From assembly GCA_964607485.1 (NCBI GenBank), contig CAZSKP010000039.1, positions 1 to 41,334 on the forward strand: a stretch of 41,334 nt of DNA, in the 5' to 3' direction. The notes beneath the pieces were generated by a model, which did not search any database, had not been told where the DNA came from, and saw only the letters and a program-made list of their open reading frames with translations. The position numbers and the translations under genes are program-made. Shown one piece after another: positions 1 to 41,334 of this stretch (its first letter is position 1; every line of letters starts with the position of its first letter). This DNA is from an uncultured bacterium. GTDB lineage: Bacteria; Abyssobacteria; SURF-5.

Positions 1-1
1 G

Positions 2-124
2 GTGTACGTGCACGGCGAAATCTGGAACGCTCGCAGCGTAAGCCCTATTAGCAGGGGCGCCAAGATAAAGGTCGTAAGCGTAGATGGGATGACCGTGGTC
101 GTCGAAGACAACCGGGAGGGTTGA
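2..124 (+). CDS. nfeD: NfeD-family protein, C-terminal fragment (5' end outside the window)
   Basis: Frame 2 reads VYVHGEIWNARSVSPISRGAKIKVVSVDGMTVVVEDNREG* (TGA 122-124), the typical NfeD C-terminal GE.W.A pattern; lies directly upstream of a slipin gene, the usual pairing. Confidence 0.85.
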   Translation: MYVHGEIWNARSVSPISRGAKIKVVSVDGMTVVVEDNREG

Positions 125-184
125 TAACCACGACGCAGGCAAACGCACCACAGGCCCAGTCTGAACAAAGGGGAGGATACGCAA

Positions 185-958
185 ATGCCAGTCGGAGTAG
201 TTGTACTAATAGTGGTTCTGTACATTCTTAGCTGCGTCCGCATATTGAACGAATACGAACGCGGCGTGGTGTTCAGGCTCGGGCGGGTGTTGCCCCAGCC
301 GAAGGGGCCTGGGATCATAATGGTGTTCTGGCCGATCGACCGGATGGTGCGCGTCAGCCTGCGCCTGCTCGCGCTCGATGTACCGCCGCAGGATGTCATC
401 ACGCGCGACAACGTGTCGATCAAGGTGAATGCCGTCGCCTACTTCCGCGTGATGGAGCCGATCAAGTCCATCATTGAGGTGGAGAACTACATGTTTGCCA
501 CGTCGCAGATGGCACAGACCACCCTGCGGAGCGTGCTCGGCCAGGCTGACCTCGATGAACTGCTGTCCCACCGAGACAAGATCAACCATGAATTGCAGGA
601 AATCCTCGATCGTCAGACCGACCCCTGGGGAATCAAGGTGTCCAACGTCGAGGTGAAACACGTCGATCTGCCGCAGGAGATGCAGCGCGCAATGGCCAAG
701 CAGGCCGAAGCCGAGCGCGAGCGTCGCGCCAAGGTCATCAACGCCGAGGGCGAGTTCCAGGCCGCGCAACGCCTCGTCGATGCCGCCACCATGATGGAGG
801 TCCACCCGATGGCGCTCCAGATGCGGTTCCTGCAGACGCTCTCGGAGGTCGCCTCGGAGAACAACTCCACGACCCTCTTCCCGGTTCCGCTCGACCTGTT
901 CAGGCCGTTCTTCACCGCTGAGTTCAAGGAATCTCTGAAACAGCCTAAACAGGAGTAA
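185..958 (+). CDS. SPFH/band-7 slipin (stomatin-like) membrane protein
   Basis: N-terminal hydrophobic segment, [65 protein letters not shown] upstream. Confidence 0.95.
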
Positions 959-1051
959 CCGGGTACTTCCGGCACGATGCGGCTATGTGTCTTCGCTCAA
1001 GATGGAGGAGCGGGCTGGGAGGCTACCCGACGCTTAAGGTCAATTGCGGTG

Positions 1052-1447
1052 ATGACCCATGTCAAACCGAGCCTCGATGATTTTTCTGAGCTGTTGCCGG
1101 TCATTTTCAGCGCGGCTGCATTGCTTGCCGTTGAGGTGGCGAACCGTTTGCTGAGAAAGAGAACGGGAACGGCCTTGCTCGATGCAGTAATGCGGGGCGA
1201 CGTCGATATGGTGAAGACATTGCTGGCGAGGCGCGCGCACGTGAACGCGAAGGACGAATATTCGGGCAGGACACCGCTGATCATGGCGGCGGCGACCGGT
1301 CACACAGAAATTGTCAAACTCCTGCTGGCGAGAGGAGCCGATGTGACCCAGAAGGACATGGAGGGGTGGACGGCTCTCCGGTACGCGGCGGAATACGACT
1401 ATAAGGAAATAGTATCCCTGCTCATGGAAGCCGGCGCCGAGGAATAG
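1052..1447 (+). CDS. Small ankyrin-repeat protein with an N-terminal hydrophobic segment (start 1052 or 977)
   Basis: Ankyrin motifs GTALLDAV..GDVDMVKTLL, GRTPLIMAAATGHTEIVKLLL, GWTALRYAA...EIVSLL. Confidence 0.85.
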   Translation: MTHVKPSLDDFSELLPVIFSAAALLAVEVANRLLRKRTGTALLDAVMRGDVDMVKTLLARRAHVNAKDEYSGRTPLIMAAATGHTEIVKLLLARGADVTQKDMEGWTALRYAAEYDYKEIVSLLMEAGAEE

Positions 1448-1496
1448 CCGGACCAGCGGGAAACATCCTAAAGAAGGTCGGCGTCGAAACGGTGCC

Positions 1497-1676
1497 TATC
1501 TCATTCACTTTCCTCTCTCGCCAGTGGTGTTCTATCCTGAATATGCAGAAAATCCGAATACCCGAGGGGAGACGATCAGGAAAGTGAGGATTGAAGAGCT
1601 TGGTGAGCTGGTTAGGGTAAACGAAATGACTGTGATCAACTGGGAGCTTGGAAATCGAAGGCCATGGAACTCTTAA
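1497..1676 (+). pseudogene. Degenerate XRE/Cro-family helix-turn-helix gene remnant (not in ORF track)
   Basis: One frame reads YLIHFPLSPVVFYPEYAENPNTRGETIRKVRIEELGELVRVNEMTVINWELGNRRPWNS*; GETIRK.R and V.E.TVINWE.G.R.P match XRE HTH, but the usual linker between helices 1 and 2 appears missing and there is no ATG with an RBS. Confidence 0.6.
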
Positions 1677-1850
1677 GAAGTGAAAACGAATGCTTACCCT
1701 TGCATCCAAAGGCAAAGTGAAGAATGCTGGTAGAAGTTGTACCCTGAGAGAAAGAGAAAAGTCAAGCTTTCGCCACCGAAAAGAAAAACCACTCGCTGGT
1801 TCTGCAAACGAATGACTTCCAAAAGGACGCTTCTGAACAGCTCATTATCT

Positions 1851-3608
1851 CTACTCCTTCATAAACGACCACACTTCATCGCTTGTGATGATGGTCATTG
1901 GCTCAACATCCAAGTCCGCCCCACGCACTCGCCAGTAGACCCGCCTGCCAGATGGAACTGCATTCCATACTGAACTGGGCATCGTCCAGGTTGCGGGGGA
2001 GATAACCGGACTAGTCCATAGCTGAACCAGGCCTGGAATACGAAAATCCACCACAAAGGCATTGTTTGAGCCCCCATCGACATCCCAAGCAAAAGTAGGT
2101 GGTGAATTCAATATCGATAAGTCAGCTGGAGATATCAGACTGATTTGTGTCAGATTAGGTATGACTGTCAGCTCAACCGATATTTGCTGCGGATCGGTTG
2201 TCGCATATTTGTCAGTGATCGTAATCGTGGCATAGTGGGTACCCACTCCCAGCGAAGAGGTATCATAGACGACGTCATTTCTATCGGTCTCATCTGTTGC
2301 TTCGCCGTTGGTCGGTATGCAGTACAGCCAATCCGAATCATCAGTTATTGAATAGAAGAGTGTGCCACTTCCTGAATTCCATACATCGAAGGTCTGGGGC
2401 GGCGCATCCTGTCCTTGCAGACAGGAGTTGACTAGGGTAGAAGGACCCAACGCAATTTCGGGAGGATAGTATTCATCAGAACCTACATCATGCGCCAAAT
2501 CGTTAGGTCGAGTCTCGCCGTCAATATCCTGCAAAACGCTCGTGCTCGTTCCCCGGTCAATACACGGAGAGTTACCCCTCAAATGAAAATCTCCATTGCT
2601 GACAAATCTCGGACGGTCCGTAACACTTGAACCGAAATTGCCGGGGCCCCATACAAGCACACCGTCTTCTTCCACATAAACGCCCAGGGCCTCATTCTGA
2701 ACATCGCTATAGCTGACATCAAGAGCTCCGTCGATATAAATTGCCGCCTGATCTCCAAATGTGGGAACGGAATTGCCCCAGAGGATGCAATTAACAACGG
2801 TCACCGAAGACAGCGTGTGACACATTATTCCGCCTCCCCAGCCTTCTGTGGAAGTGTTTCCGGCAATTGTGCAATTGGTCAGAGTTGCAGTGGCGTCATA
2901 GCAATCGACGCCTCCGCCGTTGTAGCTGATCGTATTGCCCGTAATCGAGCAATTTCTGATGGTCGGCGCAGAGGAATAAAAGACATCTATACCACCGCCG
3001 GTTTCTGCCGAATTGTCGCTTATGTAACAGCCGTCGATCATGGGACTTGAGGACATCCCGCAATACACACCTCCGCCGGCATCGGCATAGTTCCGCCTTA
3101 TTATGCAGCCGAAAATGGCAGGCGAGGAATTGTTCAGGCACGATATCCCGCCGCCACTGCTTTCTGCCACATTGTTCATGATTACGCAGTTGCTTATGGT
3201 GGGAGATGCATTATCACAACGTATGCCGCCGCCGACAAACGGAGTATATGTCGTTACATCGCCATTTATGATTGCAAAACCGGTCAGCAGCGACGTGTTA
3301 GTCTCCCCGCTATGAAAATTGAAACCCCTTCCGTCGTTCTCGCAGTCAATGATACAGTTTTTCGGGACGCTCTCGGACCGCAGAGTTATCGCTTTACCGC
3401 CAAAATCCAGGTTCTTGTTGTTCGCTCCGGTGTATTTGCCGTCACGAACTATGATAGTGTCGCCGTTTGCTGCTGCATTTAATGCCGGTTGAATCTCGGT
3501 GAAGTCTTCAGTTCCATCGTGATTCACATAATAAGTCGCTGCAATCGCTGGGGAGGCAATCAGCATGAACACCATAGGGATGAATAGAAACAGAAAAATC
3601 CTTTTCAT
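1851..3608 (-). CDS. Secreted right-handed parallel beta-helix (pectin-lyase-like) protein with C-terminal BACON/Ig-like domain
   Basis: Sec signal ending AIA-A; IQPALNAAANGDTIIVRDGKY; repeated GGGI.C...SP.I.NC.I..N; DFHLRGNSPCIDRG/DIDGETRP; FDVWNSGSGTL.YSI..DSDWL; RBS GAGGAGGGAG. Confidence 0.85.
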   Translation of the reverse strand: MKRIFLFLFIPMVFMLIASPAIAATYYVNHDGTEDFTEIQPALNAAANGDTIIVRDGKYTGANNKNLDFGGKAITLRSESVPKNCIIDCENDGRGFNFHSGETNTSLLTGFAIINGDVTTYTPFVGGGIRCDNASPTISNCVIMNNVAESSGGGISCLNNSSPAIFGCIIRRNYADAGGGVYCGMSSSPMIDGCYISDNSAETGGGIDVFYSSAPTIRNCSITGNTISYNGGGVDCYDATATLTNCTIAGNTSTEGWGGGIMCHTLSSVTVVNCILWGNSVPTFGDQAAIYIDGALDVSYSDVQNEALGVYVEEDGVLVWGPGNFGSSVTDRPRFVSNGDFHLRGNSPCIDRGTSTSVLQDIDGETRPNDLAHDVGSDEYYPPEIALGPSTLVNSCLQGQDAPPQTFDVWNSGSGTLFYSITDDSDWLYCIPTNGEATDETDRNDVVYDTSSLGVGTHYATITITDKYATTDPQQISVELTVIPNLTQISLISPADLSILNSPPTFAWDVDGGSNNAFVVDFRIPGLVQLWTSPVISPATWTMPSSVWNAVPSGRRVYWRVRGADLDVEPMTIITSDEVWSFMKE

Positions 3609-3847
3609 AACTCCCTCCTCCTCGTCCGAAAAAGAGACCTTGCGCTATATATATCAATAAAGATAAGAGTCTGTCAATTGGTCAAGTTTGGATTTGGTCT
3701 CTGAAGTTACTGCCTATCTCTCTCTCACGGCTATTCGATGTGGGGGATATGGATATTCCATATATCTGCAGGTAAAGGTTCTGCTGGGCATCCGTGATCT
3801 CAATAGTCGCGTTCACAATGATTGCGCAAATCGCAGAGGTCCGCCGA

Positions 3848-3877
3848 TTGACTTTCTCCTGCCGTGTCTGTTAGTAT
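3848..3877 (+). promoter_or_regulatory. Putative sigma70 promoter of the ligase-dehydratase pair
   Basis: TTGACT (3848-3853), 18 nt, TAGTAT (3872-3877) with extended -10 TG. Confidence 0.45.
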
Positions 3878-3960
3878 TGGAGCGGTAGAGGCGATATTTC
3901 CTCCCTTGTCCTTCCGTATCTGCCCTCATCAAAACGACTGACGAATCGGGGGTGTAATCC

Positions 3961-5607
3961 GTGGGAATCGAACTCAATATGATGATACTCGGCCACGTCA
4001 TCCAGATGAAGGCCGAATCGGCGCCGGACAAGAAATGCCTGATATTCGAGCGAGACCAAAACCCTGACGTACACCTGACCTATGCCGACCTGTGGCGCAA
4101 CACGAATAAGGTAGCCGCAATGTTGCAGAAACAGGGTGTCGGGAAGGGCGACAAGTTTGCCATCATGATGCGGAACCATCCCGAATTCCTCTATTCGATG
4201 ACGGCGGGGACGCTGACCGGCGCGATATCGGTGCCCATCGACCCGCGCACAAAGGGGCGGAAGCTTAAATATTACCTGAGCAACTCCGAGGCGAAGGTCG
4301 TGATAATAACCGCCGACATGATTCCGACGGTTGAAGAAATCATTCGAGACCTGCCGCAGGTGAAAGCGGTGTATGTGAGTTACATGCCGTGGGAGGAAAA
4401 GGGGTCGAAGTATCCCGCGCTCAACGAGGTGCTCGATGGACCCGACGAATACGTGGGCAACCACCTCGAAGACCCAATGCACCCGATGGAGATCATTTAC
4501 ACCTCCGGCACGACCGGCGACCCTAAAGGCGTCGTGTGCGCCAACAACCGGATAGCGCAGTACGCGCTCATGGCGCAGATGGTGTGGCAGTACCAGGAGG
4601 ACGATATCCTCTACACCGGCCTCTCGCTCACGCACGGCAACGCACAGGCGGTGACGGTCATGCCGGGGCTGGTGTTGGAGAGGCTCACCGTGCTGAGCGA
4701 GCGATTCACAAAGCGCCGACTGTGGGACATCTGCCGCAAGTTCGGCTGCACGACGTTCTCGCTCCTCGGCGGCATGGCCACGGGCATTTACAGCGAACCC
4801 GAGAAACCCGACGACGCTGACAACCCGGTGAGGTTCGTCATCAGCGCGGGCATGCCGCGCGCCATCTGGGAGGCGTTCGAAAAGCGGTTCAACGTGAAGA
4901 TTCTCGAATGGTACGCCGCAGTCGAGGGCGGGTTTGCATACAAACCCATCGGCGAAGGACCGGTCGGCTCGTTCGGCAAACCCCTCGAGTCGCTGCTCGA
5001 GATGAAGATAGTGGACGAGAGCGACAATGAGTGTCCGCCGCACGTAATCGGCGAGATCGTGGCGAGGCCGGCCACCGGCGAACCCGCGCAGGTAGAGTAC
5101 TACAAGAATCCCGACGCCTCGAAGAAAAAGGTGCGCGGCGGATGGCTTCGCAGCGGAGACATGGGTCACACCGACGAGGGCGGCTGGCTCTTTTTCGATT
5201 ACCGCAAGGGCGGGGGCATACGGCACAACGGCGACTTCGTGCATCCCGATTTTGTGGAGAAGGTCGTCGCCGAGCATCCCGACGTGAACGAGGTGGCCGT
5301 GTACGGAGTTCCGGCCGCCAGCGGAGCGCCGGGTGAGAAAGACGTGGTGGCGGCCATTGTCCCGTTCGACCGTTCGAAGGTGGACCTGGCGTCGATTTAC
5401 GATAAATGCCGCAAGGAACTCGAATCCAACTTCGTGCCATCGTACGTGCAGGTGCTCGACGAAATTCCCAAGACCATCTCCGAGAAGCCGCAGGAACGGT
5501 TCCTCATCGAGATGTTCGAGAAAGACAAGGACAGCGTGTACACGGAGAAACAGGTAAAGAGCGGAGGGGGAAAAGGGAAAAAGGGGAAGAGGGGCAAAGG
5601 GAAGTAG
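3961..5607 (+). CDS. ATP-dependent acyl-CoA ligase, CaiC-like AMP-binding protein
   Basis: YTSGTTGDPKG, EWYAAVEGG, GWLRSGDMG, IPKTISEKPQ; GTG start with RBS GGGGGTG. Confidence 0.9.
   Translation: MGIELNMMILGHVIQMKAESAPDKKCLIFERDQNPDVHLTYADLWRNTNKVAAMLQKQGVGKGDKFAIMMRNHPEFLYSMTAGTLTGAISVPIDPRTKGRKLKYYLSNSEAKVVIITADMIPTVEEIIRDLPQVKAVYVSYMPWEEKGSKYPALNEVLDGPDEYVGNHLEDPMHPMEIIYTSGTTGDPKGVVCANNRIAQYALMAQMVWQYQEDDILYTGLSLTHGNAQAVTVMPGLVLERLTVLSERFTKRRLWDICRKFGCTTFSLLGGMATGIYSEPEKPDDADNPVRFVISAGMPRAIWEAFEKRFNVKILEWYAAVEGGFAYKPIGEGPVGSFGKPLESLLEMKIVDESDNECPPHVIGEIVARPATGEPAQVEYYKNPDASKKKVRGGWLRSGDMGHTDEGGWLFFDYRKGGGIRHNGDFVHPDFVEKVVAEHPDVNEVAVYGVPAASGAPGEKDVVAAIVPFDRSKVDLASIYDKCRKELESNFVPSYVQVLDEIPKTISEKPQERFLIEMFEKDKDSVYTEKQVKSGGGKGKKGKRGKGK
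5567..5606 (+). repeat. Period-8 purine tandem repeat overlapping the ligase 3' end
   Basis: GGGGAAAA GGGAAAAA GGGGAAGA GGGGCAAA GGGAAGTA. Confidence 0.7.
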
Positions 5608-5650
5608 CACCTCAGACCAAAGCGGTTGCTTTCCCTTATCTGTTAATTCC

Positions 5651-5672
5651 AACCCTGAACCCTGAACCTGAG
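5651..5672 (+). repeat. Heptamer tandem repeat AACCCTG
   Basis: AACCCTG AACCCTG AACCTG AG between the two genes. Confidence 0.6.
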
Positions 5673-5682
5673 CGAAACGAAC

Positions 5683-6933
5683 ATGAAAGCCGCGAGTTCG
5701 AAAAAGAGGCTGCGCATCTCGAAGGAATTGTGGAGGATTGTGCCTCAATATTTCGCCGAGGCACATGCCGCGAAGTCGGAGGGGAAGCTCGTCGGCTGGA
5801 TGCCCCCGATGAACGGCGCAATCGAGGTCTTTCGCGCCATGGACATCGTTCCCGTGATGCCCGAGAATTGGTCGCCCGTGTGCGCGGCCACGGGGCTTGC
5901 GCCCGAATGCATGGAGGCCGCGGAGCGCATGGGCTATTCGCGCGACCTGTGCGGCTACTTGCGGAACGCCATCGGGTATGTCCACGAGGGGATGAAGAAG
6001 CCCGACCAGCCTTTAGGCGGCCTGCCCGCACCCGACCTGATAATCTCGTTCGGCGGCGGATGCGTCCCCGCGATGAAGATATTCCAGGCGTTCGCCGAAC
6101 ACTTCAAGGTGCCCACCTTTCTGGCCGACGGCCCGCAAATACCTCCGGAAGGAATCACGGACGAAGTTATCTCCTTCGCGTGCGATCACTTTTGGGAACT
6201 GATACATTTCCTCGAGGACCTGACCGGCAAGAAGCTCGACATGGACAGGCTGAAAGAAGTCGTGCGCCTGTCCGACCGCGCATGCGAGCTGTGGGACGAG
6301 ATAATGGACTACCGTCGCTTCGTGCCTTCGCCATTCAGCGCGGCGGAAATCGGCGTGATGTTCGTGATGGTCGTTCTGCCCGGCACACAGGAGGCCGTTG
6401 ATTTCCTCGAGAAGTTCAAAGAGGAAGTTAAAGAGCGTACCGAGCAGGGCATCGGCTGCGTGCCGGAGGAACGGTTCCGACTGTTCTGGGACAACATTCC
6501 GCTGTGGTACAACATGGGGCTGCTGAATTACTTCGAGAAGTTCGGGGCCGTCGTCGTCGCCGAAACCTATTCCGCCGCATGGTCCATCAGGCTCGACCCC
6601 GAAAAGCCCATCGAAAGCCTGGCGGTCAAAAGCATGCTTTCCTTCCCGCTCGTCTCGAACGTCTCGATGAAGAAACGCATCGACATGGTGCTCGACGCTT
6701 GCCGCAAGTATAAAATAGACGGCGCGATACTCCACTCGAATAAGAGCTGCAAGCCCATCTCGCTCGGCCAGATGGATTTGAGGCGCGCGCTGATGGACGA
6801 GCTCGAAGTGCCGAGCGTCATGTTCGAGGCCGACCACATGGACGTTCGCAACTGGAACGAGGCGCAGGTGAAGAATCGCCTCGATGCGTTCATGGACATG
6901 CTCGAGCAGCGCAAGTTTGGCGCGGTCCCCTAA
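5683..6933 (+). CDS. 2-hydroxyacyl-CoA dehydratase subunit (HgdA/HadB/BcrB-BadE family)
   Basis: PENWS, GYSRDLCGY, GGLPAPD, GGCVP, FLEDLTGKKLDMDRL, RLFWDNIPLW, DGAILHSNKSCKP, FEADHMD.R...Q...RLDAF; three Cys suited to a [4Fe-4S] site. Confidence 0.9.
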   Translation: MKAASSKKRLRISKELWRIVPQYFAEAHAAKSEGKLVGWMPPMNGAIEVFRAMDIVPVMPENWSPVCAATGLAPECMEAAERMGYSRDLCGYLRNAIGYVHEGMKKPDQPLGGLPAPDLIISFGGGCVPAMKIFQAFAEHFKVPTFLADGPQIPPEGITDEVISFACDHFWELIHFLEDLTGKKLDMDRLKEVVRLSDRACELWDEIMDYRRFVPSPFSAAEIGVMFVMVVLPGTQEAVDFLEKFKEEVKERTEQGIGCVPEERFRLFWDNIPLWYNMGLLNYFEKFGAVVVAETYSAAWSIRLDPEKPIESLAVKSMLSFPLVSNVSMKKRIDMVLDACRKYKIDGAILHSNKSCKPISLGQMDLRRALMDELEVPSVMFEADHMDVRNWNEAQVKNRLDAFMDMLEQRKFGAVP

Positions 6934-6995
6934 GAACTCCCTGACCTTAAGTGGACCTCTTTACAAAATAAGATGACGTATTTGAACCGCCACGC

Positions 6996-7023
6996 GTAGG
7001 GGCGCACGGCCGTGCGCCCTCAC
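6996..7023. repeat. GTAG-type REP-like palindrome between convergent genes
   Basis: GTAG followed by the perfect 20-bp palindrome GGGCGCACGGCCGTGCGCCC (7000-7019), then TCAC. Confidence 0.75.
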
Positions 7024-7072
7024 AGATGCTTGTATTAAACAAGTGTCCAGCCGGTGGACTTCTTGTGCTTCT

Positions 7073-7966
7073 TCACAGGTAAGCGGAGAATGCGCTGGCG
7101 ATGCTGGTCCAGGGGTACTCTCTCAGCAGGGTCAGGATTTTGTGTCGCGCCGTTCGTCGTCCAACGTTGTTGAAGAATCTCTCGGCGGGGGAGAGGTCGA
7201 TCTTGATGTGCTTTGTGTCGATATCGCTCGGATGGAAGTACAACATGAAGGAACGCCGCCTGGTGCGGGTCATCGATATGAATCGTTCTTGGAGCATCAA
7301 CGGCAGCACGCGAAGATAGAATCCCCCGCCGAACGGAATCCTCAGCCTCCCGAATTCCATCATCGGCGTGGGTATCTCGAGCAGTCGATTGCCGCCCCGG
7401 GTCGTAATCCGGCACGGATGCGCGGGGAAATTTCGCACGCCGTACATGTAGTTCTTTACGGGAAAGATGCTCGAATCGTATAGGAACCCCTCTTCGCAGA
7501 TGACGTCCAACGCCCACGGATTCTTTTCGGTTATCGATGAAGAGGGCGCCCTGAATCCCACGGGCCTCTTCCCGGTCTGAGAGCCTATCGTCTCGATAGC
7601 TTTTCTCAAACCTTCACGAAACTTGTCGGAACTCAGGTTGTACACCAGCTCGTGCGTGTCACCGTGACATGCTACCTCGTGACCTTCACGGTGGATGGCG
7701 CGGACCAACTGAGGATGTTTCATTGCGACGCAGCCCAACACGAAGAATGTCGCTTTCGAGCCGGTCTTGGCCAATATCTCGAGGATGTACATGGTGTTGT
7801 CGTACACCGTGCTTACACTCGTGTCTATTCGGGACCAATCGGCACTCGTGTAGTTGACGTGATACCACTCCTCCACGTCCACCGTGAGCACGTTTCCGGG
7901 CAGGCCGGCCTCATCCAGCAGGACGATTTCTTGGATGTCAAGAGGTTTCTTCGCTTCTTTTCTCAA
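7073..7966 (-). CDS. Polysaccharide deacetylase (CE4/NodB with DUF3473-type C-terminus); start uncertain
   Basis: TVDVEEWY, KATFFVLG, GHEVACHG.TH, GFRAPS, YDSSIFP, PFGGGFYLR, YFHP.DID. Confidence 0.9.
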   Translation of the reverse strand: MRKEAKKPLDIQEIVLLDEAGLPGNVLTVDVEEWYHVNYTSADWSRIDTSVSTVYDNTMYILEILAKTGSKATFFVLGCVAMKHPQLVRAIHREGHEVACHGDTHELVYNLSSDKFREGLRKAIETIGSQTGKRPVGFRAPSSSITEKNPWALDVICEEGFLYDSSIFPVKNYMYGVRNFPAHPCRITTRGGNRLLEIPTPMMEFGRLRIPFGGGFYLRVLPLMLQERFISMTRTRRRSFMLYFHPSDIDTKHIKIDLSPAERFFNNVGRRTARHKILTLLREYPWTSIASAFSAYL

Positions 7967-8303
7967 GTTGCTCCAGCTTCCATTGCAGTATCCCGATCTG
8001 CTGGCTGAGCACCTCTTTTTCGCGCTCGTGCTTCGATGTTATCACGGTCAGGTAGAGGAGCAGGCCGACGCAGAACAGCATTCCGGTCAGGAAAAACAGG
8101 GAGGGCTCATACCATATCCCCAGCGCGTGCGCGGCTCTCGTCCACAGGGAGCGCCAGAAAGTGAGTATGAGCACGAGCGCGCTCGTGACAAACCATATCA
8201 TCCCGAGCTGGTCCTTCAGTTTCTGTCGTCGTATCAGCTCGAACACGAATAGCGTCAGCAGTATGGCGCACGCCTTCACAACGAGCAGTACGGGCTGGGT
8301 CAT
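7938..8303 (-). CDS. DUF2304-family small membrane protein
   Basis: Three hydrophobic helices, LIRRQKLK, ALGIWYEPSLFF, C-terminal coil LSQQIGIL; standard GT2 neighbour. Confidence 0.85.
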   Translation of the reverse strand: MTQPVLLVVKACAILLTLFVFELIRRQKLKDQLGMIWFVTSALVLILTFWRSLWTRAAHALGIWYEPSLFFLTGMLFCVGLLLYLTVITSKHEREKEVLSQQIGILQWKLEQLEKRSEETS

Positions 8304-8319
8304 CTTCTCACTCCTTCTC

Positions 8320-9039
8320 TTATTTTCTCAGAAGCGAAACAAACGAGACCGTGGTAACCTTGAGCGCATAGTATATTGACTTCGCCCAATCGATCGAGGA
8401 CCTGCCTCCTTGTCTTTCTTTCATCGCGATTGGGACTTCCTTCACCGTGAATCCCTTTTTCAAAATGGTCACCAGCGCCTCCACCTCGGGGTAGTCGGAA
8501 GCATATTCTCTGCAATACTGGGCTATCAATCGGCGATTCATCGCCTGAAAACCCGAGGTCGGGTCGGAAATCCTCTTCTTGAAAAGCAGCGAGATGAGAA
8601 AAGAAAACCACGCGATGCCCAGCCGCCTGAGCGCGGAGGTCTGATACCCCAGGTCGCTCATGAACCTGGAGCCGATACAGAGGTCGGTTTCGTCCGACAG
8701 CACCGGCTGCAAGATGTCGCCGATAAAGGAGGCGGGATGCTGGCCGTCGGCATCCAATCGAACGAGGGCGTGATAATCCAATTCGAGCCCGAACTGGAAG
8801 CCGGTCTGCAGCGCCACACCGATGCCGCCGTTGAGCGGCAGCCTGATGACCTGCGCGCCCTTCTGCTTCGCGACGGACGATGTGTCGTCGGTTGAACCGT
8901 CGTCCACAACCAGTACGTCGAACTCGAAGCCGAGCGCCATCATCTCACGGCGCGCCTCGTCTATCACCTTTCCTACGTTCCCGGCTTCATTGTAAGCGGG
9001 AATCAAGACCAAAATTTTCCCAGACACGGGACCTTCCAC
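8320..9039 (-). CDS. Glycosyltransferase family 2 (DPM1-like)
   Basis: IPAYNEA, VVDDGSTD, GIGVALQTG, LDADGQH, IGSRF, DPTSGF, DYPEVE, MKERQGGRSSI. Confidence 0.92.
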   Translation of the reverse strand: MEGPVSGKILVLIPAYNEAGNVGKVIDEARREMMALGFEFDVLVVDDGSTDDTSSVAKQKGAQVIRLPLNGGIGVALQTGFQFGLELDYHALVRLDADGQHPASFIGDILQPVLSDETDLCIGSRFMSDLGYQTSALRRLGIAWFSFLISLLFKKRISDPTSGFQAMNRRLIAQYCREYASDYPEVEALVTILKKGFTVKEVPIAMKERQGGRSSIDWAKSIYYALKVTTVSFVSLLRK

Positions 9040-9190
9040 CCATCACAGGTTTTCGTGAACCGACAAATATTCGACAATGCTTGCTTTGTCGTTCGCCTCC
9101 GACCCGGCAATTAAATGTTACACCAGAGCTGACAAAGCTTTCAACAAGAGAGCCTTCGCCGCTGCTGTACTTTTTCTCGCGGCTTCCCGT

Positions 9191-10252
9191 TCAGAAAATA
9201 TCGTAGATGCCGAACGAGACCTCCATGTCCGCAACCGTGATATCGGACGTGGAGACGGTATGTCCTCGAAGGATAACCGAAAACGGCTGCGGCTCGAACC
9301 GCGAGGGGACACCCCAGAAGCCCGCTCGTTTCAACATCTCCAGTTTGCGCGACGAGGGCGATACCAGGCAGAACGTCGCTGCGCAGCGGCTTGCCTCGCA
9401 CTCGCCGAACACGTGGCTCATCAGGCTCTCGACCACGTCCGGACCGCAATCCGGCGACAGAAAAAGGTCGTTGACCGTGCCGATTCGTACGTTGTTCCAA
9501 TCGGCGATGCGATAGACTGCAACACCGCGTGTGTCGTCTCTTTCCCCGGCGACGACCAGGTGATACCGGCGCCGTGGGATGTCGATGTAGCGCCAGTTGA
9601 GCCACGCGACGTCCGTTTCAACAGCCAGCTTGACGTCTTCGCGCAGGTTCGCCATGGGCAATTCATCGAACGACGACGCCGTCCTGACGGCCACCTTTTG
9701 CCTTGGCTTCTTGAGGAGGCCGCGAACGAGCGCGGTGTCGAGCCCTCCCAGACCCAGCCGTCGGGCCGCCGGAAAGCGGGCGGACAGAAGGGCGGCGGGC
9801 TCGTACGGGCGTATCAACAGACACGCGCGACCGATGTCCGCGTAACCCACCTTGCGGGTCAAGCCGGGGTAACTGTTGGGATTTGGCAAGCCGTATGAAA
9901 GTGCGATGCCGGCCTGTCCCAGCACCTCGCAGACCAGATTCGAGCATCTCGGAAACAGGTTCCTCCCCCTGAAATCGGGAAGCGTGACGCCGTTCACGAG
10001 CATGCCGGCCGTCATCAATGTTCCCCTGAAACGCACGGGTGTGGGCACGACCGCCAGCGCTGTGACGACCCTGCCGTCCGGCGTCAGACCGCAGCCGATA
10101 GTCGCTCGACCGGCAGGGTTGCGACGATACTCCCAGTCGAAATAATCGGCGTAGGCGATCTCCATGTCGCCGTATCCGCGCAGGAAAAGCTCGAGTATCT
10201 GGCTCTCGTCAGCGTCTTCCCAGAGCCGAAACACGATTTCCTTGTCAGCCAT
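9191..10252 (-). CDS. GNAT-family N-acyltransferase (double-GNAT, glycan-cluster type)
   Basis: FDWEYRRNPAG, VTLPDFRGRNLF, YGLPNPNSYPG, WLNWRY..IP. Confidence 0.8.
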   Translation of the reverse strand: MADKEIVFRLWEDADESQILELFLRGYGDMEIAYADYFDWEYRRNPAGRATIGCGLTPDGRVVTALAVVPTPVRFRGTLMTAGMLVNGVTLPDFRGRNLFPRCSNLVCEVLGQAGIALSYGLPNPNSYPGLTRKVGYADIGRACLLIRPYEPAALLSARFPAARRLGLGGLDTALVRGLLKKPRQKVAVRTASSFDELPMANLREDVKLAVETDVAWLNWRYIDIPRRRYHLVVAGERDDTRGVAVYRIADWNNVRIGTVNDLFLSPDCGPDVVESLMSHVFGECEASRCAATFCLVSPSSRKLEMLKRAGFWGVPSRFEPQPFSVILRGHTVSTSDITVADMEVSFGIYDIF

Positions 10253-10593
10253 CGGCGTGCCTCTGTGAATTTGTTAGATAATTGCATCGCCCGAGATGCA
10301 AGAATCAAACGAATTGTCGAATGAGCGGGAAAGCAAGGAATATGAGATATTCAACTGGGCAAAACGCTGTAAGTTGCGACGTTGCCGAGAATTCTGTCGT
10401 TTGTTGGAGCGGAGAAAACTATACCAAGCGCGGGAAGATAAGTCAAGACAGGCGCTGTGTTTGCCGGTTGCGAAAAAAAGTGTTGACTTGAAGCCCCACC
10501 TCAATAAGAATAGATTCGACGCGGCAAAGGACGAGGAAGAAAGAATGTGAACTCCGCTGTGACTATGATGCATCGGGAAAGAGAGGAAATAGA

Positions 10594-11541
10594 ATGGCGA
10601 GCGCAAGTATGCAACTCGGCTTGGTGAAGCTTTCCGACCGCGCCTATGGTTACCTGCAGAAGGATGAGGGGCTCGGATGGAGCAACGCGGGCCTGATTGC
10701 GGGCAAGGGCGGAGCGCTTCTCATCGACACCCTGTTCGACCTGCCTCTGACAAAAAGGATGCTCGACGAGATCGCGGGCAAGGTCGGCAAACCCATAAGG
10801 CAACTGGTGAACACCCACCACAACGGCGACCACTGCTGGGGAAACCAATTGGTTGCGGACGCGGAGATAATCGCCCACCGGTCGTTCCGCGACGAAATGA
10901 TGAAGACCTCGCCCGACATTCTTCAGGCTCTCAAAGGCGCGCCCGCCGATGACCCGGCAATGTCACTGCTTGGAAAGGCGATGGCGCCGTTCGACTTTTC
11001 GGGAATCGAGCTCACTCCGCCGACGCTGACTTTCGACAAGAGCCTGACGGTGTACATCGACGACCGCGAGGTGGACCTGATTCATGTCGGCCCCGCGCAT
11101 ACCTCGACGGATGTGATTGTGTTCTTCCCGGAAGAGAGAGTGCTGTATGCGGGCGATATTATTTTCCGCCTGTGCACGCCGATCGGCTGGGAGGGGAGTT
11201 ACGAGAACTGGATTGCGGCGCTTGACCGAATCATCGAACTCAATCCTGAAAAGATTGTGCCTGGACACGGCCCCCTGTGCGGTACGGAGGGAGCCTCTGA
11301 GATGCGCGACTACCTGGAATATGTGTACAAAGAGGCAAGAGCGTGCTTCGACCGAGAGATGACCGCGGCTGAGGCGTCAAAGAAGATCGACCTTGGCCCT
11401 TATGCCGGCTGGACCGAACCCGAGCGCATCATCTTCAACGTCTCGCGCGCCTATCGCGAGTTTCGGGCCGAGCCCATCGACACGCCGGTGGACTTTTTGG
11501 AAATGGCGGGCGTCATGGCCGAAATCAGGCAGGCGCGTTGA
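10594..11541 (+). CDS. MBL-fold metallo-hydrolase (cyclase-like)
   Basis: SNAGLI, LIDTL, NTHHNGDHCWGN, PAHT..D, YAGD, VPGHG. Confidence 0.9.
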   Translation: MASASMQLGLVKLSDRAYGYLQKDEGLGWSNAGLIAGKGGALLIDTLFDLPLTKRMLDEIAGKVGKPIRQLVNTHHNGDHCWGNQLVADAEIIAHRSFRDEMMKTSPDILQALKGAPADDPAMSLLGKAMAPFDFSGIELTPPTLTFDKSLTVYIDDREVDLIHVGPAHTSTDVIVFFPEERVLYAGDIIFRLCTPIGWEGSYENWIAALDRIIELNPEKIVPGHGPLCGTEGASEMRDYLEYVYKEARACFDREMTAAEASKKIDLGPYAGWTEPERIIFNVSRAYREFRAEPIDTPVDFLEMAGVMAEIRQAR

Positions 11542-11935
11542 AACGAGCGAACGCGCTTCTGACCGCGGCAAGCAGTTCATCGACCCGAAAGGGTTTGAAG
11601 AGGTAGCCCTCAGGCGGGGGCACTGTCAGGCGGCGATTGAGAATCTCCTCGAACTCGGGCTGAAACGCGGAGATGACGAGCACGGGTATGTCCGTCCATT
11701 CGGGGGCCGCCTTCAGCTCCTGATAGAATTTGACACCCGTCTTTTCCGGCATGGCCAGGTCGAGGGTGATGAGATCGGGCCGTTCTTCCCTGAGCCTATC
11801 GAACGCTTCCACTCCATCGACGGCGGTTGCGACCTCGTATCCATTATCCCGAAGGATGATGGCAAGGTACTTGATTATGTCCTGCTCGTCGTCGATGACG
11901 AGGATTTTTTTGATCCCGTGTTCCGGCATTTTCAA
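11525..11935 (-). CDS. Stand-alone response regulator receiver
   Basis: ILVIDDE, LITLDLAMPEKTG, VISA, YLFKP; 3' end overlaps the convergent MBL gene by 17 bp. Confidence 0.9.
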   Translation of the reverse strand: MKMPEHGIKKILVIDDEQDIIKYLAIILRDNGYEVATAVDGVEAFDRLREERPDLITLDLAMPEKTGVKFYQELKAAPEWTDIPVLVISAFQPEFEEILNRRLTVPPPEGYLFKPFRVDELLAAVRSAFARFNAPA

Positions 11936-12031
11936 TCTGTATGCCCAGTTGGATGGAACATCTCGATTGAGAGATTCCGGCCTGCGTGACCGGCGCCGGC
12001 AAACGGTCGAGACCTTCTGAAACGTCGCGTG

Positions 12032-12580
12032 TCAGCGGCTTTTTCGGGAGCGAAGCATGTCGATGGCTTTTTGGAGAGCTTCCGGGTCGGCCGAGCCAAG
12101 CAGGTCTTGCGCTTCTTTCTTCAGGGCCTCTGGGTCCGGTTTCCGCTCAGCCCCTCCTTCTGTCGCGGGCTCTTCCTCGATTCCGAGCTCCCGTTTGACC
12201 ATGTTCACGAAATTCTCGGCTCGCACCGGCTTTTCGAGGTAAACGTGCGGTCCCGACAGAGTCTTGCCCTCCAAAATTTCTCTCAGGTCGTGGCTGCCGA
12301 GCTCGTCCCTCGCGTGCGCGGTCACAATTATAACCGGAATCCTCGACCACTCCTTGTTTCTGCGGAGCTCGTAGAGGAACCTGACTCCCGACTTCTTCGG
12401 CATGACCAGGTCGCATGAGATAAAATCGGGCGGGCGTTCCTTGACCCTCTGCAGGGCCTCATCGCCGTTGGATGCCGTGACCACGTTGAAGCCTGCATCC
12501 TCGAGAGCGGTTTGCAAAAATAGCACCACATCGGGTTCGTCATCCACGACCAGAACCGTTTTTTCTGACGGAGTCGTCAT
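12032..12580 (-). CDS. Response regulator receiver with short C-terminal extension
   Basis: VLVVDDEPD, ISCDLVMPKKSG, IVTAH, YLEKP; no recognisable output domain. Confidence 0.9.
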   Translation of the reverse strand: MTTPSEKTVLVVDDEPDVVLFLQTALEDAGFNVVTASNGDEALQRVKERPPDFISCDLVMPKKSGVRFLYELRRNKEWSRIPVIIVTAHARDELGSHDLREILEGKTLSGPHVYLEKPVRAENFVNMVKRELGIEEEPATEGGAERKPDPEALKKEAQDLLGSADPEALQKAIDMLRSRKSR

Positions 12581-12643
12581 CGTCTCGTCCCTTTCGCCTC
12601 AGATAGTTTTTTCCATGCTCGCCCGAAACATCCCGGCTTTCGC

Positions 12644-14458
12644 TCACGCCGACTCCGGTTCCGGCTCCGGCTGAGTCGGCTGCGGCAATCGCTCGCGAGG
12701 AAACACGAGCCGGAACAGGGAACCCTCTCCCGGGGTCGATTCGACCGTTATCTTGCCGCCGTGTTCCTGCACTATCTTGCGTGTCAGCAGCAATCCCAGG
12801 CCTGTGCCGCCGGTCCCCTTTGTCGTGAAGAAGTTCGTGAACACTCTCTGCTTGATCTCGTAATCCATGCCGGAGCCTTCGTCGGCCACTTCATATATGA
12901 GAGAACCGTTTTCTTCCTTGCATCTGACGGTCACGCTGCATTTTGGCTTCTCGCTCATCTGACATGCATCGAGCGCGTTTGAGACGAGATTGGCCAGACA
13001 GGTGTGTATCTCCTCCGAGTCGAGCGGCGCCTCGGCAATCGAGCCGTCAGTTTCCGCGATCAAATCGATGCCGTCCTGTTGCGCGGCGTCGTGGTAGAGC
13101 GAAACGATGTCACGCACCAGATCGTTGGGATTGACCACCGTGACGTGCGGCGTCCGGCCCTTGGAGAAGTTTAGCAGATTTTTCACCAGAGCGGAAATTT
13201 TTCCGATGTTGCGCTTGAGCATTTCCCAGCCGACGTCCACGCGTTCCTGCTGGCCTTTCTTGAGGCCGGAGTTGACGACGTACATGCCGCCCTCAAGGCC
13301 GGTGAGGATGTTCTTGATGCCGTGCGCCAAGCCCGCCACGGTCTGGCCGACGGCCGCCAGTCGCTCGGCGTCTATCTTGTCGCGCTCGAGTTGTTTGATC
13401 TTGCGGAGGTCCTGAAGAAATATCGCGTTGCCGATAGGCTCGTCTTCTCTTTTCAAAGTTACGCCGGACAAGCGAACGGGAATTCCCTCGCCGTCACCGG
13501 CCATGACGATTGTCTCGGGCAGGATGCATATGTCCCTGCCGGCCGCCACGGCTTCCCTGAACTTGACCGGCAGGATCGAGTCGGGGGGACGACGACCGAT
13601 GAGCTCGCGGGCGCTGTATTTCAGGATCGATTCCGCCGCGGGGTTAAGAATCATCACCTTTCCGTCGGGGTCGGTGGCGATAACTCCGTCGATGGAGTTC
13701 TCTATCAGGGTTTCGCGAAGAGCGTTTGCGCGGGCGAGTTCGTCCTCCAGCTTATGGACTTCCGTCATGTCCAGTGCCATTTCGATGACGTGCGCGATGT
13801 TCGGGCCGCCCCTTGAGAGCGGAGAAGTGTTGACGAAGTAATGGGTCGGTTTTCCGTCCTTGCTTATGCCGACGTGGGCGCCGCTGTGTGCATGGCCGTC
13901 CAGGAATGTCATCTCCGCCGGACAATCCTCACACTTCTCCGTCCGGCGTTTGTACACCTCGTAGCAATGCTGGCCGGTCGTCTCGCCGAAGGTCTCGTGA
14001 AAGCGTTCGTTTGCGCGCACGACCCTCAAGTCGCGGTTCAGCACGGCGACGAAGCAGGGGACGCGCTCGAACAGTATCTGATATTCCCGCTGCAGCCGCT
14101 TGGTCTCGGTCACGTCGGTGGACATTTCTATCAAGTAGGGGATATCCCCGTTTTCACCATAGATGGGCGCGATGTGGACGATATAGTGGGCGGTTCGCCC
14201 CTTGCGGTCCACGCCCACCTCGTCGTTGACCCTCACCTTGCCGTCTGCGAACGTTTGCGTCGCCATACAGTGGCTGCATCGTTCGGACCGGCCTTTGTAC
14301 ACCTGATAACACGGAAGCCCTCTGCCCTCGCCGAATACCTCGGCGAAGCTGTGGTTGTTATCGACGATGTTGTAGTTCCGGTCAATGATGGCGATGTTGC
14401 ACGGCACCAGGTCGAAGAGCTGTGTGTTCAGCCATCGTTGCCATTCGAATTCCGCCAT
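12644..14458 (-). CDS. Cytoplasmic triple-PAS sensor histidine kinase
   Basis: Three PAS repeats and no TM segment; H-box AGLAHGIKN, N-box NLVSNALDA, DEGSGM, FFTTK, GTGLGL. Confidence 0.93.
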   Translation of the reverse strand: MAEFEWQRWLNTQLFDLVPCNIAIIDRNYNIVDNNHSFAEVFGEGRGLPCYQVYKGRSERCSHCMATQTFADGKVRVNDEVGVDRKGRTAHYIVHIAPIYGENGDIPYLIEMSTDVTETKRLQREYQILFERVPCFVAVLNRDLRVVRANERFHETFGETTGQHCYEVYKRRTEKCEDCPAEMTFLDGHAHSGAHVGISKDGKPTHYFVNTSPLSRGGPNIAHVIEMALDMTEVHKLEDELARANALRETLIENSIDGVIATDPDGKVMILNPAAESILKYSARELIGRRPPDSILPVKFREAVAAGRDICILPETIVMAGDGEGIPVRLSGVTLKREDEPIGNAIFLQDLRKIKQLERDKIDAERLAAVGQTVAGLAHGIKNILTGLEGGMYVVNSGLKKGQQERVDVGWEMLKRNIGKISALVKNLLNFSKGRTPHVTVVNPNDLVRDIVSLYHDAAQQDGIDLIAETDGSIAEAPLDSEEIHTCLANLVSNALDACQMSEKPKCSVTVRCKEENGSLIYEVADEGSGMDYEIKQRVFTNFFTTKGTGGTGLGLLLTRKIVQEHGGKITVESTPGEGSLFRLVFPRERLPQPTQPEPEPESA

Positions 14459-14468
14459 AGTTTTTTTC

Positions 14469-14900
14469 TCAGGCAGTCAACTCTTGAATCATGTCCATGA
14501 ATGACGGTAGGTCGATCGGCTTCTCAATGTAGCCGTCGGGCTCGGACGTGGCGCCGGGTCCGAGCCGGCTCATTTCCTGCTCCATGTTCAAGCCGCTGAT
14601 TATCAGAACGCGTACATCGTTGAGCGTTCGGTCTTCCTTGATCTTCCGATACAAGGAACAGCCTGTTTCCTCCGGCATGAGGATGTCCAGACACACCAGG
14701 TCGGGACGCTGCGAGCGAATCAGCTCGAATCCGTCGTTGGCGTTCGTGGCTGAGCAAACGTCGAATCCGCTGTCCTGCAATGCCGAAGCCAGATAGAACA
14801 CGATGTCCGGCTCATCGTCTATGATCGCAATTTTCTTGTTTCCCATTTTTCCCCTGACATTCTTACTGAATATGTTCGACTTACTTTCCACTTCTATCAT
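14469..14900 (-). CDS. Stand-alone response regulator receiver (start 14900 by ATGA overlap, or 14846)
   Basis: IAIIDDEPD, VCLDILMPEETG, IISG, YIEKP. Confidence 0.9.
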   Translation of the reverse strand: MIEVESKSNIFSKNVRGKMGNKKIAIIDDEPDIVFYLASALQDSGFDVCSATNANDGFELIRSQRPDLVCLDILMPEETGCSLYRKIKEDRTLNDVRVLIISGLNMEQEMSRLGPGATSEPDGYIEKPIDLPSFMDMIQELTA

Positions 14901-16840
14901 AATGTCGGACTCTCCGGCTGCGGATACGGTTCCAGGGCGGTCAGCATCGAGTCGTCCAGCCCCTGGTGACAGGCGCCGCAGCGAGCGAGGTGCGGGGCCA
15001 ACTCCGCCTTTTCGGCCTGTTTCTGCTTATGGCATTCGACACAGAGCTTGTGCATCGCCGTCATATAGCCCGGCGCGAATCCGTTCTGGTCTTCTTCGGA
15101 AATCTTGACGAAGCTGTTCGGAGCCATCATTTTCTTATGGCAGTCGTTGCACGGGGTTGCGGCCTCGCGGGTCTTGGGGTCGGCGGGATTGCGATGACAT
15201 TCGACGCAGCCGCCTTTGTCGGCGAGCTTGGCCTTATGAAACTCATGGTCGAAGGTGTCGGTTGTAAGGAACATGTCGCGATGACATTCAGAGCAGGAAG
15301 TCGCCTTGTCGAGAGGCTTGTTCATGTGATGACACAGTCCGCACGATTCCTTGTCGCCGTTATCTTTCTGGTGTTTCGCGTGATTGAACAGGACGAACTT
15401 GTTCGTGCGGTCTCCGTCGATCAAAAGCATGTCCGTTTTCTCGCCGTTTTCAGGATTGCTGTGCTTCTCGGGGTCAAACAGCGCGTAAGCATACAGCGGC
15501 TCGCTGTCAGATTTCTCCTGAAGCCCGTCAACCAAGCGCGCTCCCTCCACGGGCGTCTTCTCGGGCGTCACGCCGCTTGCAAGGTAGTTGGGCATCAGCG
15601 CAAATCCCAATGCGGCGGCAATGATGAAGATGAGCGAATACTGGCGTGCATTGGCCAATGCCGACCAGTTAAGCCGAACTCCCGAAATCGGGTCGGCCGT
15701 CGGAAGCTCGTATTTCTCCTGCGCCTCGCCGCGCGGCTTCTCGTAAACGACAAAGTTCTCGACGAAGAAGAAGAAAACCAGCCCGACCGCCGAGACGATG
15801 CCGATGCTGACGGCAAACTCCATCCACGACGGAAAGTATGCAGACCCCGTTTCCGGAATGGTAGCGAGCCCGCTAACATCTATTCGATTCAGCACAAAAC
15901 CGAACACGGCCAGCCCGGCGCCCGTCGCCAAGCCCCCCACGCTCTGCCGAACCTTCGGCAACGCGAACAACACGATGGGGAGGATAGTACTGATGAGAAG
16001 CTCGAAGATAAACAGGTTGCTTTCCCACGACCCGTTTGTCAGGTAATGGAGCTTGTTGCTGAAAGCCAGGTCGCCCAGCTTCAGTATCGCATACAGTCCC
16101 AGTACCCACGCGGCCGCCTTCGCCAGACCGCTGAGCAAGTCCTTTTCCAATTCCTTCTTATACAGCCACGAGCTCACCATGGACTCAGTGATCACCATTG
16201 CGAGCCCGAGCCCAATAGCCGAGACGAAGAACAGGATGGGCAGAATCGAAGAATACCACAGCGGGTGAATGCGAAACGGCATAATCAGAAACAGGGTCCC
16301 CAGGGACGACTGGTGAAGCGTGGAGAGCATGATGCCCAGGATCACGAGCGGCAGCGTGAGAGCCTTGAGGATCTTGTACAGCATCTGAAACATCTTGAAC
16401 GGAAGCCGCTCCAGCACCACCGGCGCAAACTCGAGCGCCAGCACGGTGAGATAAAGCATGACGCACCACGCTACCTCGAACAGCGCCGAATGGTCCTGCC
16501 AGAACACCATCGGATGCCAGATGTTCCACGGAAGACCGATGTCGAATAGCAGCCCGATAGCGACAGCGACGTACCCCAAGAAGGCCGTCAACACCGCCGG
16601 CCTCAGAATCGGGCGATACTTCTCCAGATGGAAAATGTAAACGCATCCGGCGATCACAAACCCGCCCGCCGCCAGGGCGACTCCGCCGAGCACATCGAAC
16701 CCGATCCACAGTCCCCACGGGGTCGTGTCGGTCAGCGCGGTCACGGTGCCCAGTCCCTTCAGGAACCGAAACACCGTCACTGTCGCGGCTAGGCCAACGA
16801 AGAACCACAGAATTCCTTTTACCAGCTTGACTCTCATCAT
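14897..16840 (-). CDS. NrfD/HybB/HmcC-family membrane subunit fused to a six-heme cytochrome c domain
   Basis: PWGLWIGFDV..GVALAAGG, SALFEVAWC, LSTLHQSSLG, HPLWYS, YFPSWME; about 10 TM helices plus an extra one; then six CxxCH (CGLCH, CSECH, CVECH, CNDCH, CVECH, CGACH). Start set at ATG 16840 (ATGA overlap, RBS GGCGGAG) rather than 17383. Confidence 0.9.
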   Translation of the reverse strand: MMRVKLVKGILWFFVGLAATVTVFRFLKGLGTVTALTDTTPWGLWIGFDVLGGVALAAGGFVIAGCVYIFHLEKYRPILRPAVLTAFLGYVAVAIGLLFDIGLPWNIWHPMVFWQDHSALFEVAWCVMLYLTVLALEFAPVVLERLPFKMFQMLYKILKALTLPLVILGIMLSTLHQSSLGTLFLIMPFRIHPLWYSSILPILFFVSAIGLGLAMVITESMVSSWLYKKELEKDLLSGLAKAAAWVLGLYAILKLGDLAFSNKLHYLTNGSWESNLFIFELLISTILPIVLFALPKVRQSVGGLATGAGLAVFGFVLNRIDVSGLATIPETGSAYFPSWMEFAVSIGIVSAVGLVFFFFVENFVVYEKPRGEAQEKYELPTADPISGVRLNWSALANARQYSLIFIIAAALGFALMPNYLASGVTPEKTPVEGARLVDGLQEKSDSEPLYAYALFDPEKHSNPENGEKTDMLLIDGDRTNKFVLFNHAKHQKDNGDKESCGLCHHMNKPLDKATSCSECHRDMFLTTDTFDHEFHKAKLADKGGCVECHRNPADPKTREAATPCNDCHKKMMAPNSFVKISEEDQNGFAPGYMTAMHKLCVECHKQKQAEKAELAPHLARCGACHQGLDDSMLTALEPYPQPESPTL

Positions 16841-17670
16841 TTCTCCGCCTCTGAATTTTCCGGTTTCACTTCGCCGTCGGACTTCTGTTCGAGTGAAGGC
16901 GGCGACATTTCGCCCATGGCCTCCGCCTGCAGGCGCATGCGGCGCTCGATTATCCAGTACACACCGTACATCATCGCTCCCACTCCCACAAAGACGCCGG
17001 GCACCTTGTTCAGGAAGACCCACGTCTTGAGCGGCAGCGGCTTTTCGCCGAGGTCCTTTTTCCATCCGATGAAGTCGAGGTCGATGTCTGAGACATACAA
17101 CACCGACGTGCCTCCGACGTCGTGCTCGCCGAACACCTTGGGCACGTACAAGCCCGGCTTTTCTCCGATTCTCTTGTGGGCCAGCTCGAGCAGTTCTTCG
17201 CGCTCGCCATAGATGGTGGCCTTGGTGGGACACGCCGCCGTGCAGGCCGGCTGGTCGAGCTCGTCGCTCTTGATTTTGTGGTAACACATGATGCACTTGC
17301 GCACGTACGGCACCGGCTCCGACCACGTGTAGCGGGGGATGCCGTACGGGCACGCCATCATGCAATAGCGGCATCCCATGCACTTGTCGGAGTCATACAC
17401 GACCGGTCCTTCGGGCGTCTTGTGCATCGCTCCGACGGGGCAGACCGAGACGCATGCGGGGTCGAGGCAGTGCCGACACTGCTTGCGCACGTAGTGCTTC
17501 CCCGGCCGGGTGATGATCTTCGTCCATCGGGTGGCGGAAAGGTCGTCGATCCTGCGCTGCCAGCGCCAAGGCTGGTCGTCGCCCGTGCCGTTTGTCTTCT
17601 TGCACGCGCTGACGCACTCCTCGCACCCGATGCACAGGGTCACGTCTGTCAGGATGCTCATCTGTTTCAT
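16837..17670 (-). CDS. Four-cluster Fe-S protein (HybA/HmcB/FdnH/DsrO family) with C-terminal TM anchor
   Basis: CIGCEECVSAC, CRHCLDPACVSVCP, CMGCRYCMMACP, KCIMC...PACTAACP, GEHDVGGTSVLY; no twin-arginine signal. Confidence 0.93.
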   Translation of the reverse strand: MKQMSILTDVTLCIGCEECVSACKKTNGTGDDQPWRWQRRIDDLSATRWTKIITRPGKHYVRKQCRHCLDPACVSVCPVGAMHKTPEGPVVYDSDKCMGCRYCMMACPYGIPRYTWSEPVPYVRKCIMCYHKIKSDELDQPACTAACPTKATIYGEREELLELAHKRIGEKPGLYVPKVFGEHDVGGTSVLYVSDIDLDFIGWKKDLGEKPLPLKTWVFLNKVPGVFVGVGAMMYGVYWIIERRMRLQAEAMGEMSPPSLEQKSDGEVKPENSEAEK

Positions 17671-18368
17671 ATCGGCACGTTCTCTTTCTTTAGAGCGATG
17701 GTCACATCATCGCCGGATTTCGCCGGGAAATGCCAGCCCACTTCGGAGACCAGTTGAGTAGTCGGAAGAAGGACGATGTGGCCGAGTTTGGTGAACGGTA
17801 TCAGGACGAAAATCACGTTTGCGCTCATCACGTGAACGAACATGACGAGGTTGTAATCGAGCGGGTTCAGGGCGGGATGCATGCCCAGAAAGCCCGTGAC
17901 GAACGGTATTATCAGCAAGGGCGGAAGCAGGATGTCCTGCACCCGGCTGATTCGTCTCGATTGCCGATTCCCCAGCCGGCCCACCATCAGCCCCACCGCC
18001 GCCGCTATCGTCACGAGCGTCAGCGCATCGGCCACGACGTGCGGCAGCGAGGGCCAGCCTATCCCCAGTCCGCGCCTCCACAGCTCTATGTGCGCGAGCA
18101 GGAATATGGGTGTCAGGATCAGGCCCACGTGGAACGCCACCGAGGTGATGCTGTACGAAAGCCGGTTGCTCAGCTTCTTGGCGGGAAACAACCACTGCAG
18201 CGTGCTGACGAACACCGCTTTGTACGGGATGTTCCTGTCGCCGGCGCGGTAGATGGCGTGGACGATGCCGGCCACCGTTACGACCACGTGGCGAATGAGG
18301 CCCAGTACCATCAGAATGAAGGCGAATCGAAAGGCGGGGCCGCGCGCCCATTCTAACCACTGTTCCAT
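17667..18368 (-). CDS. NarI-like membrane cytochrome b (HmcE/TmcC/DsrM family)
   Basis: WARGP, AFHVGLILTPIFLLAHIELW, HVMSAN, IPFTKLGH; about five TM helices with four candidate heme b histidines. Confidence 0.88.
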   Translation of the reverse strand: MEQWLEWARGPAFRFAFILMVLGLIRHVVVTVAGIVHAIYRAGDRNIPYKAVFVSTLQWLFPAKKLSNRLSYSITSVAFHVGLILTPIFLLAHIELWRRGLGIGWPSLPHVVADALTLVTIAAAVGLMVGRLGNRQSRRISRVQDILLPPLLIIPFVTGFLGMHPALNPLDYNLVMFVHVMSANVIFVLIPFTKLGHIVLLPTTQLVSEVGWHFPAKSGDDVTIALKKENVPI

Positions 18369-18374
18369 CTGTCG

Positions 18375-19760
18375 TTACTCCCCTTCCTCTTCTTTCTCTC
18401 CATTGTTCGGACTTATCCCATATGCTTCCAAGTCGAGAGCCTTCAGCACGAGGTCGTGAAGGCCGACGACTTCGACGTCGTGCAGATCATTGTCCTCGCA
18501 CACCTCGCGCAGCTGCTTCTTGCAGTTGGCGCAGGGTGCCACGAGGTATTTTGCGCCCGTTCTCCGAATCTGGTCGGCCTTGGTGCGGCCGCCGGTGCCG
18601 GTGCGGAACGAGCGGATTTCGTCGATGGAAACCGTTCCGCCGCCACCGCCGCAGCAGATGTTCATGTGGCCGCATGGGACCATGTCCACGTAGTCCTTGC
18701 AGATGGCTTCGAGGATTTCGCGCGGCTGATTGATGATCCATTTCGAGCGGGCGATGTTGCAGGGGTCATGATACGTCACCCTCTCGGGAATGGCGCCCGA
18801 CTTGACTTTCAGCCTCCCATCGACCAACGCCTTGTGCGTGTATTCCATGATGTTGATGACCGGCGGGGCCTTCTTGCCCCCGCAGAAGGTTGGTATCCCC
18901 ACCTTGGCCGAACGCGAGGCGTGGCCGCACTCGCCGATGAGGACTTTCTTGGCCTTCAGGCGCTTCAGCTCTTCGGCTTCCTTCCGAACGATTCGGCACA
19001 GCATCGCGTCGCTGTAGAACAGCCCGTAGTTGATGCCGTCGTAGTACCCGGTTCCGATCGTCCATGAGCCGTTCGTCAGATGCATCACGGCGGCGTTGCC
19101 CATGAGCGTGTCGGGCTCGAGCAGGTAATCGCTGACAGCCGGGAAGAATACGTATTCGGCCCCTTCGACGTCCATCGGAAATTTCGCGGGCAGGTTGTAG
19201 TTCTCCACGAGTTCTTCCTCCAGGAACTCGCATGTGTCTTTCAGGGCTATCACCGGAATGGCCGAGGTGTTGCCCGTCTTGCCCTCAAGCTGCTCGCGAG
19301 TTGCGACCACGAGGGCCTTCGGCACGACTCCGATTTCCGCAAGAATCCAGCGGGCGAGATGGGTCATGAGCCCGTGGTCCACACCCATGGGGCAAGCGAA
19401 CTTGCACCTGCGGCAGGCCGTGCAGCGATACACGGCCTCGGCCATCTGGTCGATGTACTCGTCGGTCAACGTGAAGCTGTTGAACAGTCTCGACCGCACC
19501 ATTCCGTCTAGCGTGAAGTAGCGTTTGTACACCCTGAACAGCAGCTCGGAACGATAACAAGGGACATCCTTCGGGTCGCCGCTCTGGTCGAACACCTGAC
19601 ATACCCCAGCGCAGCGGGCGCACTTGGTGCTCGTGTGTCTGTACGTGTCGAGGACGAACCCGTAGTTGGAATGCTTGAGAATGGCTGAGAAGGCCTCGAG
19701 GAAACGTCGCGGCCTTTCCGCCTCCTCATACGGCTCCAGATAGTAGCTGTATTTTCCCAT
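18375..19760 (-). CDS. HdrD/DsrK/HmcF/TmcB-like cytoplasmic Fe-S protein with CCG domain
   Basis: CTACRRCKFACPMGVD, IGECGHA, VTYHDPCNIAR, ICCGGGGG, VAPCANC; start at ATG 19760 (RBS AGGA, downstream of the sigma54 promoter). Confidence 0.9.
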   Translation of the reverse strand: MGKYSYYLEPYEEAERPRRFLEAFSAILKHSNYGFVLDTYRHTSTKCARCAGVCQVFDQSGDPKDVPCYRSELLFRVYKRYFTLDGMVRSRLFNSFTLTDEYIDQMAEAVYRCTACRRCKFACPMGVDHGLMTHLARWILAEIGVVPKALVVATREQLEGKTGNTSAIPVIALKDTCEFLEEELVENYNLPAKFPMDVEGAEYVFFPAVSDYLLEPDTLMGNAAVMHLTNGSWTIGTGYYDGINYGLFYSDAMLCRIVRKEAEELKRLKAKKVLIGECGHASRSAKVGIPTFCGGKKAPPVINIMEYTHKALVDGRLKVKSGAIPERVTYHDPCNIARSKWIINQPREILEAICKDYVDMVPCGHMNICCGGGGGTVSIDEIRSFRTGTGGRTKADQIRRTGAKYLVAPCANCKKQLREVCEDNDLHDVEVVGLHDLVLKALDLEAYGISPNNGEKEEEGE

Positions 19761-19818
19761 GGCTTTTTCCTGGTGTTGCCGGGGTGGTATTAGAAAGGTT
19801 TCTGACAGCTTTAATATG

Positions 19819-19833
19819 GCAAGTTCCGCGCCA
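19819..19833 (-). promoter_or_regulatory. sigma54 (-24/-12) promoter of the redox-complex operon
   Basis: Minus strand TGGCGCGGAACTTGC versus consensus TGGCACG-N4-TTGC, exact GG-N10-GC spacing, about 60 nt upstream of the 19760 start, next to a divergent sigma54 activator gene. Confidence 0.85.
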
Positions 19834-20002
19834 TCATCGCATCGACTCGCCTTGTAGTGGAGAAAGAGGCAGCGAGAAGGGAACCCAGCATATGCCTTAA
19901 CATCCCATAACAAAACGAGTTACTGACCTCACGAAAATATTGGCTGGCGCCTCGAAAATGCATAGGAATGGGGGTGGACAAGGGCGGCGAAGACATAAGG
20001 CG

Positions 20003-20054
20003 ACGTTCCACAAATGTGACATGTCACGTTATAGGTGTTGAAATTTTGGAACGT
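20003..20054. promoter_or_regulatory. Candidate enhancer (UAS) sites for the sigma54 activator
   Basis: Inverted repeat ACGTTCCA (20003-20010) / TGGAACGT (20047-20054); related 17-mers TGTCACATTTGTGGAAC (minus, 20005-20021) and TGTTGAAATTTTGGAAC (plus, 20036-20052); palindrome GTGACATGTCAC (20016-20027). Confidence 0.55.
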
Positions 20055-20066
20055 TAATGCTACAAT
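20038..20066 (+). promoter_or_regulatory. sigma70 promoter of the activator gene
   Basis: TTGAAA, 17 nt, TACAAT with extended -10 TG; about 50 nt upstream of the ATG. Confidence 0.7.
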
Positions 20067-20115
20067 AGAGGCGGTTCGCTGATTTGGCTCTTGGCAGAAC
20101 AAGAAGAGGAGAAAC

Positions 20116-21453
20116 ATGGTTCAGAAGGAACTTGATAATCGATTCTTCCCTCTCATTTTCGACACGATTTCTCACGGCATCTTCACGATCGATGCGGAGG
20201 GACGAATCACGTCTTTCAATCGGGTGGCGGAACTGCTGACCGGATACACGAAGGACGAAGTGCTCGGCCGCCCCTGTCACCAAATCTTTCGGGCGGATTT
20301 TTGTGAGGTCGATTGTCCGTTGAAACGGAGCATAAAAACCCGCGAGAGGAGCGAGGCCGTGGAGGTGAACGTCGTCACGAAGGACGGCCGGAAACTTCCC
20401 ATCGCCATTTCGACGGCGGCCCTCGTGGACGAGGACGGTCGTGTGCTGGGCGGCGTGGAAATGTTCCGCGACCTTTCCGCGGTGACGGAGCTGCGCAAGC
20501 GCCTGATGGGGTCGTATGTGTTCGAGGACATCGTCAGCAAGAGCCCCTCGATGCACAAGATATTCGAGATAATTCCGCTGGTCGCAAACAGCCAGAGCAA
20601 CGTGCTCATCGAGGGCGAGTCGGGCACGGGCAAGGAGCTCGCCGCGCGCGCGATACACAACCTGAGTTCGCGGCGCGACAGGGCGTTTGTGGCCGTCAAC
20701 TGCGCCGCGCTGCCCGACCAGTTGCTCGAGTCGGAGCTGTTCGGCTACAAGCGGGGCGCGTTCACCGACGCGAAGAAGGACAAGCCCGGCCGCTTCGCCA
20801 TGGCCGAAGGCGGGACGATCTTCCTGGACGAGATAGGCGATGTCTCTCCCGCAATGCAGGTGAAGCTTCTGCGGGTGCTGGAGACGAAAGAGTACACTCC
20901 GCTCGGCTCGAACGAGCCGGTCCAGGCGGATGTGCGCGTGATCGCATGCACGAACAGAAACCTTGCGCGCCAGGTACAGAAGAAGAGGTTTCGCTCCGAC
21001 CTCTATTTCCGGCTTAACGTCGTGCGCATCTCGCTTCCGCCCTTGTCCGAGCGGCGCGAGGACATCCCCATGCTGGTCAACCATTTCATCGAGCGGTTCA
21101 ATGCGCTGCAGGGACGACGGATCGTCAGGTGTTCCGAGCGCGTCATGGCCGCCCTCATGGGATATTCGTTCCCCGGAAACGTCCGCGAGCTGGAAAACGC
21201 CATCGAGCACGCGTTTGTCGTGTGCATAGGCGATACGATTCAACTGGAGGACCTTCCGAGCCACATCGTGACGGCGGTAACCGAATCGTCGGCCACGGCC
21301 AAAGCCCGCTTTCTGCCTCTCGACGACGCCGAGGCGGAAACCATCCGAAGTGTGCTCAGCAAGCATTTTGGCAACCGCAAGCGCACCGCGGCCGAGCTCG
21401 GAATCTCCCGCAACACACTGTGGCGAAAGATGAAGCGTTACGGCATCGAATGA
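20116..21453 (+). CDS. sigma54-dependent transcriptional activator, PAS-AAA+-Fis HTH
   Basis: PAS with C-x8-C-x3-C; GESGTGKE, ESELFG, GAFTDA, FLDEIGD, RSDLYFRL, FPGNVRELEN, AAELGISRNTLWRK; RBS GAGGAG. Confidence 0.95.
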   Translation: MVQKELDNRFFPLIFDTISHGIFTIDAEGRITSFNRVAELLTGYTKDEVLGRPCHQIFRADFCEVDCPLKRSIKTRERSEAVEVNVVTKDGRKLPIAISTAALVDEDGRVLGGVEMFRDLSAVTELRKRLMGSYVFEDIVSKSPSMHKIFEIIPLVANSQSNVLIEGESGTGKELAARAIHNLSSRRDRAFVAVNCAALPDQLLESELFGYKRGAFTDAKKDKPGRFAMAEGGTIFLDEIGDVSPAMQVKLLRVLETKEYTPLGSNEPVQADVRVIACTNRNLARQVQKKRFRSDLYFRLNVVRISLPPLSERREDIPMLVNHFIERFNALQGRRIVRCSERVMAALMGYSFPGNVRELENAIEHAFVVCIGDTIQLEDLPSHIVTAVTESSATAKARFLPLDDAEAETIRSVLSKHFGNRKRTAAELGISRNTLWRKMKRYGIE

Positions 21454-21487
21454 GAGTTCAAGGGCGTATTGCCCGAACAGGTTATTG

Positions 21488-21584
21488 TGGATTCCCCGGT
21501 CAAGCCGGGGAATGACGTCCAGAGTAATTTCAGATGTCCCTGAGTTCTTAACAGCTTGTCATTCCCGCGAAAGCGGGAATCCAG
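21488..21584. repeat. Pair of oppositely oriented GTCATTCCC...GGGAATCC palindromic elements (RS3/REP-like)
   Basis: TGGATTCCCCGGTCAAGCCGGGGAATGAC (21488-21516) and GTCATTCCCGCGAAAGCGGGAATCCAG (21558-21584); the second contains ATTCCC-N8-GGGAAT. Confidence 0.8.
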
Positions 21585-21641
21585 TCTTGTCGTAGAACAA
21601 GTATTTGGCCGACAGGTCGTTCAAGGTTCAACCCGGATACG

Positions 21642-22067
21642 GTGAGGCAAATGCTCGATTTCGGCGTGAGCGCGAAAAAGCAAGAGGCGCTTCGAAAAAA
21701 GATGGAGCGACTCGGGATAAGCGAGAAAGACCTCGTCGAGAAGTTCGTCCGCTCGAGAGGAGCGGGCGGGCAGAATGTGAACAAGGTCGCCACGTGCGTG
21801 TACCTGAAGCATCTGCCCAGCGGCATCGAGGTGAAAGCGCAGCGCGAACGCTCACAGGCCCTGAACCGCTTCCTCGCCAGGCGGCTGCTCGCCGAGAAGC
21901 TCGAGAACAGGATAACTCGAAAGCGGACCGAGGAGCAGAAGCGCCGCGAAAAAATCCGGCGTCAGAAACGCAGGCGCTCGAGACGCGCCAAAGAGAAGAT
22001 ACTCCGGGAAAAGAAGCTCCAGTCGGAAAAGAAGGCGCTGCGCTCCAAGCCGGAGGCGGACGATTGA
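21642..22067 (+). CDS. Short peptide-chain-release-factor-like peptidyl-tRNA hydrolase (ArfB/C12orf65-like); start 21642 or 21651
   Basis: EKFVRSRGAGGQNVNKVATCVYLKH.PSGIEVK.Q.ERSQ..NR; long basic C-terminal tail; no stop-codon recognition domain. Confidence 0.88.
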   Translation: MRQMLDFGVSAKKQEALRKKMERLGISEKDLVEKFVRSRGAGGQNVNKVATCVYLKHLPSGIEVKAQRERSQALNRFLARRLLAEKLENRITRKRTEEQKRREKIRRQKRRRSRRAKEKILREKKLQSEKKALRSKPEADD

Positions 22068-22106
22068 GCTTGATCAAGATTCTTCATTCCTCATAATCCG
22101 CATACC

Positions 22107-22136
22107 TTGACATTTCGGTTTTCCCCAAATTATAAT
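22107..22136 (+). promoter_or_regulatory. Consensus sigma70 promoter of the acyl-CoA dehydrogenase
   Basis: TTGACA (22107-22112), 18 nt, TATAAT (22131-22136). Confidence 0.8.
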
Positions 22137-22244
22137 CGTGCCGGTTGTAGTCCCCCATTTTTGCGGCGCTTGCGATGTAATTCTTTACGCCCTTCGAACC
22201 TGTTTCCCGCACATGCCGAACTTTTTCGGTGGAAGGAGTCAGCG

Positions 22245-23480
22245 ATGCTGCGCTACACGGAGACCATGAGCCTTACCGAGGAACAGATTGCCCTGAAGGA
22301 GGGCATTCACAAGTTTTGCAAGGAGGTGCTTCGTCCGGCCAGCGTGGAGCTTGACAAGCTTGCCGACCCCGAGGATGTCATCAAGAAGGACTCGATTTTG
22401 TGGAAGGTCATGAAGCAGGCCTACGAACTCGGCTACCACGCCGGCGGCATTCCGGAGGAATACGGCGGCGGAGGTCTGGGCGGGGTCGAGGGCCACATCA
22501 TGGCCGAAGAGATGGGCTGGGGGAGCGCGGATTTCGCAATAGCCATCGGCGTCTCGTCGTTTCCATTTTCCGCTGCCGCCGCCACGATGGACGATGAATT
22601 GATAGAGACTCTCGTCAAGCCCTTCGTCGAAGACAGGGAGGCGAAGTATGTCGGCTGCTGGGCGATCACTGAGCCCGAACACGGCTCCGACTCGCTCATT
22701 GTGGGCTCCGACCAGTTCAGCGACGCAGACATCACGTTCCAGACGACGGCCAGGCTCGACGGCGACGAATGGGTCATCAACGGTCAGAAGGCTTCATGGG
22801 TCTCGAACGGCATCATCGCGACTCACGCGACCACGTTCCTCACGGTTGACGCATCAAGGGGAATGAGCGGCGGGGGAGTGGCCGTCATTCCGCTCGACCT
22901 TCCCGGTGTTTCCAGGGGTCGCTCGCTCGACAAGCTCGGCCAGCGCGCGCTGAACCAGGGTGAAATAGTTTTCGAAGATGTGCGCATACCGCAAAAGTAC
23001 ATGATCTTCGGGCCGGATATGTATCCGTACGCCGTCAACCTCACGCTCGCCCACGCAAATGCTGGCATGGGCGCCGTATTCACGGGCGTCGCTCGCGCGG
23101 CGTTCGAAGAAGCACTCGATTACTGCAAGGTGCGCGTACAGGGCGGCAAGCCGCTCATCGAGCATCAGTGGATACAACAGAAACTGTTCGAAATGTTCAC
23201 GAAGGTCGAGTCGGCGAGAGCGATTTCGCGGGCGGCGTTGATATACAACCATGAAACGCTTCCGCCGGCCATCGAGCTGTCGATAGCCTCGAAGGTTCAT
23301 TGCACGCAGGCCGCCTACGAGGTCTCGCACGATGCCGTGCAGCTTTTCGGCGGCTATGGCCTCAGCAAGGAATACACGATAGAGAAAATCTTCAGAGACG
23401 CGCGCGCGTCGCTCATCGAGGACGGCTGCAACGAGGTGCTCGCCCTCGCCGGCGCGAAGGCGGTGCTGGAGAAGTACTAG
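22245..23480 (+). CDS. Acyl-CoA dehydrogenase
   Basis: IPEEYGGGG, CWAITEPEHGSD, WVINGQKASWVSNG, DKLGQRA, QGGKPLIEHQ, AVQLFGGYG, FRDAR..LIEDGCNE; start at ATG 22245 behind AAGGAG. Confidence 0.95.
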   Translation: MLRYTETMSLTEEQIALKEGIHKFCKEVLRPASVELDKLADPEDVIKKDSILWKVMKQAYELGYHAGGIPEEYGGGGLGGVEGHIMAEEMGWGSADFAIAIGVSSFPFSAAAATMDDELIETLVKPFVEDREAKYVGCWAITEPEHGSDSLIVGSDQFSDADITFQTTARLDGDEWVINGQKASWVSNGIIATHATTFLTVDASRGMSGGGVAVIPLDLPGVSRGRSLDKLGQRALNQGEIVFEDVRIPQKYMIFGPDMYPYAVNLTLAHANAGMGAVFTGVARAAFEEALDYCKVRVQGGKPLIEHQWIQQKLFEMFTKVESARAISRAALIYNHETLPPAIELSIASKVHCTQAAYEVSHDAVQLFGGYGLSKEYTIEKIFRDARASLIEDGCNEVLALAGAKAVLEKY

Positions 23481-23529
23481 AAATACCGCGGGAAATAGTT
23501 CCGATGTGGCATAACGGGCAGCAGGCGCT

Positions 23530-24567
23530 TCACCTGCTGCCTTTTCGCATGTAGTCGGGGTCGCGCCTGAGCTTCTCGCGGGTCTCCTCGACCATCGCCT
23601 GAAACGCCAGGTGGTCGCTCGGCCAGGCGCGCTCTTCGAGCGGGCGCGTGCGCATCTTCTCTATCTCGCGCGCGAACTCCTCGGCCAGCGTCGTGCCGCT
23701 CTTGCTCGCCTCGGCGGGCGTGAAACATTCGCCGTAGATGTGGAGCGAGTCGGACTTGTCGCAGTACCTGCCGACCTTCACCTCCCTGCCCGTGGCCTCC
23801 GAGATTCTCTGCGCGATAGTTCTTTGCAAATCGGTCAGCGCATAGGCGTTCATGAACCACGCCCGGTACAAGTCGCGCGAGCGCCAGTCGGTGTTCATGT
23901 TGAGCACGGGCGCGCCCTCCTCATCCACGACGACGCGGCACCAGACGCGCTGCAGGCATGGCGGGTCGTGCGTGGCGGGGTCGGCGGTCGGCATCCACGT
24001 GACGGCCTGAGTCCTGCGGCTGTGAAACGCGGCTGCGGATTTTCTGACGATGTAGTCGATCTGGTCAAACGGCGGCAACTTGATGTCTGCGAGAGATTTT
24101 CCGATGTCGGCGGGAGTTTTTGCCTCGCCCGAATCCAGCAGCGCGCGCAGCCTGCTCGGCGAGAGTAGCATGCCGCGCGGGTCGTCGACGTCTTCCGTCG
24201 GCTGGTACGAGAACAGGCGGCCGTGGTAGGTGTACGTCCACAGGTCGGGGTTCGACGGGTCGACCCAGTGGTCGTGTATCCCCTCGACGACCTCCTGCCG
24301 ATACACCTCCAGCTCCTCGGGGCCGCCGGGGAAATTCTTGTGAATCCTCGGCTCGCCGAACGGCTCGAGCACCTCGATGAGGACGGTGGCGTCTTTGCTC
24401 GGCGGGTCGATGTACGCGCCCGCGGCGTCCCTCTTGTCGTACTCGGTCCTGATGTCGATGCCGTGGTCCCACACGGCGAGCACCGCCTTCTCCCACGCCT
24501 CGGGCAGAGTGCGCGCGGTTATGTGCAGAATGGGAATGTTGCCGCGATTCAGCCTTTTCGTCGTCAT
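23530..24567 (-). CDS. thyA: Thymidylate synthase-family protein, archaeal-type
   Basis: TLPEAWE, WTYTYHGRL, DQIDYIV, SRR.QAVTW, DPPCLQ (catalytic Cys), WRSRD..AW..NAYAL, GRY.D..DSLHIY. Confidence 0.75.
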   Translation of the reverse strand: MTTKRLNRGNIPILHITARTLPEAWEKAVLAVWDHGIDIRTEYDKRDAAGAYIDPPSKDATVLIEVLEPFGEPRIHKNFPGGPEELEVYRQEVVEGIHDHWVDPSNPDLWTYTYHGRLFSYQPTEDVDDPRGMLLSPSRLRALLDSGEAKTPADIGKSLADIKLPPFDQIDYIVRKSAAAFHSRRTQAVTWMPTADPATHDPPCLQRVWCRVVVDEEGAPVLNMNTDWRSRDLYRAWFMNAYALTDLQRTIAQRISEATGREVKVGRYCDKSDSLHIYGECFTPAEASKSGTTLAEEFAREIEKMRTRPLEERAWPSDHLAFQAMVEETREKLRRDPDYMRKGSR

Positions 24568-24585
24568 CTGTCAGTTTCCTATGCT

Positions 24586-25284
24586 TTATGATCGAAGTCG
24601 TGCCTGGCTGTCCCGAAGCAACTGCGATGATGGGCTCCAACCAAAACGCTGAAAAAACTCGACCGTAGGTTTAAGCGCGAGTTCCCGAGGCTCTGAGATC
24701 AATTCTCCCCTGCTAAATTCTTTGATGTAAGAGTATTTCGGCATCGATGTCCGACACACCTGACGCAGAAGGATTATGCCACTCGCATCCGCGCTGAGAA
24801 TACGATTCTGAATATTTTCAACACTTATCTCAATACGCATGCGTTCATCACCCGCATCACTGAGTGCTAGACGGGAAGCAAACTCAAAGATTTCAGTAAA
24901 CCGATATAGCGAATCAATTATTGGCACTTCGGTTCCATGCGTCCAACCTTCGTAAGGCCGCCATAACTTAGACTGATCAAGCCAATCGTTCGTTATACCA
25001 GATAAATGAATGAACTGACCACTCTGATAAAAGCGCCATATCTCAAGATTATGCTCCCACTCAATCTCTTGCCCTATCCAATCCATTTCCCTCTGAAATG
25101 GAGTATGGGAGTCCACATGGGGAAAATCCCAACCTCTTAACTCAACGGCTCTTTCCCGGATGATGTTCTCTAGATCAATGTAATTCTCGATTCGCCTTTC
25201 CACAAAGGCACAAGGACGAATGACTACTCGCCAATAGCCACGCGTCTGTATCTTCTCTAACAGAGTGCTTCGCGTCTCGTTCAT
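24586..25284 (-). CDS. Hypothetical protein coupled to the AlbA_2 gene
   Basis: 232-aa ORF in a low-GC tract; ATGA overlap with the upstream gene; motifs GYWRVVIRP, LRGWDFPH, EIWRFYQSGQF. Confidence 0.75.
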   Translation of the reverse strand: MNETRSTLLEKIQTRGYWRVVIRPCAFVERRIENYIDLENIIRERAVELRGWDFPHVDSHTPFQREMDWIGQEIEWEHNLEIWRFYQSGQFIHLSGITNDWLDQSKLWRPYEGWTHGTEVPIIDSLYRFTEIFEFASRLALSDAGDERMRIEISVENIQNRILSADASGIILLRQVCRTSMPKYSYIKEFSRGELISEPRELALKPTVEFFQRFGWSPSSQLLRDSQARLRS

Positions 25285-25904
25285 AGGTTACTCAATTGCC
25301 TATCGAAGAGAGTCTGATCGCTGACTGCGTCGGGAGCGACTAGGTTTATCCCCGCGGCGCGGGTCTGAGCCACAAATTTGCGAAGGCGTTTTTCGGCAGC
25401 TAGGTCAAGCAGGTCTCGCATTTCCGCATGCGATGGAATTACGGCCGTCTCAGCCTTGTGTCGGCTTCTCACATAGCAAGCCCCATTACGTAGGATGGTC
25501 TCTTTTCCACTAGTGTAATCCTTCTTGCACAAAATGGGAATGTCATCGAATTCTTTCACATCGATTACGATGTATTTCTTTCCCCCGTAGATGCGAACTT
25601 CCACAGTGAACTCTACTGGAGGATCGGCGTAATTGTTTAACCTGTCAGCAACATCATCCTTATTCCATGTAGCAATATCTTTCTCATTCAGGCCAATTGG
25701 GGTTAGTTTCTTATTCTTGTCTTCGATCCCAATTACAACAAGACCACCGTCACGACGGTTTGCCATACCCATCATGGCGCGGCTGACTCTTGCGAAAAAG
25801 CACTTGTCGTCACGCTTGCCTGGCCCCTTCACCTCCACGTCGGTACGCTCGCTACTGTAATGCACCAATTCGTTGATTATCTTTTCAAACTCTTGGTCAG
25901 TCAT
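25281..25904 (-). CDS. AlbA_2 (Schlafen nuclease-like) domain protein
   Basis: E-RTDV-E-V-K (ExxxxExK), MANRRDGGLVVIGIED, YIVIDVKE...P, YVR. Confidence 0.85.
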   Translation of the reverse strand: MTDQEFEKIINELVHYSSERTDVEVKGPGKRDDKCFFARVSRAMMGMANRRDGGLVVIGIEDKNKKLTPIGLNEKDIATWNKDDVADRLNNYADPPVEFTVEVRIYGGKKYIVIDVKEFDDIPILCKKDYTSGKETILRNGACYVRSRHKAETAVIPSHAEMRDLLDLAAEKRLRKFVAQTRAAGINLVAPDAVSDQTLFDRQLSNL

Positions 25905-25991
25905 CTCTCGGTGCCCTGTGGTCTACCGGAAGATCACATTTTCTGTTTAAGCATGAAATCTGCGTCGCGTTAAGCAAATTCTTCCTCAATG

Positions 25992-26020
25992 ACTATACCG
26001 CACAGGGCAAATTTGTTCAA
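25992..26020 (-). promoter_or_regulatory. Putative sigma70 promoter of the AlbA_2 cassette
   Basis: Minus strand TTGAAC, 17 nt, TATAGT; overlapped by a CAGGGC...GCCCTG inverted repeat. Confidence 0.6.
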
Positions 26021-26030
26021 GCCCTGATTT

Positions 26031-26332
26031 GGGAAAGGGTCAAAAGGGAAAAAGGTCAAAAGGTGAAGAGGGGGAACCGGTTTACGGTTTTGGGTTGGAA
26101 TAATTTGTTCGCGAAGAACAGCAAAAAGCCTCATCCTTTCGTATCTGCGAAAATCTGCGTAATCTGCGGATTCCCATGTTCGTGTAATTTGTGTAATTCG
26201 TGGTGAGATTCTTCGCTTCGCTCAGAATGACCGTGTGGTGGAATTCGTGATGGGATTCTTCGCGGAGTTTATCCTGAGCGCATGCAAAGGGCTCAGGATG
26301 ACGTTTTTGTGCTCTTCGTGTCCTTCGTGGAC
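26031..26332. repeat. Mosaic of short tandem and palindromic extragenic repeats
   Basis: Period-8 purine repeat (26031-26070); ATCTGCG x3 (26143-26168); TTYGTGTAA-like x3 (26179-26205); GAGATTCTTCGCTTCGCTCAGAATGAC (26205-26231); longer variant with ATCCTGAGC/GCTCAGGAT stem (26252-26302); TTYGTGNNC x3 (26306-26332). Confidence 0.8.
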
Positions 26333-26440
26333 GAAATGTTTTGCGAGTTTGCGGTGGGTTCGTGATAGAATAGGTGCGCACGCAACCACCCCGTTGCGGG
26401 GCTTGCCGCTCAATGTCTCCCTCATCCTTGGAGGTGAAAT

Positions 26441-27454
26441 GTGAATACGCTCGTGACCGGCGGCACCGGCTTCGTCGGAACTCATCTCGTGAGAAAGCTG
26501 ACCGAGCGCGGCGACAAGGTGCGCTGTCTGGTTCGGAAGACAAGTGACGTCGCCTCGTTGAAACGGATGGGCGTGGAGCTCGCCGAGGGCGACATCACGA
26601 TGTACGAGTCGCTGCTCGACGCCGCCCGCGGTGCGGAGGTCATCTATCATGCCGCCGCGCTCGTCGAGGTCGGCGGCGCGTCGCGGAGCGAGTTCTACCT
26701 GGTGAACGTCGAGGGCACGCGTAACGTGCTGAAGGCGTGCGAGACGGCTGGCGTCGGCAGGCTGGTTCACGTGAGCACGCAGTCGGTCACGTTCGATTTC
26801 ACCGACAAGTACGACTCGACCGAGGACGCTCCCTTTCCCTCTCGCTACAAGGACAACTACTCCGAGACGAAGGCGCTGGCGGAGAGGGAAGTGATGGGCG
26901 CGGCAAAGCAGGGCCGCGTGAGCGCGTGCGCAGTGAGGCCGACGTGGGTATGGGGGCCGGGCGACATGACGATACTGCCGATCATCGCAAAGCTGGCGCG
27001 CCGAAAACAGTTGTTCTTGATAAACGGAGGCCGGGCGGAAACGTCGACGAGCTACGTGGAGAACGTGTGCGACTGTCTCATCCTTGCCGCCCAGCGCGAA
27101 AACGTTTCGGGCGAGGCGTTCCTCGTCACCGACGACGAGCGCATCACCGCCCGCGAATTCATCGAGAAGATGGCCGACGCGGCCGGGTTCGCGAGACCGA
27201 AGCTGTCGATACCTTACGGCCTCGCCTATGCGTCGGCGGCCGTCGCCGAAACACTCCATGCGATTTCCGGGTCGAGGAAGCCGCCGCTGATGACACGGTA
27301 CGGAATAGCGCTCACGGGCCGAAACCTCACGTTCAGTTGCGAGAAGGCCAAGCGGGCGCTTGGATACCGCCCGGAAGTGAACATAGACGAAGGCATGCGC
27401 AGGCTCTCGGCATGGGTGAGCGAAATCGGCGGCATCAAGACGCTGACCGCGTGA
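26441..27454 (+). CDS. NAD-dependent epimerase/dehydratase, extended SDR (3-beta-hydroxysteroid dehydrogenase-like)
   Basis: VTGGTGFVG, YHAAA, VNVEGTRNVL, VHVST, YSETK (YxxxK), RPTWVWGPGD; GTG start with RBS GGAGGTG. Confidence 0.92.
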   Translation: MNTLVTGGTGFVGTHLVRKLTERGDKVRCLVRKTSDVASLKRMGVELAEGDITMYESLLDAARGAEVIYHAAALVEVGGASRSEFYLVNVEGTRNVLKACETAGVGRLVHVSTQSVTFDFTDKYDSTEDAPFPSRYKDNYSETKALAEREVMGAAKQGRVSACAVRPTWVWGPGDMTILPIIAKLARRKQLFLINGGRAETSTSYVENVCDCLILAAQRENVSGEAFLVTDDERITAREFIEKMADAAGFARPKLSIPYGLAYASAAVAETLHAISGSRKPPLMTRYGIALTGRNLTFSCEKAKRALGYRPEVNIDEGMRRLSAWVSEIGGIKTLTA

Positions 27455-27473
27455 GAAGAGCGTCCGAGAGCGC

Positions 27474-27504
27474 TTGACAATGTTATCACCCATGTGTTTA
27501 GAAT
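27474..27504 (+). promoter_or_regulatory. Possible sigma70 promoter of the MMPL gene
   Basis: TTGACA, 19 nt, TAGAAT (spacer is long). Confidence 0.45.
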
Positions 27505-27581
27505 ACGTCGTCGCCGCACACCCCAGAGCGCCGGCCTAGGGCTTAGGCATGGCCTGAAATCGTTTTCCCTGGCGAGCATTG

Positions 27582-29978
27582 ATGAAGAGATTCTTTCATC
27601 TCATAACGGGGTCCCCCCGACTTACCATCCTTATCACCCTTCTGCTCACCATCTTCTTTGGGCTGCAACTGCCGAAGCTGCGGCTTGAATCCGACGTTGA
27701 TGTGTATCTTCCGGACGAGCATCCTTCCATAAAATATGAGCATTTAATCCAAGACATCTTCAATTATCAGGAGTCGATGGCGATTGCCATTTTCAACGAG
27801 GGGCCCGACGGCATTTTCAATCCCCAGACGCTGGGCAAAATCAAGAGGCTGACGGAGGAGGTAGCGCGGGTGCGCTACGTGATAGCGCAGCGCGAAGAGG
27901 ATATCAAGAGCATCAGCACGATGGACAACATCGTCGGGACCGAGGAGGGCGTCGAGGTTATTCCTCTGATGGAAGAGGTTCCCACGACCCCGCAGGAGGT
28001 AGAGCAACTCAAGGAGAACCTGTACGGCAACGAGATGTTTGTCGGGTGGCTGGTGTCGGAGGACGGGACCGCGGCCGTCATTCTCGCCAAGATCGAGGAC
28101 GGCCAGGACAAGCAATCATACGCTTACAATGAAATCAAGAAGCTCGTCGAACGCGAGCAGGGCGGGGGCGACCGCATATACATAGCGGGTCAGCCGGTTC
28201 TCGAGGCGACCTTCATCGATTACATGGTCAGGAACATGGAGGTGATGCTCCCCATCGTCTTCGCCGTCATCGTGCTGCTCCTCTATTTCACCTTCGGCAG
28301 CCTGCGGGGCGTCGTGCTTCCGCTCGTGGTCGTATCGGCCAGCGTCACGTGGAGCATGGGAATCATGAGCTTGGTGGACGTGCCGATTTACGACATGACC
28401 ACCATGACGCCCGTTATCCTTATCGCGATCGGTTGCGCATACGGAATCCATATCCTGAACCGTTACTACGAAGAGGCAAAAGACGAGACCGGCAGGGAAA
28501 AACGGGCAATCGTGCTTCAGAGCATGCTCACCATATGGCAGCCGGTGGTGATGAGCTCGCTCACCACGGCGGTGGGCTTTGCCTCGCTCTGCACCTCCAG
28601 CCTCGTGCCCGTGCGCAGTTTCGGAATCTTCACCGGAGTGGGCATCATCTGCGCGCTGCTGTTCTCCCTGACGTTCATCCCCGCCGGCCTGATGCTGGTG
28701 AAGGTTCCCGATTTCACCGAAGCGAAACGCCGCAGTCTCGACGTAGGTCGCATTGTCCAGAAGTACACCGACCTTGCGCTGGGTTCCATGGGACGCTGGG
28801 TGTATCGTCATCGCGTGGCGATTTGTGTGTTCTCCGCAGTGCTGGCGCTCGTCGCTGGGGTCGGGTTTACCAAGCTGCGCGCCGACGACAGTTGGGTGGA
28901 AATGTTCCCGCATGACAGCGATGTCTATATTTCCAGCAAGCTGATTAGCGACAAAATGAACGGCACCGTTTCGATGAACGTGGTGGTGGAGGGCGATGAG
29001 CCCGACACCATCAAGTCGCCTTCCCTCCTGAAGAAGATGGTGGAGCTTCAGGAACTGGCTGAAGAAACGGAACAGGTGGGCGGCACAATCTCGATTGCCG
29101 ACTACGTAAAGCGCATGAACAAGGTGATGAACGCGGACAAGGAGGAGTTCAACACGATCCCCGACAGCCGGGACGCGGTCGCTCAATACCTCTTGTTGTA
29201 CTCGCTGTCGGGAGACCCGGACGACTTCGACGAGGTCGTCGATTACGACTATCGTCAGGCCAACATCACCGTCATGCTGAAGGACGACCACACAGGCGGT
29301 GTGAAAAAACTGGCCAACCGTCTCCGCCGGTATATCAAGGAACACTTTGCGGATGAACCGGCGAAGTTAAACCTCACCGGCTACGCTTACGTCACAGAGG
29401 TGGTCATAGACCTCGCCGTTCGCGGGATGCTGGGCAGCATTTTCCTCTCCATTTTGGTCATCTACATCATGACCGTACTCATGTTCCGTTCTTTTACGGG
29501 CGGGATTTATAACGTAATCCCGATCGTGATGGCGTTACTGCTCAACTTCGGGCTGATGGGCGCGTTGGGCGTGACAATAGGGTTCGCCAACTCATCCGCG
29601 TTCGCGGTGGCGATGGGGATCGGGGTGGATTACGCGATCCATCTTGTGTTCAAGTTTCAGCGCGAGGTCGCCGAAAGCTCCGACCTGGAGGAGGTAACCG
29701 CCATCACCCTGATGACCAGCGGGAAAGCGATCTTTTTCAACGCCGTGGTTGTCACCGCCGGTTTCCTGGTGCTGCTGGCATCCAACTTCACCGGCCACCG
29801 GATAATGGGGCGGTTGCTCTCTTTGAGCATGGTCACGAGCTTCCTCGGCTCGGTGACGCTGCTACCGGCCGCGCTGAGCCTGTTCAAGCCTGCCTTCATC
29901 TTCCCCCAAAAAGAAGCGGGCGCGGAGGACATCAGTACCGCCGAACCGGTTGAGGTTGAGCATCTCCCGCCCAGGTAG
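27582..29978 (+). CDS. MMPL/RND-family transporter
   Basis: Two repeats of TM, large loop, five TMs; SLTTAVGFASL, GIGVDYAIH, SGKAIFFNA. Confidence 0.93.
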   Translation: MKRFFHLITGSPRLTILITLLLTIFFGLQLPKLRLESDVDVYLPDEHPSIKYEHLIQDIFNYQESMAIAIFNEGPDGIFNPQTLGKIKRLTEEVARVRYVIAQREEDIKSISTMDNIVGTEEGVEVIPLMEEVPTTPQEVEQLKENLYGNEMFVGWLVSEDGTAAVILAKIEDGQDKQSYAYNEIKKLVEREQGGGDRIYIAGQPVLEATFIDYMVRNMEVMLPIVFAVIVLLLYFTFGSLRGVVLPLVVVSASVTWSMGIMSLVDVPIYDMTTMTPVILIAIGCAYGIHILNRYYEEAKDETGREKRAIVLQSMLTIWQPVVMSSLTTAVGFASLCTSSLVPVRSFGIFTGVGIICALLFSLTFIPAGLMLVKVPDFTEAKRRSLDVGRIVQKYTDLALGSMGRWVYRHRVAICVFSAVLALVAGVGFTKLRADDSWVEMFPHDSDVYISSKLISDKMNGTVSMNVVVEGDEPDTIKSPSLLKKMVELQELAEETEQVGGTISIADYVKRMNKVMNADKEEFNTIPDSRDAVAQYLLLYSLSGDPDDFDEVVDYDYRQANITVMLKDDHTGGVKKLANRLRRYIKEHFADEPAKLNLTGYAYVTEVVIDLAVRGMLGSIFLSILVIYIMTVLMFRSFTGGIYNVIPIVMALLLNFGLMGALGVTIGFANSSAFAVAMGIGVDYAIHLVFKFQREVAESSDLEEVTAITLMTSGKAIFFNAVVVTAGFLVLLASNFTGHRIMGRLLSLSMVTSFLGSVTLLPAALSLFKPAFIFPQKEAGAEDISTAEPVEVEHLPPR

Positions 29979-30210
29979 GCGGAGGATCGGGGAGATGGTG
30001 GCGTGCGGGAATGAGAGAGAAAATCGGCGAGAGGCTGTCTTGCGGTTTGTGAAGCATTCAAGACAGCCTCTCATCTTTTGTGCGACCTTCCTGACGAACA
30101 ATGCGCTTGCATATGCCCGTGTCACAGTCGTCACACCGGGCGCTTCGTTCGCGATTCAAGGTCAGAATGTCGAAGCCCACCGCGTGATCGGCGAAATCCG
30201 GTTCGCGTTT

Positions 30211-31602
30211 TCAGCAGCGGTCCTTCTCAAGCGGTTCTTGCAATTGCTCCATGTCTTCAACTTTCCTGATGTATGCATTCATGTCAAATTTCCGTTCCAG
30301 GCCGGCTGAGTTCATGTAACGCACGGTGCCGAGAACGGGTCGTTCCGACCACGGCCTGTCATGTTTGCCGAAGCACCACGCGACCCCCGCGTAGGAATTG
30401 GGGTCGCGCCCGTCCAGTTCGTATTTGTTGTTGAGGTGGATGGCGATTCTGAAGGCGTCTTCGGGCCGCTTGACCCATTCGATTATCTTCTTGCCCCAGT
30501 ACATCCTCATGTAATTGTGCATCTTGCCGGTCAGGACCATCCCCTTCTGTGCGGCATTCCAATAGTGGTCGTGCGTCCGGGCGCGTTCAAGCTCGGACAG
30601 GGTGTAATCGTATTGCCTCTTATCTCTTGCGTGTTTGTGGAGCGTCTTCTTTGCCCAATCGGGCAGGCTGTCGAATGAGTGGTAATGCGAATTGTAGTGA
30701 CAGAAGTTCATGCTGAGCTCACGGCGGACAATCAGCTCTTCCAGGTATGCTTCCACGTTCCCTTTCTTCACATTCTTTGCCGACAGAATCTCCCGCGCGA
30801 CATACAGAGGCGAAATCTGACCGAAGTGAAGGTACGGGCTCATGTGTGAGACACATCCTGCCGCGGGCTCGTTTCTTCCATCCTCGTACAAGCCCAGTTT
30901 ATCGGCTATGAAATCCGCGAGGAGTTTTTCCGCGTTGGTAGTTCCGCCCTTGTAGTTATCCACCTTTCCGACGCTTCGGTCGATTCGAAGTTCGTGCAAG
31001 ACGGAACCTATGTCGGAAATATCCAGCCCATCAAGTTTTATTCTCAACGAATTTCGGTCGGGACCGGATTCTTGCAGCGGTTCAAGGAAATCGTCGAGGC
31101 GATTGTGGATTTTCTTTCTGATTGTGCGGGCCGCGTATTCCTCTTTGCCGGACGCGACTTCGACGGGCACAATAACGTCGCTTTCCACCTGCACCACCTT
31201 GCAGTGTGCGTTGCGGGCGACGTGCATTCGCCATGCCTTCTGAAATTTGAGATATCCTCGGTCCGTCACAATCAGGGCGGCGTTTCTCCCCAGGCTGACG
31301 GCGGCCTCGCGGGGTGGCTGGAGCCTCACCACGAGCTGGATGCCTCGCCTTCGCAGGGTCTGCTGCGTGTCCCTCAGTCCCTCGAGCATGAACGCATAGT
31401 GCCGCAAGTTGGCTTGGGGAAACCTTTGAGTCAGACCGAAAACAACGACGACTGGCAGATTCAGGCTATCGGCCTCGCGAACAGAATATTCGAGAGCGTG
31501 ATTGCACCTGGCTCGCTGCGACTGCTGCATCCAGTACAGGACGTATTGGCCCCTGCGGATATCCTTCTTGTTGAGCAACTTGACGCGCTGTGGTTGTATC
31601 AT
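30211..31602 (-). CDS. phrB: Class II CPD DNA photolyase
   Basis: YWMQQSQR...NHAL, EEYAARTIR, SHMSPYLHFGQIS, EELIVRRELS.NF, THD.YWNAAQ, GKMHNYMRMYWGKK, DGRDPNSYAGVAW. Confidence 0.95.
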   Translation of the reverse strand: MIQPQRVKLLNKKDIRRGQYVLYWMQQSQRARCNHALEYSVREADSLNLPVVVVFGLTQRFPQANLRHYAFMLEGLRDTQQTLRRRGIQLVVRLQPPREAAVSLGRNAALIVTDRGYLKFQKAWRMHVARNAHCKVVQVESDVIVPVEVASGKEEYAARTIRKKIHNRLDDFLEPLQESGPDRNSLRIKLDGLDISDIGSVLHELRIDRSVGKVDNYKGGTTNAEKLLADFIADKLGLYEDGRNEPAAGCVSHMSPYLHFGQISPLYVAREILSAKNVKKGNVEAYLEELIVRRELSMNFCHYNSHYHSFDSLPDWAKKTLHKHARDKRQYDYTLSELERARTHDHYWNAAQKGMVLTGKMHNYMRMYWGKKIIEWVKRPEDAFRIAIHLNNKYELDGRDPNSYAGVAWCFGKHDRPWSERPVLGTVRYMNSAGLERKFDMNAYIRKVEDMEQLQEPLEKDRC

Positions 31603-31627
31603 GGCTTTTTCAAGATAGGCTTGTGAT

Positions 31628-31666
31628 AGAAAGAAAGAAGGCCCCCTTCTTGTGGCGGGAGCCTTC
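31628..31666 (-). terminator. Intrinsic terminator after the micro-peptide gene
   Basis: Minus strand GAAGGCTCCC, 10-nt loop, GGGGGCCTTC, followed by TTTCTTTCT. Confidence 0.7.
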
Positions 31667-31689
31667 CAATTCTTCTTGACCTCTCCTCA

Positions 31690-31752
31690 CTAACATGAGG
31701 ACTTGCATTTGCAGGTGCCGCTGACCTCCTTGGTCAATTTCCGGATTTTCAT
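31690..31752 (-). CDS. 20-aa Cys-rich micro-peptide MKIRKLTKEVSGTCKCKSSC (not in ORF track)
   Basis: Very strong RBS GGAGGAGGTG 8 nt before ATG, tandem stops TAG TGA, terminator about 23 nt downstream. Confidence 0.7.
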   Translation of the reverse strand: MKIRKLTKEVSGTCKCKSSC

Positions 31753-31781
31753 ACCAAATTCACCTCCTCCGCGAGGCTGTC

Positions 31782-31800
31782 ACGGCAAACCGTTTGCCGT
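31782..31800. promoter_or_regulatory. 19-bp palindrome just upstream of the micro-peptide RBS
   Basis: ACGGCAAAC-C-GTTTGCCGT, perfect 9-bp arms. Confidence 0.5.
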
Positions 31801-31827
31801 ATCGATTTTTGGCGCTCGACTCAGCAA

Positions 31828-32181
31828 TCAGCCGCCTTGAACGTTCTCGTCCTTATCGACGGCGATACCCTTATGAACATCCTCAACGCTCTCTTTGTCC
31901 AATGTCTCGGTGCCGACTGGCGCCTTCGTGAAATAGAACTCGAAAGCATCCTCGTTCACTGAAATCCTGATGTCGGCCTTGTGATGCTCCGCGTAGTCGC
32001 GCACGCACTTCCAGCTTTCCAGCGAACACGCTTCGCCGGGAGCCCCCTTCTTGCTGGCCTTGTCATACCAGGCAAGGAGCGAGAGCCCTTGGCCCGCTTC
32101 GTTTGCGACAGCCTCTCTCGCCGCTTTTTCCGCCGCTTTGTATCCAATACCGCCAGCTAATGACAAATTGATGTTTCTCAT
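31828..32181 (-). CDS. AF1514/DUF5619-like protein
   Basis: SLLAWYD.....AP..AC......RDYA......I.ISVN...FEFYF resembles the AF1514 family; start at ATG 32181 behind GGAGGGAGGT. Confidence 0.7.
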   Translation of the reverse strand: MRNINLSLAGGIGYKAAEKAAREAVANEAGQGLSLLAWYDKASKKGAPGEACSLESWKCVRDYAEHHKADIRISVNEDAFEFYFTKAPVGTETLDKESVEDVHKGIAVDKDENVQGG

Positions 32182-32309
32182 TTCCGTTACCTCCCTCCGC
32201 ATGGTATGAACGCAATCAAGCTCTTGGTACGTCCCCGATTCGATTCAAGTCATACTATAACAAGCGTTCGGAGGAGCCGCTATTGCAGGCTGGAGAGACG
32301 GACTGCCTT

Positions 32310-32900
32310 TCACGCCGTCTTCTTCACTCCGTGGAACAGCTCGCTTCCCGCGCCGGGATAGACCTTGTGCTCCTTCGGGGGCGTGCGTCGCGCTACTGCC
32401 GGCCATTTGTCTCGCTGCGGCTCCGAACCCTCGTTGGCGGTCTCCGAGGGAACTGCATCGGCCATGCTCGGTTTCTTGCGGACGTCGATACCTTCAACGT
32501 TGTGGCTGAACTCGATTGGGATGCCGTTTGGGTCGAAGGCATATATCGAGTGGATGAAGCCGTGGTCGATCACATCGGAAACCTCGAACCCCGCCGCCGA
32601 GAGTGTATCTTTGAGTTCCCAAAGGTCGTCTTCCGTTTCCACGCCAAAGGAGACATGGTCAAACACAAAGGGGCCGGAGACCGGTTCCCCATGATCCTTT
32701 TCCTTCACCGGTCTTATGTCGGGCCATTCGAAAAAAGCTATTAAATCATACGGGGAAATCTCGAAGAAGTAGTGTCTGTATCCCGGTCTTCCCAGCCCTG
32801 CAACGAGCCTCATGCCGAGTAAGTCGCGCCAGAAACGAATGGTCTTATCCATATCGCCCGTAGCCATCGCCAAATGGTTGACTCCGTTGTACCTGATCAT
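32310..32900 (-). CDS. VOC/glyoxalase-family protein
   Basis: GVNHLAMAT.DMDKTIRFWRDLLGM, IAFFEW, FDHVSF, DHGFIHSIYAFDPNGIPIEF; start at ATG 32900 behind GAGGAG. Confidence 0.9.
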   Translation of the reverse strand: MIRYNGVNHLAMATGDMDKTIRFWRDLLGMRLVAGLGRPGYRHYFFEISPYDLIAFFEWPDIRPVKEKDHGEPVSGPFVFDHVSFGVETEDDLWELKDTLSAAGFEVSDVIDHGFIHSIYAFDPNGIPIEFSHNVEGIDVRKKPSMADAVPSETANEGSEPQRDKWPAVARRTPPKEHKVYPGAGSELFHGVKKTA

Positions 32901-33114
32901 AAGATACGCTCCTCGGCCCTTTCTTCGGCCTTCAATCTCGCATTGATTAACTGACGCCGGCTCGTGAACATATTCACTTGCATTATGAATGATTTTCCGA
33001 CTTCCCGCTATTCCGGAATGCACTTGAGTTCAGCGGCTGAAGTCGCCTTTACTTTTTTGAGCTTGGTATTCTATTATTGTATGCCGTACGGAGTTGTTCA
33101 ATCTTGGGTGGCAG

Positions 33115-36100
33115 ATGAGCTATGTGGATAAGTATGAGGAACGGCCAGTGAGAACCGGCACCGACAGAATACCTGCCGGGTCTTATTGTGTTCATGCCTT
33201 GGTCAGCGCACAGGCGGAGCGGAATCCTAATGCGATTGCCATCCTTGCGCCCGGAAGGAGTGCTTTGACATATGGGCGTTTGTTCGACCAGGTGTCGCAA
33301 TCCGCCGGCATACTCAGGTCTTTCGGGATAGAGCGCAATGACCGCGTGGCAATTGTGCTCCCCAACGGCCCTGAAATGGCGGTTGCCTTCCTAACGGTGG
33401 CCTCATGCGCAGCCAGCGCGCCGCTGAACCCGGCATATCGGGCCGCAGAATTCGACTTCTACCTTTCGGATTTGAAAGCCAAAGCCTTGATTGTCCAATC
33501 GGGAATCGATTCTCCGGCGAGGACGGTCGCGCAGGAACGGGGGATTCTCATAATCGAGTTGTCACCGAATGTGGACGCCGAGGCGGGCATTTTCTCACTG
33601 GCCGGCGGCGTAAGTTGGTCAGCCGCGAAAGTAGATTTTGCCCCACCGGACGATGTCGCACTGGTGCTCCACACCTCCGGGACGACGTCGCGGCCCAAAT
33701 TGGTTCCGCTGACACAAACGAATATCTGCACATTGGCTCACAATAACAGAATTCTCCTTAAGTTGGACGAGAAGGATAGATGTCTCAACGTAATGCCGCT
33801 GTTTCATATCCATGGATTGTCAGTGCTTCTGGCGACAATTGCCGCGGGTGGAAGTGTCGCATGCACGCCGGGCTTTTATGCCCCAAGATTTTTCGAATGG
33901 ATGGAAAACTTTCGACCCACGTGGTATTCGGCGGTGCCGACCATGCATCAGGCGATCTTGAGCCGTGCCGCCGAGAATCTCGAGACTATCGGGAAATGTC
34001 CGTTGCGGTTTGTTCGTTCCGCCTCAGCTCCTCTGCCGCCGAAAACGATGGCGGAACTGGAGGCGGTATTCGAAGCGCCTGCGATTGAGGCTTACGGGAT
34101 GACGGAGGCCTCCCATCAGATAGCGAGTAATCCGCTGCCGCCCGGCCAACGGAAAACCGGTTCGGTCGGTCTTGCAGCAGGCGCGCAAGTGGCCGTCATG
34201 AACGAAGCGGGCAACCTCGTGCCGGCAGGAGAGGTCGGTGAGCTCGTAATTCGTGGTAAGAGTGTGATGAAGGGCTACGAAAACAACCCTGAGGCCAATA
34301 GGAACGCCTTCACCAATGGCTGGTTCAGAACAGGCGACCAGGGCTATATGGACTCCGAAGGCTATATTTTTATCACGGGTCGATTGAAGGAAGTCATCAA
34401 TCGAGGCGGCGAGAAAATTTCGCCGCGCGAGGTGGATGAAGTCCTGATGGAGCATCCGGCTATTGACCAGGCGGTCACTTTCGCGCTGCCCGATCCCAGG
34501 CTTGGCGAGGACGTCGGGGCCGCCGTGGTACTAAGGGAAAACGCCTCGGTTACGGAGAGGGAAATACGCGAGTTCGCCGCACAGCGGCTGGCCGACTTCA
34601 AAGTTCCACGTCGGGTTGTGGTGCTGGATGAAATACCGAAAGGCCCTACGGGTAAATTGCAGCGAATCGGGCTGACCGAGACATTGGGACTGGAAAGCAT
34701 CGCAGAGGGGCCGACAGGGGCGGGCGCCCCTTATGCGCCTCCTCGGAGTGCGACCGAGAAAAAGCTTGCGGCAATGTGGGCCGATGTTCTCGGCCTGAAT
34801 CGCGTGGGCATCCACGATGAGTTCCTTCATCTGGGCGGAGATTCGATGCTTGCCACTCTTCTCGTCTCTCGGGTGCGCGAGGCGTTTCGGGCGGAGTTAT
34901 CGCTTCTCAGTTTCTTCGAAGAGGCTTTCACTGTGGCAAGGATGTGCGAATGGCTGGCAAACGCCGATGTTGCGCAGCCGCCGGTCGCGGTTCCCCTGGT
35001 GCCGACTGAGCGCGACCAGGAATTCCTACTTTCCTTTGCCCAGGAGCGTCAGTGGTTTATTCAAGAGTTAGACCCAGGCAATTGCGCATATAATTCCATC
35101 GCATGCATTCGCTTTGAAGGTCCGTTGAGCGTTATGGCTTTGGAGAACAGTCTCGGCGAAATAATACGGCGGCACGAAGCGCTGCGCACAACTTATCCAA
35201 CGATGGATGGAAGACCCATTCAAAAGATCGAAGAAGCGGGCTCCATCCGGCTGCGCCCCATAGACCTCGCCATGTTTCCCGGGGCTGAGAGGGAAGCGCG
35301 AGCGATGCAGCTCATGACCGACGAGGCGCGGCGGCCATTTAACCTATCCAAGGATATGCCGATTCGCCCGTTCCTGCTGAAGGTGAATGGGGAAGAGCAC
35401 AATCTGCTGCTCACTATTCATCATATTGCGTATGACGGTTGGTCGGCCGGAGTTCTCTTGAAGGAACTCATGACGTTGTATGAGGCTTTTGCAGAGGCAA
35501 AGCCGTCCCCGCTTGCGGATCTGCCGATTCAATACGTTGACTTCGCCACGTGGCAACGTCAGCGCATAGACAAAGAAAAGACCGAGAGACAACTCTCATA
35601 CTGGGAGCGGGTCCTCGGCGGCGGTTTGCCTGTTTTGGACATGCCAACCGATCATCGACGACCGGCGAGGCAGAGTGGTCGCGGGCGGCGGTTGAACTTC
35701 TCTCTGCCAGTCGAACTCTCCCGCTCGGTCAAGGAGCTGTGTCGGAATGAGGGGAGCACCCTCTTTATGGTTCTCTTGGCCGCGTATCAGTGTCTTCTCC
35801 ACCGCTATTCCGGACAGACAGACATTATTGTCGGCTCTCCCATTTCCGGACGAACGCACGTTCAGACTGAAGCGATGATAGGGATGTTCATTAACACGCT
35901 GCCTCTTCGCACAGACCTTTCCGGCGATCCAACTTTCCGTGAGCTGATAAGACGGGTTCGCAAGACGGCTCTCGAGGCCTATGAGAATCAGGATGTTCCC
36001 TTTCAGGAAATCGTCGCGCTCATGAAGCCCGAACGAGTCCTCAACCATCTCCCTTTGTTCCAGGTGATGTTTGTGCTCCAGAACGCGCCCATGCCTCACC

Positions 36101-38907
36101 TTGAGCTGCCGGGCCTCAAGCTAAGCCTTATTGACATAGACAAACATGCGTCGATCGCCGACCTTTCCTTACACCTATGGGACAGGCCGGAGGGTCTCGG
36201 CGGTTTTTTCGAGTACGACACGGAACTATTCGACGAAGGAACCATCGAGAGGATGACGTGGCATTTTCAAGTATTGCTGGGGAGCATTGTTGACGGACCC
36301 GAGCGGCGGGTGTCGGAACTGCAGATGTGTGATGACGCAGAGCGTCACCGGCTATTGTGTGAATGGAATGATACCCAGGCGAACTATTCGCGAGATTCCA
36401 CCATTCATGGCTTGTTCGAAGCTCAGGTTGAGCAAACACCGGACTCGCTCGCCGTGGTATTTGATGAGGAGAAGCTGACCTACCGTGAATTGAACGACCG
36501 GGCAAACAGGCTGGCTCATTTCCTGCAATCTCGCGGAGTCTGCAGGGGGACGATTGTAGGTATTTGCATGGAGCGCTCGGCGGATATGGTCGTGGCGTTG
36601 TTGGCGACGCTCAAGGCGGGAGGGGCATATCTGCCCCTGGACCCAACTTACCCTGTTGAGCGGCTGGCCGTCATCCTGGATGAGTCGAAGTCGCCGTTGA
36701 TACTCACGCACAAGAGCCTCGTCGATTTCCTTCCGGCGGAGGAACAAACGATTGTCTGCCTTGATGCGGATTCGGGCGTTATCGAAAAGGAAAGCATTGA
36801 AAACCCATCCAGTGAAGTATCGGCCGAGGATCTGGCCTATGTGATGTTCACATCAGGGTCCACCGGCATGCCGAAGGGCGTTTCGGTGCCTCACAGGGCT
36901 GTCGTCAGGCTGGTGAGGAACACCAACTATATTGAGCTGGGGCCGAACGACCGGATCGCACATGCCTCGAACTGCGCATTCGACGCCGCCACGTTCGAGA
37001 TTTGGGGTGCCCTCCTCTGCGGGGCTCGGATTGTGGGAATACCGAGGGACGTGACACTTTCTCCGAGGGACTTTGCGGCGCGGCTCCAAGACCAGGGCGT
37101 CACGACCCTGTTCTTGACGACCGCGCTGTTCAACCACATGGCCGCGGAAACTCCCGACGCGTTCAAATCCTTGAAGCATCTCCTTTTTGGGGGCGAGGCC
37201 GTTGAACCCAAATGGGTCAAGAAGGTGCTCGACGGCTGTCCTCCCGAACGATTGGTCCACGTGTACGGGCCGACTGAAAACACCACATTCTCCACGTGGT
37301 ATCTTGTGGAGCATGTCGCCGACGGGGCCGGCACCATCCCCATCGGCAGGCCGATATCGAACACATGCGCTTACGTGCTGGACGGAAAGATGCAGCCTGT
37401 GCCCGTTGGCCTTACGGGCGAACTGTATCTCGGAGGCGACGGTCTGGCGATGAGATACTTGAATCGTCCGGATCTTACCGCCGAGAGATTCGTTTCCGAT
37501 CCGTTTGACGGCATGCTCGGATGTCGCCTGTACAAGACCGGAGACCGGGTGCGATATTTGCCGGATGGCAACATCGAATTCATAGGCCGCCTCGACGACC
37601 AGGTAAAGATGCGCGGTTTTCGCATCGAGCCTGAAGAGGTCGAGATCATGCTGCGACAAATTCCCGCCGTCCGCGAAACGGTCGTATTGGCGCGAGAAGA
37701 TGAACCCGGCAACCGTTACCTTGCGGCGTATATCATACCCGAAGCCGGCCAAGCGCCAAGTGTAGCTGAAATCCGAAACTTCTTGAAACAAAAGCTGCCC
37801 GATTACATGGTGCCATCCGCTTTTGTAATGATGGAGGCCTTCCCGCTGACGCCCAATGGCAAGGTTGATCGTCGCTCTCTTCCGGTGCCTGAGCGCGGCT
37901 GTCTTGAACTTGTGGCGGAACATGTGGAGCCGAGAGACGCGGTCGAACTGCGGCTTGTGAAGCTTTGGGAATGCCTGTTGGATCTTCGTCCCATCGGGAT
38001 GAACGACAACTTCTTCGAGTTGGGTGGACACTCGCTCTTGGCCGCGCGCCTGTTTTCTCAAATCGAGAAGATGACCGGCAAGGCCTTGCCTCTGGGCACA
38101 CTTATTGAAAGGCCGACAGTCGAGCAACTTGCCGATGTGCTCCGAAAGGAAGGCTGGTCGCCCCAGTGGGAATCATTGGTGCCAATCCAGCCTCGTGGGA
38201 GCAAGAAGCCATTGTTCTGCGTGCACCCGCCGAGCGGCAACGTTTTTGGTTATACCGACCTGGCGCGCCATTTGGGAAATGAGCAACCGTTATTCGGGCT
38301 CCAGGCGCTTGGCCTGGACGGGAAACGGCCGCCTTTCACCCGTGTCGAAGACATGGCCGCTTTCTATCTTCAGGAAATACAATCCATCGACCCCAAGGGC
38401 CCGTATCTTCTGTGTGGAAGGTGTTCGATAGGGGGATTGGTCGCCTACGAAATGGCCCAACAACTTTTGAAGCAGGGTGAAGAGGTGGCGTTGTTGGCGA
38501 TGATAGATGTCGAGAATCCCGTGGCGTTAATGGACCCGGAGAGAAACCCATACCGTCACAAATCGCTGATCCATTACCCGCGCCGTAATATCAAGCGCTT
38601 AATCTCTTACGTACTCAGCGATCCCCAAACTCGCCGGTTCAATGAGGCGCTTGCCGCCAACATTCAAGCGAAACGTACGTATGTCCCAAAGGTCTACCCC
38701 GGCCGGATAACGTATTTCTTCAGCGAGCAATTCAGCCGGAACAAGTCCCGGCGCTTTCGCCCTGAAGTGCCCGGGGGATGGCAACAACTGGCGGGAGGCG
38801 GTTTGGAGATACATATCGTTCCCGGCGGCCATTTAACCATGCTGGCTGAACCACATGTTCGGGTGATGGCTGAAAAACTAAAAGCCTGTATGAATAGGGC
38901 AACGTAA
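33115..38907 (+). CDS. Non-ribosomal peptide synthetase A(acyl-CoA-ligase type)-T-C-A-T-TE (start 33094 or 33115)
   Basis: A1 HTSGTTSRPK, MPLFHIHGL, YGMTEASHQ, PKGPTGK; T1 LGGDSML; C LSFAQERQW, HHIAYDGWS; A2 FTSGSTGMPKG, YGPTE, YKTGD, GFRIE, NGKVDR; T2 LGGHSLL; TE LFCVHP, GPY.L.G, PGGHLTML. Confidence 0.95.
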   Translation: MSYVDKYEERPVRTGTDRIPAGSYCVHALVSAQAERNPNAIAILAPGRSALTYGRLFDQVSQSAGILRSFGIERNDRVAIVLPNGPEMAVAFLTVASCAASAPLNPAYRAAEFDFYLSDLKAKALIVQSGIDSPARTVAQERGILIIELSPNVDAEAGIFSLAGGVSWSAAKVDFAPPDDVALVLHTSGTTSRPKLVPLTQTNICTLAHNNRILLKLDEKDRCLNVMPLFHIHGLSVLLATIAAGGSVACTPGFYAPRFFEWMENFRPTWYSAVPTMHQAILSRAAENLETIGKCPLRFVRSASAPLPPKTMAELEAVFEAPAIEAYGMTEASHQIASNPLPPGQRKTGSVGLAAGAQVAVMNEAGNLVPAGEVGELVIRGKSVMKGYENNPEANRNAFTNGWFRTGDQGYMDSEGYIFITGRLKEVINRGGEKISPREVDEVLMEHPAIDQAVTFALPDPRLGEDVGAAVVLRENASVTEREIREFAAQRLADFKVPRRVVVLDEIPKGPTGKLQRIGLTETLGLESIAEGPTGAGAPYAPPRSATEKKLAAMWADVLGLNRVGIHDEFLHLGGDSMLATLLVSRVREAFRAELSLLSFFEEAFTVARMCEWLANADVAQPPVAVPLVPTERDQEFLLSFAQERQWFIQELDPGNCAYNSIACIRFEGPLSVMALENSLGEIIRRHEALRTTYPTMDGRPIQKIEEAGSIRLRPIDLAMFPGAEREARAMQLMTDEARRPFNLSKDMPIRPFLLKVNGEEHNLLLTIHHIAYDGWSAGVLLKELMTLYEAFAEAKPSPLADLPIQYVDFATWQRQRIDKEKTERQLSYWERVLGGGLPVLDMPTDHRRPARQSGRGRRLNFSLPVELSRSVKELCRNEGSTLFMVLLAAYQCLLHRYSGQTDIIVGSPISGRTHVQTEAMIGMFINTLPLRTDLSGDPTFRELIRRVRKTALEAYENQDVPFQEIVALMKPERVLNHLPLFQVMFVLQNAPMPHLELPGLKLSLIDIDKHASIADLSLHLWDRPEGLGGFFEYDTELFDEGTIERMTWHFQVLLGSIVDGPERRVSELQMCDDAERHRLLCEWNDTQANYSRDSTIHGLFEAQVEQTPDSLAVVFDEEKLTYRELNDRANRLAHFLQSRGVCRGTIVGICMERSADMVVALLATLKAGGAYLPLDPTYPVERLAVILDESKSPLILTHKSLVDFLPAEEQTIVCLDADSGVIEKESIENPSSEVSAEDLAYVMFTSGSTGMPKGVSVPHRAVVRLVRNTNYIELGPNDRIAHASNCAFDAATFEIWGALLCGARIVGIPRDVTLSPRDFAARLQDQGVTTLFLTTALFNHMAAETPDAFKSLKHLLFGGEAVEPKWVKKVLDGCPPERLVHVYGPTENTTFSTWYLVEHVADGAGTIPIGRPISNTCAYVLDGKMQPVPVGLTGELYLGGDGLAMRYLNRPDLTAERFVSDPFDGMLGCRLYKTGDRVRYLPDGNIEFIGRLDDQVKMRGFRIEPEEVEIMLRQIPAVRETVVLAREDEPGNRYLAAYIIPEAGQAPSVAEIRNFLKQKLPDYMVPSAFVMMEAFPLTPNGKVDRRSLPVPERGCLELVAEHVEPRDAVELRLVKLWECLLDLRPIGMNDNFFELGGHSLLAARLFSQIEKMTGKALPLGTLIERPTVEQLADVLRKEGWSPQWESLVPIQPRGSKKPLFCVHPPSGNVFGYTDLARHLGNEQPLFGLQALGLDGKRPPFTRVEDMAAFYLQEIQSIDPKGPYLLCGRCSIGGLVAYEMAQQLLKQGEEVALLAMIDVENPVALMDPERNPYRHKSLIHYPRRNIKRLISYVLSDPQTRRFNEALAANIQAKRTYVPKVYPGRITYFFSEQFSRNKSRRFRPEVPGGWQQLAGGGLEIHIVPGGHLTMLAEPHVRVMAEKLKACMNRAT

Positions 38908-38909
38908 AG

Positions 38910-39728
38910 ATGCACGAGAACGCAAATGAATCCGTTCGTCAGTCGTCTTTGTTGACTCCAACGCCCGCATTGGGTATGGATGAAATCCACGTGCTCCAGG
39001 CCCGTTTGGATACGGATGGACTGTATCTTGAGATGTACGAGCAGGTTCTTTCCGAAGATGAATTGGAGAGAGCAAACCGTTTTTATTTTTGGAAAGACCG
39101 GAGGGACTTTATTACGGCCCGCTGGTTTTTGCGAACTGTTCTTGCCTGTTACCTGAAGACAGACGCGTCTGGACTTCAATTCTCTTACAATGCTCACGGA
39201 AAGCCCGCGCTCGCCGGCAAATTGTCGAGTCAGGAGCTCTGCTTCAATTTGTCTCATTCCGGAGGACTTGTTCTTCTTGCCGTGGCGCGAGGGCGGCATG
39301 TCGGAATCGACGTGGAGCTTGTCAGCTCTCATCCGGCTGACAAAGGCATTATCGAGCAGTCCTGTTCTCCCAGCGAAGCTTCAATCTTGTATTCACTCCC
39401 GCGCCATATGCAATCAGAAGCCTTCTTCCGCTGCTGGACCAGAAAGGAAGCGTATCTGAAAGCGCGGGGGCAGGGATTGGCTTCGTGTCCGAAGCAGTTC
39501 AGCGTTCCAATGGATTCTGCCGGACCGACTTCTCACGTTGCAACCATAAGAGCTCGAAACGGAGTTCCTCCTTGGTCGATATGGCACTTGGCTCTGGCGC
39601 CCGGATATATAGGCGCCCTGGCCTCGGAAGGAAGCGCATGCGGCGTCAACCTTTGCTCCCTATCCTCAACCTCTTTTTGCGGAATCAGCGCCTCACCAGC
39701 CCCAACCAACACTATCATTAAGAAGTAA
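38910..39728 (+). CDS. Sfp-type 4'-phosphopantetheinyl transferase
   Basis: LS.DE.ERA.RF, HGKP, FNLSHSG, VGIDVE, WTRKEAYLKARGQG; starts 2 nt after the NRPS stop. Confidence 0.93.
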   Translation: MHENANESVRQSSLLTPTPALGMDEIHVLQARLDTDGLYLEMYEQVLSEDELERANRFYFWKDRRDFITARWFLRTVLACYLKTDASGLQFSYNAHGKPALAGKLSSQELCFNLSHSGGLVLLAVARGRHVGIDVELVSSHPADKGIIEQSCSPSEASILYSLPRHMQSEAFFRCWTRKEAYLKARGQGLASCPKQFSVPMDSAGPTSHVATIRARNGVPPWSIWHLALAPGYIGALASEGSACGVNLCSLSSTSFCGISASPAPTNTIIKK

Positions 39729-39885
39729 CGCGTCAACTAGCGCGACGGCCACGAGCGGGGCAAACTTAAAGTGAGAAATTTCTGCTTCGGACGATAAAGA
39801 TACCGCCCGCCCACACACACATTCCGCGATTCAACCGACCCGAAGCCGTCCCCCTTTGAAAACCTGACTCCTGAAGCGGGGCGAG

Positions 39886-40749
39886 GTGAACAAGATGAGA
39901 GTATTGGATTCTCTATATGAAATGGTCGATAGACTCAAGTATGACACACCACATGAGAAGATCGAGAAGATAACGAGTCTTCTGACCGAAGGAAAGACGC
40001 ACAGGGCGTTGGGCTTGGCTGCTGATGACATCAAACTGCTCTTCGCTGTTGCCCGCATTTTTCGACAGCGGGGAAACCACGACATCGCCCAAACCCTCTA
40101 CCAGAGAATCGGCAAGCTGAGTACCCGGGATCCAGACAGTCTGGTGAAAAAGGGACTGGCTCTCCGAAGCATCGGGAAGCACAGAGAGGCAATCTCATGC
40201 TACGATCTGGCGCTGAATCGGCGGCCGGACGACGCCGAGCTGTGGTCGAACAAGGGGGTTGCCCTCGGGAAATGTGAGAGATACGACGAGGCGTTGGAGT
40301 GTTATGACAGGGCACTTGAGATAGACCCCCTGCATGCAATCGCCTGGTCGAACAAAGGGGTTGTCCTTGCCAGGCTCGGAAGCCACGACGAAGCGATGGC
40401 GTGTTATGAGAAGGCGCTGGAATTGAACCCGAACCATGCGGAGATATGGTCGAATAAGGGCGTCGTCCTCGGCAATTTCAAACGACACGCCGAGGCAATC
40501 GAATGTTTCGACAGGGCGGTCCGCCTCAATCCCGCTCTGGCCGAGGCATGGAAGAACCTGGGCGCGGAACTTGCACGGCTCGGCAGACATCGTCAGGCAT
40601 TGAAATCCTATGAAAGGGCGCTGGCCCTCATTCCTGATGACACGGAGAGTTGGTACGGCAAGGGGGCCCTGCTCGAAAAACTCGGGAGAAATCGGGAGGC
40701 CGTCGCGTGCTACCGGAAAGCCACCAAAGTCGATATAGATTCGTCCTGA
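39886..40749 (+). CDS. Tetratricopeptide-repeat protein
   Basis: About six 34-aa repeats W.NKG..L...G...EA..CY.+AL...P. Confidence 0.9.
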   Translation: MNKMRVLDSLYEMVDRLKYDTPHEKIEKITSLLTEGKTHRALGLAADDIKLLFAVARIFRQRGNHDIAQTLYQRIGKLSTRDPDSLVKKGLALRSIGKHREAISCYDLALNRRPDDAELWSNKGVALGKCERYDEALECYDRALEIDPLHAIAWSNKGVVLARLGSHDEAMACYEKALELNPNHAEIWSNKGVVLGNFKRHAEAIECFDRAVRLNPALAEAWKNLGAELARLGRHRQALKSYERALALIPDDTESWYGKGALLEKLGRNREAVACYRKATKVDIDSS

Positions 40750-41009
40750 AGCTGGGCGAATCGAACCTCCCAAGCCCGCCTCATTTTCTTATCATCGTTG
40801 CCTTTCTGATCTCCGAATCCATGGCCATCCTTACCAAATGTGCAAGAAAGATGATACAATTTCCCTATCGTTGCAGCTTCGACTGAGACCGAATCGGAGG
40901 GCTCAATCAAAGAAACGAGTTGTAGGTTTGGAAAAAGCAGAAGTCGAAGAATACCATCTAAAAGTTGAGTGCGTGAAATGAGAATTGCAGCAGCCAGTGG
41001 AGGTGTCAT

Positions 41010-41303
41010 ATGAAAAGAGGTTCCGTTTGGTGGCCGTGGTTGGCTCCTGTTATCATCGTGATTCTGTTGTTTCCAATGGCATGCGGCTCAAAGGTAAACC
41101 GGGACAATTTCGAGAAGATCAAGAACGACATGACTTATGAAGAGGTCGAGGGGATCCTTGGCTCTGCGACAGAGTCATCAGGTGTGGATATCGGAGGGTT
41201 GTCCGGAGGCTCCTCGACATGGAAAAGCAAAGAGGACACCATCACCATCCAGTTCTTGAATGGAAAAGTGAAAGCTAAACAATTCTCCACGACTGGAAAG
41301 TGA
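41010..41303 (+). CDS. Small lipoprotein (DUF3862/BLIP-like or SmpA-like fold)
   Basis: Signal peptide ending PMA-C-G; NFEKIK..MTYEEV..ILG, W......I.IQF.NGKV..K; RBS GGAGGTG. Confidence 0.8.
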   Translation: MKRGSVWWPWLAPVIIVILLFPMACGSKVNRDNFEKIKNDMTYEEVEGILGSATESSGVDIGGLSGGSSTWKSKEDTITIQFLNGKVKAKQFSTTGK

Positions 41304-41334
41304 TCGTCTGGCTGCTTGTGGCCTATCATCAGGT

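Follow-up and report, generated by a model that had tools for sequence, protein, structure and literature searches.

A two-module nonribosomal peptide synthetase with a starter module that resembles an oxalate-activating enzyme and probably caps isoleucine with oxalic acid

The window, that is, the whole 41,334-nucleotide stretch of DNA that was analyzed, contains a nonribosomal peptide synthetase (NRPS) gene with two adenylation (A1 and A2), two carrier (T1 and T2), one condensation (C), and one thioesterase (TE) domain, followed by a gene for a 4'-phosphopantetheinyl transferase (PPTase) (Table 1). Pfam returned AMP-binding and PP-binding twice each, Condensation (residues 642 to 1088), and Thioesterase (residues 1706 to 1925). 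Their order bears out the A-T-C-A-T-TE architecture of the original prediction, in which six peptide motifs had been quoted, each of which was found exactly once in the sequence. The features of a type I modular NRPS are present: co-linear A, T, C, and TE domains, an HHxxxDG motif, two GGxS motifs, and the TE nucleophile and histidine.

Table 1. Positions of genes, domains, and A1 motifs in the window
Feature	Position	Strand	Remarks
HAE3/MMPL-type RND transporter gene	27579..29978		3.1 kb upstream of NRPS
VOC/glyoxalase-family gene	32310..33023	-	Divergently adjacent to NRPS
NRPS gene, A1-T1-C-A2-T2-TE	33094..38907	+	Stop TAA 38905-38907
A1, oxalyl-CoA-synthetase-type adenylation domain	33169..34698	+	P0001 residues 26-535
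A1 P-loop HTSGTTSRPK	33670-33699	+	Motif location
A1 His238-Ile239-His240 (AtAAE3 214-216)	within 33802-33819	+	P0001 numbering
A1 Ala310-Ser311 (AtAAE3 288-289)	within 34015-34035	+	P0001 numbering
A1 Gly335-Met336 (AtAAE3 313-314) and His341 (319)	within 34093-34116	+	P0001 numbering
A1 Lys521 (AtAAE3 500)	within 34648-34665	+	P0001 numbering
T1 carrier domain	34765..34989	+	Phosphopantetheine serine in GGDSM 34834-34848
Condensation domain	35017..36357	+	Intact HHIAYDG 35419-35439
A2 amino-acid adenylation domain	36403..37893	+	Code DAFFLGVTFK (Ile, Val minor)
T2 carrier domain	37936..38163	+	Serine in GGHSL 38023-38037
Thioesterase domain	38191..38904	+	Nucleophile site GRCSIGG 38416-38436; His in GGHLTM 38824-38841
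Sfp/HetI-type 4'-phosphopantetheinyl transferase	38910..39728	+	ACPS and AASDHPPT_N (Pfam)

The NRPS reading frame runs without interruption for 5.8 kb, from TTG 33094 to the TAA at 38905-38907. Two further in-frame codons could serve as the start: ATG 33115, which had been chosen originally, and GTG 33148, which has a GAGGA box 7 nt before it and agrees with a database gene call (P0003, 1919 aa). The true start is thus one of these three codons, each of which precedes the conserved portion of A1. The PPTase, whose best NCBIfam match is HetI (173 bits, below the cutoff of 370), begins at 38910, and the NRPS stop codon ends at 38907, confirming the predicted spacing of 2 nt.

The statement that the NRPS has no neighboring gene for tailoring or export needs correcting: a VOC/glyoxalase-family gene lies divergently next to the NRPS, and an RND transporter gene is found farther upstream. 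When the window was searched by tblastn with four kinds of protein from relatives (PEP-mutase-like, ThDP, PanE2-like, and antiporter), no oxalate-forming or oxalate-transport gene was hit. Promoter-like sites around the operon (6, versus 5.3 ± 2.1 in shuffled sequence) and terminators (13, versus 10.8 ± 3.0 in shuffled controls) were not enriched. The promoter count, together with the lack of a regulator, supply gene, or exporter with a demonstrable link to the NRPS, would fit a silent or decaying remnant that yields no product. However, the frame is unbroken, the core motifs of all six domains are intact, and a PPTase gene follows in tight coupling, so that we consider a remnant very improbable.

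The second module probably loads isoleucine. The best solved relatives of the C domain are the elongation-type C domains of Txo2, Txo1, and TycC; judged by these relatives, it is an ordinary elongation-type domain, with no sign of a special starter-type C domain. The A2 code DAFFLGVTFK, read earlier by eye, was obtained again with core motifs A4, A5, and A10 as anchors. Its predicted link to isoleucine, and also valine, agrees with published assignments: Table 1 of PMC2533009 gives the identical code for isoleucine (valine in minor variants) in two domains of the Planktothrix cyanopeptolin synthetase, OciB-A5 and OciC-A7, and passages of PMC13122637 give it for isoleucine in suomilide, aeruginosin, and pseudospumigin domains. 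Comparison with the valine-activating domain of LgrA was uninformative for A2 specificity, the aligned pocket residues being quite different. In the TE domain, the nucleophile site carries a one-residue insertion relative to the G-x-S/C-x-G-G of its relatives, and across the family the nucleophile is Ser in some members and Cys in others.

A1 is a domain of the ANL superfamily (Pfam AMP-binding and AMP-binding_C) in which the P-loop, the A5, A7, and A8 motifs, and the A10 lysine were located. Against solved structures, it scores highest with the oxalate--CoA ligases AtAAE3 (436.7 bits; E 1e-129), LsOCS (414.4 bits), and Pcs60 (383.3 and 276.5 bits), and the next solved ANL enzymes are FadD13 (223 bits) and malonyl-CoA synthetase (217.5 bits). 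The oxalate pocket described in passages of PMC8905533 for AtAAE3 consists of Val215-His216, Cys288-Ser289, Ala313-Met314, His319, and Lys500; Ser289, His319, and Lys500 are named there as oxalate contacts, with Ser289 and His319 conserved solely among oxalyl-CoA synthetases. In the A1 alignment, these three contacts correspond to Ser311, His341, and Lys521 of P0001. Both the scores and the retained contacts uphold the original placement of A1 in the oxalyl-CoA synthetase family.

The whole aligned pocket of A1 reads Ile-His, Ala-Ser, Gly-Met, His, and Lys. In the pocket wall, His216 and Met314 (AtAAE3 numbering) are kept, and Val215 is replaced by Ile, Cys288 by Ala, and Ala313 by Gly. The Ile and Gly variants are common to all 21 of the locus homologs examined, including those in oxalate operons. 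At the Cys288 position most relatives have Ser or Cys, and the exact A1 signature was found in 2 other proteins among those listed. The alanine could make the A1 pocket slightly larger.

The best NCBIfam models would suggest a different function. A1 scores 573.8 bits with NF004511, a FadD7-family fatty-acid--CoA ligase model, and 572.7 bits with a second fatty-acid--CoA ligase model of the long-chain subfamily, as might be expected if A1 were a ligase for fatty acids or medium-chain acyl groups, with an N-acyl (lipo) amino acid as the product. The FadD7-family score is nevertheless below the model cutoff of 650, and solved fatty-acyl ligases reach about half the score of the oxalate ligases (223 versus 437 bits). 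The residues that close the AtAAE3 pocket (His319, Met314, and Ser289) are kept, and the free-standing homologs are found in oxalate operons rather than in beta-oxidation contexts; one of these, from a Methylorubrum oxalate operon, scores 445.2 bits with NF004511. On the basis of the scores and the kept pocket residues, the fatty-acid ligase reading was rejected, and a lipo-amino acid product is very improbable.

Free-standing bacterial ligases share 56 to 61% identity with A1, and their nine-residue pocket signature differs from that of A1 solely at the Cys288 position. They come from Methylobacterium/Methylorubrum, Beijerinckiaceae, Kofleriaceae, and a Rhodobacteraceae plasmid, and 18 of the 21 locus homologs, 57 to 61% identical to A1, are ligases of this kind. 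In all 18 loci, which represent about four lineages and mostly one genus group (Methylobacterium/Methylorubrum), an oxalyl-CoA-reductase-like (PanE2-like) gene adjoins the ligase gene, and in 12 of them an oxalate/formate antiporter homolog is nearby (TIGR04259 scores of 620.6 and 602.3 bits; cutoff, 335). The Rhodobacteraceae plasmid carries a homolog (identity, 56.5%) whose gene overlaps one for a 2-dehydropantoate-2-reductase. According to passages of PMC8411744 and PMC9485241, the M. extorquens PanE2 is a characterized oxalyl-CoA reductase. This gene context suggests that the ligase in the PanE2/antiporter operons is itself an oxalyl-CoA synthetase.

A1 itself is not free-standing, being fused in frame to T1-C-A2-T2-TE. 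Judged from its sequence, it would work like the oxalyl-CoA synthetase family without being a CoA ligase of the customary kind. The original description of the NRPS as stand-alone is correct for this locus; the protein, in contrast, is a member of a large family. At least 227 of the database proteins listed carry an A1-type starter, in A-T, A-T-TE, or multi-module NRPS arrangements, and a further arrangement is A-T-acetyltransferase-like. The multi-module members have two to three modules and some 40 different second-module codes, and a PP-binding domain is present in 118 of the 120 closest short A1 relatives. The sources of carrier-fused A1 domains include Nitrospirota, Desulfobacterota-like MAGs, Brocadiia, "Ca. 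Electrothrix," "Ca. Uabimicrobium," Poribacteria, and cyanobacteria.

In a tree of 237 A1-type domains, 178 keep the pocket pattern H-[IV]-H-[SCA]-S-G-M-H-K, and the query A1 is placed among the pattern-keeping domains, outside the one 48-leaf clade (support, 1.0) that has lost the pattern, in a topology with poor backbone support (0.0 to 0.27). The 48-member subclade has replaced His319 and its neighbors, and specificity thus does shift within the starter family. Two observations go beyond the original prediction: other proteins share the starter, and one of its subclades has a changed pocket. Gene context could be read for three carrier-fused relatives. In two of them the A1 gene is followed by a gene for an ICL/PEP-mutase-family lyase (the two copies are 56% identical), and in one of the three A1-T is followed by a gene for a ThDP enzyme of the oxalyl-CoA decarboxylase/2-hydroxyacyl-CoA lyase family. 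The ICL/PEP-mutase family includes oxaloacetate acetylhydrolase.

Alternatively, A1 might load another small acid (glyoxylate, malonate, oxamate, glycolate, or pyruvate), giving a different N-(small acyl)-isoleucine. One point for this reading is that glyoxylate is a substrate of LsOCS as well. It would accommodate the alanine at the Cys288 position and the replaced residues of the 48-member subclade, as well as the intact C domain (HHxxxDG) found directly upstream of a canonical-pocket A1 in three relatives (P0004, P0040, and P0048). Oxalate leaves this upstream C domain unexplained because the oxalyl group, once loaded, has no nucleophile to present to it, whereas a nucleophile-bearing substrate would fit. 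Within the canonical-pocket group, however, Ser, Cys, and Ala each occur at position 288, and A1 keeps Ser289 and His319, the residues specific to oxalyl-CoA synthetases, along with the other residues of the pocket pattern found in the bacterial proteins. According to passages of PMC8905533, LsOCS takes glyoxylate at 1/61 of the oxalate efficiency, prefers oxalate about 10^4-fold over malonate, and has undetectable activity on glycolate, lactate, and succinate. As relatives of A1 also adjoin genes of oxalyl-thioester metabolism, a different small acid seems unlikely, and the original reading of A1 as an oxalate starter is supported, having withstood each computational check that might have overturned it.

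Since the starter module resembles an oxalate-activating enzyme, the two-module synthetase probably caps isoleucine with oxalic acid, and the product is probably N-oxalyl-isoleucine. In the proposed route, the PPTase, co-transcribed with the NRPS, would convert it to the holo form. A1, an oxalyl-CoA-synthetase-type domain recruited for loading, would adenylate oxalate and then load the oxalyl group not onto CoA but onto the phosphopantetheine arm of T1; phosphopantetheine should be the acceptor because A1 is fused in frame to carrier and condensation domains. A2 would place L-isoleucine on T2 and probably, to a lesser extent, valine. At the C domain, the amino group of isoleucine would attack oxalyl-S-T1 to form N-oxalyl-Ile-S-T2, which the TE domain would hydrolyze to N-oxalyl-L-isoleucine (C8H13NO5; monoisotopic mass, 203.079). 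Taken as a whole, with oxalate loaded by A1, isoleucine loaded by A2, and N-oxalyl-L-isoleucine released, this explanation is in our estimate slightly favored to be correct.

Release could also take another course after oxalate has been loaded. The TE domain might transfer the acyl-amino acid to another nucleophile, or an enzyme acting in trans might alter the oxalyl thioester, for instance by decarboxylation to formyl, either ahead of condensation or following it, so that free N-oxalyl-isoleucine would not be the product. The unusual GRCSIGG site and the Ser/Cys variation of the TE nucleophile in the family are consistent with such a course, as are the ThDP enzyme gene behind one relative's A1-T gene and the VOC-family gene that adjoins the NRPS. 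Near the NRPS, on the other hand, the window has no ThDP, reductase, or transferase gene, and the architecture is already complete for simple hydrolytic release; we regard an altered release as improbable, and hydrolysis to N-oxalyl-L-isoleucine is the preferred outcome.

N-Oxalyl amino acids bind metals well and are known as classic competitive inhibitors of 2-oxoglutarate-dependent oxygenases. If bacteria do have an assembly line for such compounds, a role in signaling, inhibition, or metal binding would thus be suggested. The product might, for example, act as a 2-oxoglutarate mimic or a metal binder. In its widest form, the proposal is that oxalate is a thiotemplate building block, that a large carrier-fused family of oxalate-activating domains, largely from uncultured bacteria, makes oxalyl-capped amino acids and peptides, and that this enzyme makes N-oxalyl-isoleucine, a natural analog of the 2-oxoglutarate mimic N-oxalylglycine; we hold this tentatively, at a little under an even chance. 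The system is unusually testable, as it involves just two genes, both substrates are cheap, and a single small product is predicted, and the breadth of the listed family and of its second-module codes means that a single assay would annotate all of it.

NRPS and hybrid assembly lines with a CoA-ligase-like or fatty-acyl-AMP-ligase loading domain and a carrier are primed with an acyl cap, and here, too, a non-amino-acid ANL domain is followed by a carrier. To our knowledge, the starters of such lines are fatty or aromatic acids, and no C2 dicarboxylate starter was found for them in the literature searched. A full-text literature search likewise found no characterized NRPS with an oxalate starter, as originally stated, and if A1 does load oxalate, this starter unit is one for which no description was found in the literature searched. 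A lactacystin paper was discarded as a precedent, since oxalyl-CoA appears solely in its reference list.

The similarity to AtAAE3, LsOCS, and yeast Pcs60 (PDB 5ie0-5ie3, 6qjz, and 8aff) extends to the ANL fold, the core motifs, and the oxalate-contacting Ser, His, and Lys, with a twofold score margin over other solved enzymes; unlike A1, those enzymes are free-standing and make oxalyl-CoA for oxalate breakdown, and three pocket-lining residues differ. The free-standing Methylobacterium-type ligases also differ from A1, having no carrier domain and a catabolic context. Fum10, a probable member of the ligase subfamily that includes AAE3, acts with Fum14 in fumonisin biosynthesis, where the proteins are fungal and separate and tricarballylic acid is joined to a polyketide by an ester bond. 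The likeness to the present proposal is that a small polycarboxylic acid, once activated by an enzyme of the acyl-CoA-synthetase type, is attached by a condensation-domain protein, as given in passages of PMC7711896. The plant beta-ODAP (dencichine) pathway, according to passages of PMC9485241 and PMC8905533, likewise yields an N-oxalyl amino acid, and an AAE3-type enzyme activates the oxalate for it. The plant enzyme releases oxalyl-CoA, from which a BAHD acyltransferase, as a second protein, forms the amide, whereas here a thiotemplate C domain would form it on carrier proteins; if the proposal is true, enzymes would make N-oxalyl amino acids here by a route distinct from the oxalyl-CoA/BAHD route of plants.

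The nonribosomal peptide synthetase (NRPS), with the domain order A1-T1-C-A2-T2-TE (A1 being the starter and A2 the amino-acid adenylation domain), occupies a single open frame on the plus strand. The ATG at 33115, given as the start in the original prediction, is in frame, and a GTG at 33148, preceded by a GAGGA box 7 nt before it, agrees with the start of a 1919-aa database gene call (P0003). Pfam returned two AMP-binding and two PP-binding domains, a Condensation domain, and a Thioesterase domain, matching the architecture proposed originally, and the six peptide motifs quoted for the region were each found exactly once. The catalytic motifs are intact, with a P-loop present in both A1 and A2. 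The next open reading frame starts 2 nt past the NRPS stop, as had been noted, and carries both Sfp-type phosphopantetheinyl transferase (PPTase) domains of Pfam; its top NCBIfam model was HetI (173 bits, under the cut-off).

Coordinates and motifs of the NRPS, its neighbors, and neighboring genes of two carrier-fused relatives
Feature	Position	Strand	Remark
HAE3/MMPL RND transporter gene	27579..29978		upstream of NRPS
VOC/glyoxalase-family gene	32310..33023	minus	divergent from NRPS
NRPS gene	33094..38907	plus	TTG at 33094 to TAA stop at 38905-38907
Condensation domain	residues 642-1088		Pfam
Thioesterase domain	residues 1706-1925		Pfam
T1 carrier motif			GGDSM, intact
C-domain motif			HHIAYDG, intact
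T2 carrier motif			GGHSL, intact
TE histidine			in GGHLTM, intact
PPTase gene	38910..39728	plus
ICL/PEP-mutase-family gene, locus L001	3313-4206		CGH motif; directly downstream of A1-T; Nitrospirota-type MAG
ICL/PEP-mutase-family gene, locus L015	3025-3864		CGH motif; directly downstream of A1-T-TE; Nitrospirota-type MAG

Among all solved structures, the four top matches to A1 were oxalate--CoA ligases, which bears out its proposed assignment to the oxalyl-CoA-synthetase type: AtAAE3 (436.7 bits, E 1e-129), Lathyrus LsOCS (414.4 bits), and two entries for yeast Pcs60 (383.3 and 276.5 bits). The next best match, FadD13, scored 223 bits, and a malonyl-CoA synthetase scored 217.5 bits. In NCBIfam, no oxalate ligase model matched A1; the best model was that of a FadD7-family fatty-acid--CoA ligase (573.8 bits), whose cut-off of 650 was not reached. 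The oxalate pocket of AtAAE3 is described as Val215-His216, Cys288-Ser289, Ala313-Met314, His319, and Lys500 (PMC8905533). For LsOCS, the same source gives a preference for oxalate of 61-fold versus glyoxylate and about 10^4-fold versus malonate, with undetectable activity on succinate, glycolate, or lactate (PMC8905533). Residue-by-residue alignment of A1 to its solved relatives placed Ile-His, Ala-Ser, Gly-Met, His, and Lys at the pocket positions; the three oxalate contacts, Ser289, His319, and Lys500 in AtAAE3, are all retained, and the pocket wall is changed at three residues. Scanning one genome per species yielded 79 loci. An A1-type domain (57-61% identity) is encoded in 21 of them, and all 21 homologues carry the signature H-I-H-S-S-G-M-H-K at AtAAE3 positions 214, 215, 216, 288, 289, 313, 314, 319, and 500, where the query reads H-I-H-A-S-G-M-H-K. 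Because Ile and Gly are present in 21/21 homologues, both substitutions are the bacterial norm, including in enzymes from oxalate-assimilation contexts. The Ala at position 288 is peculiar to the query and a few other proteins and counts against oxalate as the substrate.

In 18 of these 21 loci, the domain is a free-standing ligase of ∼500 aa. Sixteen were found in Methylobacterium or Methylorubrum, and the other sources are a near-identical “Proteobacteria” MAG, a Beijerinckiaceae, and a Kofleriaceae; the 18 loci amount to about four lineages and not 18 independent ones, which weakens the case for oxalate. In 18/18 loci, the ligase adjoins a gene homologous to the 2-dehydropantoate-2-reductase-like one of locus L007, and an oxalate/formate antiporter homologue is located within a few kb in 12/18 (antiporter scores on TIGR04259 were 620.6 and 602.3 bits against a cut-off of 335). 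The M. extorquens protein PanE2 is described as a characterized oxalyl-CoA reductase (PMC8411744, PMC9485241). On a Rhodobacteraceae plasmid, the gene for a ligase 56.5% identical to A1 overlaps a 2-dehydropantoate-2-reductase gene.

To delimit the carrier-fused family, database proteins were searched with the full-length query, which listed at least 119 proteins besides the window's own. An A1-type domain of at least 51% identity is present in 107 of the 119 listed and starts within the first 60 residues in 102; nine others match A1 only at <28%, and three have no A1 match at E 1e-20. A search with A1 only listed at least 120 proteins (298-949 aa, 63-74% identity), of which 118 of the 120 listed contain a PP-binding domain (precomputed Pfam) and two bear the name “oxalate---CoA ligase” from an automatic source. 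The query's six domains were used as probes on 239 listed proteins, yielding an approximate map (E domains would score as C) in which the commonest architectures, together with their counts, were A1-T (81 proteins), A1-T-C-A2-T-C (49), A1-T-TE (37), three-module forms (34), and the query's own A1-T-C-A2-T-TE (11). Seven of the 11 are query-sized (1914-1981 aa): P0049, P0054, P0055, P0105 (Brocadiia), P0107, P0110, and P0117. The closest A1 matches listed (P0123-P0242) are short carrier-fused proteins (A1-T, A1-T-TE) from sources that include cyanobacteria, Caldithrix, Poribacteria, and Ca. Thiosymbion; among them are five A1-T proteins of 792 aa that also have hexapeptide-repeat (acetyltransferase-like) domains.

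In a FastTree phylogeny of 237 A1-type domains, rooted on two unrelated ANL domains from the window, the canonical pocket pattern H-[IV]-H-[SCA]-S-G-M-H-K is kept by 178. The 18 free-standing ligases form a single clade (support 1.0). A 48-leaf clade (support 1.0), consisting of A1-T-C-A2-T-C proteins of ∼2.1 thousand residues, lacks the canonical pocket, having Ser, Gly, Ala, Asn, Ile, or Cys in place of His319 and changes at neighboring residues too; its members probably use another starter plus a non-alpha-amino-acid second unit. The query falls outside this clade, amid A1-T-TE and A1-T proteins. The deeper branches, and with them the branching order, are poorly supported (0.0-0.27).

The gene context of carrier-fused relatives was read at three loci. 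In L001 (Thermodesulfovibrionales), the gene order is A1-T, a member of the ICL/PEP-mutase family, and an NRPS gene with a C domain; in L015 (Nitrospiraceae), the gene after A1-T-TE also belongs to the ICL/PEP-mutase family and is 56% identical to the L001 copy. The top solved relatives of the L015 protein were carboxyvinyl-carboxyphosphonate phosphorylmutase, petal death protein, and methylisocitrate lyases, and oxaloacetate acetylhydrolase scored 81 bits; the two proteins may be oxalate-supplying oxaloacetate hydrolases. In L018 (a deltaproteobacterial MAG), the end of the A1-T gene is overlapped by a ThDP enzyme gene (2274-3827), whose product matched 2-hydroxyacyl-CoA lyases and oxalyl-CoA decarboxylases best (283-225 bits) and acetolactate synthases at ∼157 bits, suggesting that carrier-bound oxalyl might undergo decarboxylation or serve C1 chemistry. 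Both kinds of neighbor fit oxalyl-thioester chemistry. The window encodes no homologue of these neighboring enzymes and no oxalate supply or uptake gene, the latter counting against oxalate. So does the presence, in P0004, P0040, and P0048, of an intact C domain (HHxxxDG) directly upstream of a canonical-pocket A1: oxalate cannot serve as the acceptor for that C domain, an arrangement left unexplained if A1 loads oxalate.

Anchoring on the A4, A5, and A10 motifs recovered the A2 code DAFFLGVTFK as originally written, with positions numbered as in GrsA. The same code is tabulated for OciB-A5 and OciC-A7 of the Planktothrix cyanopeptolin synthetase (PMC2533009, Table 1), at positions occupied by Ile, or by Val in minor variants (PMC2533009), and is reported for Ile-incorporating domains of the suomilide, aeruginosin, and pseudospumigin synthetases (PMC13122637). 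Within the family, it was found again in P0008 and P0105. Of 98 examined, the 46 canonical-pocket A1 domains with a downstream A2 were accompanied by 40 different A2 codes, so the cap pairs with many amino acids; DFWNIGMVHK, assigned to Thr in the cyanopeptolin table (PMC2533009), occurs in the A2 domains of two canonical-pocket relatives. A2 partners in the 48-leaf clade (among P0052-P0122) have codes without the usual first-position Asp (e.g., GDQIFGLDDK in 21 proteins and VDWWVSL-DK in 7). The query C domain is similar to ordinary elongation C domains among its solved relatives. Most of the 65 aligned family TEs have Ser or Cys in the nucleophile column, and some have Gly or Ala there; the query site GRCSIGG (38416-38436) has a one-residue insertion, and the nucleophile may therefore be Cys1777 or Ser1778.

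From the observed domains, motifs, and family relationships, a pathway can be proposed in which the PPTase would prime T1 and T2, and A1 would make oxalyl-AMP and then load T1, which we infer to be the acceptor instead of CoA. A2 would put Ile onto T2, the C domain would form the amide between oxalyl and Ile, and the TE would presumably release the product by hydrolysis of N-oxalyl-Ile-S-T2 (predicted product C8H13NO5, monoisotopic mass 203.079). The query is an ordinary two-module NRPS whose starter is well predicted, widespread, and undescribed in the literature searched. Full-text searches, which covered few subscription journals, returned no characterized NRPS with this starter, in line with the original prediction; given this partial coverage, a published oxalyl-primed NRPS may exist.

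Beyond the VOC gene, upstream, are a DUF5619 gene and a class-2 photolyase gene, and a TPR protein gene lies downstream of the NRPS and PPTase genes. No link of the NRPS to the VOC, DUF5619, photolyase, RND transporter, or TPR genes could be established. The GC content of the NRPS operon (0.55-0.57) is similar to its surroundings. The region 23530-27493 has a GC content of 0.52-0.53 versus about 0.58, with open reading frames that encode a weakly thymidylate-synthase-like protein, a Schlafen/AlbA_2-domain protein, and two proteins without a family match, and may be an acquired island. The minus strand at 14897-19913 encodes a membrane redox module that resembles the Hmc/Dsr-type complexes of sulfate reducers. 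Its components are an NrfD-like protein with fused multihaem cytochrome c3/c7 domains, a 4Fe-4S dicluster protein, a nitrate-reductase-gamma-like protein, and an Fe-S protein with a CCG domain. What looks like an exopolysaccharide locus at 7073-10252 (minus strand) encodes a polysaccharide deacetylase with DUF3473, a GT2 glycosyltransferase, and a GNAT-domain protein. A second AMP-binding ligase, unrelated to A1 (FadD7 model, 164.9 bits), is encoded within 3961-6933 (plus strand) and adjoins a 2-hydroxyglutaryl-CoA dehydratase D-component homologue. A right-handed beta-helix protein is encoded at 1851-3608 (minus strand), in the part of the window where GC content is lowest (0.49).
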